From a virus (lineage: Duplodnaviria; Heunggongvirae; Uroviricota; Caudoviricetes), in IMG/VR virus record IMGVR_UViG_3300023174_000135: a DNA stretch of 64,000 bases; one strand, written 5' to 3'. A program made the position numbers and the translations under genes. This document shows, one piece after another, positions 1 through 64,000 of the stretch. Under the pieces are notes generated by a model. That model saw nothing but the letters and a program-made list of their open reading frames with translations, searched no databases and was not told the origin of the DNA. Within the stretch, counting starts at the first letter, position 1; each line of letters opens with the position of its first letter.

Positions 1-34
1 AATTAATGTTGATACAGGAGAAGAACTTAAAATA

Positions 35-919
35 ATGGATAGAATTTATTGTGTTGATGATGCACAAAATTTACATTATTTTAAAGAATGGGCTGATGAT
101 AACGGGTATTTTTATAGAAAAAATCAAAAATGGGCTGATTGTTTGCGTTTTATAACTAATGGAAAAGAATTGCTTTTAAAATTGTCTATAAAACTAAAAG
201 AAACTAAATACCGTTATTACCCATATGTTGATACATTTAAATTTTTAGATGAAAAAACTGGTATTATATCTAATTTTTTACCAGAAAATAATGATTCTAT
301 TAAAACTTTAATTTCAGCCGATGGTAGAGCAAGTGAAGGTAAACTATTAGGATATGATGGATATCAAGAAACATACGAACATTATAATTCTTTATGTCGA
401 TTGCATTATCCTATTAATGGACAATATATTCATGTTAATCGTGAAATCATATGTTATTCGGATTTTCAAGATAGATATCTAATTCCTCAACATGCTTGTT
501 ATGACGAATTAATACAAGATTATGTATTAGTTGGTGAATATGAACAATATAATGATCAAAAACTTTTAGAAGAAAGAAGGAAATATTGTGCTGAAAGAAA
601 AGGTATTGTTGGTGATGAACAATATAAACCAAAACTAACAAGAAGAGTGGCGATAGATGACGAAGATTATCTTGATATTGATTATCAAGATCAATGGGTT
701 GATGATGAGGATGAATATGTAGATGATGAGCCTAATCGTGCCGTGGAACCACAACCCGAACCACAACCCGAACCACAACTTTACGGTGTGCCTGGAAATA
801 ATCGTTATTATGATGTTGCTGAATATTATAGAGGTATTATAAATGAATTAAGAAACATAAATATAGAACAACTTATAAATGTTCCAAATCAAGAACCACC
901 TGCAGAAGAAGAACAATAA
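35..919 (+). CDS. hypothetical acidic protein, C-terminal D/E-rich tail with PQPEPQPEPQ repeat
   Basis: 294-aa ORF with no internal stops; coherent AT-rich codon usage; no recognisable domain. Confidence 0.5.
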   Translation: MDRIYCVDDAQNLHYFKEWADDNGYFYRKNQKWADCLRFITNGKELLLKLSIKLKETKYRYYPYVDTFKFLDEKTGIISNFLPENNDSIKTLISADGRASEGKLLGYDGYQETYEHYNSLCRLHYPINGQYIHVNREIICYSDFQDRYLIPQHACYDELIQDYVLVGEYEQYNDQKLLEERRKYCAERKGIVGDEQYKPKLTRRVAIDDEDYLDIDYQDQWVDDEDEYVDDEPNRAVEPQPEPQPEPQLYGVPGNNRYYDVAEYYRGIINELRNINIEQLINVPNQEPPAEEEQ

Positions 920-957
920 AAACTTAAACTTTTCAAAACATCTTCTATATAAAATGG

Positions 958-1698
958 ATGGAAGATGTTTTGAAAAAGTTATTAATTTTTAATGACCCAA
1001 ATTTTAAGTTTGATCCAATTAAACATAAATATACCTTAGATGGAGAACATTTTATTTCTGTAACACAATTTATATCAAAATTTCATAAACATTTTGATTC
1101 GGATTTTTGGTCTAATAAAAAAGCAGAAGAAGCAGGCGTTTCACAACAAGAAATTTTATTAGAATGGAAAAAAATAAATGAACGTGCTAATGAAATAGGT
1201 ACAAATACACATAATTGGATTGAAAATTATTTTAATCAGATTTGGCAGGAATTACCAACAGACCCAGATGTAATTGATAGAATAAATAAATTTAATGTAG
1301 CATATTCTAAATGGTTATATAAATTAAAACCAATTAAATTTGAACAGCGCATTTTTTCTAAAAAATTGAAAATTGCTGGAATGATGGATGCATTATTTTG
1401 GTATAATGGTTGTGTTTTTATTTTAGACTATAAAACAAATAAGCAGTTTCTAACTGATGATCATCCAAAAGGTAAATATGAAACTTTATTACATCCATTT
1501 GCAGATTATTATAAAAATCATTTGAATGAATATTCAATACAAGTAAGTTTATACAAATTAATTTTGAGAGAAATAGGTATCGATGTCAAAGCAAGTTATT
1601 TATTACATATTGGACCAGATTCAGAAGCACAAATGTATAAAGCACATGATTTATCAAATATTTTGGAAAATTATTTAAATGATGAATATGTTAGTTGA
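958..1698 (+). CDS. putative PD-(D/E)XK-type nuclease (YqaJ/lambda-exonuclease-like motif)
   Basis: Motif order GMMDALFW ... FILDYKTNKQ ... YSIQVSLYKLIL fits the D...E-x-K...QxxxY signature of viral YqaJ-type nucleases; assignment by eye only. Confidence 0.4.
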   Translation: MEDVLKKLLIFNDPNFKFDPIKHKYTLDGEHFISVTQFISKFHKHFDSDFWSNKKAEEAGVSQQEILLEWKKINERANEIGTNTHNWIENYFNQIWQELPTDPDVIDRINKFNVAYSKWLYKLKPIKFEQRIFSKKLKIAGMMDALFWYNGCVFILDYKTNKQFLTDDHPKGKYETLLHPFADYYKNHLNEYSIQVSLYKLILREIGIDVKASYLLHIGPDSEAQMYKAHDLSNILENYLNDEYVS

Positions 1699-1912
1699 TT
1701 ATGTAGCATTAGATGCTATCACCGAAACCTACAAAAATGGTGTAAAAAATTGGACAAGAGATGAGTATTTTTTAATGGATTGTGCCTATTATGAAGGAAA
1801 AATTAAACGAGCCAGCGAATTATTAGGTGTTGCTCCTACTTTTTCGTATCTTAAAGAAATTCCTGACGAGGTTTCAGTTGCATTTCATTATGGGTATTAT
1901 TCTTGGAATTAA
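1679..1912 (+). CDS. hypothetical small protein
   Basis: 77-aa ORF overlapping the 3' end of the preceding gene and ending at a bidirectional terminator. Confidence 0.35.
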   Translation: MMNMLVDYVALDAITETYKNGVKNWTRDEYFLMDCAYYEGKIKRASELLGVAPTFSYLKEIPDEVSVAFHYGYYSWN

Positions 1913-1939
1913 AAAAAGCGGCTTAAAGCCGCTTTTTTT
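1911..1939. terminator. bidirectional intrinsic terminator (A-run, GCGGC-TTAAA-GCCGC, T-run)
   Basis: AAAAAAAGCGGCTTAAAGCCGCTTTTTTT lies between convergent genes ending at 1912 (+) and 1938 (-). Confidence 0.7.
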
Positions 1940-2537
1940 AATTGTTTAATAAAACTTGAATACCTGCTTTATATTTATCTAATAAAGACATAGTTGGATC
2001 ATTTATAAAAACTACTTCAGACGAAGTGCCTAATTGTATTTGTAAAATAATATCAGCCGCAATACCAGGCATAACAGAAGAATATGTTATAGAAGATAAT
2101 TGGTATAAATCTGTATTTGAATAATACTTATAATAAGGATCATATGAATATGTTATACCAGCATAATAAACTGAGTCTACTTTTTCAACTTCAGTAAATC
2201 TTCCTAATAAAATACTATTAGTTGCTCCGTATATTTTTGGACCTATTTGATATACATTATTTTTATCGTAATAATCTTTTAAACGAGCTAAATAAGTGCT
2301 ATTAGTTTTATTTAAAATAACAGCCCAACTTTCTTGTTTTAATATAGGAATACTATTCCATTTACGAATATCTGTTTGAAAATATTTCGAAAAAACATCC
2401 TGTATTAACATATATTCATTATTATTTAATAAATCATCTATGTAATTATAATAAGTTAAATAATTAATACTGCCTTTTTGTGCAATAGAAGTTATTTTAT
2501 TATAGATAGCCAAAACTCTTTTCGATCTTATAGTCAT
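1938..2537 (-). CDS. hypothetical protein
   Basis: 199-aa ORF, Tyr/Asn-rich, no recognisable motif. Confidence 0.5.
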   Translation of the reverse strand: MTIRSKRVLAIYNKITSIAQKGSINYLTYYNYIDDLLNNNEYMLIQDVFSKYFQTDIRKWNSIPILKQESWAVILNKTNSTYLARLKDYYDKNNVYQIGPKIYGATNSILLGRFTEVEKVDSVYYAGITYSYDPYYKYYSNTDLYQLSSITYSSVMPGIAADIILQIQLGTSSEVVFINDPTMSLLDKYKAGIQVLLNN

Positions 2538-2540
2538 TTA

Positions 2541-3620
2541 TTATTGTAAAGCAGTATTTATTTTATTTATTGCATCAGCAGATTTAGCTGGGTCATTTAA
2601 TACATCAGATAATTTTAATATAGTTGCCATAGCATCTTTATTTTGTTTTAACTTACCTAATGAATCTTTTAATTTTTGTTCCGTTTCTGTTGTTGTAGTT
2701 GCAGTTTCTTTTGCTGGTCCAATTATATCGTCATAAGATTTTTTAATTACTGGTTGTCCATCTTTATTTAAGAAAACAACAGCATCTTCACCATCTTCTG
2801 GTTTTAATTCATGAATTGTTTTAACCCCTACAACATCAGTTTGCTCTTGTGGTGATTTTGTTTTATCATATTGTTCTTTGGTTTTATCTTTTAAAAGATA
2901 AATAACAGCCGTTCCTTCGTCTTTATATTCCTTTAATCTATCATACGTCATTGCTGTATCACCTTCTTCTACTTTAACTCCACCTTTTTGTTGTGCAGTT
3001 CTAATTTGATCTTCTGTAACAGCTTTAGCAGCATTTTGCATGGGTATGAATAATTTAGTTATAAACCAATTATTAATTTTTACTTTATCTAATTTATCTT
3101 TATTAACCATTAATGTTTTTAAATCTTTCATTAAAGTCATATCTATAAATTTACCACTAGTGTTATCTCTTTCAAATTTATTATTTTTTGGGTTATAAGC
3201 AACTTGTTTAGATACAGCAATTCTGGCAGTATTAAGTATAAATTCAATTGCAATTCTTTTAGGTTTTATTTTTTCACCTTGCATTTTTTTATCAGCAAAA
3301 AGAGTTCCAATTCCTTTTTTACCCATAATACCTGTTTCTGGATTTAAAATTTCATTTAAGAAATTTTTAACCGTATCATCTGTAATAACTTTATTTTTAT
3401 TAAAAGTATCAAATTCTGTTTTAAAAATTGAATTAGGAGATTTATAATTAAGTATTGTATTTACTACATAATCTCTAATTTTATTTGGATTATTTTCCAA
3501 ACGAGTTATTTCATCAGACATTTTTTTCCAAAGTCCTTTGAAAAAATTTATTAAACCACCAAGCAATTCCTCATTTACTGGTTCATATTCATTAAATTCA
3601 TTATATTTGTAAATTTTCAT
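2541..3620 (-). CDS. hypothetical protein (Lys/Asp-rich, 359 aa)
   Basis: Long ORF 3 nt upstream of the preceding minus gene; no motif recognised. Confidence 0.55.
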   Translation of the reverse strand: MKIYKYNEFNEYEPVNEELLGGLINFFKGLWKKMSDEITRLENNPNKIRDYVVNTILNYKSPNSIFKTEFDTFNKNKVITDDTVKNFLNEILNPETGIMGKKGIGTLFADKKMQGEKIKPKRIAIEFILNTARIAVSKQVAYNPKNNKFERDNTSGKFIDMTLMKDLKTLMVNKDKLDKVKINNWFITKLFIPMQNAAKAVTEDQIRTAQQKGGVKVEEGDTAMTYDRLKEYKDEGTAVIYLLKDKTKEQYDKTKSPQEQTDVVGVKTIHELKPEDGEDAVVFLNKDGQPVIKKSYDDIIGPAKETATTTTETEQKLKDSLGKLKQNKDAMATILKLSDVLNDPAKSADAINKINTALQ

Positions 3621-3645
3621 AAAAGAAAGAAGTTTAGATTATATA

Positions 3646-4644
3646 TTAAATTTCAGAAACATATTCAAATATATAACCTTCTTTAGATATTTTTTGGTTT
3701 ATATATTTTTTTATTGTTGTTAATTTTATTTTAAAATATTCACAAGCTTCTGATAAAGAATTAAAGTTCAAAATTTCATCAAATTTTTTGGCTTGTATTT
3801 TTATACTTTTAGTTTTTTTGATAAAATAATTTTTATAATCACCTTTATACTCGTCTGTATAAACCCAAGCAAAAGCATTAGCAGTTTTTCTTTGCTTATT
3901 TAAGCATGACCAAATATTTTTAAAGTTTGTGTTATTTTCTTCACCCGCAGTGACAATATTGTTATATAACTTTTTTTCTCCTAATATATTTATTCTGAAG
4001 AATTCTTTACCAATGTTAGTTGTATTTTGTATCCTGTATTCAAGTTTTTGTTCTATATTCTCTTCATTTTCATGGAAAAAAGTATAATCTTTATTAAATA
4101 ACATTCCATTATTCAAAATGTCTGATATATTTTTAAATGAAATATTTAAATCTTCACTTGCTCTACGAGCATTACTATATTTACCCACAAAATTTTTATT
4201 TTTATCATAACAAATTATTTTTTTACCAGAATTATATGTGGAATTATAAATAGCTTTCTTTGTTTTTTCCGACATTTTTCTTCCTTTACTTTTTTCTCCA
4301 ATTTTTTTCCTCGTCTCCTCAGAAGGATTTTGAAGACCGTCACCACCTTCAGTCATATTTAATAATTTAATTCCCCAAGATTTGAATAACATAATGTAAT
4401 ACTTTTCCCAATAGTCAATTTCAGAATCAAATTCGTCTAAAATAGTAAAAACTGGTTTCAAATTTTCTAAAAATAAATTATTTTTCCATTTTGATAAATT
4501 AGTTTTATAATAATTTTTCTCTTTTCTACAATGATCTTTATATCTACTCTTTGGATTTTTAGTTTTTCCAATATAAACAAGTTCATCCGTTTTTGGATGT
4601 GATAAACAATAAATGTAATTTTTTATAATCGGTAGTTTCTTCAT
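3646..4644 (-). CDS. GIY-YIG homing endonuclease with NUMOD3-like DNA-binding repeats
   Basis: N-terminus IYCLSHPKTDELVYIGKT gives GIY...YIG, with downstream R/H/E/N catalytic positions; repeated SEETRKKIGEKSKGRKMSEKTKKAI-type segments as in free-standing phage GIY-YIG endonucleases such as the I-TevI/Seg family. Confidence 0.75.
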   Translation of the reverse strand: MKKLPIIKNYIYCLSHPKTDELVYIGKTKNPKSRYKDHCRKEKNYYKTNLSKWKNNLFLENLKPVFTILDEFDSEIDYWEKYYIMLFKSWGIKLLNMTEGGDGLQNPSEETRKKIGEKSKGRKMSEKTKKAIYNSTYNSGKKIICYDKNKNFVGKYSNARRASEDLNISFKNISDILNNGMLFNKDYTFFHENEENIEQKLEYRIQNTTNIGKEFFRINILGEKKLYNNIVTAGEENNTNFKNIWSCLNKQRKTANAFAWVYTDEYKGDYKNYFIKKTKSIKIQAKKFDEILNFNSLSEACEYFKIKLTTIKKYINQKISKEGYIFEYVSEI

Positions 4645-4715
4645 TTATTATATATTAAAATTAAATATGTTAAACTTTATTTATTTTTAAAATAAAAATA
4701 AAAAACAAATTTTAT

Positions 4716-5267
4716 ATGAATTTAACAGAATACAAACAATTTGCTGAAAAAACATTATCAACACAATTTCATTCCGATCCTCAATTAGAAAAAATATTAC
4801 ATGCAGCTCTCGGTTTAGCAACAGAAATAGAAGAATTATTAGTTAATTATTCTGGAAACATAGACCACATAAATGTATTGGAAGAAATTGGGGATATCAC
4901 ATGGTATTTGTCTGTATTTTACAGAGAATATCCTGAAATCGAAAATATTAAAGTTACGACAAATTTGGAGGTTAAAACACCTCAAGATTTAATTATGAGT
5001 ATGTTAAAATGTATTTTACAAATACAAGATTTAATTAAAAAGAAACTTTATTATAATAAACCGATAAATCAAGAAGTAATGAATACTTTAGTTGCTACAA
5101 TTGATTCAGATATTAGGATGTATTTAAGCATTTACAATTTAAATATTGAAGAAGTGTGGGAAAAAAATATAGAAAAATTACGTTCACGTTATGGTGAGAA
5201 GTTTTCTTCTGAAAGAGCTATTAATCGTGATTTGGAAACAGAAAGAACTATTTTAGAATCAAAATAA
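4716..5267 (+). CDS. MazG-like nucleoside-triphosphate pyrophosphohydrolase
   Basis: N-terminal LTEYKQFAEKT...ALGLATEIEEL and EIGDITWYL helices match the all-alpha MazG/dimeric-dUTPase-type core. Confidence 0.55.
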   Translation: MNLTEYKQFAEKTLSTQFHSDPQLEKILHAALGLATEIEELLVNYSGNIDHINVLEEIGDITWYLSVFYREYPEIENIKVTTNLEVKTPQDLIMSMLKCILQIQDLIKKKLYYNKPINQEVMNTLVATIDSDIRMYLSIYNLNIEEVWEKNIEKLRSRYGEKFSSERAINRDLETERTILESK

Positions 5268-5290
5268 TATATATACAAAAAAAATTATAT

Positions 5291-5581
5291 ATGAATTTAG
5301 AAGATGCGGAAAAGCAAATTGATAAGGCTGATAGTTTTTTAGATAAACTATGGAAGTTTTTAGGAAAACATTGGGGTAAATTACTTATTATACTTATTAT
5401 TTTTTGTTCTTATAAAGTAGTAAATTTACTTTGGACTGAAATACAAAAAGATGATTCTTTGGATACTGAAGAAGTTACTCTAAAACAAGAGTATTATGAT
5501 TATGATCAAAATGGAGATAGTATTCTAATAAAACAATATAGTGATGGAACATTTGATACTATTTATCATTTTGAAGAATAA
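5291..5581 (+). CDS. small membrane protein (one TM)
   Basis: 96 aa; hydrophobic stretch LLIILIIFCSY; followed by an intrinsic terminator. Confidence 0.45.
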   Translation: MNLEDAEKQIDKADSFLDKLWKFLGKHWGKLLIILIIFCSYKVVNLLWTEIQKDDSLDTEEVTLKQEYYDYDQNGDSILIKQYSDGTFDTIYHFEE

Positions 5582-5590
5582 AAAATATGA

Positions 5591-5617
5591 AAAAAGTTTG
5601 TGAAAACAAACTTTTTT
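5591..5617 (+). terminator. intrinsic terminator
   Basis: AAAAAGTTTGT-GAAA-ACAAACTTTTTT hairpin 10 nt after the stop at 5581. Confidence 0.65.
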
Positions 5618-5619
5618 CG

Positions 5620-5627
5620 TATCTTTA
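5620..5627 (+). promoter_or_regulatory. putative Bacteroidota-type -7 promoter box (TATCTTTA)
   Basis: Near-consensus TAnnTTTG element 23 nt upstream of the ATG at 5650; the same box type recurs upstream of several other genes in the window. Confidence 0.3.
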
Positions 5628-5649
5628 CATAATAAACACATAAAAATAT

Positions 5650-6807
5650 ATGAAATTTTTCTCACTTAACAAGTCAGATTTATCTAAAAAAGTTTTTGCT
5701 GGTATTACATACAACGAAAACTCATTTAAAGGTAGTTTAATGAAGATGCTATCTAATTTTGGTTATACACTTCATAAAAAAACATTTACCGAAGATGATC
5801 AAAATCTTAAAATAGATACATTTGCTGATGGTGAAATGTGTCCTATTTTCCAAAAATCTATAAGAAATGAACATGTAACCATAATGGCAGATGGGCATAG
5901 TTCTGCTGATATTGTAAAATTACTTTTAACCGTTGATGCTGCCAATAGAAGTGGTGCTAAAAAAATTACTGTTATTTATCCATATTTCCCATATGCACGT
6001 CAAGATAAAAATGATCATATTAGATCTTCAATTGGAGCTAAAATGATGGCAAATCTATTACAAAAAGTAGGTGTTAGTCGTATAATTTCAATTGAAATGC
6101 ACTCACCAGCAATTCAAGGGTTTTTTGATATACCAGTTATTCACTTAAATGGTAATCGTATTTTTGGTGAATATGTAAAATCATTAAAACTTGAAAATGT
6201 AACAAACTGCTCTCCTGATCATGGAGCCATTAAAAGAAATTCAGATTTTGCTAAATATTTCCCTGATTGCCTTTCAGCCGTAATTGATAAAAAAAGAAAA
6301 AAACCAAATGAAGTTGCTTCGATGGAAATTACTGGTGAAGAAAATATTCCTGGAAGAAATGTTGTTTGTATAGATGATATGGGTGATACATTAGGAACAC
6401 TTGCTAAATCGGCTGATTTAGTAATGAGCAAAGGTGCTTTATCTTATACGGCTTTTTTAACTCACCCTGTATTAAGTGGCAATGCTTTAAAAAATCTATT
6501 TTACTCAAAAATAACTGAATTGGTAGTAAGTGATACTATATCTTCTGTTTATGATAAAAAGATACAATATAACAAAATGTTAGAAGAAGAAGCATATGGA
6601 AAAGCGGTTAGTGAATTTGAAAATGTAAAATATAGTGAAGAAGCATTTAGAAATCGTCTTTCGGAATTGAGAGAAGAAGTTAAAGCAAATCATGCGAAAT
6701 TTACTATTGTATCTTGTGATAAATTATTAATTAATTCTATTAATAGGATAATTAATAAACAATCGATCAACGAATTAAATAATGAATACCAACCTGTTAA
6801 TTCATAA
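5650..6807 (+). CDS. prs: ribose-phosphate pyrophosphokinase (PRPP synthetase) family enzyme with N- and C-terminal extensions; could equally be a phage Adps-type ADPR-pyrophosphokinase
   Basis: Collinear Prs motifs: FADGE (FSDGE), GAKKITVIYPYFPYARQDKN (RITAVIPYFGYARQDRK), EMHSPAIQGFFDIPV (DLHAxQIQGFFDIPV), IDDMGDTLGT (DDMIDTxGT), THPVLSG. It is about 70 aa longer than cellular Prs and divergent at DLHA (here EMHS) and RQDRK (here RQDKN). Confidence 0.75.
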   Translation: MKFFSLNKSDLSKKVFAGITYNENSFKGSLMKMLSNFGYTLHKKTFTEDDQNLKIDTFADGEMCPIFQKSIRNEHVTIMADGHSSADIVKLLLTVDAANRSGAKKITVIYPYFPYARQDKNDHIRSSIGAKMMANLLQKVGVSRIISIEMHSPAIQGFFDIPVIHLNGNRIFGEYVKSLKLENVTNCSPDHGAIKRNSDFAKYFPDCLSAVIDKKRKKPNEVASMEITGEENIPGRNVVCIDDMGDTLGTLAKSADLVMSKGALSYTAFLTHPVLSGNALKNLFYSKITELVVSDTISSVYDKKIQYNKMLEEEAYGKAVSEFENVKYSEEAFRNRLSELREEVKANHAKFTIVSCDKLLINSINRIINKQSINELNNEYQPVNS

Positions 6808-6809
6808 TT

Positions 6810-6956
6810 ATGGAATTTACATTAATTTTTAATAGTGGTTTATCATTTGAAGATACAATTTCTTTAAATATAAATGCCGCTTCAAAAGAAGAAGCATTGG
6901 AAAATGCTTTGACAGAAAACCCCGAATTATCAGGGTGGAATTATATGATTAAATAA
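6810..6956 (+). CDS. small ORF (48 aa) translationally coupled on both sides; absent from the supplied ORF track
   Basis: ATG 2 nt after the prs stop; its TAA overlaps the ATG of the next gene (TAATG); peptide MEFTLIFNSGLSFEDTISLNINAASKEEALENALTENPELSGWNYMIK. Confidence 0.35.
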   Translation: MEFTLIFNSGLSFEDTISLNINAASKEEALENALTENPELSGWNYMIK

Positions 6957-7372
6957 TGAAAAAAACTTATAGTGGTGAGATAAAAAAACTTAAACCTAAT
7001 CAAGCATTTTTATTTGGCTCTAACACTGAAGGTAGACATGGTGCTGGTGCTGCTAAATTTGCTATGAAATATGGTGCTATTTACGGACAAGCAAAAGGTC
7101 CAATGGGTCGTTGTTATGCTATAATAACAAAAGATTTGACTAAAGGAAAACATCCGTCAATAGCACGAGATTATATTATTCAACAAATAGGTGAATTTTA
7201 TGAATTTGCTAAAAAGTTTTGGAATATAGAATTTATTGTTCCATATTCTGGTGAAGCAAATAAAAAAAATTTAAGTGGTTATACAAATTTAGAAATAGCT
7301 GAAATGTTTAATTCATTTGATATACCGGAAAATGTAATCTTCGAAAAAGAATTTAATAAATTAATAAAATAG
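6956..7372 (+). CDS. hypothetical protein with glycine-rich loop (FLFGSNTEGRHGAGAAKFA)
   Basis: 138-aa ORF; the glycine-rich loop suggests a nucleotide- or phosphate-binding Rossmann-like fold; family not identified. Confidence 0.5.
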   Translation: MKKTYSGEIKKLKPNQAFLFGSNTEGRHGAGAAKFAMKYGAIYGQAKGPMGRCYAIITKDLTKGKHPSIARDYIIQQIGEFYEFAKKFWNIEFIVPYSGEANKKNLSGYTNLEIAEMFNSFDIPENVIFEKEFNKLIK

Positions 7373-7378
7373 ATATAG

Positions 7379-7786
7379 ATGTTATATAGAAGTAGAACCG
7401 ATTGTGGTATCGGTGGTGTTTGTGGTGGCTTAGGTAAGCATTTTGATATAGATTCAACCATTATAAGATTTATAGCGGTTTTATCTTTATTAGCGGGTGT
7501 TGGTTTAATACCTTATTTAATTTTTTGGTTTATAACTCCATTAGAAAACGATTTAAATTTTGAATATATGCAAACAAGTCAAGTTATCAACAACTTTGTT
7601 AAGTTTTCCGAAGAAATAACTCCGGAAATATTTCAAGAAATTTTTGGTGAAAATAAGGGTATGAAATATTATCAAAATATTTTCTTTGCTACTTTTGATA
7701 AAAATATGCCAAAATTTATTGCTTCTTTAAATGAAGTAGATAGAGAATTAATTTTAAAGTATTTTGATGAAAATTTTTGCAGCTAA
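7379..7786 (+). CDS. PspC-domain membrane protein
   Basis: [53 protein letters not shown] closely matches the PspC N-terminal domain consensus ([30 protein letters not shown]...llYlilWiilP). Confidence 0.65.
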
Positions 7787-8060
7787 CCGATTATCAAATG
7801 GAAATGGTTTATTTCCATTGCAAATCATTATAGATGATATTGGTGTGACTATTAGAAAACCAGGTCTAATTGCCGCAGCAGAAAAAACTATATCCTATAA
7901 TATAATATCTTCAGTTGAATTACACACACCTATTCTTGGGTTTACAAAAATTAAAATAAATTCTATTGGGTTAGATTCAACTTTGGCTGAAGGTTTTGAA
8001 AGATATGATGCTGAAACTATTCGTGATTTAATTTACCAATATAAAAAGATATGGAAGTAA
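7764..8060 (+). CDS. hypothetical protein
   Basis: 98-aa ORF overlapping the previous gene by 23 nt in another frame; no motif. Confidence 0.4.
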
Positions 8061-8139
8061 AGGGTAAAATTGGTGTTAGATATAATGTAGCTACTTCTGA
8101 GTCTATAAAAAACTCCTTTTAAATAAAATATATAAGACT

Positions 8140-8409
8140 ATGAAAACACTTATACTATTTTTTTTATTAATATTTTTTTATGGATGTAATTCAAAAATAA
8201 ATACCACTTGTGAAACAAAAATTAAAGAATTAAGAGATTCTATATCAATTCAATCGGATTCAATTAAAAAATTAGATCATGAATTATTTGATAATAAAAT
8301 TGAACTATTTTATAATAAAATTGAACTTGATAGATATGAATATATTTTTAATGAATTAGAATTAGATACATTTTGTAAAACTAAAATAGAAAATATACGA
8401 GTAGAATAA
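8140..8409 (+). CDS. small lipoprotein
   Basis: MKTLILFFLLIFFYGCNS gives a signal peptide plus lipobox Cys, in a style typical of Bacteroidota lipoproteins. Confidence 0.5.
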   Translation: MKTLILFFLLIFFYGCNSKINTTCETKIKELRDSISIQSDSIKKLDHELFDNKIELFYNKIELDRYEYIFNELELDTFCKTKIENIRVE

Positions 8410-8495
8410 TTTAATAGACAATTTTTAAAAACTTTCATAGAAATATGAAGGTTTTATTTTTCGAATTTAATATATAAATAAAATTAATATAAATA

Positions 8496-9077
8496 ATGGA
8501 AAATAAAATAATGAATTTTGAACAATTTCTTTTAGAAAAGAAAAGTGAAAAATGGATGCAAAAAGCATTTAATCCTGCACATAAAGGAGAATTACATAAA
8601 TTGTTAGATGTGCCAGAAGATGAAGATATTCCTATGTCTAAAATAAACGCTGAATTAAAAAAATTAAAAGGTAAAGAAGATTTAAGTAAAAAGGAATTAT
8701 CTTTATTGAGAAAATTAAATTTAGCTAAAACTGCTAAAAAAATTACAGAGTCGGAAGAATTAGAATTTTGCCCTGATTGTGGTCATGATTGGGATGAATG
8801 TCAATGTGTAAAAAATAATGAAGAGTATTCTTTTTTGGATGAAGAAGATGAAATTGAGGAAATAGATGAAAAGAAAAAATTAAATAAAGGATTACAAGCG
8901 TTTTTAGATAAAAAAGCTGGTAAAAAAACAGACAAAAAAGAAGATAAAGAAGATAAAGAAGGTAAAACACCAACTACAAAAAAAGAAAAAGAATTAGCAG
9001 CAAAATATCCACCAAAAGATAAAATAACAAGAGGTGATGTAATTACAGCAGCTAAAGAAAAATCAAAAAAGAAATAA
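8496..9077 (+). CDS. Lys/Glu-rich protein with CPDCGHDWDECQC cysteine cluster
   Basis: 193-aa ORF; highly charged; short putative metal-binding Cys/His cluster. Confidence 0.5.
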   Translation: MENKIMNFEQFLLEKKSEKWMQKAFNPAHKGELHKLLDVPEDEDIPMSKINAELKKLKGKEDLSKKELSLLRKLNLAKTAKKITESEELEFCPDCGHDWDECQCVKNNEEYSFLDEEDEIEEIDEKKKLNKGLQAFLDKKAGKKTDKKEDKEDKEGKTPTTKKEKELAAKYPPKDKITRGDVITAAKEKSKKK

Positions 9078-9307
9078 TGTTTGTTAAAAAATTTGAAAAT
9101 TTTGAATTAAAACTTAAAGTAAATATGGTTATGATGTCACATCTGAGTGATTTACAAGATGGTTATGAATTTATGGATTCAATTGATTTTAATAATAAAA
9201 TAAATTTTATTAAACATTTAATAATTAAATATCCAGATACGGACACATCAATAAATGCAGATTTAGAATGGGAAGAATTCAAAAAAACAAGATTTTATAG
9301 ACAATAA
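9077..9307 (+). CDS. hypothetical small protein
   Basis: 76-aa ORF whose start overlaps the previous stop (TAATG); followed by a terminator. Confidence 0.4.
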   Translation: MFVKKFENFELKLKVNMVMMSHLSDLQDGYEFMDSIDFNNKINFIKHLIIKYPDTDTSINADLEWEEFKKTRFYRQ

Positions 9308-9317
9308 AAATTTTATT

Positions 9318-9343
9318 AAAAACTCGTAATTTACGAGTTTTTT
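9318..9343 (+). terminator. intrinsic terminator
   Basis: AAAACTCGTAATTTACGAGTTTTTT palindrome plus T-run after the stop at 9307. Confidence 0.65.
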
Positions 9344-9535
9344 CTTTATCTTTGCTTTATGAAAAATAAACTTAAAAATATAGAAAAAACTGCTCAAAGA
9401 AAATTAGCCATAGAAGCTGGATTTTATGATGGTAGATACAAGAAAAGAGTGATTCCGGATAAAAAGAAAGCGGAATCTAAAAAAAGGATTAAAGTGGAAT
9501 TTTAAACTTTTTGCTCGCTTTGTCATATAAATACT

Positions 9536-10075
9536 ATGAAAAGAGAGAAAACGAAACTTACCGTAAATGATATTTTAGATTTTTTTGCATCAAAACCTGT
9601 ATTTGATAGATCTAATACTGATTCTTTAACAAAATTTGGTTGGGCTTCAACCAAAGAAGGTTTATATAATATAACTGATATTTATACTTTTTTTGAGGAA
9701 AAAGGTTTTGATAAAAATGATGTTCAAGATTTTTTCCACAAATTTTTACAATTAAAAGTATTCAATAATACTAAATTAGAAAAAGGCAAAACTTTTATTA
9801 ATGTTATTTATGTGACAAATTATAATCCAGATTACCGTCAAAATAAAAGATATTTAGAGGCAGTATATTATTATATGGATATAACACATGAAAAAGCAAA
9901 GCAGTTAAAATCTGAATATGAGGCTGAAAGTTTATCGCAAATGCAAGTTTTTATTGATAAGAAAAATACTAAAAAACCTGTAAATAAATCAGCAGCTAAA
10001 CAACAAAAAGAAACCAAAAAAATAACCAAAACAAGACTTAAAAAAACACCTAAAATTGAAATTTTAGCAGCTTAA
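9536..10075 (+). CDS. hypothetical protein with basic Lys-rich C-terminal tail
   Basis: 179-aa ORF; KKxxK-rich tail suggests nucleic-acid binding; no family recognised. Confidence 0.5.
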   Translation: MKREKTKLTVNDILDFFASKPVFDRSNTDSLTKFGWASTKEGLYNITDIYTFFEEKGFDKNDVQDFFHKFLQLKVFNNTKLEKGKTFINVIYVTNYNPDYRQNKRYLEAVYYYMDITHEKAKQLKSEYEAESLSQMQVFIDKKNTKKPVNKSAAKQQKETKKITKTRLKKTPKIEILAA

Positions 10076-10106
10076 AAATAAATTTGTTTATTTCAATTTT
10101 TTTTCT

Positions 10107-10114
10107 TATATTTG
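10107..10114 (+). promoter_or_regulatory. putative -7 promoter box TATATTTG
   Basis: Exact TAnnTTTG match immediately upstream of the Nudix gene; implies the true start codon is the ATG at 10118 or 10166. Confidence 0.3.
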
Positions 10115-10525
10115 TATATGTTTGTTAATTTAGATATTGCGTATTCTTACCCTAAAAAGGGTGCTATGGTTTTACTATTTAATCAAGGTAAAATTTTATC
10201 TGTTTCAAGAAAATATGATCCAACACAAAAGGGACTTATTGGTGGCAAAGTAGACGAAGGTGAGACTTTTTTACAAGCCGCTATTCGTGAAGCAAAAGAA
10301 GAAACAGGTTTAGATGTATTTGGATTAATTCCAATTTTTAGTCGTATTGATGGTGAATTTTTTGCTGTTGTTTATTTAGCACAATGGAAAGGAGAAATCT
10401 ATCAAACCGATAACAAAGAAACAGGGGTTGTTGAATGGGTTGAGTGGGAAGATTTAGAAAATGGTCCTTTTGGTGCTTATAATAAAGCATTACATGAGCA
10501 TATGATAAAAAATAAATTACTATGA
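10112..10525 (+). CDS. Nudix hydrolase; start uncertain (track start is a TTG; ATG at 10118 or 10166 more likely)
   Basis: Nudix box GGKVDEGETFLQAAIREAKEETGLDV matches GX5EX7REUXEEXGU. Confidence 0.75.
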   Translation: MYMFVNLDIAYSYPKKGAMVLLFNQGKILSVSRKYDPTQKGLIGGKVDEGETFLQAAIREAKEETGLDVFGLIPIFSRIDGEFFAVVYLAQWKGEIYQTDNKETGVVEWVEWEDLENGPFGAYNKALHEHMIKNKLL

Positions 10526-11028
10526 AAGAACAAATAATTGAAGCTGTAAATAATGAAAACTGGGATGAAGCATTAAAACTTATAAAGAAAATACAAAATA
10601 AAGATAATTTCATTTTTGGATTACAAAAAGGTTGTATTAATTTATTACATGGATCATGTGACTATGAATTAATGGAACAATTTGAAAATATAGGAGTTAA
10701 AACATTTATTTGTGATACTTTACCAGATTTTCAATCTAAAGTAAGAGATGGTGAAATTAATCCTGAATTGGTAAAAAATGAATATGTTTTAGTAATGACT
10801 AACAAATCTACGGTTATATCAAGATTATTAAGCACAGATAAATGGAAAGTAAATTACTTTAAAATTACTAATAGAAGTCGTAAGGATAACAAAACAAATA
10901 AATATATCACAAATTATACTATAACTTATGATGTTGATAAAAAGCTTTCTTTTAAATCATCGGATAATCAAAATTTTTTGTTAGGATTATTAAGAGAACA
11001 TAGAATAAATAGTATTTTAGAAGATTAA
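10522..11028 (+). CDS. hypothetical protein, paralog A of a tandem pair
   Basis: Shares NWDEALKLIKK, a Gly/Asn core and C-terminal LLREHRINSILED with the next gene (NWDEIIALATQ ... LMRDSRINSILDDL). Confidence 0.55.
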   Translation: MKEQIIEAVNNENWDEALKLIKKIQNKDNFIFGLQKGCINLLHGSCDYELMEQFENIGVKTFICDTLPDFQSKVRDGEINPELVKNEYVLVMTNKSTVISRLLSTDKWKVNYFKITNRSRKDNKTNKYITNYTITYDVDKKLSFKSSDNQNFLLGLLREHRINSILED

Positions 11029-11032
11029 AATT

Positions 11033-11566
11033 ATGGATTATAACGAATTAATACTACAAGCTTTAGAGGAAAAAAATTGGGATGAAATAATAGCTTTAGC
11101 AACACAAGCAAAAAATACCCAACTTGGAGAAGTTTTCTTAGGAATAAGAAAAGGTTATGTAAACTTATTTAATGGATATGATAACTTGTTATATCAAATG
11201 TTTACTAAACTTGGTGTAAAATGTGTTTGGGCCAGAACACAACCGAATTTAAATAAATTAATTAAAAATGGTGATTTGTCATTAGATTTAATTATGAATG
11301 AACCAGTAATTATTTTTTCTGGAAAAGCAACCGTAAATGATAAATTAATGCGATTAAAATGGCCGGTTTGTTTATTTACTAGTAGAGTCAAAACTAAAAA
11401 AACAAAAGAAAAGGATAAAAATGGTTCTTCAATATATGATTATACATATTTTATTAGAAATCATATGACAAATGAGGAAATTTCTTTTAATAGAGAAAAT
11501 AGTGAAAACGCTTTAACAGCTCTAATGCGTGATAGTCGTATTAATTCTATTCTCGATGATTTGTAA
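11033..11566 (+). CDS. hypothetical protein, paralog B of the tandem pair
   Basis: See paralog A; 4-nt spacing from the previous gene. Confidence 0.55.
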   Translation: MDYNELILQALEEKNWDEIIALATQAKNTQLGEVFLGIRKGYVNLFNGYDNLLYQMFTKLGVKCVWARTQPNLNKLIKNGDLSLDLIMNEPVIIFSGKATVNDKLMRLKWPVCLFTSRVKTKKTKEKDKNGSSIYDYTYFIRNHMTNEEISFNRENSENALTALMRDSRINSILDDL

Positions 11567-12158
11567 TCTTGATAATGTTATAATAGCAACTGGTTTGCAC
11601 CCAAGTAGGGTGCAAAATGTATATGTATTTGGTAGTCAAATATATTCAACCGCTACTGAAACTTCTGATTGGGATTTATTAGTTGTAGCAAAAACTCCTT
11701 ATCCTGAAAAAGAAATAGTTGTCGACAATTTTAATATACATATATTAACTTTAGACCGTTTTTTAGAAGGTTTAAAACAACAAAATATAGGTAGAATTGA
11801 ATGTATAATGTCACCTATTATTTTAAAACAAGATATTGATTTCGAATGGAAACTTAACATTCCTGGATTTAGGCATTTTATTTCCCATATTTGTTCTAAT
11901 TCATGGGTAAAATGTAAAAAGAAATTAGAGCAAGGTGATTATTATATAGGTATAAAATCTTTATTTCATAGTTTAAGAATTTTCATATTTGCTACACAAA
12001 TAATAGAATATGGTAAAATAGTTGATTTTACAGCTGCTAATTATATATGGGATAAATTAATATCTAAAACTTGGACATGGCAAGAATTAGATTTAGAATT
12101 TAAACCATTGAGAAATAATTTAATGTCTGAGTTTAGGAAATTAACTTTTAAAAATTAA
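11529..12158 (+). CDS. minimal nucleotidyltransferase (pol-beta-like NTase fold); start uncertain, may lie inside or just after a strong hairpin at 11593-11617
   Basis: VYVFGSQIYSTATETSDWDLLVV matches the G[SG]...D-x-D signature of MNT-type nucleotidyltransferases. Confidence 0.5.
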   Translation: MIVVLILFSMICNLDNVIIATGLHPSRVQNVYVFGSQIYSTATETSDWDLLVVAKTPYPEKEIVVDNFNIHILTLDRFLEGLKQQNIGRIECIMSPIILKQDIDFEWKLNIPGFRHFISHICSNSWVKCKKKLEQGDYYIGIKSLFHSLRIFIFATQIIEYGKIVDFTAANYIWDKLISKTWTWQELDLEFKPLRNNLMSEFRKLTFKN

Positions 12159-14497
12159 CTAACTAATGCTACAGCAGAAAACCAAGTGCCTTCATTAACA
12201 GAACCTCTTTGTATATTTTTAGTGGTTCCAGTTCCTTGATAAGCGGTAAAATCTACATAATCGGTTGTTCCATTTAAATAAATTATTTTACTCCCTGCTA
12301 ATGTTTGCCCTGCGACTGCGGTTGTTGGTTGTTGTATTATCATAAATGTTGTTCCACTTTTTCTAGCTTGTATATTTACTTGTTGGCTAGAAGTTCCTAA
12401 ATTTTCAAACCATACACCAAAATGAATTGTGTAATATGCTGCAACAGTTGGTGTGAAACGATAAGTTGAACCATTCCACCAATTCTGTGGATCAAAATCA
12501 ATAGTAAATTGAATAGTTGTATCAACACCAGAAGGAATTGATTGTGTCGAAGCATTTAATTTACCTTGTGATATATAAGGATTAGAATTTAAAGTTGTGC
12601 CATAAGTTACTAATCCAGTGTTACTATTATAAAATAAAGAATATGTGCCAACTGTTGATTGTGTGATGCTATTTATCGTAATACCTGAGGTAGCTATTAT
12701 CATAGCATTTGTATTATTGGTTTTGAAAACTAAATTATAATTATCATTTGTGCCTAATGTTGCTGTTGCTCCAAAAGAATTACCACCTTGCGCATAATAT
12801 CCCAGAGTCAATGCTGTTGCGCCTACATTACCATTAGTATCGATAAATAAATATCTTGTGCTACCAGTTAGACCATAAATCTGTAAAGTATTTGTAGTTA
12901 ATAAACTTTTAACATAAACAGAATAATCACTATTAACTGTAAATAAAGGTAAACCTGATATAGCATTAACTGTAAATAATGAACCTGTTAAACCATCTAC
13001 AACAGAGAATAATTGACCTGATGAACCATTTATATTAATAAGAGTTGAACCACTTACAGTTGAAGAAATATAAATTGAGCCAGATAAACCTAATTGACTA
13101 GTTGAAGGGTTAAATGTTAAGTTATTAACTGCAATAGCATTATTTACAGAGTTAGTAGCAATTAATAAACGGAATGGTGCTGGATTAGATATTATGTTAG
13201 TTAAAGCAGCATTATATGATAATCTACCAGTAGTAGGGTCTACTGTAACACTATAAGTTGAACTTGATGTTTGTATTAGTGGTAAATAAAATTGACCAGA
13301 TATAGAAGCTGAACCAGTAACGTCTAAACTATAAGAAGGTGATAAATTATTTATACCCACATTACCCGCAGTTGTGATATTTATTCTAGGTAAACCACCG
13401 TTATATAAACGAAGTTGATTTGAAGCACTTACTAAATACATTACATTTGAATTATCTAATGTAATAGATTGTCCTGCATCAACTCTAATTTCACCACCTG
13501 CAACATATAATTTAGATATAGAAGCAGTGCTACCTAAACTAACAAATCCATTATTAAGTATATTTAATAGAGGTGTGTTAGCACTATTCTGCACTAAAAA
13601 TGATGTTGTAGTCGACGTGGTACCACTACCAACAATTAATACTTTTTGTGTATTAGTTGATGATGTGCCAATACTAATATTACCAGAAGTTGCTATTATT
13701 AATGCTGGTATACTATTTGTTTCTAATACTAAATTATAATTATCATTTGTTCCAAACATTGCTGTTGCACCAAATGAGTTACCACCTTGAACATAAAATG
13801 AAGCGGTTGAAGGTAATGGACCTTGTGGACCAGTTAAACCCTGGAATCCTTGGAAGCCCTGTACACCTTGGAAGCCTTGTGGTCCAGTTAAACCTTGGAA
13901 ACCTTGGAAACCTTGTGGACCAGTTAAACCTTGGAATCCTTGGAAACCTTGTGGACCAGTTAAACCTTGGAATCCTTGGAAACCTTGTGGACCAGTTAAA
14001 CCTTGGAATCCTTGGAAACCTTGTGGACCAGTTAAACCTTGGAATCCTTGGAAACCTTGTGGGCCAGTTAAACCTTGTAAGCCTTGAACTCCTTGGAAAC
14101 CTTGTGGTCCAGTTAAACCTTGTAAGCCTTGAACTCCTTGGAAACCTTGTGATCCAGTTATTTGAGATGACCTTTGTGTTACCCAATTATTACCGTTACT
14201 TAAAAGCCTAACACTATCATATTGACTTAATGAATAAGTAAAACTATTATCGATAGTTTGTGAAGCGGTACCTATAATTGAAATAACACCAGAACCACTA
14301 TTTTTCAAAACATATGACCTATTGTAATTTGGAGTAGGAGATACTGCTGTCGGTAAAACAACAGAAAAAGATCCTGATAAGCAATCAATAAAATAATCAT
14401 TGTCAGTAGGTATATAAGATTGTGTAATTCCTTTGTATGAGTAGTAAACACCACCCATTACAATCATACCATTTTTTATTACTAGTTCATTAGCCAT
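12155..14497 (-). CDS. collagen-like fibre protein with C-terminal C1q/TNF-like globular domain (BclA-like architecture) and duplicated GNSFGATA modules
   Basis: About 38 uninterrupted G-X-Y triplets (GPQGFQGLT...); C-terminus YYTIHFGVWFENLG...VNIQARKSGTTFMII...LNGTTDYVDF...TWFSAVALVS follows C1q/TNF jelly-roll spacing; the C-terminal module is shared with the genes at 29138 and 34631. Confidence 0.7.
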   Translation of the reverse strand: MANELVIKNGMIVMGGVYYSYKGITQSYIPTDNDYFIDCLSGSFSVVLPTAVSPTPNYNRSYVLKNSGSGVISIIGTASQTIDNSFTYSLSQYDSVRLLSNGNNWVTQRSSQITGSQGFQGVQGLQGLTGPQGFQGVQGLQGLTGPQGFQGFQGLTGPQGFQGFQGLTGPQGFQGFQGLTGPQGFQGFQGLTGPQGFQGFQGLTGPQGFQGVQGFQGFQGLTGPQGPLPSTASFYVQGGNSFGATAMFGTNDNYNLVLETNSIPALIIATSGNISIGTSSTNTQKVLIVGSGTTSTTTSFLVQNSANTPLLNILNNGFVSLGSTASISKLYVAGGEIRVDAGQSITLDNSNVMYLVSASNQLRLYNGGLPRINITTAGNVGINNLSPSYSLDVTGSASISGQFYLPLIQTSSSTYSVTVDPTTGRLSYNAALTNIISNPAPFRLLIATNSVNNAIAVNNLTFNPSTSQLGLSGSIYISSTVSGSTLININGSSGQLFSVVDGLTGSLFTVNAISGLPLFTVNSDYSVYVKSLLTTNTLQIYGLTGSTRYLFIDTNGNVGATALTLGYYAQGGNSFGATATLGTNDNYNLVFKTNNTNAMIIATSGITINSITQSTVGTYSLFYNSNTGLVTYGTTLNSNPYISQGKLNASTQSIPSGVDTTIQFTIDFDPQNWWNGSTYRFTPTVAAYYTIHFGVWFENLGTSSQQVNIQARKSGTTFMIIQQPTTAVAGQTLAGSKIIYLNGTTDYVDFTAYQGTGTTKNIQRGSVNEGTWFSAVALVS
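13807..14161. repeat. 27-nt periodic direct repeats encoding collagen G-X-Y triplets
   Basis: Near-identical units ccttggaatccttggaaaccttgtggaccagttaaa repeated about 13 times in the coding sequence. Confidence 0.85.
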
Positions 14498-14543
14498 TAT
14501 ATAATATAAAATTAAGTATATTATATATTAATTTATCAACTGC

Positions 14544-16526
14544 TTAAGTCGTTAATGTAACACATTGAGAATCAGTTAAAGGTGTATTCCAAAGAGCCAT
14601 TTGATTTATATAATAAGTATTACCAACACTAAATGTTCTTAATGTATCTAAAGCTACTGGTGTAAAACTTGAAGTATTAACTTTTGTACCATTTACAAAT
14701 GTACTTATTGTTGCGCCATTCCAAGCTACAGCAATTTTAGCATTTAAAGTTAAAGTTGTGTATGTAGTTGCTAAAACACCAGCAACTTGTGTCCATACTC
14801 TTAATCTACCCGAAGCTTGTGCACCACCAATCCATATATTATCAGCACTAGCCCCAACAAAATTATTTCCTAATCCTAATTGTTGAGCAAGTCCATTATC
14901 AGACGTTGTAGATATATTATTACTTAAATCGATGAGCCATGTACCACCAACCGATGATACAAGATTATTTGTATAAATACCTGATTTTTGTATAGTTGAA
15001 GCAGAACGGGTGACAGTTGTTGATGTTGTTGGAATATATGATGTTACAAAAGCACAATTTTGCGAACCAGATGCCGCAGTTTCAACTTGTGCGCCCCATG
15101 CTAATATATCAGCGGAATTAGAAGTATTAAATGTTCCTCTTAATCCCCAATATATACCATCACAATTTGTAGCAGGAAAATTATATCTATTCCATGATGT
15201 TGTTACTAATTGAGGTAATAATGCAGTACCACCACCAGCTCTTAATAATACTGAATAGGTTGCAGCAGTATTTGATTTCATCCATATAGATATTACACCA
15301 TAAGTTGCTGTAATTATTCCAAGTTTATTTATAACTGATAAATCACCAATTGCAGTTCCTCCATTTAAAGCAAATTGAAATCTGGCTGCTGTTTGTGTTC
15401 CATCAGGAGCAGTGGCATAATTAGCAGTTATTATTGGCAAACTACCAGTTCCACCATTTAATCTAGAAGTTGTCCAATAAGTATTACTAAAATCTTGTGA
15501 ATATAAAACATTATTTGTTCTTTGTGGTTCCAATAATAAACTTGGAAAACTTAAAGTTGCCCCATAATCATACTGAGGTATATTATTATTAAGTGTTTCT
15601 ATAACATTTGACGAATTAATTCTTGTTGCTGCTGAACCTCTTGAAAAAGTTATTCCACCATAAGATAATAATGAATTCGGTATAATACTTTGTATAACAC
15701 TTGTTGTATAACCAACTGGAACCATTAAAAATGTTGCTGTATCTAATAAATTATTTGCTATTAATGTATTAGTCCTATTTAATAAATTGTCTCTTGCTTC
15801 TATTAAACCATTTTTTCCACTAATTAAAGATAAATAATAAAAATAATAATTGTTTTTATTATTACTAAATCTATTTCTTATTGCCATCCAATTTTGCATA
15901 ACTTGTGATGCATTTAGAGCAGTATTATATAAACCTATTCTATATAAACAAAGATTAGCTAATGCGTAATTAACACCAAATGAAGGCACACCAGTTGGAG
16001 CCGAAGGAGTCATTCCAAAAATAGAGCTAATTAGTGAGCCATTAAGATATATACTTAATTTTGAACCATTAAATGTTCCGGTCACATCGTAAATAACACC
16101 AGCAGTTACACTTGTTATTCCTATTGACGAATATGACGGACTTATATTTTGATTATTTGTTATTACGACTAAATTTCTATTTGCATTACCTACTTCATAA
16201 TAAACACCATTAGTTTGAAATGAACCATCATATAATAATCCAGAATAACCAAATGTAGCCATTGTTATTACTTGTATAGTAAAATTATGTGTAAATTGTT
16301 GATAAGGTATGTGATTATATAAATTTATATAATCATTTATACCATCAAATATAAAAGCTCCACCAGCTGCATTATCCCATAATATGCCATTAACTAATGT
16401 AGTTTGTAAAGTTGAATATAAGTCACTCCAAGTTGCACCTGCGCCTGAATATGAATTAGGATTTGCTGCATCTAGATATGTAACTAAACCATCTTGAATT
16501 ATATATGAACCATTTATACTTGACAT
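14544..16526 (-). CDS. large structural or fibre protein with N-terminal concanavalin-A/LamG-type domain
   Basis: N-terminus YLDAANPNSYSGAGATWSDL...FDGINDYINL...ASQVMQNWMAIRNRF is a LamG_3-type signature; a downstream EPQRTNNVLYSQDFSNTYW...APDGTQTA jelly-roll module is shared with the genes at 17719 and 22736. Confidence 0.65.
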   Translation of the reverse strand: MSSINGSYIIQDGLVTYLDAANPNSYSGAGATWSDLYSTLQTTLVNGILWDNAAGGAFIFDGINDYINLYNHIPYQQFTHNFTIQVITMATFGYSGLLYDGSFQTNGVYYEVGNANRNLVVITNNQNISPSYSSIGITSVTAGVIYDVTGTFNGSKLSIYLNGSLISSIFGMTPSAPTGVPSFGVNYALANLCLYRIGLYNTALNASQVMQNWMAIRNRFSNNKNNYYFYYLSLISGKNGLIEARDNLLNRTNTLIANNLLDTATFLMVPVGYTTSVIQSIIPNSLLSYGGITFSRGSAATRINSSNVIETLNNNIPQYDYGATLSFPSLLLEPQRTNNVLYSQDFSNTYWTTSRLNGGTGSLPIITANYATAPDGTQTAARFQFALNGGTAIGDLSVINKLGIITATYGVISIWMKSNTAATYSVLLRAGGGTALLPQLVTTSWNRYNFPATNCDGIYWGLRGTFNTSNSADILAWGAQVETAASGSQNCAFVTSYIPTTSTTVTRSASTIQKSGIYTNNLVSSVGGTWLIDLSNNISTTSDNGLAQQLGLGNNFVGASADNIWIGGAQASGRLRVWTQVAGVLATTYTTLTLNAKIAVAWNGATISTFVNGTKVNTSSFTPVALDTLRTFSVGNTYYINQMALWNTPLTDSQCVTLTT

Positions 16527-16539
16527 TTAATTTATTATT

Positions 16540-17235
16540 TTATTTACCATATCTACTTTTAGATGATTTATAATTCTGTAAAACTTCTACATTACTTAAA
16601 GTTCGGTTATATATTATACAATTTGCTATATTAGCATTAATACCTTCTGTGATAGCAGCCGAATTTCCTAAATATGTTGCGGTTGATGCTGAAGTACCTG
16701 CACCTGTATAACTTGCTGATGCAACAATTAAACCATCTATATATGTGAACATAGTATTTATATTCCAAGTTAATGCAAAATTATACCATGTGCTAGTAGT
16801 TAAACCACCAAATGTTGCTGAAAATGTTGATGATATACCTCTTACACCATCAAAAGAGCCACTGCTATTTTGTCTTATATAATAACGATTAGTTCCCGAA
16901 CCAATAGAATTAAAAATAAATTTGTTAGAACCAACTGCATTTAAATATGACCATACCATAATTGTGCCTGCAGAATCTGATATGTTACTTCCATCAAATA
17001 TAGCATAATCATTTATTCCATCAAAACTAATGACACCATTGTTAATTGAAGTAAATGTAGCACCATTTACTAAACTCATTTTAATTCCAAATGACAAATC
17101 ACTCCAAGTTAAGCCGCCAGTTATAGGATATGAATTAGGATTAGCTGCATCAAAATTATAAATTAATCCATTTTGCACTAAATATGCACCATATGTAACT
17201 ACTCCACCACCTGATTTTTGATTTATATTTATCAT
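16540..17235 (-). CDS. LamG-type domain protein (single domain, 231 aa)
   Basis: NFDAANPNSYPITGGLTWSDL...FDGINDYAIFDG...SNVEVLQNYKSSKSRYGK. Confidence 0.65.
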   Translation of the reverse strand: MININQKSGGGVVTYGAYLVQNGLIYNFDAANPNSYPITGGLTWSDLSFGIKMSLVNGATFTSINNGVISFDGINDYAIFDGSNISDSAGTIMVWSYLNAVGSNKFIFNSIGSGTNRYYIRQNSSGSFDGVRGISSTFSATFGGLTTSTWYNFALTWNINTMFTYIDGLIVASASYTGAGTSASTATYLGNSAAITEGINANIANCIIYNRTLSNVEVLQNYKSSKSRYGK

Positions 17236-17249
17236 CTATTTATATATTT

Positions 17250-17687
17250 TTAAGCAAATACTCTAAACGGTATTTGTGGTGTATTTAATTTGAAACCATC
17301 AATTGGACTGATATAATTATCAACATCAATATCAATCGAAAAACTTCTTATATTAATAAGCCACTTTCCATCTATATTACCTAAAAAGTCAATATAATTA
17401 TCATTTACCATATCAACTGTAAATCCAGTTTGAGTATTAAGATTTAGTGTATTATTTAATGAAAGATATTCATTAATACCATCAAAAAATATATTACCAT
17501 AATTAAAAGAATTATAGGAAGGTGTATTATATAATGTAGTATTATAATTTTGCAACAAATCATTCCAAGCGGTAGCTGAAGTAACATAAGAGTTTATGTT
17601 AGCAGCATCTAAATACATTATGAGTCCATTAGTAGATATATTTGGATCATAAAAAGTTGTGCCATTATTTTGCTTAACAACAATCAT
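17250..17687 (-). CDS. truncated LamG-type paralog (N-terminal half only); possible gene remnant
   Basis: MIVVKQNNGTTFYDPNISTNGLIMYLDAANINSY...FFDGINEYLSL is present but the closing L-S-x-x-E-V-L-Q-N-Y motif is missing. Confidence 0.4.
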   Translation of the reverse strand: MIVVKQNNGTTFYDPNISTNGLIMYLDAANINSYVTSATAWNDLLQNYNTTLYNTPSYNSFNYGNIFFDGINEYLSLNNTLNLNTQTGFTVDMVNDNYIDFLGNIDGKWLINIRSFSIDIDVDNYISPIDGFKLNTPQIPFRVFA

Positions 17688-17718
17688 ATTTTATATATTA
17701 AAAAGTTATAAACCAAAC

Positions 17719-20538
17719 TTAACTTGTTAACGATATACAACTTGCATCTGTTAATGCAGAATCAAAAAAAGCCATTTGTGCTATATTTTTAGTTATATCT
17801 TGTGATGTATGATAAAATTGTTGCATTGTAGAATAGGTAAAAGGATTATTTGAAACTACTTTTGTACCATTTTCAAATATATTTAAATAAGTTCCATTCC
17901 AAGTAACTGCTAATTTTGAAGCAGTTGCAGTTGTATAATAAACAGCATTAAAGTTAACTCCGTCTGTGCATTTTTCAATGCTAAACTTTTTAGTATTATC
18001 TGGTCCTTTACGGAGTGAGATTCCAGTATTATCAGAAGCAGAATTGCGTATTAATGTACCAACAACAGCATTATCTCTCGAAGTTGTTATATTATTTCTA
18101 AAATCAATAAACCATGTACCACTATAAGTTCCGGTTATACCTTTAGTTATTAAATTATCTAATTGAAAAAGAGATGCACCACGAGTAACTGCCACACTAG
18201 TTGTTGGAATATAAGAAGTTGGATAATAAACAGAACCACCAGAACCATTATCTTCTAGTTGTGCTCCCCATAATAAAGTTCTTGAATTACTAGGCGCTGT
18301 TAAGGTTCCATTTCCATCAGCATGATTTATATTAATACCAGCACTAGATGTTGCTGAGACTGTAAATGATATAATACATCTATACCAACCATTATTATAA
18401 CTTTGTATTGAGGCTGTGTGTCCAGAATCTAATGTTCCAATAGAACCATTAGATATGTTAAACCAAGTTCGTCTTGTTGAAGGACCAAAAAAATCAATTA
18501 AAGCAATATAATCATTGTCAACTTTTTTCGCAAAAGTTGACAAAACATAATTCACACCAGAATTTAATGTGAATGCCTCTGAAACTCCACCATATGTAGT
18601 TATACCAGTTTGCTGTTGTATTAAATCAGCCGTTAAATTACCATCTGGTGCAACAGAATAATTAGCAATACTACCACTACCAAAAGCATTCAGCCTTGTA
18701 AGGTTCCAAGCTGCATTATCAAATTGTTCTGAATATGTAATTAAATTTCTTCTCTGAGGTTCTAACATTAAACAAGGTGCACCTAATGTATAATCAATAG
18801 TAGGTATACTAGAAGAAATAGTTTCTATTACACCATTTACATTTAATCGTGTTGCGGATGAACTCCTTGTATATGTTAAATCTCCATTACTACCATAATT
18901 TGGAAATTGTGAATAAATAATACCAGATTTATAAGAATGTGGAACTAAAAGCCAAGTAGCATCTACTAAAAGATTTTTAGAATCTAATGCTGATATAGTA
19001 TCTAAATAATTATTCGTTTCAAATGTTCCAGCAGCCGTTGTAACTCTATCTATATACATAGAATTTACTTCATTTAGCATAGTAGGCAAAAATAATCTAT
19101 TCCTAATAGCATTATGATTTTGCAAAACTTCCAATGAACTTAAATTCCTATTCCATTTAGCAAAAGTATAAGCTGTCATATTACAATAAGTATCATTAAA
19201 CCCAATATAAATTGGAGATGTTGTTTCAACCGTTGGTTGTAAATATGCACTAGATACTCTATAATATTTTCCATTTACATATAATCTTAAAAAGGTATTA
19301 TCATAAGTAATTGTTACTATATTATTTGTACCAATATTTTTTTGTATGAAAAGATCATTAACATTGCTTGCTTTGAAAACAAATGTATCTTTACTTCCTG
19401 AACGAGTTAAAAATAAAAGTATACCACTACCAGCTGCACCAGAATTACCTTTACCAAATATACTAGGAAATGCCTGAGATTGTGTTGGGCCTGTTGAAAA
19501 AGCAATTGATACACTCCATGTTGATGCAGTTGCAAATTGTGTTAATGTATTATTCGGAATTGAAACTCTTGAAAAAGTTCCATCAAAAGTTAAACCTCCA
19601 CTATTAGAAGCACTCCAACCAACACCATTTTCTAAAGATGCGGTAATGCCACCAGTTATTAAATCATTCCAAACAATTGAAGCCGTATTAGCAAATGATT
19701 TAATATCAGAAGCATCAAATAAAAATTGCAAATTATTTGTTACAAGTGTATTTGTATTAATTGTAGGTGTTATTAATGTTTGTATCGGAGTAAATCTTGA
19801 AACCACCGCATTATAATTATTAGATATTTCTGTATCAGACAATGCACGATTATATAATTTAAATGATGCAACACTAAAAAAGCTTTTAGTCGTACCATCT
19901 GCACCAACTAATGCTGCATTAGCAGCACCAGAAGCCGTACTAACTTGTAAATTACTAAATGTTTTAGAAACACCTTTTTTAACCCCATTTATAAAAAGAG
20001 ACCCAGAATTATTATTAATAGTAACAGCAATATGATTCCAAACACTAGTACTAAATGTTTGGTTATATTGAGTTCCAGAAAAATTATTTCCACCACCTGA
20101 AAATCCACCAGCAGTATTTCCAAAACAAATATATGTAAATGAAGAACGATTTAAACGATTATCATAAGCAAAATAAATACCGGCATTTGGAGTTGATTGA
20201 TCTGGATTTCCTTTTCTATAAATGCTATAGAGATATCCACTTGAGCCTGTATAATCTAAATAATCAAATTTAACCCAAGCTTCCATTGACATATTATTTC
20301 CCACATCATTAGAATTACCTGCTATAAGCGAAATTTGTGGACTACTAACAGTTCCACTGTTATAAAAAGAACCACCATTTAATGTATTATATGTAACATT
20401 AATTAATGTGCCAGTATTATTATTTGGTGACAAATCAAATACACTACTACCTGTACCTGGATAACATTTTGGATCAGCGGCATCATACCATATTTTTACA
20501 TTATCGCTTACTATATTTTTACCTGAAATTACACCCAT
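17719..20538 (-). CDS. large structural or fibre protein with two LamG-type domains plus jelly-roll module
   Basis: Two LamG signatures (KIWYDAADPKCYPGTGSSVFDL... and LQFLFDASDIKSF...SSLEVLQNHNAIRNR) followed by LEPQRRNLITYSEQFDNAAWN...APDGNLTA. Confidence 0.65.
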   Translation of the reverse strand: MGVISGKNIVSDNVKIWYDAADPKCYPGTGSSVFDLSPNNNTGTLINVTYNTLNGGSFYNSGTVSSPQISLIAGNSNDVGNNMSMEAWVKFDYLDYTGSSGYLYSIYRKGNPDQSTPNAGIYFAYDNRLNRSSFTYICFGNTAGGFSGGGNNFSGTQYNQTFSTSVWNHIAVTINNNSGSLFINGVKKGVSKTFSNLQVSTASGAANAALVGADGTTKSFFSVASFKLYNRALSDTEISNNYNAVVSRFTPIQTLITPTINTNTLVTNNLQFLFDASDIKSFANTASIVWNDLITGGITASLENGVGWSASNSGGLTFDGTFSRVSIPNNTLTQFATASTWSVSIAFSTGPTQSQAFPSIFGKGNSGAAGSGILLFLTRSGSKDTFVFKASNVNDLFIQKNIGTNNIVTITYDNTFLRLYVNGKYYRVSSAYLQPTVETTSPIYIGFNDTYCNMTAYTFAKWNRNLSSLEVLQNHNAIRNRLFLPTMLNEVNSMYIDRVTTAAGTFETNNYLDTISALDSKNLLVDATWLLVPHSYKSGIIYSQFPNYGSNGDLTYTRSSSATRLNVNGVIETISSSIPTIDYTLGAPCLMLEPQRRNLITYSEQFDNAAWNLTRLNAFGSGSIANYSVAPDGNLTADLIQQQTGITTYGGVSEAFTLNSGVNYVLSTFAKKVDNDYIALIDFFGPSTRRTWFNISNGSIGTLDSGHTASIQSYNNGWYRCIISFTVSATSSAGININHADGNGTLTAPSNSRTLLWGAQLEDNGSGGSVYYPTSYIPTTSVAVTRGASLFQLDNLITKGITGTYSGTWFIDFRNNITTSRDNAVVGTLIRNSASDNTGISLRKGPDNTKKFSIEKCTDGVNFNAVYYTTATASKLAVTWNGTYLNIFENGTKVVSNNPFTYSTMQQFYHTSQDITKNIAQMAFFDSALTDASCISLTS

Positions 20539-20553
20539 TTTTTATATATTTTT

Positions 20554-22482
20554 TTATAATCCAAATCTTGTTCTATTAGCATTAAAATTTTGTAAAATTT
20601 CTGAACTACTTAATCCTCTACCATATAACATAACTCTTGCTACTTTACCATTTATTCTATCATTATTACCACCAACAATATTAGGTCCATTACAGATATT
20701 ATATTGGTTTCCAGTATAAAAATCAACATTACTTGAATATGTAGCGGAAAAAGTAAAAGAACCATTATAATATAAACTATATTGATTATAATTAGAATAT
20801 GTCATATGAACTACAGATATATTACACCAAGTAGCAGTGCCGATTACTGGTGTAATATAATTAGTTTGACCAGATGTTAAATTAGTTCCACGAATACCAA
20901 AACGTAGATTAAATCCAGTATTTTTAAATAAAAATCCTGTAGTATTATCAAATGTTGCATCTTTTGAACCAGTTGATGTTATTCTTATTATTCTATTATT
21001 AAAAACTCCTTTCCAATTAAGAAATTTACCAACTATAATTAAATTACCCGAACCATCAAAATTTATATCATAAACACGATTAACAGTTGTAGTGCTAGTT
21101 GTATTAGAACCTTGATCAATTCCGATAGTATTATCAAATGTTGTATCTTTTGATGCTGTTGATGTTAATTTAACTAAACATGAATTAGTTAAACCTTGAT
21201 ACAACTGAAATGCGCCACCAACAAAAACATTTCCAGAACCATCTATTTTAATAGTATTAACAGTATTACTAAATCCAGTTGAAGTATTGAATGTTGCATC
21301 TTTTGAGCCATCAGTATTTAATCTTATAATTCTACTTTCACTAACGCCTCTCCAAGAAGTAAAATCACCACCGCTATATATTTTACCACTTGAATCTAAT
21401 GTTATATTGTAAACTGTATTATTAAAACCAACCGAAGCATCAAAAGTTGCATCTCTTGAACCAGTTGTAGATAACCTTGCTATACGATTTGTTGTAGAAC
21501 CGTTATAAGTAGTAAATTGACCACCACAATATACATTATTACTTGAATCAAATGTTATATCCCATACTATGTCATTAAATCCAGTACCTATATTAAAATT
21601 AGAATCTATTGCTCCATCTGATCTTAATTTTATTATTCTATTATTATTAGTTCCATTATAATTGGTAAATGCTCCACCACAATATACATTATTAGAAGAG
21701 TCAACAGCAACACAATAAACTATATTATTGAAGCCTGTACCTATATTAAATGTTGAATCATATGTGCCATTACTATTTAATCTTGCTATATAATTAGAAG
21801 TGCTACCATTATATGCTGTAAATCCACCAACAATATAGTATTTGCCACTACTTTCGGTAGCAATATCATATATTATATTATTAGCTCCTAGTCCATAAAC
21901 AAATTCTGTATTTACACTACCAGTAGAAGTTAATTGTATTATATTATTTGAATCTGTTGTTTTGTAAGTATCAAATCTACCAACACATAGTATATTAGTA
22001 TCGATTAATAAAGATTTATATACAGCCCAGTTTGTGGCGACTGCGGCATTTTGAGCTGCTTGATTTGTTAAATCTATACCATATATTTTTGCTCCATTAG
22101 TTCCTCTACCAAATATACCTATATCAGATGTTAAAATTGGAAAATTTAAATTTGATGTTCTAATATAACCATAGTTATCAGTAGTTTTATACCAAATATC
22201 CATTGTAAAATTAGAATTAGGACTATAGTCAATTGAAGCAGTTGTATTAATTACTATATAATCATTTACATTATCAATAGAAATACTACCCATTGCATCT
22301 GTATCATATAAGGGTCCATTAAGTAATGATGCAGTTTTTCCTAATACTAAATCATTCCATACAGTTGAACCAGAACCACTAAATGATACTGGATCAGCAG
22401 CATCTAATAATAATGCTAAACCATTTGATACTAACGAAGGACCATAAGTAGTCCTACCATTATTTCCACTAATAATTATCAT
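20554..22482 (-). CDS. LamG-type domain plus seven tandem ~50-aa beta-propeller-like repeats plus C-terminal jelly-roll
   Basis: N-terminal LDAADPVSFSGSGSTVWNDL...; seven repeats of F(N/D)xxxGFNxxVxxIxxDSSxxxYxGGxFTxYNGxxxNRIxRLxxxGSxDxTF; C-terminal SSSEILQNFNANRTRFGL. Confidence 0.65.
   Translation of the reverse strand: MIIISGNNGRTTYGPSLVSNGLALLLDAADPVSFSGSGSTVWNDLVLGKTASLLNGPLYDTDAMGSISIDNVNDYIVINTTASIDYSPNSNFTMDIWYKTTDNYGYIRTSNLNFPILTSDIGIFGRGTNGAKIYGIDLTNQAAQNAAVATNWAVYKSLLIDTNILCVGRFDTYKTTDSNNIIQLTSTGSVNTEFVYGLGANNIIYDIATESSGKYYIVGGFTAYNGSTSNYIARLNSNGTYDSTFNIGTGFNNIVYCVAVDSSNNVYCGGAFTNYNGTNNNRIIKLRSDGAIDSNFNIGTGFNDIVWDITFDSSNNVYCGGQFTTYNGSTTNRIARLSTTGSRDATFDASVGFNNTVYNITLDSSGKIYSGGDFTSWRGVSESRIIRLNTDGSKDATFNTSTGFSNTVNTIKIDGSGNVFVGGAFQLYQGLTNSCLVKLTSTASKDTTFDNTIGIDQGSNTTSTTTVNRVYDINFDGSGNLIIVGKFLNWKGVFNNRIIRITSTGSKDATFDNTTGFLFKNTGFNLRFGIRGTNLTSGQTNYITPVIGTATWCNISVVHMTYSNYNQYSLYYNGSFTFSATYSSNVDFYTGNQYNICNGPNIVGGNNDRINGKVARVMLYGRGLSSSEILQNFNANRTRFGL
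20920..21930. repeat. coding tandem repeats (7 x ~150 nt) for the propeller blades
   Basis: Periodicity seen in the translated protein of 20554-22482. Confidence 0.6.
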
Positions 22483-22493
22483 ATCATATATAT

Positions 22494-22757
22494 TTATTGG
22501 TTAAAGCTCCAACCAAAAAATGTATGAGCACCATTGCCTTCTATATCCCAAATTTCATATTGGGTCCAATCTTGTGATGGTTCGCCATACCATAAGACAT
22601 CAACAGAAAATTTATTTTCTGTTAAAACACCTAATTCGACGAAGGTGTGGAAATCAAGTGTTTCCAATAAAGATTTTAAATCTAAAAATTGTTGTTGTGA
22701 ATCGAATTCATACTTTCTAAAAAAATAATTCATAATTATAATGTTAAATTTTGGCAT
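22494..22757 (-). CDS. small hypothetical protein between fibre genes; possible assembly factor
   Basis: 87-aa ORF overlapping the 3' end of the upstream fibre gene by 22 nt. Confidence 0.4.
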   Translation of the reverse strand: MPKFNIIIMNYFFRKYEFDSQQQFLDLKSLLETLDFHTFVELGVLTENKFSVDVLWYGEPSQDWTQYEIWDIEGNGAHTFFGWSFNQ

Positions 22758-25700
22758 TGTGTATCACTTAAATAAAAAGGAAAATAAGATATAGATTTTA
22801 TTAATAAATAAGGATTTACTGTCACAATGCTATCTAATGTTGTATCTCTAGCAACTGTTATCGTATATGTTGAACCAAATTTTGATCCGTTAGCAAATAA
22901 TTCAACAGTCGAAGAAGTATAACGGATTAAAAATTTATTAAATTGTCTCAATGTCATAGCATAATCACTAAACATACTTGCATTAGCATTTGCCACCCAT
23001 CTAAATCTAATTGAGTTATTTTGATTTAATAATAAATCAATAAAATTTTGACCTAATGTATTTTTTATATAAAATTGTTCTCCTGAAGTATAAAACCCAT
23101 TAACGCTATGAGCTATAGCAATATCAAATAAAATGCATCCAAATGTTCCGGATACTAAACCATTATTATACATTTGATTTATTGACAATGTTTCGTTAGA
23201 CCTGGTTGAGAATGTTGTCCTGGTTGGCACATAATCCTTGTTATAATCATAGGATGAAACTCTAGTGTATGTGTCTATTCCCACATAATTTGTTCCACTA
23301 ATTTGTACACCCCAAATATCTATTTGATCCCCAGAATTTTCAATTTTTATTTTTCCATTTATTGCAAAAGTATTTCCAGATGTTGCTGCTATTGTTGCTG
23401 CTAAGTAATTAGATGTAAAACTATAGTCATCCAATACTGTTGATACGGTTGCATTAAATCCATTATAGGTAGTAGTAGTATTTAATTTAAAAGCGTCACC
23501 TGATGTTAAACCATGTGGTGCCACACAATTTATTGTATAAAACCCAGTTGTCGAAGAATATGTACATGATATTCTAACACCATCTACACTATATCTTGAC
23601 CAAGTTGCCGTTAAACTTGCAGTTGCAATTATAGGACCAGTTTGTAACCATACATTTCCTGTTCCAGAAACTCTTTTTATATATGCTGAAACCAATGGAA
23701 CTCTATTTCCTATTCCACCAGGTGGATTTTGAGTTATAATAGACATATTTTGATTAGTTATTAATCTATTAGCACCATATACTCCAGAAGGATCTAAATC
23801 AGGAGATACTGATACACTTACTCCTGTTTTTATCCAAGCACTATTTGTTAAATCTTGACTGTATATAAAATAGTTTTCAGCAGCAACAGATGCTCTAATT
23901 GTTCCAATTCCTGTTGTATAATCAATACAAGGAACATTTAGTCTATTAGTAACTCCTAAATATGGTAAAGAATCTCCTCCTTTTACAAATTGCGCACCCC
24001 ATACTAATAAATCTCTACTTGTTACTGAATTATAAGTATTAATTGATAAACCAGCAGTATTATCAAAAGCAGTTGCGCCATATACTAATCTCTGCCAATA
24101 ACCACTCATAGTAAATACTGTTTGTGAATTTGACCCACCCATTGCTAAACTAATCGATTCACCAGAATTGCCTTTAACATAAACAGACAACGAAAATGTG
24201 GCTCCTGTGGTTGGTAAATCTACCGCCATAGCTACAGAATTTGGATATTGATAATAACCTTTATTAGTACCACTAAATTGAATTCTGGTTGCGGTATAAT
24301 TTCCATCAGGTGCAACACCAGCATTATAAGAAACAGTAACACCAGGTGAGTTTAATATATTCCAGTTTGTATTTAAATATAATGAGCCAGATAACATATT
24401 ATAAGGTACTGAGCCTAAATAACTATTAGGATCTATTCTAGTTGATATACTACCTCTTGTAAATGTAACTAATTGTTGTGTAGCTGCTACTTTTTGATAT
24501 GCCAATTTATCAGGACCTTCAACCAATTGTGCACCCCATAAATAAATACCATTAACACCATCTCCAACATCATTGGTTATTATATTATTAAATACCCATT
24601 GTCTTACTTTTAATGTTACATCTGTATCTGTATTAAATGTTAAACTAATACGATAAATACCATTGCCTACATTTTCAATAGCGCCAGATGCATTAGAAAA
24701 ACTACCAGTAGTTATTGGACCATATACTGCTGTACCATTATCTACTCTAACTGCATAATTAGCACTATTATTAGTGTTAAGCCCATTTACATAAAGATAT
24801 ATACCATTAAACCCAGCAGGCTGTGCATATATTGAATATGTATATTGTTTAGAGATTCCTAATTTTGATATAGTTTGAAGCGGTCCTGCTCCTGTTGAAG
24901 ATCCATCTACACCTGTTGCAATTATTATTTTATCCATAGTAATTGTGCCATCAGGTGCGGTTGCACCATTGAGTGAATATGAAAACCCGCTTCCGGCCCA
25001 AACAGTAGAACTAAAATCTTCGGTTGAATATAATAAATTGTAATTATTAATATATGGTTTTGCTGGATATATACTTCCTTCATTATATGCAGTTGGTGTT
25101 AAAACAAAAGATGCACTTCCTAATAAATTATAATTATTCAAATTTTGCAAAATAGTTAAGGTTCCTGCTTCGTTTTCCACGGTAGCAGCTTCAGAATAAG
25201 CTCTTACTTTTAACATATCTAATGTTGCTTGTGCTAAATCAGAAGCGGTAACTGATATTAAATTATATTTCTTTTTTATAGTATTATAATTTTGTGATAA
25301 TTCATTAGCGGATAATATACGATTATAGATATAAGCTGAATAAAAACTACCATTAAAAAATCTAGTATTTAGCACTTGGAAAAAATTTCCTACGTTAAAA
25401 TTACCTGGTTGTTTATTTAGATTTAAATTAGAATCTACTTGTGTATTATTTACAAATACATTAATTAAATTAGATTGATTGCGTGTTACAACTAAATGAT
25501 ATATATTTGAACTAGTTAAAGCGGGAACTGGATAAACATTTTTTATATATGCTCCCATATTATTAATAACTAAAGATTTAGTTGCTAATTCTAAATTATA
25601 AATAGAAGCTGTTGGTGAAGCATCGGAAATAATTGTATCTCTACCTTCTAATGTAACATCGGTTACGTTAATTTTTAGAATTATAGAAATTGTAAAATCG

Positions 25701-26461
25701 TTAGATAAGGTTAATTGGTTTAATAAATTACCATATTGACTTATGCCGTCAAAGGTTAAATTATTTGAATTTGATAAACCAGGAAAATTATATAAAGCTG
25801 AATTTAATCCAGATTTTGATAAATCATATAAAGTATTTCTTACACCTTGTGTTGAAGTAGATAAAATATAATCGGTTAATGTCCCAACTTCTGCTTGTGC
25901 ACCCCAAACAAGCCAACTTGCAGTTGAACCAACCGCTGCTGAGCCTGCTCTACCATAATAAAATGATAAGGTATCACCAACACTAACGGTAAATCCAGAC
26001 GGTTTAGTATAAGATAATCTATACCAACCATTTCCGCAATCTTGACTAAACCAACCAGTTGCGATGTTACCAGTTGAACTATAAGTAAAAGTTAAAACAT
26101 TAAAATTGGTTGCTGTTGTAATGTTTCTAACTAAAAATACTCTTGAACCACTATTTATATCTTTGGTATAAATTGAAACATTCAGAGTTGTTGCTCTTGC
26201 TGTAAATTGTTGTATAGGAACACCTGGTGTTAAAGAGCCATTAGTATCATCTATAATACAAGCAGTATTAGTACCATCAGGAGCAAGTGATTGTGTTGAT
26301 GTAACGGTAGCACCACCTTTATTCCAATTTGCTTTTGAAAAATCTTGGCTCCAAAGTAAAAAATTTGTTTTAGGAGGTTGTGATATAGATTTTACATTTG
26401 AAGCATCTAATACTAATACTAAGCCATCTCTAACTGGTTTTAAGCCTACTGATCCACTCAT
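22736..26461 (-). CDS. very large (1241 aa) fibre-like protein with LamG-type domain and about four repeated SQDFS..W...APDG jelly-roll modules
   Basis: LVLVLDASNVKSI...FDGISQYGNL...SANELSQNYNTIKKKY; repeated modules NFLLWSQDFSKANW..APDGTNTA, LLYSTEDFSSTVW..APDGTITM, SVTVSYNAGVAPDGNYTA, FIYSQDLTNSAW. Confidence 0.65.
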   Translation of the reverse strand: MSGSVGLKPVRDGLVLVLDASNVKSISQPPKTNFLLWSQDFSKANWNKGGATVTSTQSLAPDGTNTACIIDDTNGSLTPGVPIQQFTARATTLNVSIYTKDINSGSRVFLVRNITTATNFNVLTFTYSSTGNIATGWFSQDCGNGWYRLSYTKPSGFTVSVGDTLSFYYGRAGSAAVGSTASWLVWGAQAEVGTLTDYILSTSTQGVRNTLYDLSKSGLNSALYNFPGLSNSNNLTFDGISQYGNLLNQLTLSNDFTISIILKINVTDVTLEGRDTIISDASPTASIYNLELATKSLVINNMGAYIKNVYPVPALTSSNIYHLVVTRNQSNLINVFVNNTQVDSNLNLNKQPGNFNVGNFFQVLNTRFFNGSFYSAYIYNRILSANELSQNYNTIKKKYNLISVTASDLAQATLDMLKVRAYSEAATVENEAGTLTILQNLNNYNLLGSASFVLTPTAYNEGSIYPAKPYINNYNLLYSTEDFSSTVWAGSGFSYSLNGATAPDGTITMDKIIIATGVDGSSTGAGPLQTISKLGISKQYTYSIYAQPAGFNGIYLYVNGLNTNNSANYAVRVDNGTAVYGPITTGSFSNASGAIENVGNGIYRISLTFNTDTDVTLKVRQWVFNNIITNDVGDGVNGIYLWGAQLVEGPDKLAYQKVAATQQLVTFTRGSISTRIDPNSYLGSVPYNMLSGSLYLNTNWNILNSPGVTVSYNAGVAPDGNYTATRIQFSGTNKGYYQYPNSVAMAVDLPTTGATFSLSVYVKGNSGESISLAMGGSNSQTVFTMSGYWQRLVYGATAFDNTAGLSINTYNSVTSRDLLVWGAQFVKGGDSLPYLGVTNRLNVPCIDYTTGIGTIRASVAAENYFIYSQDLTNSAWIKTGVSVSVSPDLDPSGVYGANRLITNQNMSIITQNPPGGIGNRVPLVSAYIKRVSGTGNVWLQTGPIIATASLTATWSRYSVDGVRISCTYSSTTGFYTINCVAPHGLTSGDAFKLNTTTTYNGFNATVSTVLDDYSFTSNYLAATIAATSGNTFAINGKIKIENSGDQIDIWGVQISGTNYVGIDTYTRVSSYDYNKDYVPTRTTFSTRSNETLSINQMYNNGLVSGTFGCILFDIAIAHSVNGFYTSGEQFYIKNTLGQNFIDLLLNQNNSIRFRWVANANASMFSDYAMTLRQFNKFLIRYTSSTVELFANGSKFGSTYTITVARDTTLDSIVTVNPYLLIKSISYFPFYLSDTQCQNLTL

Positions 26462-26465
26462 GCTA

Positions 26466-27761
26466 TTAAATTTTAGATTTCATATATTTATCTGTTAAAT
26501 TTACTTTAACTGGGCAAAGCACTTGCCCGATATTGGCTGGTATAAATACATCACCAAATACTTTTCTTCCTATATTTAAGGAACCATTAACATCTGCATT
26601 TATTTTCAAACCTTTACTGGTTTTAAATAAGCCTCTTTTAATTCTTGTCCCTAAATAAGTGTCTTGTTTTTTAATTTGTTCTAAATCTAAACTCGAACAT
26701 TTAGAGGTGTAACTTTCTTCATGTGTTAGAACATTTATTCCTGCTAACTTACATTTATAAGTTAACATCTCTATAAACCTATGATAGGGGATAGATACAA
26801 ATGTTTGATTTAGTTTTTTACCAAGGTTAATTCCTTGTTTCCATTCTTTATTATATCCTATAGCTAATTCCTTTATCTTGTTATCTTTTAGAGAATCAAC
26901 TATTTTTTTAGATATTTTATGTAATTTATCGTTTATACGGTTATTTCTTTTTGTCGTTAATTTATTTATTTTTTCACTTTTATATACTTGTCTTAAGACC
27001 ATGTTACCTTCAGTATCTTTATACCACGAATGTTTAAATTCTTTATTTTGGTTAGGCAAAAATTTTTTATAATGTTCTAATTTTTTGTTATAAAATTTAT
27101 TAATGCTCTTAGACACTTTACCATTGTATATTTCAGTTAAACCTGAATCTGTTGTTAAAGTTGCTAAATTATTTATTCCTAAATCAATAGCTGCTTTACC
27201 ATTAAAATTATTTACTTCTTCTGGTTTTGTATAAATTATTTCTAAATTATAATGGCTTGTTTTTGGCACTATCCTTACCTGAAATAATTCATCCTGTGTT
27301 TTTATAGAAGTTTTAATTGGTTGGAGATTTAACTTCTTTGGAAAATGTATATAACCATCACGCACTTTTGAAACTTTTATGTCGCCTCTAATAACTACTA
27401 CATTTCTACCTTTTTCTTTATCTTTATACTTCATAAATTTAGGGCAACCAGTTAATTTCGTCTTATCTTTTTTCCAAAGGTTAATAAGACTTAAGAATGA
27501 TTTAACATTTTTATCAAATAACATAAGCACTTGTTGACTAACCGATGCGGTTAAAAGGTAATAATTATTATATTCATCTGGTTGTTCTTTCATTAACTTA
27601 TCCATATCTTTATATCTAATAAAATGACCGGTTTCTTTATAATTGGTATTAAATGTATATAATGCTTGATTATAAAGATTTTTAGAATGCCAACATAATG
27701 TATCACAGGCTTTCCAGTTAACATTTGTTTTATTTATTTGGTGGATTTCGGTTAAAATCAT
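26466..27761 (-). mobile_element. tnpB: TnpB-like (IS200/IS605 OrfB family RuvC-like) gene, solitary with no tnpA, zinc-finger cysteines degenerate
   Basis: RuvC-I AAIDLGINNLATLT, RuvC-II region IKELAIGYNKEW, C-terminal ESYTSKCSS...KINADVNGSLNIGRK (RuvC-III NADxNGAxNI); the CxxC...CxxC ligands are replaced (SKCSSLD / KTSKG); 4-bp and 17-bp gaps to neighbouring fibre genes. Confidence 0.75.
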
Positions 27762-27778
27762 AATTTGTATATATTAAA

Positions 27779-28480
27779 TTAATAATTGAATCTAGATTTT
27801 GTTGCATTATAATTTTGTAAAACTTCGGCTGCTGTTAAAGAACGGTTATATATCTTTACGACATTTATTTTTCCATTCCAAGATTGTGCTGAACCAGTAT
27901 TGCTTGAACCTCTTGATGCTAGTTTGAAAAAAGATGATGTGCCTGTATATGTTGGTGTATAGCTATTTATATTTATTCCATCAAGATACCAACTCCAACT
28001 ACCATTATTTGATGATAACAAATAATTATGCCAATTATTTGAATTAATATTCGTAACAGTTAATGAAATGGGAGATGGTGTATAATTTGTACCATCTCCA
28101 TTGAAAGATCTCATTTGATCTCCCCATATTTCCAAATCTAATAATTGATATCCAAAAGTACCAGAATTAAAACTCCAAATTGTTTCTCTGGTTGCGGAAT
28201 TTGTATCCATATTACCACACTTGGCTATAACTTCTATTGCAAAATTACTATTTGTATTTAATGAAAATGGAATCCATACTAAATCATCTATACCATCAAA
28301 TCCAATACTGCCATTATTTGTGTTACTAAAACTTGGTCCATTTGTTAATGTGGCAGATATATTACTGGTTATATCACTCCAAGTTAAACCAGAGCCAGGA
28401 TAAGATTTTGTATTGCCAGCATCTAAATATAAAATTAAACCATTTTTAACTATACCAGGACCACCATTTAAAGTACTCAT
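27779..28480 (-). CDS. LamG-type domain protein (233 aa)
   Basis: LYLDAGNTKSYPGSGLTWSDI...FDGIDDLVWI...TAAEVLQNYNATKSRFNY. Confidence 0.65.
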   Translation of the reverse strand: MSTLNGGPGIVKNGLILYLDAGNTKSYPGSGLTWSDITSNISATLTNGPSFSNTNNGSIGFDGIDDLVWIPFSLNTNSNFAIEVIAKCGNMDTNSATRETIWSFNSGTFGYQLLDLEIWGDQMRSFNGDGTNYTPSPISLTVTNINSNNWHNYLLSSNNGSWSWYLDGININSYTPTYTGTSSFFKLASRGSSNTGSAQSWNGKINVVKIYNRSLTAAEVLQNYNATKSRFNY

Positions 28481-29136
28481 AAACCAAACCTCCCTTTCAA
28501 TGCTTTGTAATTTTGTGATATTTCAGTAGCACTCAATGCTCTATTATAAAACATTATATTTGATATATTTGAATTTAAAAATCTAGCAATACCATTGATG
28601 CATGCAAATGTAGCAGCACCAGAATTTAATGTAGCAGTATTAGCAAATGTTCCATCTACTGCAGAATTTAAATAAAAAATAGTATTTGAACTATTTACCA
28701 TTACAAAATTATACCATGTATTAATAGCAAGAGTTGTTGTTCCAATCCTAGCTCCAGAACCATTCCAACTTAAAAATTTATATGTATTAGACACAGCAGC
28801 ATAAAGAGATATAGAAGCAATATCACTAGGAGATCCAAATAACTGAATTTCGCTGCCTGCACCTGCTGGTAGTGAAATAAATTTTACCCAAAATGAAATT
28901 GAATACGCTGTTCCAATTGTAGGTAATGTTACTGATATATAATCATTAATTCCATCTGTTGTAATAACACCTAAATTGGTAGAATTAAAACTTGATCCAT
29001 TAACTAATGTTGCATTTATATTACTTTTAACATCACTCCAAGTTAATCCACTACCAGAATAAGATTTTGTATTACCAGCATCAAAATATAAAACCAGTCC
29101 ATTGGTTACTATTCTTGGTGAATAATGAAAAGCCAT
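28477..29136 (-). CDS. LamG-type domain protein (219 aa)
   Basis: LYFDAGNTKSYSGSGLTWSDV...TDGINDYISV...SATEISQNYKALKGRFGL; 4-nt overlap with the neighbour. Confidence 0.65.
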   Translation of the reverse strand: MAFHYSPRIVTNGLVLYFDAGNTKSYSGSGLTWSDVKSNINATLVNGSSFNSTNLGVITTDGINDYISVTLPTIGTAYSISFWVKFISLPAGAGSEIQLFGSPSDIASISLYAAVSNTYKFLSWNGSGARIGTTTLAINTWYNFVMVNSSNTIFYLNSAVDGTFANTATLNSGAATFACINGIARFLNSNISNIMFYNRALSATEISQNYKALKGRFGL

Positions 29137-29137
29137 A

Positions 29138-32100
29138 TTAAATTGTTCTTATAATTGTTTTTAATGTCCATCCAGAAGTTGAACTATTTGCTTGTAGTAA
29201 AACAAAAGCCCCTGAATAAGTATATGATAATACTACACCTGTTGTATTTCCTATATCAATTCCTCCTAATTCATAATACCTAATTGTATTACCAAGCCAA
29301 GCAGCATTTATACTACCAGATCTACTATTTGTTGTTCCTAATAAATGATAATCAACAAAAGCACCAGTATAAGATGCGGTTGCTATAGCATATATAGTAT
29401 TACTTCCTGTTACTAATGTTACTTTTTTAGTAGTATATAAAGCTGGTGTTTGATAATCACCGATTAAAGTTGTATTATCTGAAAATACTTCTAAAATAGG
29501 CATACCTGATATGTCATTTACACTAAATAATGAACCAGTTAAACTATCAACAATTGAGAATAATTGACCAGATGAACCTTCTACTGTTAATAATGTTGCA
29601 CCACTTATAGTTGACGAAATATAAACAGAACCAGATACTCCTAATTGACCAGTGTTTGGATTAAATGTTAAACTTGGTTGTGCTATTGCACTATTTGTTG
29701 AACTACCAGTTGCAGTTAAAATTCTAAAATCACCAGGATTAGAAATTGAATTAAAACCTGGACCTGTTGCGCCTTGGAAGCCTTGAAAACCTTGTGATCC
29801 GGTTAAACCTTGAAAACCTTGTGATCCGGTTAAACCTTGAAACCCTTGTGGTCCGGTTAAACCTTGAAAACCTTGAAACCCTTGTGGTCCAGTTAAACCT
29901 TGAAAACCTTGGAAGCCTTGCGGTCCAGTCAAGCCTTGTCTTCCTTGAAATCCTTGTGAACCTGTTGGACCAAATTGCGTATACATTACTTGTTGCGCTG
30001 TAACAATAACTGAAGGAACAGAAGGTCTTGTTGGTCCAGATTGAGTGCCAATACTTTTAATTGCAATATCAGTAGAAGGTGATGACCAATAAATTTCAAA
30101 ATAATCATTTTGATTAAAAGTTTTAAGGAAATTCCATGACACAACTTGATCTGATTGACCGGCTATATTAAACTCTGTATTTGAAGCAGTTAAATAATCA
30201 CCATTAACTGAAAACCATATATCAATTATACCATTACTTGAATTGGTTTTTGTAAATACAGTTGAAAATTGTATATTAAATGTACCAGGATAATTAAATC
30301 TTATACCAGTATTGCTATATAAACTAACACCATTTGATTCGTAAGTAAAATCCAAAGGCATTTTTAATGCTGTATTTCCAACTAAATTAGTTTGACTTTG
30401 AGTTGAATAAAAAGCACCATAATAACCTAACGCACCACCAGCACCAGTTCCGCCCATCGGACCTTGCGCACCTTGTGCACCATTCGTTGCTGCAGTTGTT
30501 GCTCCAACATTTCCTTGTGCATCAATATATAATGATAAGGTAGAACCTGTTAATCCGGCTATTTGTAATCTATTTAAATAAGTATTACCAAGTCCAGTTA
30601 CATAAAATGTAGTAATACCTGAACCATTTTGTCCTTCTAATATATTATCATTATCTGAGCTTGAACCTCTACGAATAGTTAATCCATTATTAGCAATACT
30701 AGTAATTATTTCCGGAGAACTTGAGTTATTATATGCTTGCTGTAATGTTGTAGTTGAATAAGCACCACTACCAGCTGATGGCTCACCAAATTTAGATACA
30801 TAATTAAATACCGCTTGTGTTGAATCAGTTAAATCAGTTGCAGATTTTGAAACAGATAAAACACCTATCAATATACCATTATTTCTATTATTTGAATAAA
30901 TTACGAATTGTTCTGTTTGTTGAGCCGATACCGCTGCTGCTAAATTTGAATAAACTGTTTGTCCATATTGAACTCTAACAACACCAGTTGGGAATAAATA
31001 AATTCTTTGATTAGTTGCTGCATTAGAACCACCACCAACAGATGTTACAACACCACCATTATCATAATTTGCAGGATCTATAACTGATACATTAGAAAAT
31101 GAACCACCTGTTTGTGTTCTATATTGAAAAGTTACTGGCGTTTGTCCCAAAATTGATACACTATTCGGGTTTAAAGTATTTGTTACAAAACCAATACCAT
31201 TACCCCATAAAGTACCTGCAGATATTTTGAATGCTAAACTACCAACAGCATTAGCAGATGGTATAACTCCTTGATTAATTAAAGAAATTGGTGTCCATAT
31301 ATCTCTAACAGCAGACATTGGTGATTGCTCATAATCAACAAGATTATTGGTATTTTGTAAAGTAGATTTATTTGGATGTATTACTTTACCAATATAAATA
31401 TTTTGTCTTCTTTGTTGTGGAGTTGGAAAAGTATTCTGTAATAACAACGATGAAGAACCTGTTATTAAAACAAATGTTTCTGAATCAGTAGTTAAATATG
31501 GTGTAGTTGTGCTAACAGTACCATTATATTGAACAAATTGTGCTGTTGGTCTTACAGAAGAAGTTATTCCTGAATTGTCTACAATCCAAGCTTTAACAGC
31601 TGGAACATTAAATGTTGTAGAAGATGATATAGTTAATCCAGGACTTGCTACATAAAAAGCACCTGTTGATAGAGCATTACCTTCTAATATATTTCTTTGT
31701 CTATCTGTTATTGATAAATTGATATTTTCATTTCCTATTGTAACAAAAATTTTACCATTCGATGAAGTTGAACCAATTGCAATTTGGCCTACATGACTTA
31801 CTCTTGAAGTATAATTTAAATTAAAATAATCATAAGTATAATAACCCGGTGTTGTATCACTTAAATATAAATAACTATTTACACTTGTTGTTCCAACAAT
31901 TGCATTTGTATTTACACCAGATATAATACCTGACATTATAAATAAACCTATTTGATTATTCGGAACATCATCATTTGCGACACCATCAACTACAGCTGAT
32001 ATATCTGAAGCAGCATTTGCTAATGCAACCGTTGGAATACTTCCTGTATAACCATTAACATAAACAGCTAAACCTTTTGAAATTGTAGCGCCTGTTGAAT

Positions 32101-32536
32101 TATAAGCTCTGAAAACAGTTTCTCTACCCAAATGAACAGGAGAACTAAATTGTCCATCCATATAATAGGCAAGTGATTCTTCACTTTTATCGTAAAATAA
32201 AAATGACGATGTAGCTGAAATAGTTGGATTTTGATTAAATATAATACCATTTAAATTGGTTATATTAGTATTAATAGAAACCGCAGTAGAATTTGTGCCA
32301 ATTTGTAATGTAGTACCATTAAAAGTTAAAGCTGGTTGAGCTACCGAAGCTGTTGTTGAACCATCTGAAATTAAAACACGATTTGCTCCTGGGTTAGTAA
32401 TAGTTGTACTACTCTGTGGAACCCAATTTGTAGTACCATCGGAATTAATACTCAATACCCATCCTGCTGTTGGACCAGGAGTAAAAGATAGGAATCTATC
32501 AACTAATAAATTATATATGGAAAAAGTTGCAGGCAT
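29138..32536 (-). CDS. large (1132 aa) fibre protein: conserved N-terminal module, TNF/C1q-like domain, collagen-like repeat, shared C-terminal module
   Basis: N-terminus MPATFSIYNLLVDRFLSFTPGPTAGWVLSINSDGTTNWVP is paralogous to the N-terminus of 34631-38722; 23 G-X-Y triplets; C-terminal SGSVYISSTISGATLLTVEGSSGQLFSIVDSLTGSLFSVNDISGMPILEV is shared with 12155 and 34631. Confidence 0.7.
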   Translation of the reverse strand: MPATFSIYNLLVDRFLSFTPGPTAGWVLSINSDGTTNWVPQSSTTITNPGANRVLISDGSTTASVAQPALTFNGTTLQIGTNSTAVSINTNITNLNGIIFNQNPTISATSSFLFYDKSEESLAYYMDGQFSSPVHLGRETVFRAYNSTGATISKGLAVYVNGYTGSIPTVALANAASDISAVVDGVANDDVPNNQIGLFIMSGIISGVNTNAIVGTTSVNSYLYLSDTTPGYYTYDYFNLNYTSRVSHVGQIAIGSTSSNGKIFVTIGNENINLSITDRQRNILEGNALSTGAFYVASPGLTISSSTTFNVPAVKAWIVDNSGITSSVRPTAQFVQYNGTVSTTTPYLTTDSETFVLITGSSSLLLQNTFPTPQQRRQNIYIGKVIHPNKSTLQNTNNLVDYEQSPMSAVRDIWTPISLINQGVIPSANAVGSLAFKISAGTLWGNGIGFVTNTLNPNSVSILGQTPVTFQYRTQTGGSFSNVSVIDPANYDNGGVVTSVGGGSNAATNQRIYLFPTGVVRVQYGQTVYSNLAAAVSAQQTEQFVIYSNNRNNGILIGVLSVSKSATDLTDSTQAVFNYVSKFGEPSAGSGAYSTTTLQQAYNNSSSPEIITSIANNGLTIRRGSSSDNDNILEGQNGSGITTFYVTGLGNTYLNRLQIAGLTGSTLSLYIDAQGNVGATTAATNGAQGAQGPMGGTGAGGALGYYGAFYSTQSQTNLVGNTALKMPLDFTYESNGVSLYSNTGIRFNYPGTFNIQFSTVFTKTNSSNGIIDIWFSVNGDYLTASNTEFNIAGQSDQVVSWNFLKTFNQNDYFEIYWSSPSTDIAIKSIGTQSGPTRPSVPSVIVTAQQVMYTQFGPTGSQGFQGRQGLTGPQGFQGFQGLTGPQGFQGFQGLTGPQGFQGLTGSQGFQGLTGSQGFQGFQGATGPGFNSISNPGDFRILTATGSSTNSAIAQPSLTFNPNTGQLGVSGSVYISSTISGATLLTVEGSSGQLFSIVDSLTGSLFSVNDISGMPILEVFSDNTTLIGDYQTPALYTTKKVTLVTGSNTIYAIATASYTGAFVDYHLLGTTNSRSGSINAAWLGNTIRYYELGGIDIGNTTGVVLSYTYSGAFVLLQANSSTSGWTLKTIIRTI
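29760..29965. repeat. periodic collagen-coding direct repeats
   Basis: Repeated ggttaaaccttgaaaaccttgtgatcc units. Confidence 0.8.
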
Positions 32537-32555
32537 TTTTTATTTTATTTAATTT

Positions 32556-34013
32556 TTAGAACATCATTATTCTATGTAATATAACATCACTATTACGGAT
32601 TGAATATAACCACATAGTTTGATCATCATATTTTTTAATCCATATTTTTTGTCCAATAACACCTGTTCCGTCAGTATATAGATTTGTACTAAATGGCACC
32701 AAATCATTACCAATTACATCATAATAAAAGAAACGGTTTGTAGCATCTTTTCTAATATATATTCTACTACCATTAGCCATAGCAGATGTACCAGTTGAAA
32801 ATGTTTCTAACAATGGACCATAGTTTGCAATACCACCTGAACCATATGTAATCCAAGCATTTGTTGGTATATCATATCTATATAAAGTTGTATTACCAGC
32901 ACCACGAAAAGCATAAATATATCTACCATTAAAGAAGTTAGTAGGATTTTTCCAAACTGATTCAGTAGCACCTACAATCGCATCAAGCGTTGAACCAGCT
33001 TGCAATACTGCTGGAGCGGAAGTCAAAGCAGTCCATGATTCAGTAGCACCAGAAAATGTAGAGGCTATTGTATACTTATAGAATGGTGCTGCGTTATTCC
33101 CTGATAAGTATAATTCTTCTGAAGCTTCTATTATATATGAAGAACCTGCTGTTGGATTGGTAACCCAGTTTGGCACCACAGTTAATGTATTACTAGTATT
33201 AGCAGTTATTTTTCTAACTTGACCTATTCCTGTTGCTCCAATAATTTTAACTTGGTAGTTTATAAAATTGGAAGGTGTCCAAGAAGCGGTTGAATCAACA
33301 AGTGTATTTACTGAACCGCTTGTTGCTGTTCCGACTATAAATGGATTATCTAATTGATATGCGGTTGTCATAGCACCATCTGTACCCCAAGAAGCAGGTA
33401 ATCCAGTAGTAAATAAGTTAGTTGGTAAACTTGTACCTGCTACACCTGACCAAGCCATAGTTGCTATATCAAAAAATTTCCAAACACCAGCAGCCAATGT
33501 TAAATAAGCGGATAAAACAAAAAATCTACCAGACGATATACGAAACCATTCAGTAGTTACAGCGTTAGGAAGTGTTGTATCTAATGTTATAGTCCAGTTA
33601 ACAGCATCACAGAATAAATCAACTATATTTGCAGTTAAGCCTGCATTTGTCCCTGCTGTAAATTCTAATTTTTGACCTTTAATAAATCTTGTTAAATTAT
33701 AAGATGATGCTGACCCCGTAATAGTTGTTGTTGTTCCTGATGTAGCACGCATATCTATTGACCAAGGAAAATATTGACCTGTTGTTCCACCACCAAATGT
33801 ACCCGCAAAAGCAGCGGACGGCAATTGGATCCAAGCATCTTCTTCGTGATCGTATAAAAATTGAACTGTTGTTGATACCACTTGTAAAGTAAATCTATTT
33901 CTTGCTGAATCGTCACCTATGAAAATAACACCAGCGGACGATGAAGATACTGCAGGTGTCATGAATTGCCATTCTTTTCTATGTAAAATTCTTTTATTAT
34001 TATTTGTAGACAT
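32556..34013 (-). CDS. hypothetical structural protein (485 aa, Thr/Ser/Gly-rich)
   Basis: Long ORF in the co-oriented structural block; no specific motif. Confidence 0.5.
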   Translation of the reverse strand: MSTNNNKRILHRKEWQFMTPAVSSSSAGVIFIGDDSARNRFTLQVVSTTVQFLYDHEEDAWIQLPSAAFAGTFGGGTTGQYFPWSIDMRATSGTTTTITGSASSYNLTRFIKGQKLEFTAGTNAGLTANIVDLFCDAVNWTITLDTTLPNAVTTEWFRISSGRFFVLSAYLTLAAGVWKFFDIATMAWSGVAGTSLPTNLFTTGLPASWGTDGAMTTAYQLDNPFIVGTATSGSVNTLVDSTASWTPSNFINYQVKIIGATGIGQVRKITANTSNTLTVVPNWVTNPTAGSSYIIEASEELYLSGNNAAPFYKYTIASTFSGATESWTALTSAPAVLQAGSTLDAIVGATESVWKNPTNFFNGRYIYAFRGAGNTTLYRYDIPTNAWITYGSGGIANYGPLLETFSTGTSAMANGSRIYIRKDATNRFFYYDVIGNDLVPFSTNLYTDGTGVIGQKIWIKKYDDQTMWLYSIRNSDVILHRIMMF

Positions 34014-34028
34014 ATTTTATATTTATTT

Positions 34029-34601
34029 TTATGGAGTTATTTTATTTATATTTTCTTGTGCTGCTGAATTATGTTGTGAACTAATTGAACCTACACGAAG
34101 ATATCCAGCAGTTGTTGATGTTGAAGCTATTTCACCAATAATTGAATTTAATTGAGATAGGGTACTAATAGATCCACCAGCGCCAATCATTCTTAATGAA
34201 TTATTAGAATCTCTCACAGCATCCAAAACTCTTAATCTTTCAGAAACATTATACAATGAATCGGTTAAATCATTTAAAGTTGTTAGTAAAGTTTTGATTA
34301 AAATTATATTATTATTTTGTGTAATACTAATTAAATCACCATCTGTCCAATCATAATATATTTGTAAATTGTCACTTAATGATAAAGTAGATATAAAATT
34401 AGAAAAAATACTTTTACCACTTACCGAAGTGTTATTATTATCACTCGCAAAATTATATAATATTTGGTGAACACCAGTTGTTACCTTTGTAATTAATAAA
34501 AGATTTTCAATTCTTAATGTTGGTGAAGCTGTGCTTCCCGGAAAAGAGTTAATGTCTATCCGATTTGCAAATATTGTATAATCAGTTAATAATATTTTCA
34601 T
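34029..34601 (-). CDS. hypothetical small structural or assembly protein (190 aa)
   Basis: ORF between two giant fibre genes; Asn/Ser/Leu-rich. Confidence 0.4.
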   Translation of the reverse strand: MKILLTDYTIFANRIDINSFPGSTASPTLRIENLLLITKVTTGVHQILYNFASDNNNTSVSGKSIFSNFISTLSLSDNLQIYYDWTDGDLISITQNNNIILIKTLLTTLNDLTDSLYNVSERLRVLDAVRDSNNSLRMIGAGGSISTLSQLNSIIGEIASTSTTAGYLRVGSISSQHNSAAQENINKITP

Positions 34602-34630
34602 TTAATATTTAATTTTAAGTATATATTTTT

Positions 34631-37600
34631 TTATCCTAATGCTATCGCATATGCAATTGCCAAATTATTTGATGCTGCGGTTGAAACTGTTGCGGATACT
34701 AAACCATTATCATCTATAATAAGATTTCGATTATTACCTCCACCTGTTAAACCTTGTATATTTAGGGTTGTGGTTTTAAATAAACTTTTATTGGTTGTTG
34801 TATAACTTGAATCAACAGTTAAAACTGGTACACCAGACATATCATTTACATTAAATATAGAACCTGTCATACTATCAATAACAGAAAATAATTGTCCTGA
34901 TACACCTTCTATACTAATTAATGTGCTTGCACTCGTTGTACCAGATATAACAACTGAACCAGTTATACCTAATGTGTTTGCTCTAACTGTTGTGCTTTGT
35001 ACTAAACTTGAATATATTGTACTTGCACTTAAACCTGTATAAGCACTATCATCTGCTAATTTAACTGATAAAATAGAACCAGTCCTTTTTAATGCAGGAA
35101 AACTTGATGATGTTCCACCAAATTGAAGTAAATTAAAATCAGTTTGAGCAAAATTTTGAATTAATAAATTACCATCACTTGGTGAAGTCAATTTTGTTCT
35201 ATTTACAAAATATATTATTTGTGCAGAACCTGCTTGTAAATTACCTATTGATAAAAATGAACCTGCCGAGCTTACTCTGCCTGTATAATCTATATAAAAT
35301 TTACTAGTACCAGCAATTTGTAAATCAATAAAATTACCAATATACCCACTTGCTTCATTTATAGCAATCGAAGTACCAGCATTACTACCTGTAAAAAATC
35401 CAGTTGTTGATCCGTCAAAAGCAGCTGCTCCAATATTTAATGAGCCTATTGTAGATGATATAGGATTTAAATTAATTAATGTCCTTTTTAGTATATTTAA
35501 ATTAGTATAAGCACCACTAGCAGCTAATTGTAATGATGCACCACTTGTATTTAAAGCAGTATTACCACTTATTAAATAAAATGATGAATCTAATGAAGCA
35601 TAACCACTATCATCTGCTAATCTTGCTTGTAAAGTAGTTGTTGATCTTTTTAATGCTGGAAAACTTGAATTAGTTCCACCAAATTGTAGTAATCCTTGTC
35701 CATTTACAGTTAATAAATATGTTGTAGTATCATTATCTATTCTTAATAATGTTGAGTTTGATAAACCAGTAATATACACTGCACCCGATGCTGCACCTGT
35801 TAAACCATTTACTTGTAATCTATAACCATTATCAGTAAATACACCACCATTTTGTAATACAAGATTACCAGTATTGTATAATTGCATCGTTTGTACACTA
35901 CTAGCATTTGTTGTCGTTTTAAATAAAATACTATGATTCGTTGCACCCGAAGCATTTAATGACATATTATTATTATATGTTTCAAATGTTTGTAAAGTCA
36001 TTCTAGCTGACCAAGAAACATCAGCACTTTCACCTATATATGCCTGATTCGAAGAAACAGCAATAGCGGCTATTGTTGGTGTTGTAAATCTAGCCGCATA
36101 TCTTCTAACACCAGTAAAGGCTCCTATATTATATGTAGGTGCTACATCTAATCCTATTAATATATCATTATTTGCTACAGCAGAAAATGAAGCTGAAGTA
36201 TAAATACCTCTGGCTATTGAATTAGTTGCAGTTTGAGAACCTCTAACATCTAATATAGCAACTGGACCAGTAATTCCAATTCCTATATTACCACCTGTAC
36301 CAATATAAAAAGGTGTTGATATTGTGCCTAAATCTACTCTAAATAAATCAGTCGAACCTGTACCATAAACATTTAATTTTGCAATAGGTGTTGTTGTTCC
36401 TATGCCAACATTGCCAGTAGAATCTATATATTCTCGAATTACACCATTAGTGCTTACTTGATATGCTAACATACCACTTGCAGCATTTATTCTAGTGACA
36501 TTACCACTAACATCTAAAATTGTAGCTGAATTGCTTTTAAACCCACTAGATGCTTCAATAAAACCACTTACAAAAAGTTTAGATATTGAATTTGGAGCAG
36601 AATTAATACCAACATTTCCATTAGCATCAATTATTAAATTATTATTAACATTAAGAGGACCATTTGTAGCTGTTCCAACAATTTGCAATTTATAACCTGG
36701 ATCACTTGCAGTACCTATTAATAAATTACCAGTTGTATTTAATGATATATGTTGTGTTGTACCACCATCGCCACTAAATATAAGTCCACCTGAAACACCA
36801 CTAATTCTACTTGCTGCCGCACCAGCAATAGTTCCTGTATTTGATTCAAATTTTATACCTATGGAACCTGCATTATTATTTAAAGTCATTATATTTGATC
36901 CTGGGTTAATAACTAAAAACCCAGTAGAACCATTTGTAGCATCACCACCTTTACCTAATTTTACATATGAATTAGAGGCATTATTATCATATACTATTAA
37001 ATTTTTAACAATCAATCCAACATGTGATGATTTGTCCGCTAACTGTGTTGCTAAATATGGTTCTTTCAACATTGTAGCACTAAGTGTTTGTCCAAATGTT
37101 ACTGATGATGAACCGAGTATAAAAGAAAAAGATACGGTTAAACCTGTAATAGCTGATACATAATAAAAATTATTTGAATTAGTTGATTGACCATTAAATT
37201 GTGGTATATTTGCCGAAGGACTAAAACTTACTATATCACCTATTTTTAAATTAGGATTTGAACTTGTAGCTAAAGTAGCAAAAGTTGTATTACCATTAAA
37301 AGAAACGCTAACAGTATTACCAAATGATTTAAACCCCGCTTGATTAACCAGTGAAGTATATTGAGCTGTTGAGCCACCAAATTGCAATTGATCAAAATCA
37401 TTTGATGCTTGATTAGCCATTTGTATAACATTATCATTTCTAACTAAAATTCTTGATTTGTTCACCCAATATAAATCAGAAGTGCTTCCTAATCTTACAT
37501 CTCCACCACTATAAATATGATTTCCAAATGTAGAAACACCATTTAAATCAATTATTAATTTACCATTTATGTTTATTGGCCCATTAGTTGCTGTACCTAC

Positions 37601-38722
37601 TACTTGTAATAAATATCCATTGTCAGTTGAGGTAGCACCATTTTGAATCAATGTATTACCACTTGCAAAAAATCTTGCTGTGGTTGTACCACCTGGATTT
37701 AATAATATATCTGTACCTGTTATACTTTTAAAATTTAGGTGATTGCTTGTTGTATAAATAGCTTGGTTAGTTCCTAAATAATATTGAGAAGAATATACCG
37801 TATTCCATGCTGATGTAATACTACCAGAATTATATGTATTGTTTGCATTTGGTGTTATATTTCTTGTAATTATATCACCACCAAAATAAGAATTATCAGC
37901 GGCAACGTATAAACTATAAGGATTGCTTATTGTTCCACCAATAGTTAATTTTGGTGCACCTTGAATATATAAACTTGAAGCATTGCTTATAGTTGCACCT
38001 GCTGTTCCTGTTATTGTTCCTATATTTGTAATACCAGAACCACTTTTGATCATTACATTTGCAATTGTATCATAAATTGATTGTGTTGCTAACGACCACC
38101 AAATTGGTTTGAATATAGTATTTGCAGCATTAACTCCTGTTGGTATTGTTGGTGAACCATTACCACCTATAGCTACTTTATACCAAGTCGTACTTGAACT
38201 TGGTATAACAAAATCTGAATTACTAGTATTTGTTCCTGATCTTGCAGATTGTACATATAAATTACTCAATTCTGGAGTTGTTGTATATGAAATAATTGCG
38301 CCATTTGCATTTATATTATTAATATAACCTTGGTTAAAATATAAAGCAGAACTGCCTAAATTAAATAGCCCATTTGTGTTTGGTGTTATATTACCATTAA
38401 ATAAAGAATTACCATTTACATATAATTTATTTCCCGAATCTGCTGCTGTACCACCGATACTTACATTTGAAGTTGTAAATACAATTATTGCTGGTGTATT
38501 ATTTGATTTTATAAGTAGATTATAATTATCATTAGTTCCAAATATTGCTGTTGCACCATATGAGTTACCACCTTGTATAAAATTGAAACTAGTTGAAGGT
38601 AATGGCGCAAAATAGGTACTACCATTGCTATTAACCGCTACAACATAACCTTGTGTTGTACCTTTTGCGAAAGTTAATGAATTTTCGACTAATATATTAT
38701 AGATAGAATAAGTTGATGCCAT
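34631..38722 (-). CDS. giant (1363 aa) fibre protein, mosaic of modules shared with other fibre genes
   Basis: N-terminus MASTYSIYNILVENSLTFAKGTTQGYVVAVNSNGSTYFAP paralogous to 29138-32536; FIQGGNSYGATAIFGTNDNYNLL module as in 12155-14497; C-terminal TGSVVISGTTSASTLISIEGVSGQLFSVIDSMTGSIFNVNDMSGVPVLTV shared; long Thr/Ser/Gly/Asn-rich beta-rich central region. Confidence 0.65.
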   Translation of the reverse strand: MASTYSIYNILVENSLTFAKGTTQGYVVAVNSNGSTYFAPLPSTSFNFIQGGNSYGATAIFGTNDNYNLLIKSNNTPAIIVFTTSNVSIGGTAADSGNKLYVNGNSLFNGNITPNTNGLFNLGSSALYFNQGYINNINANGAIISYTTTPELSNLYVQSARSGTNTSNSDFVIPSSSTTWYKVAIGGNGSPTIPTGVNAANTIFKPIWWSLATQSIYDTIANVMIKSGSGITNIGTITGTAGATISNASSLYIQGAPKLTIGGTISNPYSLYVAADNSYFGGDIITRNITPNANNTYNSGSITSAWNTVYSSQYYLGTNQAIYTTSNHLNFKSITGTDILLNPGGTTTARFFASGNTLIQNGATSTDNGYLLQVVGTATNGPININGKLIIDLNGVSTFGNHIYSGGDVRLGSTSDLYWVNKSRILVRNDNVIQMANQASNDFDQLQFGGSTAQYTSLVNQAGFKSFGNTVSVSFNGNTTFATLATSSNPNLKIGDIVSFSPSANIPQFNGQSTNSNNFYYVSAITGLTVSFSFILGSSSVTFGQTLSATMLKEPYLATQLADKSSHVGLIVKNLIVYDNNASNSYVKLGKGGDATNGSTGFLVINPGSNIMTLNNNAGSIGIKFESNTGTIAGAAASRISGVSGGLIFSGDGGTTQHISLNTTGNLLIGTASDPGYKLQIVGTATNGPLNVNNNLIIDANGNVGINSAPNSISKLFVSGFIEASSGFKSNSATILDVSGNVTRINAASGMLAYQVSTNGVIREYIDSTGNVGIGTTTPIAKLNVYGTGSTDLFRVDLGTISTPFYIGTGGNIGIGITGPVAILDVRGSQTATNSIARGIYTSASFSAVANNDILIGLDVAPTYNIGAFTGVRRYAARFTTPTIAAIAVSSNQAYIGESADVSWSARMTLQTFETYNNNMSLNASGATNHSILFKTTTNASSVQTMQLYNTGNLVLQNGGVFTDNGYRLQVNGLTGAASGAVYITGLSNSTLLRIDNDTTTYLLTVNGQGLLQFGGTNSSFPALKRSTTTLQARLADDSGYASLDSSFYLISGNTALNTSGASLQLAASGAYTNLNILKRTLINLNPISSTIGSLNIGAAAFDGSTTGFFTGSNAGTSIAINEASGYIGNFIDLQIAGTSKFYIDYTGRVSSAGSFLSIGNLQAGSAQIIYFVNRTKLTSPSDGNLLIQNFAQTDFNLLQFGGTSSSFPALKRTGSILSVKLADDSAYTGLSASTIYSSLVQSTTVRANTLGITGSVVISGTTSASTLISIEGVSGQLFSVIDSMTGSIFNVNDMSGVPVLTVDSSYTTTNKSLFKTTTLNIQGLTGGGNNRNLIIDDNGLVSATVSTAASNNLAIAYAIALG

Positions 38723-38767
38723 TTAAGGTAAATAAATTTATTCTAATATATATTAAAAATTTACTTA

Positions 38768-39505
38768 CTAAATTACTTTAGATGCCCATAAAATTGCATT
38801 TGCAAACATAGGTCTAGCATTTGGATAAGAACTTATACCAGGTGGATAATAATTTAAACCAACTATTCTTGCCGAACCAGTTGTGCCAACAGCTATTGCT
38901 GGATAAGAACTTCCTGACCAAGTTGCTATATTTTGTGAACCAGAAGTTAATGTAGAAACTAAATCTATAAAATAAGAAGAACCTCCTGACAATGTTAAGG
39001 CAGTTAAGCCACTTAAAATTGGATGAGACCCTGATGAAAATGTTAAATTTAATATAGCTGACCCTTGATTTATACCAATCCAAGACCAAGGTGATATAGT
39101 ATTATCTGTAAAATTAGAGCGTAAATTCCAATAAAATACACCCGTTACCAAACCACCACCATTAGCACAGAATTTACTTAAATTTGGACCTATACCAGGA
39201 CCTCCAATTTGTCCGCTGTTTGTATATAATAAAATTACACTATAACTTGCATTGTTAACATCCGATGCAGTATAAGTAGTTGACAATTGTCTAGAACTAA
39301 TTGAGAATGTATAAGATGTAGTATTGAAATAATTTCTTAAATTTGTTTCTACACCAGATACACTTAAATCACCTAATATCAACAAATTAAACGAACCTGT
39401 TGCCGATATTGGCGGTGATGATGTTGCACTTGTTCCTGTAAATGTGCTGAAATTAAGCGATAATGGACCACTAAAATTAGATACTCTACCTATCATATTA
39501 ACCAA
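38768..39505 (-). CDS. hypothetical structural protein (245 aa)
   Basis: ORF overlapping the upstream gene by 8 nt; Ser/Thr/Gly-rich. Confidence 0.5.
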
Positions 39506-49261: not shown

Positions 49262-50518
49262 ATGGGAGTTTTTAATTTTTTCAAAAAACTATTATTTACC
49301 GAAGAAAATAAACCAATTTCTTCTCTTGATGAAGCTATCATCATTTCATGTTATTTCAATCCTATGAAATCACCATGGAGGCGAAAAGCCTTTGATACCT
49401 TTTTTGATGGTATCAAAGGTTTCAACTATAAAATTGTTGAATGTGTTATAGGTGACGGTGAGCCAGAATTGCCTGCAAATTTTGAAAAGGTGTATACGCA
49501 ATCTTTATTATGGCATAAAGAAACTTTGCTTAATAACATCATCAAAACTTTACCAGCAAAATATAAATATATTTTTTGGTTAGATGCTGATATAGTATTT
49601 ACTAATCCAAATTGGTTAGAAGAATCTGTTAATGTAATGAAAGCAGGCGCTAATATAATTCAACCATTTGAATTTTGTGTTCATCTTGAACAAGGAGAAT
49701 TAAAACCTTCTTTTAATGTTAATGCCTATAAAAGAGATTGTTCTAATCCAGTTTTAAGGCATAAAATGCTGTGGAGAAGTTTTTGTTCTAATCATGCATC
49801 TGGTATGAGTTCTAACATTAATTATGATGTTCATGGACATGTTGGATTAGCGTGGGGTATTAAACGAGAAGTCTATGATAAAATACCTGGTGGCTTATAT
49901 GATAAAGCGTTAATTGGTGGAGCCGATCATATAATGGCGCATGCAGCTGCAGGACATATAAATCATTCTTGTATTAAAAAATCATTCTCGGAAGATTTAG
50001 ATTCGGTTAATGATTATTCTAATAAAATGTATGCTGCTGTTGCTGGAAAAATTGGATTTACAACTGGTGATGTATATCATATATGGCATGGCGATTTAAA
50101 AGATAGACAATACTTAAAGCGTATTACAGAATTCACATCATCGGCAAAGAACATCAATAAAAGAGATGAAAATGGATTTTATATCAATGACAATTTAGAT
50201 GATATAAATTATATGAATAATTATTTTATGATTCGTGAAGTTGCTGACGAAGTTATAGATAAAATTGTAGATTCAGTAGAGTTTGGTGGTGGTCAATTTG
50301 GTGGTGGTGATGCATCAGGAAATTGGATAGATACTTCAACTGAAAACGACATACCTGGATTTATTCCAAATAATACATCTGTTTCAACTGATTATAGTGA
50401 TTTACCTGGATTTATTCCAAATGATACATCTGTTTCAACTGATTATAGTGATTTACCTGGATTTATTCCAAATAATACATCTGTTTCAACTGATTACCAA
50501 GGTAGCACTTTTTCTTAA
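49262..50518 (+). CDS. putative glycosyltransferase-like protein (DxD motif) with C-terminal 20-aa tandem repeats
   Basis: YIFWLDADIVFTNPNW (DxD after a beta-strand, as in GT-A fold enzymes); C-terminal IPGFIPNNTSVSTDYSDLPGF x3; start 2 nt after the ATPase stop. Confidence 0.4.
   Translation: MGVFNFFKKLLFTEENKPISSLDEAIIISCYFNPMKSPWRRKAFDTFFDGIKGFNYKIVECVIGDGEPELPANFEKVYTQSLLWHKETLLNNIIKTLPAKYKYIFWLDADIVFTNPNWLEESVNVMKAGANIIQPFEFCVHLEQGELKPSFNVNAYKRDCSNPVLRHKMLWRSFCSNHASGMSSNINYDVHGHVGLAWGIKREVYDKIPGGLYDKALIGGADHIMAHAAAGHINHSCIKKSFSEDLDSVNDYSNKMYAAVAGKIGFTTGDVYHIWHGDLKDRQYLKRITEFTSSAKNINKRDENGFYINDNLDDINYMNNYFMIREVADEVIDKIVDSVEFGGGQFGGGDASGNWIDTSTENDIPGFIPNNTSVSTDYSDLPGFIPNDTSVSTDYSDLPGFIPNNTSVSTDYQGSTFS
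50339..50500 (+). repeat. 60-bp tandem repeat x about 2.7
   Basis: acctggatttattccaaataatacatctgtttcaactgattatagtgattt repeated. Confidence 0.85.
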
Positions 50519-50573
50519 GAAAGTTTTAACTTTTAAATCTCAAAAATTTTTGCTATTTTTGTAAAAATTATTT

Positions 50574-50939
50574 ATGAAATCAATTTATCTTTTTCTTTTA
50601 AGTTTATTAGTTTTCACAAGTTGCAAAACTTCTAAATATGGTTGTCCTAATGTTGCAGAAATTAATCATGATTTAATCTATCGTTCTACTGGATATGTAG
50701 AAATGGTTGATACTGCTATCTTCATAAGATTATCTGATTGTGTTGTTATTAGCGATTCTAATGAGGTTTTAGAATATAATTTTTTAATGGTAAAGGGAAA
50801 ATTTGCTAACGATTTAAAACCATTTATTAATAAAACTATTCAATTTGAATTTACCAAATTTCCTGAAATTTCAGAATTTAAAGGAGATTTGGTTTATTCA
50901 AATTATGGTTGTATTGATAAAATATATCATAAATTTTAA
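50574..50939 (+). CDS. lipoprotein
   Basis: MKSIYLFLLSLLVFTSCKTS signal peptide plus lipobox; preceded by TATTTTTG at 50554-50561. Confidence 0.55.
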   Translation: MKSIYLFLLSLLVFTSCKTSKYGCPNVAEINHDLIYRSTGYVEMVDTAIFIRLSDCVVISDSNEVLEYNFLMVKGKFANDLKPFINKTIQFEFTKFPEISEFKGDLVYSNYGCIDKIYHKF

Positions 50940-50947
50940 AGATTTTT

Positions 50948-51499
50948 ATGAAGAAAAACTTTGGATATAAAATTGTAGATACTAAACCTTTACAAGAAGG
51001 TATTAGTTTTATATTAAACTTACCTAAAAAGAAATATAAGTTTGATAGAAAACATGCTTTGGCATCATTGGCTCAAACTAATACTAAATGTGTTTGTTGT
51101 GGAGTTGAGGGCACTAAATTTTGTTTAGGTGAAGATAAAGCAAAACAATTACATTGGGATTTTTATGCTAACGATGGGATTGCTTTAACAATTGATCATA
51201 TTTTACCAAAAGCAAAAGGTGGAACAAATGATTTTGAAAATCTGCAATTAATGTGTTTAGAATGTAATAATTTGAAAATGCATATACCTGAAAGAATTGT
51301 TGGGTATAAAAAACTTTTAGAATTATTAAATGGTAAATCAGAAGTTAAAGTAACACTTAAGAAAACCCCATTTATTCGTATTGATTATTGGAAAAAACTA
51401 TCTGATGAAATCTTCTTTGAGATACAAGATTTCTTTCATGAAGAAGAATTATTTGATGAGGATTGTGGATTTCAATATGTCTATTATTTTAAACATTAA
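50948..51499 (+). CDS. HNH endonuclease
   Basis: CVCCGVEG...LTIDHILPKAKGGTNDFENLQLMCLECNNLK is an HNH motif with Zn-binding Cys pairs. Confidence 0.7.
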   Translation: MKKNFGYKIVDTKPLQEGISFILNLPKKKYKFDRKHALASLAQTNTKCVCCGVEGTKFCLGEDKAKQLHWDFYANDGIALTIDHILPKAKGGTNDFENLQLMCLECNNLKMHIPERIVGYKKLLELLNGKSEVKVTLKKTPFIRIDYWKKLSDEIFFEIQDFFHEEELFDEDCGFQYVYYFKH

Positions 51500-51502
51500 A
51501 CT

Positions 51503-51787
51503 ATGAATTTATATTTAGTTGGATTTACACCTGATATGAAGATTTCATATTACCAAAAGTGGTTAGAAACTGACTCACTTTTGGAAATCAATAAGCATAT
51601 TATGAAAACTCCCTACAAAGATGATATTTGTTTCCCACTTCTTTCGTCTAATGATAAAGATAATTTATTAGAAACTGGTAAAACTATTTTATTATTTTCT
51701 GATTTATATTACTTCCTTGTAGATGTGAATAATGAAGAAAATACTGCGGTTATAAGACATATTAACATTGATAGAATTTTAAATTAA
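51503..51787 (+). CDS. hypothetical protein
   Basis: 94-aa ORF followed by a terminator. Confidence 0.45.
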   Translation: MNLYLVGFTPDMKISYYQKWLETDSLLEINKHIMKTPYKDDICFPLLSSNDKDNLLETGKTILLFSDLYYFLVDVNNEENTAVIRHINIDRILN

Positions 51788-51808
51788 TAATTAAACATAA
51801 CCAAAAAT

Positions 51809-51840
51809 AAAAACAGCAAACTTTTAGTTTGCTGTTTTTA
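51809..51840 (+). terminator. intrinsic terminator
   Basis: AAAACAGCAAAC-TTTTA-GTTTGCTGTTTTT. Confidence 0.7.
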
Positions 51841-51903
51841 TGCTTTAAAAAGTTATTTAACACATTTTTAAGTATCAAAATTTGCTCTGTAATCAAAATT
51901 TAG

Positions 51904-51911
51904 TATCTTTG
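51904..51911 (+). promoter_or_regulatory. putative -7 promoter box TATCTTTG with TTG about 19 nt upstream
   Basis: 18 nt upstream of the ATG at 51929; TTG at 51883-51885 gives Bacteroidota-like -33/-7 spacing. Confidence 0.35.
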
Positions 51912-51928
51912 TTTTGTAAGTAAAAACT

Positions 51929-52552
51929 ATGTCTAAAATCGTCAAAAAATCGCTAATCAATAACATTAATAATGATTATATTAATGCGATAAAGGATATT
52001 TATACGAGGAATTCGTTTATGACAGAATCGCAAACTGAATTAATTTGCACTCATACTATTTATGGTAAAGGTGTCGATTTTTATTTAAATTTTGTTAAAT
52101 CTGAAAGTTATGATTATAAAATTGGCGCTTGGTATTATTATAGGCAACAAAAAAATAGACGTTATAAAATAGTAATTACTTTAAATATATCAAATAATTT
52201 TTCATCAAAACATTATTCCGATATACACATAAGAATTAAGGCTTGCTTAATACATGAAATTGAACATCATCTACAAAGATTAAAAGCACCTACAAGAGAA
52301 CACTTACCCAGGAAAAACCATCCAACTCTTTTAGATTATGCTAACGCTCCTTCTGAATTAGAAGCCTGCCTAAAACACATATATTTTACTCACAAAAAAA
52401 CTGGAATATCATTTAATAAACTGATATTAGAAGAAGCAAATATACTTTCCGATGATGATGAGACTATACAAGATTTGTTTATAACAAACATAAGTAATTA
52501 TCTAATGCTCAGAAATGATCTAAATTTATTTAGAGGAATTAAGGGGTTTTAG
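51929..52552 (+). CDS. hypothetical protein
   Basis: 207-aa ORF. Confidence 0.5.
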   Translation: MSKIVKKSLINNINNDYINAIKDIYTRNSFMTESQTELICTHTIYGKGVDFYLNFVKSESYDYKIGAWYYYRQQKNRRYKIVITLNISNNFSSKHYSDIHIRIKACLIHEIEHHLQRLKAPTREHLPRKNHPTLLDYANAPSELEACLKHIYFTHKKTGISFNKLILEEANILSDDDETIQDLFITNISNYLMLRNDLNLFRGIKGF

Positions 52553-53042
52553 TTTTATTTTTAATCATTAATTGAACCGCTTGCATCATTTCTGATGAAT
52601 TTCCTTTTTTAATTACTTTTACTTTTGTTGGCATCCTAACTTCTTCGACGGTAGTTGGATATGAAGCCATAGCAACTGAACTATCATTATTCATTCTGGT
52701 AAGAGCCAATGCTTCAACATGAATTGGTTCAACATGAATTGTCTGTTCTGTTTTAACTATAAAAACGGTATCAGGTTTTATGTGTCTTAGCATTGAATCT
52801 ATCTTTAAATATCCTTCTGTTAAATCTTTTGTTTTCATAACCAAATCGGCATTTTGATTTATCAAACTTCCTTGTGAAGTTATGCATTGATTCAATTGTG
52901 TTTGAACTGGTGTTAAATCGGCATTTGTAAAATAAGATTTAATAAAAATTGCCGCTGTTATTGTTATTAATAACAAGACTAAAACCGTTAATCTTTGTTT
53001 AACGCTAAATGATTTTAAAATATCTGATACATTCTGAAACAT
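52539..53042 (-). CDS. membrane-anchored hypothetical protein
   Basis: N-terminal TM segment LTVLVLLLITITAAIFI. Confidence 0.5.
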   Translation of the reverse strand: MFQNVSDILKSFSVKQRLTVLVLLLITITAAIFIKSYFTNADLTPVQTQLNQCITSQGSLINQNADLVMKTKDLTEGYLKIDSMLRHIKPDTVFIVKTEQTIHVEPIHVEALALTRMNNDSSVAMASYPTTVEEVRMPTKVKVIKKGNSSEMMQAVQLMIKNKTKTP

Positions 53043-53172
53043 ATCCTATATATAATTTCTAAACGGAAAAAAATCGCTTAAATCATCAAACGCTTATACT
53101 ACTTGCTGTTTCACAATTCCTTAAACTTATATTTTATTTAAGAATACATAAAGTAATCAAAAAGAACACTTT

Positions 53173-53577
53173 ATGAATCAAGATAAAAACTATATAAGTG
53201 CTGATTTAGAAAATGAAATGCCCGCTTATTCAAGCAGTATTAGATTTACAGTATACGAATTTAAATTATGGGATAATCCTATCTATATATCCGTAGGAGA
53301 AAAGTTTTTAGATGGCAAAAAAGATATTACAGGATTGAATATGTGGAAAAATTTATTTGAGAGATTAAATAAAGGTGATAATTTAGACTTAGTAATTGAG
53401 GACTTTGTAGTTGACATTTTTAAGTATGAAAAAATGCCCTTTGTAAATCGGAAAGATATACTTTCATACTATGCCTCTAATAAAAGCATTTTTAATTTAA
53501 AAGTATTAGAGGATATAAAAACACTTTATAAAATTGCTTTAAGAGATAAAAATATAGATTCAATCTTAGGAGAATAA
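53173..53577 (+). CDS. hypothetical protein
   Basis: 134-aa ORF. Confidence 0.5.
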   Translation: MNQDKNYISADLENEMPAYSSSIRFTVYEFKLWDNPIYISVGEKFLDGKKDITGLNMWKNLFERLNKGDNLDLVIEDFVVDIFKYEKMPFVNRKDILSYYASNKSIFNLKVLEDIKTLYKIALRDKNIDSILGE

Positions 53578-53612
53578 AAAAAAAGAGCAACCTTTCGGTT
53601 GCTCTTTTGTAA
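53576..53612. terminator. bidirectional intrinsic terminator
   Basis: AAAAAAAAGAGCAACC-TTTC-GGTTGCTCTTTT between convergent genes. Confidence 0.7.
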
Positions 53613-53629
53613 AATTAAAGTTTGTAAAA

Positions 53630-54193
53630 TTATCTTAAAATAACAAGTCCAACACTACCACCTAGATTCCATATACTTTTGGAAAAGTTATTATCTATAT
53701 TCATTATTTGATCTGATAATGTTATTGATAATAAAACATGTTTATTAACAGTCAAACAAGGATTTATACCTATTTCTAATAAAGCATTTGGACCACCTTG
53801 CCATTTACTAACTAAAATTTTTGGCGCAGCATAAATCATATAACACACATTGCTATTTTGCCACAAACTTAAATAACCTTTAATTCCAACCCAAGTGCTT
53901 TTAAATGTAGCAATAGAAGCGGTATCACCCGAAGCAGTAATAGCATCTTGTTTTAAGAAATCAGCAACAATACCATAACTTGTTGGTTTATCTATTCCCC
54001 AAAATCCAGCTTCAGCAGACCAACCATAACAACCGCTTTGTAGCGTAGATTTGTTAAATACCGGGAAACCTATTCCAGGACCGCCATATACATAAGGCGT
54101 TCTTCCTTGTGTAAAAGAAGAATGATGTTTAGATTGTGCCGGAGCAGTAAAGCCAATAGTAAGGCTTAATAAAAGTAAGGCTACTTTTTTCAT
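53630..54193 (-). CDS. secreted or outer-membrane beta-rich protein
   Basis: Signal peptide MKKVALLLLSLTIGFTAPAQS; alternating-hydrophobicity strands; C-terminal aromatic residue. Confidence 0.5.
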   Translation of the reverse strand: MKKVALLLLSLTIGFTAPAQSKHHSSFTQGRTPYVYGGPGIGFPVFNKSTLQSGCYGWSAEAGFWGIDKPTSYGIVADFLKQDAITASGDTASIATFKSTWVGIKGYLSLWQNSNVCYMIYAAPKILVSKWQGGPNALLEIGINPCLTVNKHVLLSITLSDQIMNIDNNFSKSIWNLGGSVGLVILR

Positions 54194-54230
54194 AATTATT
54201 ATTGTTTGAAGATTAAAAAATTGATTTAAT

Positions 54231-54353
54231 TTATTTCTTTTTAAACCAGGAAACTACTTTGTTAATAACTAAGTAGCGAACTACTTCATAACAAGCAATT
54301 CCGAAAATTAATTCGGCTAAATGCCAACCGATAGAGAATGTAAATCCGTGCAT
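54231..54353 (-). CDS. unannotated 40-aa hydrophobic small ORF (MHGFTFSIGWHLAELIFGIACYEVVRYLVINKVVSWFKKK)
   Basis: Not in the ORF track; sits in the gap between two minus-strand genes; preceded by the same 15-mer as the next gene. Confidence 0.25.
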   Translation of the reverse strand: MHGFTFSIGWHLAELIFGIACYEVVRYLVINKVVSWFKKK

Positions 54354-54365
54354 ATATAAATTGAT

Positions 54366-54698
54366 TTAATTTTTTTCTTTTTTTTCTTTTATTTCTTTGT
54401 CATCTTGAAATGCCGAAGGCATTAATTCGATGTTATATTTTTTAGCAACTTTTATAATAAATGGCATCAAAATAGAAGCACCTGGTATTAAAACAAATGG
54501 TATTACCACACCAAATATTTTTAACCAATCAAATAGTTGAGTTTTTAAAATTTCTTCATCTTCATCACTTAATTCTTCGCCTGATAAATATTTTTTAATA
54601 ACACCGCCTGCTTCTTCTGTATTTTCCGCTTGTTCTTTTACGTTTTCTAAAAATAGTTTAATTTCTGTTTCAATTTTCTTTAATATTGCTATGCCCAT
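54366..54698 (-). CDS. hypothetical protein with C-terminal TM segment
   Basis: 110 aa; acidic N-terminus, FGVVIPFVLIPGASILMPFII hydrophobic segment. Confidence 0.45.
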   Translation of the reverse strand: MGIAILKKIETEIKLFLENVKEQAENTEEAGGVIKKYLSGEELSDEDEEILKTQLFDWLKIFGVVIPFVLIPGASILMPFIIKVAKKYNIELMPSAFQDDKEIKEKKEKN

Positions 54699-55371
54699 AT
54701 AAAAAGTGGTTGTCGTATAATTCTTGTTCTGTATATTGTTTGTCGTTATAAACGATTAAAAAATTAGGATATTTTGCTGTAAAATTTTTGAAATATTTTG
54801 AATCTAGCTTAGTATCATCTTCTAAAATGATTTCATGTTTACCAAACTTTTTTATTAATTTTAAACCTTCTTCTAATTGAAGAAAAACTTTTCCCATTTG
54901 AACATCTATTCCAAATTGTTTAAGTTTAACAAGTATTTCCTGCGAAGGTTTAAAAGGATTAAAAGGATTAACAGGGAAAAACTTATTTTTTAATTCGGCT
55001 ATTTCTTTTTTTGTAGAATGCCGATTTTCATACCTTTTAACTATTGTAAATCGGTCAGTTTTTTCATCATAAATACCTTTTGCCCAAGCATCTTGTGTTA
55101 TGTCTATATCTGTTTTGGCATGTAATTTATCTCCGGTTCTTTTTGCAAAAAAATTCCAATGATTAGAGTATCTTACAGTTTCATTTTCTGTGTAATTCCA
55201 ATCTTTTCGCTTGTTATAAAAACTAACCGAACAAGGCGATTTTTGAATATAATCTTCTGATAAAACATCATGCAAAACATCAATTGGAATCTGTTTCCAA
55301 TGCCCAATTTGTGTTTTCAACTCATTTTTTGTTAAAGGTTTTGTCCAATCTCTTTTTTTTCTTAGACCCAT
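54670..55371 (-). CDS. hypothetical protein
   Basis: 233-aa ORF. Confidence 0.5.
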   Translation of the reverse strand: MGLRKKRDWTKPLTKNELKTQIGHWKQIPIDVLHDVLSEDYIQKSPCSVSFYNKRKDWNYTENETVRYSNHWNFFAKRTGDKLHAKTDIDITQDAWAKGIYDEKTDRFTIVKRYENRHSTKKEIAELKNKFFPVNPFNPFKPSQEILVKLKQFGIDVQMGKVFLQLEEGLKLIKKFGKHEIILEDDTKLDSKYFKNFTAKYPNFLIVYNDKQYTEQELYDNHFLYGHSNIKEN

Positions 55372-55551
55372 AATGATATTTATAAAATAGATAATCAGCT
55401 AATTTAATTCCAAATATAGATGCTGCGATACAAACAGCTATGTATAATCCCCAAATATAATACAACATTTTTCATTTATTGTTATTTTGTTTCACAAAGA
55501 TACGATAATTTTTCATTTTCACAAAAAGAAAAAAGCTAAAACTAAGTTAAA

Positions 55552-55586
55552 AGAAAAAAAGCCACAATTTAATTGTGGCTTTTTTC
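55552..55586. terminator. intrinsic, probably bidirectional, terminator for the minus gene ending at 55608
   Basis: AAAAAAAGCCACAA-TTTAA-TTGTGGCTTTTTT. Confidence 0.7.
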
Positions 55587-55607
55587 ACAGTTTACTTTTA
55601 GTTTTAA

Positions 55608-56147
55608 TTAAGCAACTTCAACAGTAGCTTCGGTAGCAACTTCAGCAGTAGCTTTTTTTGCTCTTGGCTTACGAGGAGCTGGTTCTACGGTAAATGGAGT
55701 TTCCAACATTTCCCAAAGAGCTACACCACGTTCTGCTTCTGGTTTAGCAGCTTGTTCAGCGGTAAAGTTGTTAAGTAATTCGCTAACAACTTCCACATTA
55801 GCAGGAGATACAGCGATGTATCCACCCCATTTGGTGTCAACAACATTACCATCTGCTGTGCGGTGTTTTAAAGCGCCTTCTGCTTTACGGAAGCAAGCAA
55901 GAGGAAGTACATCTTCTTCACCATTGATACCAAAATTAACAAATTGGCGCCAGTGATTGTAAGAAACCAATGCAATCATAGTCAAAGGACCGGTGATGCG
56001 TTTTGGTTCTTTTTGTACTTTTTCTTTTGCAACACGCAACTTTGGAAGTGCTTTTGCTGAAATCTTAAAAGTAGTAACAGGAGCAGCATTTTCAACTGCG
56101 GCTGTCGGAGCGATTGTGGCATTTTCTGCCTGTGGATTTTTAGCCAT
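55608..56147 (-). CDS. Ala-rich hypothetical protein, compositional outlier (about 43% GC)
   Basis: 179-aa ORF; markedly higher GC and different codon choice than its neighbours; TAATTTTG box upstream on the minus strand at 56196-56203; its own terminator. Confidence 0.6.
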   Translation of the reverse strand: MAKNPQAENATIAPTAAVENAAPVTTFKISAKALPKLRVAKEKVQKEPKRITGPLTMIALVSYNHWRQFVNFGINGEEDVLPLACFRKAEGALKHRTADGNVVDTKWGGYIAVSPANVEVVSELLNNFTAEQAAKPEAERGVALWEMLETPFTVEPAPRKPRAKKATAEVATEATVEVA

Positions 56148-56544
56148 ACGACTTGTTTTTAAAAATGTTTAAAAGTTAATAAACTAATTGAAAAGCAAAA
56201 TTACAACTTCATTTTTATTTGGCAAACTTTTTTTAGTTAAAAGTTTGTTAATCTAATTTTGTGTTTTTACATTCAATCTTTAATTAGAGTGCAAAGATAC
56301 AATCTTTTTTGAAACTGGCAAATTTTTTGTAAAAATTTTTTTCAATTTTTTTTGCTCTTATTAAAAACTGCTATAAATACTCAAAGAACTTGTTATAATT
56401 GCTTGTTTCTCAATTACGATGTAAAATTACACAAAAAAATTAAACTGGCAAACTTTTTTTCAAAAAATTTTTAAAAAAACTTTTAATTAAAAATAATTAT
56501 AGAGATAATAATTATTTTATATATAATGAAAAATAAAAATTGAT
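56148..56544. promoter_or_regulatory. 400-bp AT-rich divergent intergenic hub with 3 copies of (A)CTGGCAAA(C/T)TTTTTT and a 9-bp inverted repeat
   Basis: Motif copies at about 56217, 56311 and 56444; CAAACTTTT...AAAAGTTTG palindrome at 56220-56245; minus-strand TATCTTTG at 56292-56299. Confidence 0.4.
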
Positions 56545-57777
56545 ATGAAATTAATTAAACTGATACAAGATAATTTTAAAAATTATAGCAATTCTATTAA
56601 TAGTTTTGCACCACAGGTTTTTACACTTACAACGGATAAGCTAAAATCAATAAAAGAATTAAAACATTGTGATGAATTTAGTAATGTGGAATTAAGAATA
56701 GTTGATAAATCGGAAATATCTGATAAAATGGAAACATACAAAATTTCTGATTTCTACAATTCTTTACCTTTTTCAGGTAAAATAGGTATATTTTATTTAT
56801 ATCAAATAAATACAGTTGATTTTAAATCATTTGATATAAGAGGATTTTTTAAAACTGAATCTATACAAAGATTTTATTATGGACATGATATAGACGGTTT
56901 AACATCTCTACAAAAAGATACTGTTGCTGAATTGATAAAAAAAATTAACACACTACATATTACACATGATTATATTGATAATAGAATAATGGATTTTAAA
57001 AAAGAAAACATAGCATTTAACGCTATATCAAATATGGAAGAAAATGTTACTTTTGATGGTAAAAATTTTGTTTTAAATAAAAAAGATGGAACAAAAGAAA
57101 ATTTTTACAGTATTGAGGAAGAAACTGCAAAAAAAGAAAATATAAAACCACCTTCATATTCTACAATTGAGGATGAAATGTTGATATTAGAAAAAACAAT
57201 CGATGAATGTGATGGATTAGATGAAGAACAAATTATATCTATTAAGGAAAAGATTAAAACATTTGAATCTAAATTAAAAGATAAAATTAAACCTAAAACG
57301 ATTACAATTTCCTCTTTAGTACACAATAAAATTAAAAATTATTGCAATACATTTGGATTAAAAATTGGTGATTGGGTCGAGGAAACTTTATTAAATGCAC
57401 TTGATTGTAGTGATAAAACTTCTACTAAAAAACAATCACAAGAAGAATGGTTAGAAGAAAGTAAAGATGAATTATTAAAAAAATGGCGAGAATATCAAAA
57501 AATTAATAAACTAATTAAAACAGAATATCTAATTCTAAAACCTAAATTTAAATTTAAAGGATTTTCAATTGTAGATCATAAACCTTTATATGATTATCTT
57601 GGAACTGATAAAGAATTAGAAAGAGATTTACAAACAATTAAATGTAAAATTTATTTAACCATTGATAAAAGAGAATTAAATAATGTAACTTATTTAGAAC
57701 AATTTGCTAATTTACCAGTTGAAGGAATTGATGTTAATTTACCAGAAGAAGAAGTTGATTTAGAAAAATTAACCTAG
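56545..57777 (+). CDS. hypothetical protein (410 aa)
   Basis: Long ORF followed by a terminator. Confidence 0.5.
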   Translation: MKLIKLIQDNFKNYSNSINSFAPQVFTLTTDKLKSIKELKHCDEFSNVELRIVDKSEISDKMETYKISDFYNSLPFSGKIGIFYLYQINTVDFKSFDIRGFFKTESIQRFYYGHDIDGLTSLQKDTVAELIKKINTLHITHDYIDNRIMDFKKENIAFNAISNMEENVTFDGKNFVLNKKDGTKENFYSIEEETAKKENIKPPSYSTIEDEMLILEKTIDECDGLDEEQIISIKEKIKTFESKLKDKIKPKTITISSLVHNKIKNYCNTFGLKIGDWVEETLLNALDCSDKTSTKKQSQEEWLEESKDELLKKWREYQKINKLIKTEYLILKPKFKFKGFSIVDHKPLYDYLGTDKELERDLQTIKCKIYLTIDKRELNNVTYLEQFANLPVEGIDVNLPEEEVDLEKLT

Positions 57778-57823
57778 GAAGGACTTAAAAAATTAATTAA
57801 TATATTATCTGGCAATCGTAAAT

Positions 57824-57852
57824 AAAAAAATCCGCTTTAAGCGGATTTTTTT
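57824..57852 (+). terminator. intrinsic terminator
   Basis: AAAAAAATCCGC-TTTAA-GCGGATTTTTTT. Confidence 0.7.
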
Positions 57853-57868
57853 ATTTTATATATATTTT

Positions 57869-58180
57869 ATGAAATATTTGTGTTTATTTGAAAGGCTTTT
57901 TATTTCTAAATCAAATATAGAAGGCGAAGGTTTATTTAGCACATCGGATATACCTTCTGGAAAACTTATTTGTCAAATAGCTAATTTAGAAAAATTTGAT
58001 AAAACTGAAAAATGGATAAATGAATGGGGTCATAAAATAAATCATTCAGATAAACCAACTGCTGAAGTTGAGATATTTGGGAGCAAATGTTTTATTAAAG
58101 CAATAGAACATATAAGCCCCGGAGAAGAAATAACAACTGACTATAAAACTATACCAAATTTCTTTAATAAGAAAATTTAA
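57869..58180 (+). CDS. minimal SET-domain protein (putative protein-lysine methyltransferase, 103 aa)
   Basis: GEGLFSTSDIPSGKLI (GxG SAM-binding start), INHSDKP (NHSxxPN), GEEITTDY (ELTxDY) in canonical order; no pre- or post-SET Cys clusters. Confidence 0.6.
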   Translation: MKYLCLFERLFISKSNIEGEGLFSTSDIPSGKLICQIANLEKFDKTEKWINEWGHKINHSDKPTAEVEIFGSKCFIKAIEHISPGEEITTDYKTIPNFFNKKI

Positions 58181-58182
58181 TT

Positions 58183-58641
58183 TTATCTTTTAATAAATTT
58201 ATTTAATTCGTAGAAATTATTAATCAATAAGATTGATGAAACTATTTTTCCTTCTATTCTTTTTATCCTTAAATCAATTGATTCTATTTTAACAGCATAA
58301 TTAGACCATTTACCACCATATTTTTTGTAATTGAAATTATTATATACTATATCACCAACAGTAAAAATAGTTCCGTTACATTTACATGAATTAATTAACA
58401 TCTCTAATTTATCTTGATCTTTAACAAAATAATTTAATAAATTATTATTCAATTCTAAAATTGAATTATCCGAATTAATTAATGATAAAATTAAAGCATT
58501 AGAAGGTAGCAATGCCTTTGATGATTTAAACTCATCAACAATTGCCATATCTGTTTCAGCTCCTAATTTGTTTTTTAGTAATTCTAATACTAGTTCGTCA
58601 GTCCAGTAAATTTCCATTTTATTAAATTTGAGTATTTCCAA
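58183..58641 (-). CDS. hypothetical protein
   Basis: 152-aa ORF overlapping the upstream SPFH gene by 20 nt. Confidence 0.45.
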   Translation of the reverse strand: MEILKFNKMEIYWTDELVLELLKNKLGAETDMAIVDEFKSSKALLPSNALILSLINSDNSILELNNNLLNYFVKDQDKLEMLINSCKCNGTIFTVGDIVYNNFNYKKYGGKWSNYAVKIESIDLRIKRIEGKIVSSILLINNFYELNKFIKR

Positions 58642-59167
58642 TAATTCTTATTGTTTTGATTAAAGCTAAATCACTTAAAGTTATTTTTTCAACTTTAATT
58701 CCCCATTCTGATAAAATTTCCTGGGCTTTTTGTGTGGCATCTTCTTCAATACCATCTAAAACTTCTTCCCAATCTAAATTTTTAACAGAATTGTTAATTA
58801 TACCTTGAACAGTATCACCTATTGCATCATGTGCATCCCAAACTTTTAAAGTATAGTCTTGAATGTTATCGATGTGGAATCTAACAATAGCTTTAACAAC
58901 AACACTTTTATCATCTTTGGTAGTAAGTGTTTGTGGATTTAAATGTGTTGTTTGTGTAACCGTAAAACATTGATAGACCGAATCTGCAAAAGGCATTTTA
59001 AAATAAATACCACCTTTGACAACTCTATGAAATTTACCAAATCTTAAAATACAGGCAGATTCCATTTCGGATACAATAATCCAAAAAACTAATTCATTCC
59101 AAATTGTTTTAATTAACTCAAATAATTTATCGAACATAAAGCAAAGATACAAAAAAATAATTGACAA
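58622..59167 (-). CDS. SPFH/band-7 (stomatin/prohibitin-like) domain protein
   Basis: N-terminal TM, then ESACILRFGKFHRVVKGGIYFKMPFADSV...VVVKAIVRFHIDNIQDY...AQEILSEWGIKVEKITLSDL is collinear with the SPFH consensus. Confidence 0.65.
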   Translation of the reverse strand: MSIIFLYLCFMFDKLFELIKTIWNELVFWIIVSEMESACILRFGKFHRVVKGGIYFKMPFADSVYQCFTVTQTTHLNPQTLTTKDDKSVVVKAIVRFHIDNIQDYTLKVWDAHDAIGDTVQGIINNSVKNLDWEEVLDGIEEDATQKAQEILSEWGIKVEKITLSDLALIKTIRIIGNTQI

Positions 59168-59196
59168 AAAAAATTTTAATTTTAACTTTTTTTTCG

Positions 59197-59204
59197 TATT
59201 TTTG
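59197..59204 (+). promoter_or_regulatory. putative -7 promoter box TATTTTTG (context cgtatttttgtaaaag) with TTGACA-like element upstream
   Basis: 32 nt upstream of the ATG at 59236. Confidence 0.3.
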
Positions 59205-59235
59205 TAAAAGAAAGTAAAATTAAATTAAACTAAAA

Positions 59236-59499
59236 ATGTATATTAAAAAAGTTAAAACTGATAAAACACATAAATGGGTTTTATGTGATGAAAAAAATGA
59301 ACTTCGTATTATTGGCAATGAAACATTATTAAAAAAATTAGAAAATTTAGAACTTGGTTCTTATGATTTTCTATTTAATGAAGAAATGCTTGTGCAATGG
59401 AGATTGAGAAGCACAAAATTGGAATTTACAGATAGATTTTTAGAATCACCAGAAGCATGGGTTAGGCATATTAAAATTAATGACATCCTAAAAGATTAA
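59236..59499 (+). CDS. hypothetical protein
   Basis: 87-aa ORF followed by a terminator. Confidence 0.45.
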   Translation: MYIKKVKTDKTHKWVLCDEKNELRIIGNETLLKKLENLELGSYDFLFNEEMLVQWRLRSTKLEFTDRFLESPEAWVRHIKINDILKD

Positions 59500-59527
59500 A
59501 AGACGATCTAATGATCGTCTTTTTTTT
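59498..59527 (+). terminator. intrinsic terminator
   Basis: AAAAGACGATC-TAAT-GATCGTCTTTTTTTT. Confidence 0.75.
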
Positions 59528-59538
59528 ATATATACCTT

Positions 59539-60213
59539 ATGCAACATTTACTTTCTTTTGGATTATTTGAAAATAAAACTGATACATTTTATGGCTATAA
59601 AATAGTTGCTTATGATGGTGAACGCTATTATTCTCTTTATAGTAAACAAACTTTAAACCTTGTAATAGGGGAAACAATTAGTTTTGGTGGAGAAGGTTTA
59701 TTTTTAGGCTCAACACCTGAATTTTGTATTGATTATTACGCTGGTGGTACAGATGATCAAGATGCTTTATTAAAATTTGAATTTAATAAAAATGATATAA
59801 TAAAAGGTGATATAGATGATTACATAAAACACGGAACAAGTGGTGAAATTCAAGTTCGTAAAGCAAAATTGGTAGATATAAAATTACTTGATTTAGATAC
59901 AAATACAATACTTGAATCTCATAAAGAAAAATTAGGCAATTTATGTGAAATTAAAATTAATTTTCCGGAAGCAGATTTTTGGCTTCAAAGAAATGGCGCA
60001 ATTGAAAATGTTGGCAAACCACATAAAAAATTTTTTGCGGATGACATTGGAGTTAAAGTTATTGCCACAGATATAATTGATACTAACTATTTGTTTTATT
60101 ATTTAACTTATTTACATTCATTAGGCGAATTTGGTAAGTTAGCATCTTATACAACCAAATTACATCATATTAGAGTTTCGGATATTAAAAATTTAACCCT
60201 AAACTTTCGATAA
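59539..60213 (+). CDS. hypothetical protein
   Basis: 224-aa ORF; C-terminal half faintly resembles a type I restriction S-subunit target-recognition fold; not claimed. Confidence 0.45.
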   Translation: MQHLLSFGLFENKTDTFYGYKIVAYDGERYYSLYSKQTLNLVIGETISFGGEGLFLGSTPEFCIDYYAGGTDDQDALLKFEFNKNDIIKGDIDDYIKHGTSGEIQVRKAKLVDIKLLDLDTNTILESHKEKLGNLCEIKINFPEADFWLQRNGAIENVGKPHKKFFADDIGVKVIATDIIDTNYLFYYLTYLHSLGEFGKLASYTTKLHHIRVSDIKNLTLNFR

Positions 60214-60234
60214 AAAAAGTTTATAAAGTTATAT

Positions 60235-61080
60235 ATGTCTGAGAACAAAAAACCCAAAAAAGTCAAAAAAACCAAAAAAAAATCACATAAAAAAGAATTA
60301 CCTAATAAATGTATTGTATGTGGTAAGCCTTGCCGCAGAATGTTTTGCTGCGCTAAATGTAAATTTGCGGATTTTAAAAAAAGAAGATCAGTAAATAATT
60401 GTCTTATATGCGGAAAACCTTGCACTAATCTTTATTGCTCAACAACTTGTTCTGGCATAGATAATATCAAAGAAGCATACAAAGCAACTTGCGAATTTTG
60501 CGGAAAAGAATTTACCTACAAAATACCAGCATATAAAAAAAGAGGACAAATGCGGTTTTGCTCCTATAAATGCAAATCCTCTAAGTATATTATTAATGAT
60601 AACTTTTTCAAAGGCTCAGATAATATCCCTCAGATATATCAAACAATGGGATTTATATTTGCGGCTGGTGTAATAATGGATATCAAATTAGGAATAATTG
60701 ATTTAATTGCTGAAGAAGAAAAATTAAAAAAAATAGCCGCTGCAATGAATTCAACTTATAAAATCCAAAAAACCGATAATAACTTATATAGAACTTATAT
60801 AAGAAGTAATGAAATTACAGATTATTTATTTGATTTAGGATTTACCTCAACACATGAAACTCATCAATTTCCAACTATTTTACCTGAATATAAATTAGAT
60901 TTTATTAAAGGTTTTGCATCAGTTAACTCGGAATTACATCAAAATGATGAAATAATGTTTGTAAAAATTAAAAGTTATTCAATAGCAAGAGAAATAGCCG
61001 AAATATTACAATGTGAATTAGTTACCAAACATTTAGGATTTATTTGTATAGTGCGTGATCCGAAAATTTTAAGTTTGTAA
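60235..61080 (+). CDS. zinc-ribbon-rich basic protein (5 CxxC pairs) with possible degenerate LAGLIDADG-like C-terminal half
   Basis: CIVCGKPC, CCAKCK, CLICGKPC, CSTTCSG, CEFCGKEF, CSYKCK; later GFIFAAGVIMD and KGFASVNS weakly resemble paired LAGLIDADG helices. Confidence 0.5.
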   Translation: MSENKKPKKVKKTKKKSHKKELPNKCIVCGKPCRRMFCCAKCKFADFKKRRSVNNCLICGKPCTNLYCSTTCSGIDNIKEAYKATCEFCGKEFTYKIPAYKKRGQMRFCSYKCKSSKYIINDNFFKGSDNIPQIYQTMGFIFAAGVIMDIKLGIIDLIAEEEKLKKIAAAMNSTYKIQKTDNNLYRTYIRSNEITDYLFDLGFTSTHETHQFPTILPEYKLDFIKGFASVNSELHQNDEIMFVKIKSYSIAREIAEILQCELVTKHLGFICIVRDPKILSL

Positions 61081-61084
61081 AACT

Positions 61085-61462
61085 TTATTTTGTAAAATTA
61101 TCCTTTGTAATTTCATGCTTTATTTCTAAAGTATCAGCATCTACCAAATAAACAGGTATATTATTTTGGAGAGCAACTTTAATTTCATCTGAAACTCCGG
61201 TGGAAATATTCCAACCTTCTAAATCAAGAACATATAATTTTTCAGATGCTAAAACATATTGTCTACAAAAATTATCCCAAAATTCATATGAATCAGGTAA
61301 ATTTTGTCCAGACTTTTCAATTAAAGTTAAACCAAAAAGTAATGGTGATACCGGAATGTTACCAGATTTTGTAACAAGTAAACAAGCATCAACAAGTTTT
61401 TTTATACGAAATTTTTTAACCGCTTCATCTTTTGATGAATACGGTGCAGATAACATTATCAT
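61085..61462 (-). CDS. hypothetical protein, possibly DUF1937 / nucleoside 2-deoxyribosyltransferase-like fold
   Basis: MIMLSAPYSSKDEAVKKFRIKKLVDACLLVTKSGNIPVSPL resembles the N-terminal pattern of that family; weak. Confidence 0.35.
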   Translation of the reverse strand: MIMLSAPYSSKDEAVKKFRIKKLVDACLLVTKSGNIPVSPLLFGLTLIEKSGQNLPDSYEFWDNFCRQYVLASEKLYVLDLEGWNISTGVSDEIKVALQNNIPVYLVDADTLEIKHEITKDNFTK

Positions 61463-61638
61463 TTTCCAGTTTTTACTTGTCTTAAATTATTTGCCCAAGA
61501 ATTAAAATCAACTTTTTCATCTGGCATACAAGTTGATTTTATCCGCAATTCGCCAATTTTTGGATAATTAGCTGACATACCTTTGGCTGTCTCACCAGTA
61601 AATACTTGTGATAATTTTGATAGAAATTTTTTTACCAT
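61459..61638 (-). CDS. unannotated 59-aa ORF translationally coupled on both sides
   Basis: Its start overlaps the upstream stop (ATGGTAA) and its stop overlaps the downstream ATG (ATGATAATG). Confidence 0.3.
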   Translation of the reverse strand: MVKKFLSKLSQVFTGETAKGMSANYPKIGELRIKSTCMPDEKVDFNSWANNLRQVKTGK

Positions 61639-61892
61639 AATTTTATTTTTTCTTTATCCAAAAAAGGATATTTGTTCAGATATTGCCATTTTATTTTTTC
61701 AGCTTCTTCATCGGTTTGATGAAATAAATCACATATTAAATCTTGATATATGTCCTCTATATCAGACTCAGTGCGTTCCGGTAATTCATAACCAGATGCC
61801 CAACATTCAGGTTTTTCCATAATAAAATTGTAATTAAGATTTGAATCTCCAAATAATACCAATACAATCTTCACCATACCATATTTCACCAA
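61632..61892 (-). CDS. hypothetical small protein
   Basis: 86-aa ORF in the coupled minus-strand run. Confidence 0.4.
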   Translation of the reverse strand: MVKYGMVKIVLVLFGDSNLNYNFIMEKPECWASGYELPERTESDIEDIYQDLICDLFHQTDEEAEKIKWQYLNKYPFLDKEKIKLW

Positions 61893-62166
61893 CTTGTATA
61901 TTTTCGTTGGCGTAATTATTACGCCAAATTAGATGTCCCATTTTTTCAAGTTGTTCTAATTCGTGTGTATGTTGTGAATGAGGACAATACTCAATTGGTT
62001 GTCCGTTAAATCTGGATTGTAATTGTTCTAAAGCCCACTCTTGTTTAGTATCAAAACAAATTAAATGATACCAAAATATATTAGACAGATGTTGTCTATC
62101 CATTGTTTCAGTAGCAATTTCTCTTCCGTTAAAAGTTGTCCAAACTTTTTTATCAGTGCTTAACAT
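61834..62166 (-). CDS. hypothetical protein (His-rich)
   Basis: 110-aa ORF. Confidence 0.4.
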   Translation of the reverse strand: MLSTDKKVWTTFNGREIATETMDRQHLSNIFWYHLICFDTKQEWALEQLQSRFNGQPIEYCPHSQHTHELEQLEKMGHLIWRNNYANENIQVGEIWYGEDCIGIIWRFKS

Positions 62167-62275
62167 TTATTTTTTCTTTTAACAAAGATAAGAAGAAAAA
62201 GCGAAAAAACAAAAACAGAATTGTTAATAACTTTTAACACATTAAAATTAATTAATATATAAAAATAAAATTATT

Positions 62276-62530
62276 ATGCTAACCGTTCAAATTAATCCCG
62301 TTCAAATAATGAACCAACAAGGAACTCAATTATCTACTTATATAATCCATTATGATTTGGATGCACAAAACTGCACTACATTTTGGATGTTAAAAGATGC
62401 AAATGGCAATCGTCTTTATGAAGGAAATTACAATATACCTGCCGATGTTTTAACAAATTGGGGTTCAGATGATAATGTAATTATACAGGCTGTTGCTGAT
62501 GGTTTGGGCTTTACTATTATCACAGAATAA
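62276..62530 (+). CDS. hypothetical small protein
   Basis: 84-aa ORF ending at a bidirectional terminator. Confidence 0.4.
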   Translation: MLTVQINPVQIMNQQGTQLSTYIIHYDLDAQNCTTFWMLKDANGNRLYEGNYNIPADVLTNWGSDDNVIIQAVADGLGFTIITE

Positions 62531-62563
62531 AAAAAAAACTGCTCAATTTTGAGCAGTTTTTTT
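62531..62563. terminator. bidirectional intrinsic terminator
   Basis: AAAAAAAACTGCTCAA-TT-TTGAGCAGTTTTTTT between convergent genes. Confidence 0.75.
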
Positions 62564-62610
62564 ATTGCTTATCTAAGCAAGCAAATTGATTTTTAAGCGA
62601 AATTTGATAC

Positions 62611-63321
62611 TTAAAAAAGCGTTTTATAGTAGTTTATTTCTTTTTTTGCTTGAATGTTTGATAATATGGATTTTTGATATTCTCCAGGTAAGTCATAAAC
62701 TTTTTTTATAGCTTTATGAATTTCAAATTCCGTCATAATAGCATCATTAATATCTTCCATACCTAACTTTTTTAGAACAATTGTATACATATCACTTTCA
62801 TCCGCTGATATCATATATTTCGTTATATATTCATTTCTTTCTTTTTCTGAAATGTTTTTAATACCACCGTGTTTTTTAATAATTTCCGCATAACAATTAT
62901 AGTATGCTACAATACTAGCAATATCTCTGCAAAAATCTTGTGTCCATAATTTATTAGTATCAGAATACATAAGGTCTAATATATTATCATTTATTAGACC
63001 ATATAATTGCTGCCTTTCAGTATACTTATCTTTATCACCAATGAATTGTATGCGATTATTTTCAACAAAGAATAATTCTTTTGGACGATTTTTGGTATTA
63101 ATAATTTTTAATGCTTCTTCTTTGGTAAGAAATGTAAAATTATTAGCATTAAACTTATTGATTTGATAATTAACTATTTTATTTTTATCATAGTTAAGAA
63201 ATCTATAAGAATTATTCCAAGCCCATAATTTGAATATACCAATATCACCTTTTTTATTTAGAGCGAATTGATTATGCATTTTATCTGCATCAATTATAGC
63301 ATTAAACTTTGTTTGTATCAT
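62611..63321 (-). CDS. hypothetical protein
   Basis: 236-aa ORF. Confidence 0.5.
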   Translation of the reverse strand: MIQTKFNAIIDADKMHNQFALNKKGDIGIFKLWAWNNSYRFLNYDKNKIVNYQINKFNANNFTFLTKEEALKIINTKNRPKELFFVENNRIQFIGDKDKYTERQQLYGLINDNILDLMYSDTNKLWTQDFCRDIASIVAYYNCYAEIIKKHGGIKNISEKERNEYITKYMISADESDMYTIVLKKLGMEDINDAIMTEFEIHKAIKKVYDLPGEYQKSILSNIQAKKEINYYKTLF

Positions 63322-63362
63322 ACCTGATTTTTTTATTGTTAAAACTTAAAGCGATGAGTAAA

Positions 63363-63845
63363 TTAGTCACCGCCTCCACCACCGTCTCCACCTCCGCCGT
63401 CTCCACCTCCGCCGTCACCACCTCCACTATCACCTCCGCTATCACCGCTACCTTCGCTACTTTCAGAACCACCTTCAGCATCTGCTGTTTCATTTCCATT
63501 TTCTGTTGAATTAGCTTCCATATCACTTTCAACTTCTGCCGGAAGTTCTGTTTCGCTAATTTCCTGTTCTGGTTGTTCTTCGGCATTTGCAGGAACTGGT
63601 TTTGATGCTGCTGATGTCCATGCTGCATTGCTAAAATTAGTAACTGGTGTTGGTGATGAATATGTATAAGATGAATTGCCGTTATCAGAGTTAATAACAT
63701 ACCAATAGATGAAATCATCATCTATTAATTCTGTTAATTCTCCTTTTTCGTTAGGAACCGTATATACATGAACTTTTTGTTTATGTTTGTGTCCAACACA
63801 ACCAACAAATAAAAATAAACTTAATAATACTAATAGATGTTTCAT
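63363..63845 (-). CDS. lipoprotein with Gly/Asp-rich C-terminal low-complexity tail
   Basis: MKHLLVLLSLFLFVGCVG signal peptide plus lipobox; C-terminal (GGGD)n encoded by a GC-rich ccgcctccacc repeat. Confidence 0.5.
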   Translation of the reverse strand: MKHLLVLLSLFLFVGCVGHKHKQKVHVYTVPNEKGELTELIDDDFIYWYVINSDNGNSSYTYSSPTPVTNFSNAAWTSAASKPVPANAEEQPEQEISETELPAEVESDMEANSTENGNETADAEGGSESSEGSGDSGGDSGGGDGGGGDGGGGDGGGGGD

Positions 63846-64000
63846 AATTTTTCTTTTTATTTTTTAATGTTTACCTATTTCTTTTTCTGAATGTCCGCAA
63901 CCATGATTGGCTGTTTTTTCGTGCAAGTAATCTATAATTGCTAAGATTAAAGCGCCTAAAAGAAATATACTATGTATGATTAATTGATTTTTTAAAATTT

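Follow-up and report, generated by a model that had tools for sequence, protein, structure and literature searches.

An accessory gene block with a PRPP synthetase, a divergent macrodomain and a Nudix hydrolase in a low-GC jumbo phage

The genes between 4.7 and 11.6 kb of the 64 kb window (the whole stretch of viral DNA analysed) are probably accessory genes of a low-GC jumbo phage, whose own contig is 291.7 kb, and not a NARP1 operon; taken as a whole, they are best explained as an ordinary PRPP synthetase (Prs), a divergent macrodomain and a separate Nudix hydrolase. Such an accessory block is fairly typical of jumbo phages, and the kinds of gene within it are all known. They are expected in a jumbo phage because a Macro domain is found in 56% of these phages, and some protein of the NAD-ADP-ribose network in 85% (PMC9503650).

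The original prediction had joined these genes, together with a CoaD-like gene downstream, into a single nucleotide- and NAD-related module. The six open reading frames it described (4716-5267, 5650-6807, 6810-6956, 6956-7372, 10112-10525 and 44389-44865, all on the forward strand, as are the other genes below) are present, and its assignments of Prs, Nudix and CoaD-like families were borne out, with that of MazG more weakly so, through PHROG only. Hence the genes and their theme stand, but the "module" is probably more than one unit, because terminator-like hairpins separate the MazG gene, the Prs-macrodomain group and the Nudix group. The first (5589-5618) is palindromic, with a 13 bp stem, and lies between orf96 and Prs; the second (9318-9342, forward strand) has an 11 bp stem followed by a T-run, and lies between the Prs-macrodomain and Nudix units. 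Nine such sites were found, against 1.6 expected. The broader theme of nucleotide and NAD-ADP-ribose accessory genes is supported, in one respect more strongly than was foreseen, since the protein described as having a Gly-loop turned out to be a macrodomain, whereas the specific link to NARP1 did not hold. Genes homologous to this Prs and to the CoaD-like gene recur in phage islands encoding NadV, NadM-Nudix, Macro and SIR2 proteins.

A PRPP synthetase in a nucleotide-precursor setting

Judged by its sequence, the 385 aa product of the gene at 5650-6807 is a genuine class-I-type PRPP synthetase (ribose-phosphate pyrophosphokinase). It passes the curated Prs model TIGR01251 (241.1 bits, cutoff 113), and scores 265 bits on NF002320, under the stricter cutoff of 297 set for that model. 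The two-domain PRT fold of class I enzymes (B. subtilis 1DKR, E. coli 4S2U) is evident from Pfam, with matches to Pribosyltran_N (1.8e-24) and Pribosyl_synth (1.2e-10), and with PF13793 (86 bits), PF14572 (42 bits) and PF00156 (29.6 bits) each over cutoff; the match to B. subtilis Prs (PDB 1dkr) reaches 9.2e-55. When it is aligned with 1dkr, 4s2u and the E. coli enzyme, it is seen to keep the class I features, namely the catalytic His with IQGFF (HSPAIQGFF), the flexible-loop DKxR (DKKR), SPDxG (SPDHG), the DDxxDTxGT ribose-5-phosphate loop (DDMGDTLGT) and the C-terminal helix. The catalytic and substrate residues are therein retained (the His of DLHA, the flexible-loop Lys and Arg, the SPDxG Asp and DDxxDTxGT), and the changes are conservative (D to E, R to K).

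This phage-borne enzyme belongs to a divergent subclade, with identities of 35.5% to E. coli Prs, 48-58% to Prs-like proteins that are 313-331 aa long, and 21-25% to the ADPR pyrophosphokinases (Adps) of NARP1. The substitutions of DLHA by EMHS and of RQDRK by RQDKN are as first described. However, the reported long N- and C-terminal extensions are instead two lineage-specific internal insertions, around residues 21-50 and 305-350, which add ~70 residues relative to class I Prs; the two true ends of the protein match those of E. coli Prs (MKFFSLNKSDLSKKV with MKLFAGNATPELAQRI, and the C-terminal ...SINELN with ...SISAMF). Some members of the same clade carry an extra, degenerate copy of the N-terminal half of Prs.

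The enzyme is predicted to convert ribose-5-phosphate and ATP to PRPP and AMP, and its likely role is to provide more PRPP in the infected cell for making nucleotides and possibly also NAD. The two insertions would lie at the enzyme surface. An altered acceptor specificity may nevertheless have evolved, as the clade is divergent around the catalytic His (D to E, A to S) and at RQDR (RQDK), as well as carrying both insertions.

The setting of the gene is a conserved nucleotide-precursor context, with a MazG-type NTPase upstream, joined in relatives by a dUTPase. The 183 aa protein at 4716-5267 is a MazG-like all-alpha NTP pyrophosphatase, as indicated by its match to PHROG 229 ("MazG-like pyrophosphatase", 9.4e-23) and by EIEEL...LEEIGD motifs visible in its sequence, with no Pfam, NCBIfam or PDB sequence match. 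The slot upstream of Prs is likewise filled by a MazG/PRA-PH-type gene in five related loci (L010, L011, L077, L173 and the P0013 contig); three divergent megaphage relatives have a dUTPase and a MazG-type dNTPase (dATP-dGTP_PPHyd) ahead of Prs, and PRA-PH/MazG together with Prs, with FolD nearby, also occurs among relatives.

On the other side, the claim of translational coupling agrees with the gene spacing: the TAA of Prs is followed after 2 nt by the ATG of a 48 aa micro-ORF (6810-6956), which overlaps the macrodomain gene through TAATG. Comparison across genomes shows that this micro-ORF is a real gene, kept directly behind Prs in the three megaphage relatives. Its homologues, detected by tblastn, are 53% identical in L174, 45% in L001 and 48% in L173, where the homologue is fused into a 98 aa ORF; the gene calls of L009 and L090 include it as well. 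In this clade it is always directly 3' of Prs. The order Prs, micro-ORF, macrodomain and, further on, Nudix is conserved in L001, L173 and L174. Hence the proposal that the micro-ORF and macrodomain proteins are partners of Prs draws on conserved gene order, but this is confined to a single phage clade, and could equally reflect vertical inheritance.

The macrodomain, the Nudix hydrolase and the CoaD-like protein

The former Gly-loop protein, 138 aa long (6956-7372), is an uncharacterised macrodomain with an ADP-ribose-handling fold. It has the macro fold, and belongs to the NCBIfam A1S_2505 phage non-structural protein family (NF049995, 89.5 bits, cutoff 45) and to PHROG 2072 (2.4e-28). Its divergence is apparent from the absence of any match to the Pfam Macro models PF01661, PF14519 and PF20016 at E <= 0.01, or to the PADLOC DarG model, for which the PhiKZ AdfM control scored 4.4e-39; hhalign comparisons with TARG1, AdfM and an Adpp-like macrodomain were non-significant. 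MAFFT pairs the family-invariant N23 and K59 (of IITKD) with N23/K78 of AdfM, which with N22/K80 of DarG2 served as the catalytic pair for comparison, but hhalign aligned the Asn/Gly-loop region only, at low probability. Relative to the Lys-dependent ADP-ribosyl hydrolases DarG2, PhiKZ AdfM and human TARG1, the protein is ~25 residues shorter, being without the stretch that connects helix 1 to the Lys strand.

The macrodomain gene is predicted to be co-transcribed with Prs, and its product most likely binds and hydrolyses an ADP-ribose derivative. Candidate substrates are DNA or protein carrying an ADP-ribosyl adduct, as with DarG2, AdfM and TARG1, or else ADPR-1''-phosphate, as with yeast Poa1p and Adpp, the Macro-domain phosphatase of NARP1-AP. 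With either, the protein would counteract ADP-ribosylation by the host or immunity based on NAD cleavage. The A1S_2505 family is widespread without Prs, and also occurs in crAss-like polyvalent proteins.

The genes that follow include a PspC-domain membrane protein (7379-7786, PF04024, 5e-19), which in L173 and the P0013 contig likewise follows the macrodomain gene. The Nudix protein (10112-10525, 137 aa, PF00293 7.4e-21) is predicted to be a separate, well-conserved small MutT-like enzyme, 64-72% identical in L001, L173 and L174. It reached no NCBIfam equivalog (MutT, 36 bits against 97.9), fell well below the ADPRase models (NF008003, 22 bits against 248; TIGR00052, 21.7 against 79.6), and its PDB matches were weak and of mixed MutT, CoA and ADPR types. 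Beyond it lie two tandem paralogous ORFs (10522-11566; 168 and 177 aa, 31% mutual identity, 4.7e-24), which matched no family, and a Pol-beta-fold nucleotidyltransferase of about 200 aa (11529-12158; PF18765 and PF01909, about 1e-5), whose MntA-like score (1.4e-5) was under cutoff.

The CoaD-like gene (44389-44865, 158 aa, PF01467 3e-12) lies outside this block, 37 kb away and beyond the structural genes. Its product is predicted to be PPAT-like: the best PDB match is to PPAT (4.6e-14), with NaMNAT at only 0.0035, and CoaD (TIGR01510) is the nearest family, though at 88.6 bits (4e-25) the score is under the 103.3 equivalog cutoff. NMNAT and NaMNAT models gave no more than 24 bits, with cutoffs of 112-329. 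It shares the GSFNP, NPxK, RGLRN and ISSS motifs with CoaD, but has TIAH in place of HxGH (FTIAH where homologues show FHKGH). A CoaB-like DFP gene in a relative fits a CoA-related role. The neighbouring MgtC-family gene (45235-45678, PF02308 3.4e-32) also follows the CoaD-like gene in L039, L041 and L043.

Links to NAD metabolism and immunity

The original prediction had likened the Prs-like enzyme to the Adps of NARP1. Under this reading, the adjacent macrodomain would take the Adpp role of NARP1-AP, and a Namat encoded elsewhere would complete NAD+ reconstitution. The enzymes do belong to the same superfamily, both are phage-encoded, and the small ORF and macrodomain gene behind the window's Prs somewhat recall NARP1-AP operons. 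However, the reading fails on clade, motifs and, within the ~82 kb covered, Namat adjacency (features drawn from 10.1101/2024.02.11.579819), and is thus largely refuted and extremely unlikely. The phylogenetic check proposed with it places the enzyme within Prs, with its ribose-5-phosphate loop intact: a neighbour-joining tree (311 columns, 200 bootstraps) of the Prs set, the window protein and five Namat-linked Adps references of the Bas63/SPbetaL1 type (PBES 02, REP9, ICP1, Zuko and CAb1) separated the references in 200/200 bootstraps from a side that holds the window protein with all other Prs, and grouped Adps with the window protein in 0/200. All five references lack the DTxGT loop, HxxxIQGFF and the C-terminal helix that the window's Prs retains, and have instead DPHS... 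and DDICDGG(R/A)T, the DDICDGG motif being absent from the window enzyme; this distinction is empirical, derived here from the five references. A Namat homologue lies within 10 genes of 97% of Adps (10.1101/2024.02.11.579819), and Namat/Nampt adjoins Adps in all five references. As first reported, the window has neither (five Namat/Nampt sequences searched by tblastn gave a best E of 0.24), and neither was found in the ~82 kb made up of the 64 kb window, 9 kb upstream (L090) and 8.7 kb downstream (L171). Adpp is defined in the preprint by Pfam Macro models, which miss the window's macrodomain, and by a Macro gene within two genes of an Adps and Namat pair, both of which are absent here; nor does the loop sequence resemble the Adpp/Poa1p-like NCFxTMGSGIA of L008 and L019.

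PRPP-fed NAD salvage with this Prs is possible by analogy with other phages. In this NARP2-like arrangement, a Nampt (NadV) from elsewhere in the genome would draw its PRPP from Prs, NMN would be adenylated by the CoaD-like protein or by a NadM-Nudix likewise encoded outside the window, and the Nudix and macrodomain proteins would recycle ADPR, thereby restoring NAD+ under NADase immunity. The islands that combine NadV and NadM-Nudix (NARP2), often with Macro, SIR2 and Prs, contain homologues of the window's Prs, CoaD-like and MgtC genes. Among 80 Prs-type loci in IMG/VR, 38 have Nampt within 10 kb, 29 NadM-Nudix, 25 Macro and 43 SIR2; Nampt-linked loci have a Prs-type rather than Adps-type enzyme in 23/27 cases, and NadV is found in 33% of jumbo phages (PMC9503650). 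CoaD-like homologues lie directly upstream of Prs in 10 of the 80 loci, and of 77 CoaD-like loci 12 are near Nampt and eight near Prs, such that a subset of phages links this gene to Prs/NAD islands. However, the window's genes are dispersed; the ~82 of 291.7 kb covered by the window and its flanks contain no Nampt, NadM, SIR2 or Thg1, the 64 kb window gave no NatV-like match, and in the closest relatives (L001, L010-L012, L077, L173 and L174) none of these four genes lies within 10 kb of Prs. By score, the CoaD-like protein resembles PPAT rather than NMNAT; in L019 and L020 it occurs alongside NadM-Nudix, and is hence not the NMNAT there, and its closest homologues (L094-L114) have no NAD genes nearby. 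This arrangement has a small chance of being correct; a Nampt/NMNAT pair in the rest of the genome, if present, would place Prs in an NAD salvage route. A slimmer chance attaches to the recycling of ADPR into PRPP, in which the macrodomain would free ADPR from ADPR-1''-phosphate or ADP-ribosylated targets, the Nudix protein would yield AMP and ribose-5-phosphate, Prs would form PRPP, and the 48 aa protein would regulate Prs or act as its adaptor. Each superfamily is known to carry out the step assigned to it. The four genes are co-conserved in order across genomes in which Prs is only 42-66% identical, the start and stop codons of the first three overlap or abut, and a second, unrelated Macro family also occurs beside phage Prs in NAD islands, where NadM-Nudix has an ADPRase role (PMC9503650). 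However, vertical synteny explains this single-clade co-occurrence equally well, the A1S_2505 macrodomain is found in 0/80 other Prs loci and is common without Prs, and the Nudix gene, which matches no ADPRase model, is in another predicted transcription unit.

The favoured reading remains an accessory block in which an ordinary Prs accompanies a divergent macrodomain and a separate Nudix hydrolase. It is improbable, yet conceivable, that the trio of Prs, 48 aa protein and A1S_2505 macrodomain, with the Nudix protein, represents a third type of phage response to immune systems that act by NAD cleavage or ADP-ribosylation. ADPR, released by the macrodomain from ADPR-1''-phosphate or from phage DNA or protein bearing ADP-ribose, would then be turned into ribose-5-phosphate by the Nudix enzyme; from this, Prs with its two insertions, under control of the micro-protein, would make PRPP for the resynthesis of nucleotides or NAD. 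If true, this would give a function to the very widespread, unannotated A1S_2505 macrodomain family.

Identity of the Prs-like enzyme

The kinase encoded at 5650-6807 (+; 385 aa) was originally proposed as a candidate member of NARP1, the NAD+ reconstitution pathway defined by an ADPR pyrophosphokinase of the Adps clade with an adjacent Namat phosphoribosyltransferase (10.1101/2024.02.11.579819). Judged by its sequence, it is a genuine PRPP synthetase (Prs), and not an Adps. It matches Pfam Pribosyltran_N (1.8e-24) and Pribosyl_synth (1.2e-10), passes the NCBIfam model TIGR01251 with 241 bits against a cutoff of 113, and aligns with the B. subtilis Prs 1DKR at 9.2e-55. In a MAFFT alignment, it retains the His and IQGFFDIPV motif, the flexible-loop DKKR, SPDHG, the ribose-5-phosphate loop DDMGDTLGT and the C-terminal helix, whereas all five Adps references (PBES 02, the Felixounavirus REP9, ICP1, Zuko and the Pakpunavirus CAb1, each chosen with a Nampt/Namat-like gene directly after it) have DPHS..., K.R(D/N)L.TG.I and DDICDGG(R/A)T, and lack this helix. 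A regular-expression check produced the same division, and in a neighbour-joining tree built on 311 columns, the five Adps split from all Prs, the window protein among the latter, in 200/200 bootstraps. For the window protein, identity with Adps is 21-25%, against 35.5% with E. coli Prs and 48-58% with Prs-like proteins 313-331 aa long. Using tblastn, no Nampt or Namat was found in the window (best E 0.24), nor within the 9 kb upstream or 8.7 kb downstream covered by the overlapping contigs L090 and L171. Hence the NARP1 interpretation is not supported by the tree, by the motifs or by the search for Namat in window and flanks.

The EMHS and RQDKN substitutions described originally are present and conservative in kind, with most relatives having ELHA, and the Lys of RQDK being invariant among them. 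The supposed N- and C-terminal extensions instead lie inside the protein, as two insertions spanning roughly aa 21-50 and 305-350; its actual N- and C-termini line up with those of canonical Prs. Among the homologues, those of 471-482 aa (L174:10001-11416, L001:5571-7019, and the related proteins P0022, P0027, P0028 and P0042) have a further copy of the N-terminal half of Prs, in degenerate form, joined to the front of the full enzyme and detected as a second tblastn match 34-38% identical to aa 1-179 of the window Prs.

The order of Prs, micro-ORF and macrodomain gene also superficially resembles NARP1-AP, in which a Poa1p-like Macro phosphatase, Adpp, is placed between Adps and Namat (10.64898/2026.01.28.702374). 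However, the kinase falls outside the Adps clade, Namat is absent from window and flanks, and the Adpp-like macrodomains of the viral loci L008 and L019 are of a different sequence type from that of the window. These distinctions guard against a probable annotation error, as not every phage "Prs-like" gene is an Adps. Simple sequence marks told the classes apart here: DDxxDTxGT, HxxxIQGFF and the C-terminal helix for Prs, and the DDICDGG-type loop with an adjacent Namat for Adps.

Layout and conservation of the neighbourhood

The source is a jumbo phage. The window has a low G+C content (about 24-34%), its genes are also carried by a 291,723-bp contig, and the surroundings of the region include homing endonuclease genes, an extended run of structural genes and a glutaminyl/glutamyl-tRNA synthetase gene. 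INPHARED phage records contained no close relatives, the best matches being 45-51% identical proteins from the unannotated uncultured megaphages LR745206 and LR756502. This gene, for a class-I aminoacyl-tRNA synthetase of Gln/Glu type, is found shortly before the start of the window (L090:5832-7346) and also in the relative L173 (139-1686); like the RF-1-domain genes present in relatives, it is typical of very large phages. Homing endonuclease genes (GIY-YIG, HNH and NUMOD) are dotted among the accessory genes, at 3646-4644 (-), 43563-44405 (+) and 50948-51499 (+) in the window, and L090:2071-2679 and 4630-5727, one of them immediately before the MazG-like gene, at the position that dUTPase takes in relatives.

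The original prediction was largely confirmed in what it observed, with corrections, and every ORF it described was present in its place. The Nudix gene (10112-10525, +) matches PF00293 at 7.4e-21, and the MazG-like gene (4716-5267, +) has PHROG 229 (9.4e-23) as its sole support, with no match in Pfam, NCBIfam or PDB sequence searches. The close junctions were as described: the Prs TAA is followed after 2 nt by the ATG of the 48-aa micro-ORF (6810-6956), which overlaps the next gene (6956-7372) through TAATG. However, the proposed module at 4716-11566 is probably not a single unit. A palindromic hairpin with a 13-bp stem (5589-5618) separates the MazG/orf96 pair from Prs, and a second terminator-like site is at 9318-9342, in a window where a scan found nine such sites against 1.6 expected; hence the region probably comprises three transcription units. 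Furthermore, the CoaD-like gene also linked to the module (44389-44865, +) is 37 kb distant, across the structural genes.

Three divergent relatives, L173 (a 316 kb contig, Prs 66% identical), L174 (777 kb, 47%) and L001 (42%), repeat the order of Prs, micro-ORF homologue, small ORFs, macrodomain and, further along, Nudix. The micro-ORF homologues are 45-53% identical and directly follow Prs every time, which shows the micro-ORF to be a real gene. Across these relatives, the small Nudix, at 64-72% identity, surpasses both the macrodomain (52-63%) and Prs (42-66%) in conservation, suggesting strong constraint on its function. The neighbourhood of Prs in relatives is a nucleotide-precursor setting: a dUTPase/dCTP deaminase is upstream in L173, L174 and L001, followed in L173 and the contig of the relative P0013 by a MazG-type dATP-dGTP pyrophosphohydrolase, while the upstream gene in the nearest IMG/VR relatives is MazG-like (L011 and L077, the latter with FolD nearby) or PRA-PH/MazG (L010). 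In L173 and the P0013 contig, PspC comes after the macrodomain. In the latter, the genes downstream of Prs are one resembling a nucleoside 2-deoxyribosyltransferase and one of DFP (CoaB/PPCS-like) type, hinting that phages of this clade encode steps of the CoA pathway.

Other genes were observed around this region. Two tandem paralogous ORFs (10522-11028 and 11033-11566; 31% identity, E 4.7e-24), neither with any family assignment, follow the Nudix gene and precede one for a Pol-beta-type nucleotidyltransferase. The 780-aa protein at 12155-14497 (-), with long collagen-like GFQGLTGPQ repeats, is probably a tail fibre; the copy in the homologous contig L009 has 729 aa, hence repeat number differs between assemblies. 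Within the approximately 8.7 kb past position 64000 covered by L171 (reverse complement) are an ORF with an intein-like segment and one called by eye from MKLNKYIDHTLLK... as DeoC-like (deoxyribose-phosphate aldolase), which would add another pentose/nucleotide-metabolism gene.

A divergent phage macrodomain

Pfam and PDB sequence searches returned no useful match for the 138-aa protein encoded at 6956-7372. It belongs to PHROG 2072, a family with no assigned function, and to NCBIfam NF049995, "A1S_2505 family phage non-structural protein" (89.5 bits, cutoff 45). A confident AlphaFold2 model from a 44-sequence alignment (pLDDT 95.4, pTM 0.89) retrieved essentially only macrodomains from the PDB with Foldseek, including TTHA0132, YmdB, alphavirus macro, DarG, TARG1 and Poa1p, settling the fold as predicted by the model. 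The family is widespread, with 279 clusters retrieved. In BFVD, the same domain sits inside giant crAss-like phage proteins, one of which carries an annotated ART-PolyVal (ADP-ribosyltransferase) domain, providing independent support for a tie to ADP-ribose.

The active site of PhiKZ AdfM, an experimentally validated DarG2-like phage de-ADP-ribosylase, comprises N23 and K78, corresponding to N22 and K80 of DarG2 (PMC13309987). When AdfM was added to the family alignment, these residues aligned with N23, which is invariant in the family, and with K59 within IITKD, which is nearly so, and the GAG.A and TKD...PS motifs were common to both. Yet the PADLOC DarG model matches AdfM at 4e-39 and the window macrodomain not at all, hence by profile the latter is not a DarG-family member; hhalign comparisons with TARG1, AdfM and Adpp-like macrodomains were also non-significant.

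Prs in NAD islands and alternative roles

In a 2022 survey covering NAD-ADPr systems of viruses, 56% of jumbo phages had Macro domains, 33% had NadV, and 85% had at least one NAD-ADPr network component, such that a macrodomain and a Nudix are expected in a jumbo phage; Prs was not discussed (PMC9503650). In a set of 80 IMG/VR loci carrying a Prs-type gene (32-47% identity), SIR2 was encoded within 10 kb of Prs in 43, Nampt in 38, Thg1 in 33, NadM-Nudix in 29 and PF01661 Macro in 25, these counts being lower bounds, as many contigs are incomplete. The island domains were verified by Pfam in L019 and L039. The ribose-5-phosphate loop was Prs-type in 23/27 Nampt-linked loci and Adps-type in 0/27, hence these are NARP2-like islands to which a true Prs has been added. 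The recurrent order is NadM-Nudix, Nampt, Macro, SIR2, (CoaD-like, MgtC), Prs and Thg1-like (L019:1490-12076; L020, L027, L040, L051-L053, L061-L065 and L073), with the Thg1-like (tRNA-His guanylyltransferase-like) gene, present in 33/80 loci, a consistent but unexplained member.

The CoaD-like gene was considered as the NMNAT of a Prs/Nampt pathway, as homologues are directly upstream of Prs in 10 of these loci. The CoaD-like to MgtC order of the window (44389 and 45235; region 44389-45678) also recurs in the NAD-island loci L039 (8738-9635), L041 and L043, but is not common to L094, which has the closest CoaD-like relative (77% identical). Viewed from the CoaD-like side, 12/77 loci are near Nampt and 8/77 near Prs, whereas none of the closest homologues (39-77% identity) is near either. 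The protein itself matches PF01467 (3e-12) and PPAT (PDB 4.6e-14; TIGR01510 88.6 bits, just below the 103.3 cutoff), and NMNAT models score at most 24 bits. With CoaD-like and NadM-Nudix genes coexisting in L019 and L020, and the CoaB-like DFP gene in one relative, we read the protein as PPAT-like rather than the pathway's NMNAT.

We weighed a PRPP-fed NAD salvage role for Prs, and a recycling chain from macrodomain to Nudix to Prs; both are possible, and both depend on putative genes or activities. The A1S_2505 macrodomain is beside Prs in this clade only (0/80 other viral Prs loci), so vertical synteny accounts for their linkage equally well as function. The explanation we propose is that a genuine PRPP synthetase would operate within a nucleotide-precursor block, probably sharing its transcript with the conserved micro-protein and with a divergent macrodomain predicted to hydrolyse an ADP-ribose derivative, with a MutT-like Nudix further along in what would be its own transcription unit.

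True PRPP synthetases are common in large phages, whether in nucleotide-precursor blocks or in islands of NadV, NadM-Nudix, Macro and SIR2. The most useful lead is that the widespread and hitherto function-less A1S_2505 family has a macrodomain fold and a conserved Asn/Lys pair putatively equivalent to that of DarG2 and AdfM. The family thereby becomes a candidate, open to testing, for a de-ADP-ribosylase or a hydrolase of ADPR derivatives with a broad distribution among phages.

Follow-up and report, generated by a model that had tools for sequence, protein, structure and literature searches.

A solitary tnpB gene with an omega-RNA-like scaffold at the start of a phage fibre gene

The tnpB gene and its site of insertion

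The 64-kb stretch of phage DNA analysed here, called the window, contains a single tnpB gene, located on the minus strand between a LamG gene and a large fibre gene (Table 1); a second copy was searched for in the window and none was found. Genes for HNH and GIY-YIG nucleases are also present in the window. The geometry given in a preliminary description of this DNA is correct, with a TnpB-like ORF of 431 aa separated by 4 nt (26462–26465) from the fibre ATG and by 17 nt (27762–27778) from the stop of the LamG gene, and its view of a solitary TnpB that retains the catalytic residues holds. The ORF matches the NCBIfam profile NF040570 (guided_TnpB) with 158.1 bits (E 3.8e-46, cut-off 100) over residues 8–400 of 431, the Pfam families PF01385 (OrfB_IS605, 72.8 bits, cut-off 30.5) and PF07282 (Cas12f1-like_TNB, 50.7 bits, cut-off 26.3), and PHROG 506, and is thus a real, full-length TnpB. 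The AF2 model (pLDDT 79.6) matches the structures of AsCas12f, ISDra2 TnpB, ISFba1 TnpB and Fanzor2, with Foldseek E-values of 3e-14 for 8j3r, 7e-14 for 8h1j (ISDra2 TnpB, TM 0.55/0.63) and 6e-10 for 9b0l (Fanzor2), and according to this model the protein has a TnpB/Cas12f-like fold with WED, REC and RuvC domains. A phmmer search of PDB with the single TnpB sequence gave no match, and a family profile was needed to obtain one. The 19-codon insertion PNQNKEFKHSWYKDTEGNM has a low pLDDT in the model. The pairwise dN/dS of tnpB against its relatives is 0.18–0.23, a range in which the branch following the loss of the left end is not separated out, and which suggests that the gene is under purifying selection.

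Table 1. Features of the tnpB locus in the window.
Feature	Position	Strand	Basis
Fibre gene, 1241 aa, first bases form the predicted guide	22736..26461	-	ORF; homolog P0121
Predicted guide segment GAGTGGATCAGTAGGCTTAA, fibre codons 1–7, sense strand	26440..26459	-	right-end boundary and knowledge of TnpB omega RNAs
Right-end tip TTTAATAGCAT, holds the tnpB stop (TAA) and the first two letters of the fibre ATG	26460..26470	-	common to relatives
tnpB CDS, 431 aa, intact	26466..27761	-	ORF list and translation
Omega-RNA-like scaffold in the 3' end of tnpB	26480..26576	-	covariance model R1, covariation
Hairpin 2, GTTAAA-GTAAA-TTTAAC	26494..26510	-	single-sequence MFE folds
Hairpin 1, GGGCAA-GTGCT-TTGCCC = GGGCAAGTGCTTTGCCC (minus-strand reading)	26512..26528	-	covariation
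Stem A (TTGGT..GCCAA), encloses a variable inner hairpin	26533..26558	-	covariation
D390 codon, RuvC-III aspartate (NADVN)	26592..26594	-	invariant in 21 relatives
E349 codon, relocated ('Ealt') RuvC-II glutamate	26715..26717	-	invariant; six residues N-terminal of C355
G302 codon, at the canonical RuvC-II glutamate position (AIGYN)	26856..26858	-	profile alignment; Gly invariant in 21 relatives
19-codon insertion PNQNKEFKHSWYKDTEGNM	27000..27056	-	missing from closest relatives (alignment A1, columns 258–275)
D193 codon, RuvC-I aspartate (IDLG)	27183..27185	-	invariant in 21 relatives
17-nt spacer with the phage's own TTTAATATATA box (27768–27778), now ahead of tnpB	27762..27778	-	box count
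LamG gene, 233 aa, intact to its stop, upstream neighbour	27779..28480	-	Pfam Laminin_G_3

A search of the protein database yielded the fibre homolog P0121, with 58% identity over the full length, and informative loci with an empty site. The related phage L190 (also L191 and L192) has the homologous junction without tnpB, and the comparison with a genome lacking the insertion, proposed earlier, was made with L190, which defines the site. The window has exactly 1300 bp of extra DNA, equal to the tnpB ORF plus 4 nt, with an ATG at both sides, and the L190 junction reads TAA-atatataaaaat-ATG, the ATG being that of the fibre gene. The fibre proteins start with MSGSVGLKPV in the window and MSGAIGLKTV in L190, and the C-terminus of the LamG protein, ending in EVLQNYNATKSRFNY, is homologous to that of L190 and to the C-termini preceding other fibre genes. 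IMG/VR searched with the LamG protein and the fibre N-terminus gave only distant phages with at most 38% identity, of no use for the empty-site comparison. Of 64 ORF starts, 20 have the TTTAATATATA box in the 35 nt ahead of them, where about 2.6 are expected, and the insertion lies exactly between this promoter-like box and the fibre start codon.

RuvC catalytic site and zinc finger

The two RuvC aspartates, D193 and D390, are canonical. The glutamate chosen in the preliminary description, in IKELAIGY, is not conserved, and the canonical RuvC-II glutamate position aligns to G302. In the profile alignment to Cas12f (8j12) the '..iqmE' of that protein falls on 'lviG' of the window, the Gly being G302, and the true glutamate is predicted to be E349, which lies within 'EESYTSKC'. 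Ealt is a glutamate defined by its distance from the first zinc-finger Cys (PMC10711439), and E349, judged by the Cys where the finger used to be, agrees with this definition. The predicted RuvC D-E-D catalytic residues D193, E349 and D390 are thus kept (true residue numbers, those in the alignment of the relatives being one lower). All three are invariant in the alignment with the 21 relatives, so that the lost triad of a dead relic, considered earlier, is not seen, and regulation by a nuclease-dead protein is unlikely.

A C4 zinc finger between RuvC-II and RuvC-III is typical of TnpB, though not universal. In the window protein this region has a single Cys, C355, followed by no further Cys or His up to D390, and a CxxC..CxxC motif was looked for and not found. 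The reported loss of the zinc-finger ligands is therefore right, but the finger should not be called degenerate, because it is missing in 21/21 aligned relatives, down to 48% identity, and its loss is a trait of the clade and not a degeneration of the window copy. Large TnpB branches without zinc finger have been reported, and an E-to-G change at the canonical RuvC-II site is described for RIIr-type TnpB (PMC10691335). Like the RIIr (Altae-Tran et al. 2023, PMC10691335) and Ealt (Yoon et al. 2023, PMC10711439) proteins, the window TnpB has a Gly at the canonical RuvC-II glutamate position and an invariant glutamate six residues before the position of the first zinc-finger Cys; virus-specific branches have been reported among those with rearranged RuvC-II, as have large ones without zinc finger (PMC10691335, PMC10711439). 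Fanzor and pro-Fanzor proteins were rejected as its class, because the Ealt is present in the window TnpB but its RuvC-I reads I-D-L-G and not D-P-G (PMC10711439). By the published descriptions, rather than by the RIIr-1 to -7 reference sequences, the window TnpB should belong to the rearranged RuvC-II (Ealt/RIIr) branch. To our knowledge, nuclease activity has so far not been demonstrated for a zinc-finger-less TnpB of the Ealt/RIIr kind.

The scaffold, the right end and the guide

In TnpB elements the right end and the adjoining 3' end of tnpB encode a structured RNA, and the DNA just outside the right end serves as guide. The covariance-model search for an omega RNA that had been suggested was run with model R1, and its sole match in the window is the scaffold of Table 1, with 81.3 bits (E 2e-11, next best 16 bits), a score showing uniqueness only since the window sequence was part of the R1 seed; no second scaffold was found near 45.7 kb with the covariance model. 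Rfam 15 gave only weak unrelated matches for positions 24000–30000 (E≤10) and for eight related loci (E≤1), and no omega RNA, RAGATH-18 or group I intron among them. The perfect hairpin of the preliminary description is real, is located at 26512–26528 and not at 26504–26520, and lies, as was suspected, in the omega-RNA region, being one of three helices in a conserved omega-RNA-like structure.

All five pairs of stem A have two-sided changes, in 6–15 of 36 sequences, with variants including TTGG/CCAA, TCACC/GGTGA, CGGG/CCCG, CCC/GGG, CACC/GGTG and others. Hairpin 1 shows compensatory changes at three of five pairs with 97% of the cells paired, and in L011 there is a 30-nt insertion in its loop with the stem intact. 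Hairpin 2 follows directly after hairpin 1 in the MFE folds of most of 74 representatives, and the scaffold helices recur in single-sequence folds of most of these. Over the scaffold 96.6% of the cells are paired against 69.3% in shuffles, and 88 cells have double changes against 24, with 0/500 shuffles reaching the observed value in either case, while slid controls give at most 54% pairing. Covariation across the family shows that the last ~100 nt of tnpB encode a putative RNA scaffold of three helices. The stop codon of the relatives is within or just past the 3' arm of hairpin 2; the window tnpB has no in-frame stop there, and its CDS is 10 codons longer.

The ends of IS200/IS605 elements have sub-terminal hairpins that are read by TnpA as single-stranded DNA, and since the covariation test does not separate RNA from single-stranded DNA, the helices might be right-end DNA hairpins of this kind, read by a transposase, and not a guide RNA. 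This is very improbable, as no Y1 transposase was found in any locus of the family, including the gene calls of the neighbours in related loci, and as the one transposase partner seen (in L080 and L129) belongs to the serine recombinases, which act on double-stranded DNA. Furthermore, three helices with G-U pairs over ~100 nt, 60–110 nt from the tip, are more like an omega-RNA scaffold than like a single sub-terminal hairpin.

In relatives (L103, L011/12, L013, L014–19, L105, L115 and L131) the conserved DNA that follows tnpB likewise stops with the tip TTTAATAGCAT, at a varying distance from the stop codon, and the flanks of L014 and L015 diverge immediately past it. The right-end boundary is sharp and its tip common to the close relatives. 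A structured omega RNA, whose existence as RNA we infer, would thus overlap the 3' end of tnpB with a sharp boundary between scaffold and guide. It had been claimed that there is no room for IS ends; this is true for the left end, but the final ~100 nt of the coding sequence contain the right end and the scaffold, and the relatives are alike in this. Because the scaffold ends at the shared tip, the guide should be bases 3–22 of the fibre ORF, in agreement with the earlier suggestion that a guide would extend into the beginning of the fibre gene. The antisense RNA that was also suggested for this site has the wrong orientation; the omega RNA would be co-directional with tnpB and fibre gene and the guide sense. 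Four loci, the window among them, have 'RATT' ahead of AT(A/G) on their left flanks, too small a number to derive a TAM from. The guide matches only itself in the window, and a 16-nt guide has seven exact matches in IMG/VR, about the number expected by chance and all in GC-rich unrelated DNA. L190, the one relative found to be without TnpB, mismatches the predicted guide at 5 of 16 positions.

The arrangement might also represent a domesticated module of the phage, either a weapon against competitors with a matching fibre junction, or a regulator of fibre expression acting through omega-RNA processing or binding at the junction of tnpB and fibre gene. The position of tnpB behind the fibre gene's own promoter-like box, and of the guide and the fibre start on one predicted transcript, would fit with this, and by analogy with the conflict between intron and guide RNA (PMC10690162) the making of omega RNA should compete with fibre mRNA; the HNH and GIY-YIG genes point to phages that tolerate, and may use, free-standing nucleases. 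We regard a domesticated module as quite unlikely, as tnpB has other neighbours in each of the related loci and hence no conserved partnership with fibre genes, and a related phage manages without tnpB. Regulatory exaptation is so far known from TnpB relatives with a dead nuclease, and the window protein retains its catalytic residues. TldR-type RNA-guided repressors, which are such nuclease-dead relatives, are likewise solitary immobilised TnpB-like genes with a guide directed toward the 5' region of a neighbour, but a TldR-like repressor was rejected since the RuvC catalytic residues are not lost, and the window guide lies inside the start of an ORF and not in a promoter.

Relatives, mobility and proposed role

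The closest relatives of the window TnpB (63–81% identity) are all solitary and located on phage-like contigs, and the best match among 185,579 species genomes has 51% identity, indicating that this TnpB lineage may be restricted to phages. A megablast search of positions 25000–29500 against 50,697 INPHARED phage records gave no match. A left end of ~100–125 nt is present in L103, L011, L013 and L014 and absent from the window copy, which is therefore probably immobile. The reported absence of a nearby tnpA is confirmed, as no IS607 TnpA was found in the window by tblastn, and neither Y1_Tnp nor Resolvase is among 25 of 28 Pfam families listed for the 52 window ORFs of at least 100 aa. In two distant relatives, L080 and L129 (44–45% identity), tnpB lies, as in IS607, behind an IS607-type serine-recombinase tnpA (Pfam Resolvase, E 5e-17). 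The possibility raised earlier, that a fuller element has decayed here, thus agrees in part with the data, with a left end in close relatives and a tnpA in distant ones, and neither in the window copy.

The family and fold, the structured RNA in the 3' end of tnpB and right end, and the guide just outside the right end are common to the window and the TnpB-omegaRNA (OMEGA) systems of IS200/IS605 and IS607 (e.g. ISDra2 TnpB, PDB 8H1J/8EXA), but unlike the OMEGA IS elements the window copy has no tnpA, left end or zinc finger, and its catalytic glutamate has moved. An IS200/IS605-family IS was rejected, since no Y1 (HUH) tnpA is among the 25 of 28 Pfam families listed for the window ORFs or in the gene calls of related loci, and the left end with a sub-terminal hairpin is absent. 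IS607 elements end in GG and are without terminal inverted repeats or target duplications (PMC13565253), whereas the right end in the window reads ..AGCAT / ..AATAGCAT, and with no tnpA, no GG end and no RAGATH-18-type RNA an IS607-family IS was likewise rejected; the scaffold matches no Rfam family. Relatives have inverted-repeat-like ends (GCTAATAAAA / TTTTAATAGC), and some have flanking direct repeats of 8–11 bp. Target-site duplications as a rule for the family were rejected, being clear at four sites (8–11 bp) and absent or ambiguous elsewhere and in the freshwater subgroup, and because of this inconsistency no transposition mechanism is claimed.

The missing left end and tnpA and the single copy also fit an inert remnant, in which a TnpB element came in ahead of the fibre gene, was left with neither its left end nor any transposase partner, and is an idle passenger until mutation erodes it. 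Solitary TnpB genes are very common (PMC10691335), and a natural target was searched for in the window, IMG/VR and L190 and none was found. We consider such a remnant rather unlikely, as the ORF is full length, the invariant catalytic and structural residues are all retained, neither the right-end tip nor any of the three RNA helices is damaged, and the pairwise dN/dS is ~0.2; in addition the lengthened reading frame reaches exactly to the tip, and so comes within a coupling distance of 4 nt from an essential gene.

We slightly favour that the tnpB unit is a stranded phage-borne TnpB-omegaRNA element, probably active, and behaving as a free-standing homing nuclease rather than as a transposon. 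According to this proposal tnpB would be transcribed along with the fibre operon from the hijacked TTTAATATATA box, and the 3' part of the transcript would be bound and trimmed to an omega RNA with bases 3–22 of the fibre ORF as guide. The ribonucleoprotein would cut DNA where the guide sequence follows a TAM instead of the right-end tip. A sibling phage that co-infects the cell and lacks the insertion would have such a site at this junction, and the stranded element could probably still cut it. Recombinational repair from the tnpB-bearing genome would copy tnpB into the cut genome, with adjacent fibre alleles carried over by co-conversion, and the element would have ceased to be a transposon and would act like a homing endonuclease gene of the free-standing type. 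The 10-codon extension puts the tnpB stop 4 nt from the fibre ATG, so that fibre translation probably stays coupled. Against an active element, the missing left end and single copy also fit a decaying remnant; against homing, no natural target was seen, and the sole TnpB-less relative mismatches the guide. Homing or cassette exchange, as proposed in the preliminary description, is a plausible inference.

The free-standing homing endonuclease genes SegF, SegB and Mob of T-even phages, reviewed as 'intronless homing' (PMC13565253), are similarly wedged between conserved phage genes and missing from related phages, and HNH and GIY-YIG genes occur in the same window as tnpB. The expected outcome is also shared, namely preferential inheritance in mixed infections with co-conversion of neighbouring markers. 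The T-even nucleases recognise their target by protein alone, whereas the window nuclease would use a guide RNA and a TAM, and the insertion itself, by which the right-end tip replaces the TAM, would distinguish self from non-self. IStrons, group I introns fused to an IS605/IS607-type element (PMC10690162), are also TnpB elements within a transcription unit where the host gene must be spared, but the window insertion is intergenic by 4 nt and splicing is therefore not needed. An IStron was rejected, as there is no Intron_gpI match at 24000–30000 or in the related loci, and nothing else is contained between the phage box and the ATG of tnpB.

Deletions anchored exactly at the right end are seen in gut crAss-like relatives and between L014 and L015, and may be the reason why the tip is so often found directly at the ATG of the gene that follows. 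A broader and doubtful extension of the homing proposal is that the lineage, restricted to phages, is past transposition and lives by RNA-guided 'intronless' homing, or gene drive, between co-infecting phages, that its guide is re-programmed by such deletions, and that it here drives the inheritance of fibre cassettes and hence host range.

This kind of selfish element is already known and the window copy is an added example; if it is not active, it is one further solitary TnpB, a very common thing. The empty-site comparison shows that TnpB elements can shrink to the ORF and right end with the essential downstream gene spared. As a compact (431 aa), zinc-finger-less TnpB from an AT-rich context, with a well-defined boundary between scaffold and guide, the protein is a candidate for an editing tool. 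If active, it would be a natural case of a lytic giant phage with an RNA-guided nuclease that works as a homing endonuclease, and as the unit adjoins host-range genes it could bias the spread of fibre alleles in phage populations.

The nuclease and its catalytic residues

The ORF between the 233-aa LamG gene and the 1241-aa fibre gene encodes a TnpB protein that scores 158 bits over residues 8-400 against the NCBIfam model guided_TnpB (cut-off 100), exceeds the thresholds of Pfam OrfB_IS605 and Cas12f1-like_TNB, and matches PHROG 506. An AlphaFold2 model built with 21 relatives as input (pLDDT 79.6) has its best structural matches in AsCas12f, ISDra2 TnpB, ISFba1 TnpB and the mimivirus Fanzor2, with E values from 3e-14 to 6e-10. 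A 19-residue insertion (PNQNKEFKHSWYKDTEGNM), absent from relatives of 60-81% identity, appears as a beta-hairpin of low confidence in the model, and the protein P0111 carries a shorter insertion at the same site.

In an alignment of the 21 relatives (48-78% identity; residues are given here by their real numbers, which are one higher than those in the alignment) three acidic residues are invariant, D193 in IDLG, E349 in E-E-S-Y-T-S-K-C and D390 in NADVN, and loss of the RuvC triad, named as a possible refutation in the preliminary description, is thus not seen. The glutamate proposed there, in IKELAIGY, varies among the relatives; when the family profile is aligned to Cas12f structures, the canonical RuvC-II glutamate falls on G302 of AIGYN, itself invariant. 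C355, six residues after E349, takes the place of the first cysteine of the usual zinc finger, so that E349 fits exactly the alternative glutamate (Ealt) arrangement of Fanzors and some TnpBs (PMC10711439), while glycine in place of the glutamate is also the mark of the RIIr rearrangement (PMC10691335). RuvC-I reads D-L-G, whereas Fanzors have D-P-G. The zinc finger had been called degenerate, and a CxxC..CxxC motif is indeed missing, but it is missing from every relative in the alignment, indicating that its absence is a trait of the clade; such losses have been noted in some large TnpB branches (PMC10691335).

The pairwise dN/dS of tnpB against five relatives is 0.18-0.23. By catalytic residues, clade traits and dN/dS the gene is not a dead relic, and the main alternative to an active element, an inert remnant, is regarded as rather doubtful. 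A regulatory role for a nuclease-dead protein is unlikely since the catalytic residues are kept.

Scaffold, right end and predicted guide

When about 150 distinct family loci were compared at their 3' ends, three helices recurred, namely stem A, surrounding a segment whose length varies among loci, hairpin 1, and hairpin 2, which lies across the stop codon in most loci. Hairpin 1 is the GGGCAA-GTGCT-TTGCCC hairpin noticed earlier, which is real, although it had been placed 8 nt off. Folding 74 representatives as single sequences recovers the helices at corresponding places in most of them, and RNAalifold predicted stem A and hairpin 1 from a 36-sequence MAFFT alignment. In this predicted structure 96.6% of the cells are standard pairs (69.3% in shuffles), 88 cells are changed on both sides (24 in shuffles), and the covariation score is 0.733 (0.212 in shuffles); none of 500 shuffles matched the observed values, and the best slid register paired 54% of cells. 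The compensatory changes alter encoded amino acids, e.g. IGQVLCP in the window and IGLVLNP elsewhere, so that the scaffold structure must be under selection in its own right. The covariance-model search that had been proposed, with a model from the same alignment (window sequence in the seed), found one predicted omega-RNA-like scaffold in the window with 81 bits, the runner-up reaching 16 bits. No Rfam family matches the window locus or eight related loci. The locus is very probably a TnpB with its cognate omega-RNA.

The DNA 3' of tnpB is common to close relatives as far as the tip TTTAATAGCAT, whose distance from the stop codon varies and beyond which the flanks are unrelated; L014 and L015, two contigs encoding one and the same TnpB, diverge directly after AATAGCATA. 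The window CDS is 10 codons longer than in relatives and reaches the tip, because hairpin 2 here lacks an in-frame stop. The guide of a TnpB is the 16-20 nt directly following the right-end tip, and the predicted guide should therefore be GAGTGGATCAGTAGGCTTAA, which reads fibre codons 1-7 in the sense orientation and has no second match within the window. Its exact matches in IMG/VR are due to chance and lie in unrelated GC-rich DNA.

Coordinates of the tnpB locus and other features in the window
Feature	Position	Strand	Remark
tnpB ORF	26466..27761	-	431 aa
19-residue insertion in TnpB	27000-27056	-
Fibre gene	22736..26461	-	1241 aa
LamG gene	27779-28480		233 aa
Hairpin 1	26512-26528
Predicted scaffold	26480-26576	-
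Right-end tip	26460-26470	-	holds tnpB stop codon, gives A and T of fibre ATG
Tip with completed ATG	26459-26470
Predicted guide	26440-26459
Box TTTAATATATA, examples	27768-27778, 20541-20551, 17690-17700
AATAATTTAATAGCAT	45678-45693	+	directly before ATG (45692) of 110-aa ORF

In several independent loci a G follows the tip's final ..CAT, and the next gene starts with the resulting ATG: besides the window, where this is the fibre gene, these are L103 (~1495-1503, a lipoprotein-like ORF) and the 3' flanks of L073, L140, L105 and L020/L022. The coincidence suggests either that certain targets are preferred or that insertions or deletions are selected when they end exactly at a start codon. Elsewhere in the window AATAATTTAATAGCAT, located after an MgtC-family gene, equals the right-end tip of contigs L014-L019 over 16 nt and may have been left behind by an element since lost; no scaffold was found near it with the covariance model.

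The insertion site and the related elements

The window is AT-rich (28.8% GC) and contains a long minus-strand operon for collagen-like, LamG-type and fibre proteins. The longest contig recorded with the identical TnpB measures 291,723 bp, and a 78.6-kb contig from one sample has the same gene order, showing that the source is a very large phage; no near relative is present among 50,697 public phage records. Other genes encode RNase H, PRPP synthetase, NUDIX, SET-domain and MgtC proteins, and two proteins with HNH domains and one with GIY-YIG/NUMOD resemble free-standing homing endonucleases.

As read earlier, 4 nt separate the tnpB ORF from the fibre ATG and 17 nt separate it from the LamG stop. 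A homolog of the fibre protein (P0121, 58% identical) is encoded by a related phage, L190, whose DNA is 68.7% identical to the window over 4.4 kb with the gene order (window/L190) 1132/1123 aa, LamG genes, 1241/1248 aa, 87/79 aa, 642/651 aa and 939/916 aa, and with no tnpB between the matching genes. This comparison with a TnpB-less relative, also proposed earlier, defines the site: the junction is ..EVLQNYNTLKKRFTS TAA-atatataaaaat-ATGAGCGGAGCA in L190 and ..EVLQNYNATKSRFNY TAA-tttaatatatacaaatt-(ATGATT..tnpB..TTTAATAGC)-ATGAGTGGATCA in the window, which without the element would read ..CAAATT-ATGAGTGG... The extra DNA is 1300 bp, i.e. the ORF plus 4 nt, with ATG at both borders. At the position of the LamG gene L190 (4121-5929) encodes a 602-aa DUF5122 protein; the two share the N-terminus MSTLNGGPGIV.NGL (84% nucleotide identity over 185 nt) and a C-terminal motif. 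The fibre module is mosaic, whole domains being gained or lost between conserved ends.

The 17-nt spacer holds the phage's own box TTTAATATATA, found before 20 of the 64 window ORFs (about 2.6 expected by chance). As TTTAATATATA(A) it lies 11-31 nt ahead of start codons, chiefly in the structural-gene operon, and is probably a late promoter or leader. A similar box, AATATATAAT, precedes tnpB in related elements, and the left end could have been lost through it. The closest relatives L103 (81%), L011, L013 and L014 have in common a non-coding left end of 100-125 nt 5' of tnpB, no part of which is present at the window copy.

A tblastn search for an IS607 TnpA, and the 25 of 28 Pfam families listed for the 52 window ORFs of at least 100 aa, revealed neither a serine recombinase nor a Y1 transposase. 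In distant family members (44-45% identity) tnpB lies directly behind a 188-aa TnpA with a Resolvase domain, which makes this an IS607-related family. Every relative above 60% identity stands alone, without a transposase gene, on a phage-like contig; the best match among 185,579 species genomes is 51%, and TnpB genes match in 39 public phage records. A conserved partnership with fibre genes is unlikely, since the neighbours of tnpB differ in every related locus.

Deletions anchored at the right end are repeated among related loci. Gut crAss-like contigs (L086/L043 against L071, L050, L053 and L059; TnpB 44% identical) share one left flank and show nested deletions anchored exactly there, so that relative to the reference the DNA after the tip begins farther downstream, by 741, ~940, 940 or 1973 bp, and in the window subgroup a 198-bp deletion distinguishing L014 from L015/L018 begins right after AATAGCATA. 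Because the deletions start at the right end, the predicted guide differs in each variant.

Some relatives have flanking direct repeats resembling target-site duplications, of 8-9 bp in the gut subgroup (L037, L038/L047 and L049: AATGATAG, AAGACAGTG, ATATTTGA) and 10-11 bp in L013 of the window subgroup (ATGTTAAAA(A)C), together with inverted-repeat-like ends (GGTAACTATAT../..ATATAATTACC and GCTAATAAAA../..TTTTAATAGC), two features that would not be expected of IS605 or IS607; the repeats are absent from other copies. The L014 contig, carrying the TnpB P0005, encodes a second, different TnpB of 383 aa with HTH_OrfB_IS605 (9662-10813, minus strand), and 44 nt next to it (10914-10957) are 84% identical to L015 6287-6330, the DNA just past the first element's right end.

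A possible homing cycle

An intact nuclease gene, an intact scaffold and an intact right-end tip thus occur together with a predicted guide matching the fibre start, no left end or transposase, and a TnpB-less homologous junction. We lean slightly towards reading the locus as an active, homing TnpB-omegaRNA module. The element would no longer be able to transpose; tnpB would be transcribed from the fibre gene's box, and the omega RNA made from the 3' end of tnpB's own message. The complex would cleave the genomes of sibling phages at this junction wherever a TAM, not the tip, precedes the target, and repair from the tnpB-bearing genome would copy in the element plus neighbouring fibre sequence, much as free-standing homing endonuclease genes behave in T-even phages (PMC13565253).

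Phage TnpB genes, solitary TnpBs, the relocated glutamate and zinc-finger loss are already described; what is new is the precise anatomy of the window copy, together with the scaffold of this phage lineage, which is absent from Rfam. The lineage may live by RNA-guided homing between phages, its guides being re-programmed by right-end-anchored deletions.

Follow-up and report, generated by a model that had tools for sequence, protein, structure and literature searches.

The SET gene and its phage

The 64,000-nucleotide stretch of phage DNA analyzed here (the window) contains a short gene for a protein with the landmarks of the SET domain, preceded by a terminator-like hairpin and an ATATATA box (Table 1). 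An earlier note on this DNA, made from the letters alone, had described a 103-residue stand-alone SET protein lacking Cys-rich pre- and post-SET domains, and this description holds: the reading frame runs from ATG to TAA as claimed, the SET domain spans residues about 9-95, and the protein has only three Cys residues, which are scattered (positions 5, 35 and 74). The three motifs quoted in that note, GEGLFSTSDIPSGKLI, INHSDKP and GEEITTDY, occur in the order given there.

Table 1. Features of the SET locus, of the window and of relatives
Feature	Position	Strand	Remarks
Intrinsic-terminator-like hairpin	57820..57856	+	A-run, stem ATCCGC/GCGGAT, T-run
ATATATA box of the SET gene	57858..57864	+	Ends 4 nt before the SET ATG; candidate phage promoter/start signal
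SET-domain protein gene	57869..58180	+	ATG start, TAA stop; 103 aa, 11.9 kDa, pI 6.3
GEGLFSTSDIPSGKLI	57923-57970 (residues 19-34)	+	Quoted SET landmark
GxG (G19-E20-G21)	57923..57931	+	SET motif I for the SAM pocket; aligns to MLL1 'HGRGLF'
H55-K56-I57-N58-H59-S60-D61-K62-P63-T64	58031..58060	+	SET motif III; NHSxxPN type, T64 replacing N
INHSDKP	58037-58057 (residues 57-63)	+	Quoted SET landmark
G85-E-E-I-T-T-D-Y92	58121..58144 (residues 85-92)	+	SET motif IV with catalytic-type Tyr
KTIPNFFNKKI	58145..58177	+	C-terminal flap; 11 residues after Y92, in the post-SET place
Tail and tail-fibre gene block	12155-41603	-	Annotation; collagen-like segments
ATATATA boxes, minus strand	4649-4655, 17241-17247, 17692-17698, 20543-20549, 22487-22493, 27768-27774, 41608-41614, 53047-53053	-	
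ATATATA boxes, plus strand	8128-8134, 57858-57864, 59528-59534	+	
Giant protein P0026 of a relative	L012 10001-14254		Terminal SET module
Giant protein P0038 of a relative	L005 5134-10992		Terminal SET module
Giant protein P0031 of a relative	L013 1401-6770		Terminal SET module

The window is AT-rich (GC 23 to 34%, mostly near 28%), and no tRNA genes were found in it. Besides the tail and tail-fibre block, it encodes RNase H and an exonuclease. A transposase gene (26466-27761, minus strand, 431 aa; phrog_506, E=1.8e-46) lies inside the tail-fibre block between giant structural genes, and homing/HNH endonuclease genes are found at 3646-4644 (-), 43563-44405 (+) and 50948-51499 (+); GIY-YIG genes are carried by relatives too. 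A gene for a MazG-like pyrophosphatase (4716-5267, plus strand) adjoins one for a ribose-phosphate pyrophosphokinase (PRPP synthase)-like protein (5650-6807, plus strand), and the two are auxiliary genes of nucleotide or NAD metabolism.

In a tblastn search with the window peptidase, the best relatives were full-length matches of 47-50% identity in LR745206 and LR756501-4, which are uncultured phages of 634-735 kb. The proteins of 41705-42922 (+) and 47899-49260 (+) are 41-53% identical to proteins of these same 'Mahaphage' genomes, and the best relative of the latter, a 453-aa protein, is in LR756502. Megablast of positions 50000-64000 against GenBank phages gave no match. Four contigs carry the identical SET protein, and one of the four falls in the 0.2-1 Mb class; this exact match, together with the 634-735 kb relatives, places the window in a huge phage. 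The phage context that had been assumed is confirmed by the tail-fibre genes, the homing endonucleases and best relatives among phages of 0.63-0.74 Mb.

What is the likely host of this phage? At the gene starts of the window, a Shine-Dalgarno-like sequence is seen for only 4 of 57 long open reading frames, and such scarcity fits a host from the Bacteroidota, where initiation is Shine-Dalgarno-independent. In size, LR745206 and LR756501-4 match the top four genomes reported by Al-Shayeb et al. (2020), which fall in the 'Mahaphage' clade, with predicted replication in Bacteroidetes (PMC7162821). A host from the Bacteroidota is therefore probable.

The SET gene itself lies outside the structural block, within an accessory region of small open reading frames, and its neighbours are unannotated reading frames, a Band_7/SPFH protein and a DUF1937/nucleoside-deoxyribosyltransferase-like protein. 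The Band_7/SPFH gene (58622-59167, minus strand; Pfam E=2.3e-22) adjoins the SET locus, and the syntenic relative L004 has a longer Band_7 gene elsewhere in its genome. In the phage that encodes the relative P0003, the SET gene overlaps by 4 nt a downstream 85-aa reading frame (L001 4264-4521, plus strand), whose signal, MKRLLLLSVLLFSC, is of the lipoprotein type. None of the genes in the window points to a substrate, and a comparison of the SET loci of relatives revealed no informative conserved neighbour.

Signals upstream of the SET gene

The hairpin upstream of the SET gene has a stability of -18.4 kcal/mol (z -3.66), which was equalled by none of 200 shuffled sequences, and the region contains three terminator-like sites where 0.3 would be expected. 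It is located 43 nt past the stop codon of the gene at 56545..57777 and 12 nt ahead of the SET ATG, and its distance from that stop argues that it is the terminator of the upstream gene. This is a convincing intrinsic terminator that would end transcription of 56545..57777 and keep read-through from reaching the SET gene. In L004, the equivalent place is occupied by a hairpin whose stem differs (GCAACC/GGTTGC). A scan around the SET gene found no terminator downstream of it, and the stop codon of a convergent gene lies just 2 nt beyond the SET stop. The proposal that the SET gene has its own terminator upstream and is a discrete transcription unit was therefore only partly correct: the hairpin is real and lies upstream of the gene, but it belongs to 56545..57777, and there is no terminator after the SET gene to complete the unit.

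The ATATATA box is a likelier start signal for the SET gene than is the hairpin. ATATATA with an ATG at +4 to +6 occurs at 11 places in the window, often in the context (T/A)AATATATA(A/T), and opens reading frames of 89-939 aa. Five of the genes so marked belong to the tail-fibre block (16540, 17250, 17719, 20554 and 39498); others are a homing-endonuclease-like gene, the transposase gene and other non-structural reading frames. The SET ortholog of L004 is likewise preceded by a hairpin, a T-run, ATATATA and 4 nt before the ATG; at the level of sequence comparison, this arrangement is conserved between the window and L004 beyond the letters themselves. Elsewhere in the window, a bidirectional terminator hairpin (59498-59523) is followed by a T-run, the box at 59528-59534, 4 nt and an ATG at 59539 that opens a 224-aa reading frame, the same upstream layout as at the SET gene. 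ATATATA may be a phage-specific promoter or start signal that yields leaderless or near-leaderless mRNAs. No Shine-Dalgarno sequence was found upstream of the SET ATG, and a sigma-70 promoter scan around the gene detected 27 candidates against 28.6 expected, none of them placed to serve it.

Authenticity of the gene and assignment to the SET family

One could argue that a short reading frame with no Shine-Dalgarno sequence, starting 12 nt past a terminator, is spurious, or that it resembles SET by chance in AT-rich sequence. However, the Shine-Dalgarno sequence is nearly absent from all genes of the window, and the reading frame has the evolutionary signature of a real gene. The ortholog in L004 is 80% identical in amino acids and 81% in nucleotides, with a Nei-Gojobori dN/dS of 0.10 at a dS of about 1.0, and the reading frame is thus under purifying selection. 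In addition, the SET gene keeps the same syntenic position in relatives. (A 126-aa gene call in the relative P0001 was rejected because its N-terminal extension crosses the sequence corresponding to the terminator hairpin.) Taken together with the Pfam match and the confidently predicted fold described below, these results already refute the view that the gene is spurious or the match fortuitous, a view to which we attach a negligible probability.

The profile search called for in the earlier note recovered SET by three routes, namely Pfam, a family profile against the PDB, and hhalign. The protein matches Pfam SET (PF00856) with E=1.3e-12 and 48.4 bits, against a gathering score of 22.4. As a single sequence searched against the PDB, it matches MLL-type SETs at E of about 1e-3 (MLL2, 0.0016) and the chlorovirus enzyme vSET at 0.07. 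The protein was then combined with its three close homologs into a profile for an exhaustive HMMER scan of 1.84 billion cluster representatives, which yielded 692 clusters at E<=1e-3; among the 152 proteins fetched from the best 150 of these 692 clusters, 75 are stand-alone proteins of at most 145 aa. A family profile built from 73 short relatives among the scan matches aligned over the full length with the MLL1 SET (4.5e-16) and with PBCV-1 vSET (1.9e-12) in the PDB, and hhalign against vSET gave a probability of 98.3% and E=1.4e-14, covering vSET residues 3-108.

An AlphaFold model computed from the 73-sequence alignment has a pLDDT of 90.5 and a pTM of 0.82. Its top PDB match in Foldseek is vSET (3kma_A; E=2.9e-7, TM 0.68), and the best 50 of 254 PDB matches at E<=1e-3 are all SET or PR-domain structures, including MLL1-4, NSD1/2, ASH1L, EZH2, SETD2, Clr4 and PRDM12. 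In the model, the SET (beta-clip) fold is present in this 103-aa protein. With vSET as the best structural match, 'viral-type minimal SET' is a fair structural description.

Conserved motifs and missing parts

Motif III of the protein, the motif that in SET domains forms the pseudoknot and contacts SAM, aligns to RFINHSCEPN of MLL1 and IFNHSKDPN of vSET, and motif IV aligns to GEELTYDY and GEEITISY of the same two enzymes. The 73 relatives are highly diverse, with a mean column identity of 18%, and their only invariant positions are G21, N58, E87 and Y92; S15, I17, G19 and H59 are each more than 90% conserved (G19 in 71 and H59 in 72 of the 73). The NH pair (N58, H59) and the Tyr (Y92), on which the original assignment had been staked, are thus invariant or nearly so. 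The conserved set of SAM and catalytic residues comprises G19/G21, H55-K56, N58-H59, E87 and Y92.

Other parts of the canonical domain are reduced or lacking. Pairwise and profile alignments to MLL1 place I37-A-N39 at motif II (YxG), where many SET enzymes have a tyrosine that lines the lysine channel, and this position is not conserved across the 73-relative family. When the protein is aligned to MLL-type SETs, no aromatic residue is found at the F/Y-switch position after NHSxxPN. Position 64 is N in 64 of the 73 relatives and T in seven, as it is in the window protein. The SET-I insert is severely truncated: hhalign reveals a deletion of 15 vSET residues, leaving about 14, and this deletion explains why the protein is 16 aa shorter than vSET. 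As a consequence of the deletion, a complete lysine channel is not guaranteed.

Is the protein then a degenerate SET-like module, which binds a protein or a lysine-containing peptide without methyl transfer? The severe truncation of SET-I points in that direction, as do the absence of the motif II Tyr and of an aromatic residue aligned at the switch position, and a Thr (T64) where the PN motif normally has N. Yet the residues that stay invariant across 73 divergent relatives are the cofactor and catalytic residues G19/G21, N58/H59, E87 and Y92, and it is difficult to see what need a binding-only module would have of them. Moreover, vSET is active and also has no motif II Tyr, so this residue is not strictly required for SET activity. 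Given that invariance is confined to residues for SAM and catalysis, we rate a non-catalytic role as quite improbable.

The 11 residues after Y92 offer one possible substitute for the missing post-SET region. P96 is present in 61 of the 73 relatives, position 99 is F, I or L, and a hydrophobic or aromatic residue at 98/99 is conserved in the family; the AlphaFold model has a pLDDT of 84 for residues 91-100 and 49 for residues 101-103. We infer that this tail, with P96 and F98-F99, stands in for the post-SET flap.

Phage-borne relatives of the SET protein

Close relatives of the protein are few. A word-indexed protein search found only three close homologs, and identities above 60% are limited to a handful of metagenome contigs. 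A profile search with the close homologs gave no match in IMG/VR or GTDB genomes, and tblastn against GenBank phages produced three weak matches only, none of them in the related megaphages. The wider family, as sampled by the HMMER scan, places the window protein in what appears to be a phage-borne clade of SET modules of about 90-110 aa.

Members of this family also occur fused to other domains. The ortholog P0004 (L004 10001-10600, 199 aa) has SET fused to a short GNAT acetyltransferase domain, with Pfam Acetyltransf_1 and Acetyltransf_7 both above cut-off; no GNAT remnant or second SET copy was found within the window. In 56 of the 152 fetched proteins, the SET module ends in YRxQP(D/E)LEQP, and such modules are usually N- or C-terminal in proteins of 0.4-2.4 kaa, sometimes with two per protein. 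Some of these giants carry YkuD L,D-transpeptidase, L-Ala-D-Glu-peptidase-like or tail-protein segments. P0026 (1417 aa), for example, has YkuD near its N-terminus and SET at its C-terminus, and its gene, carried by a contig of 112 kb, comes three genes after those for the crAss Ring_2, Ring_1 and muzzle proteins, on their downstream side. In PhiCrAss001, the region downstream of the Ring and muzzle genes encodes ejected cargo proteins (PMC10172136). A literature search did not find a paper describing SET modules in giant proteins near crAss Ring/muzzle genes; its single match for crAss-like phages and a SET domain was dismissed, since the wording concerned a 'C2-set' immunoglobulin domain. 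A search for the QPDLEQP-type module turned up 74 viral contigs in IMG/VR and no match among 185,579 species-representative genomes of bacteria and archaea (GTDB).

Possible functions

The predicted fold and the conserved residues make an active SAM-dependent protein methyltransferase the most likely identity of the 103-aa protein. Stated in full, the explanation that we regard as probable is that it is a stand-alone, catalytically competent SET enzyme, most probably lysine-specific, of a huge tailed phage whose host probably belongs to the Bacteroidota. Lysine is taken as the target residue by default; enzymes of the SET fold can methylate histidine as well, as SETD3 does. By analogy with solved SET enzymes, GxG and NH would hold SAM on one side of the protein, the substrate side chain would come in through a narrow channel that opens on the other side, and methyl transfer would take place next to Y92. 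With SET-I cut to about 14 residues and the post-SET region absent, the substrate groove must be completed by other means, and candidates are the P96/F98-F99 flap, vSET-like self-association, or the substrate itself.

Which protein would such an enzyme modify? The earlier note had proposed, as conjectures, a host nucleoid protein, a ribosomal protein or a virion protein. A host protein is the favoured candidate, with a probability that we put a little short of even. Two observations argue for it: sister modules reside in proteins that are probably injected, and an ortholog is fused to GNAT, which places a second amine-modifying enzyme beside SET. A point against this reading is that the cargo-protein argument draws on gene position in a different phage lineage (crAss-like).

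Alternatively, the active enzyme could act late in infection on the phage's own capsid, tail-fibre or other virion proteins, with lysine methylation serving, for example, to protect against proteolysis or to tune adsorption. The SET gene has its box in common with tail-fibre genes, which leaves a virion substrate among the candidates and could point to late expression: ATATATA located 4-6 nt before five genes of the tail-fibre block suggests co-expression with structural genes, and related SET modules are built into giant proteins associated with the virion. However, the box also precedes non-structural genes and need not mark late genes, the SET gene is in the accessory region of small reading frames rather than in the structural block, and no conserved structural neighbour was seen across relatives. 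We consider a phage or virion substrate rather unlikely.

A broader proposal would account for the solo, GNAT-fused and giant-protein forms together. Perhaps the SET modules of about 90-110 aa form a phage-restricted clade of host-takeover effectors, either delivered with the virion or made on infection. Each would methylate a specific protein of its probably Bacteroidota host, be it nucleoid-associated, a factor of translation or one of defence. We offer this as a speculative model, on balance rather doubtful as a complete statement.

Significance

SET enzymes have been studied almost wholly as eukaryotic chromatin modifiers or as pathogen effectors directed against eukaryotic histones. The window encodes a conserved, selected and very small predicted SET enzyme in a phage that infects a host without histones, and its family is seen in viral contigs, in no species-representative bacterial genome, and sometimes inside virion-associated giants. 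Should the protein prove active, it would mean that phages methylate lysines of bacterial or virion proteins, a modification little explored in phage-host conflict, and a SET core of 90-100 residues would become available for studying the minimum needs of the fold. If the modules are indeed effectors, this would be the first phage-directed lysine methylation of bacterial proteins, and its catalyst would be the smallest SET unit known. As it stands, the result is a well-supported annotation of a known domain.

Phage SET-domain genes as such are already known: UniProt and PHROGs contain annotated examples, as does at least one paper on a phage genome. The features that distinguish the present protein, as predicted, are the SET-I deletion, which makes it smaller than vSET, the conserved P-x-(F)-F tail, and membership, in a huge phage, of a clade seen in viral contigs but in none of the species-representative bacterial genomes. 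At 103 residues it appears to be one of the smallest SET-domain enzymes seen. Literature searches on function, anti-defence, huge phages and crAss-like phages found no functional study of any phage SET protein.

Comparison with known systems

The closest structural counterpart is vSET (A612L of Paramecium bursaria chlorella virus 1; PDB 1n3j/3kma), a 119-aa histone H3K27 methyltransferase. Each of the two is a stand-alone SET core encoded by a virus and free of pre- and post-SET domains, their GxG, NHS..P and GEEIT.(S/D)Y motifs align, and both are without the motif II Tyr. Their identity is only about 23-27%, however, and the window protein is no closer in sequence to vSET than to MLL-type SETs, which speaks against a specific kinship with the chlorovirus enzyme: vSET ranks first only in the structural ranking, whereas its profile match (1.9e-12) is behind that of MLL1 (4.5e-16). 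The vSET substrate H3K27 is excluded for the window protein, since the host of a bacteriophage has no histones; this exclusion does not extend to the vSET mode of action. The MLL/KMT2-type SETs (MLL1; PDB 5f5e and 2w5y) are the best PDB matches by sequence and profile, with motifs I, III and IV aligned, but they have about 30 more SET-I residues, a Cys-rich post-SET domain and WRAD partners, and the window protein has none of the three.

Among phages, SET proteins from uncultured Caudovirales and other viral bins (A0A6J5PTS6, A0A6J5L8Y2, A0A218ML49 and A0A481YSP5) share the predicted fold. The best BFVD matches are already named 'SET domain' (E=4e-8 to 1e-6, TM up to 0.80), and the PHROG matches, phrog_28741 and phrog_34170, are weak. 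ORF62 of Stenotrophomonas phage Ps15 is an annotated phage SET-domain protein (PMC9025141). These catalogued phage SETs, whether UniProt entries, PHROGs or Ps15 ORF62, come with no described function or substrate. In a survey of the polyvalent proteins of phages and plasmids, SET is not among the domains given (PMC5512222). The window protein differs from polyvalent or cargo proteins in being a solo protein of 103 aa; only its relatives are embedded in large proteins.

The remaining counterparts are cellular. In work by Manzur & Zhou (2005) and Murata (2007), Go1-SET of Methanosarcina reportedly acts on MC1-alpha and a chlamydial SET on Hc1/Hc2. Prokaryotic SET enzymes that methylate non-histone DNA-associated proteins provide a precedent, and have been reviewed (PMC10117894). 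Go1-SET, the chlamydial SET and the secreted effectors (BaSET and others) are all products of cellular genes, while the SET protein of the window is phage-borne and smaller.
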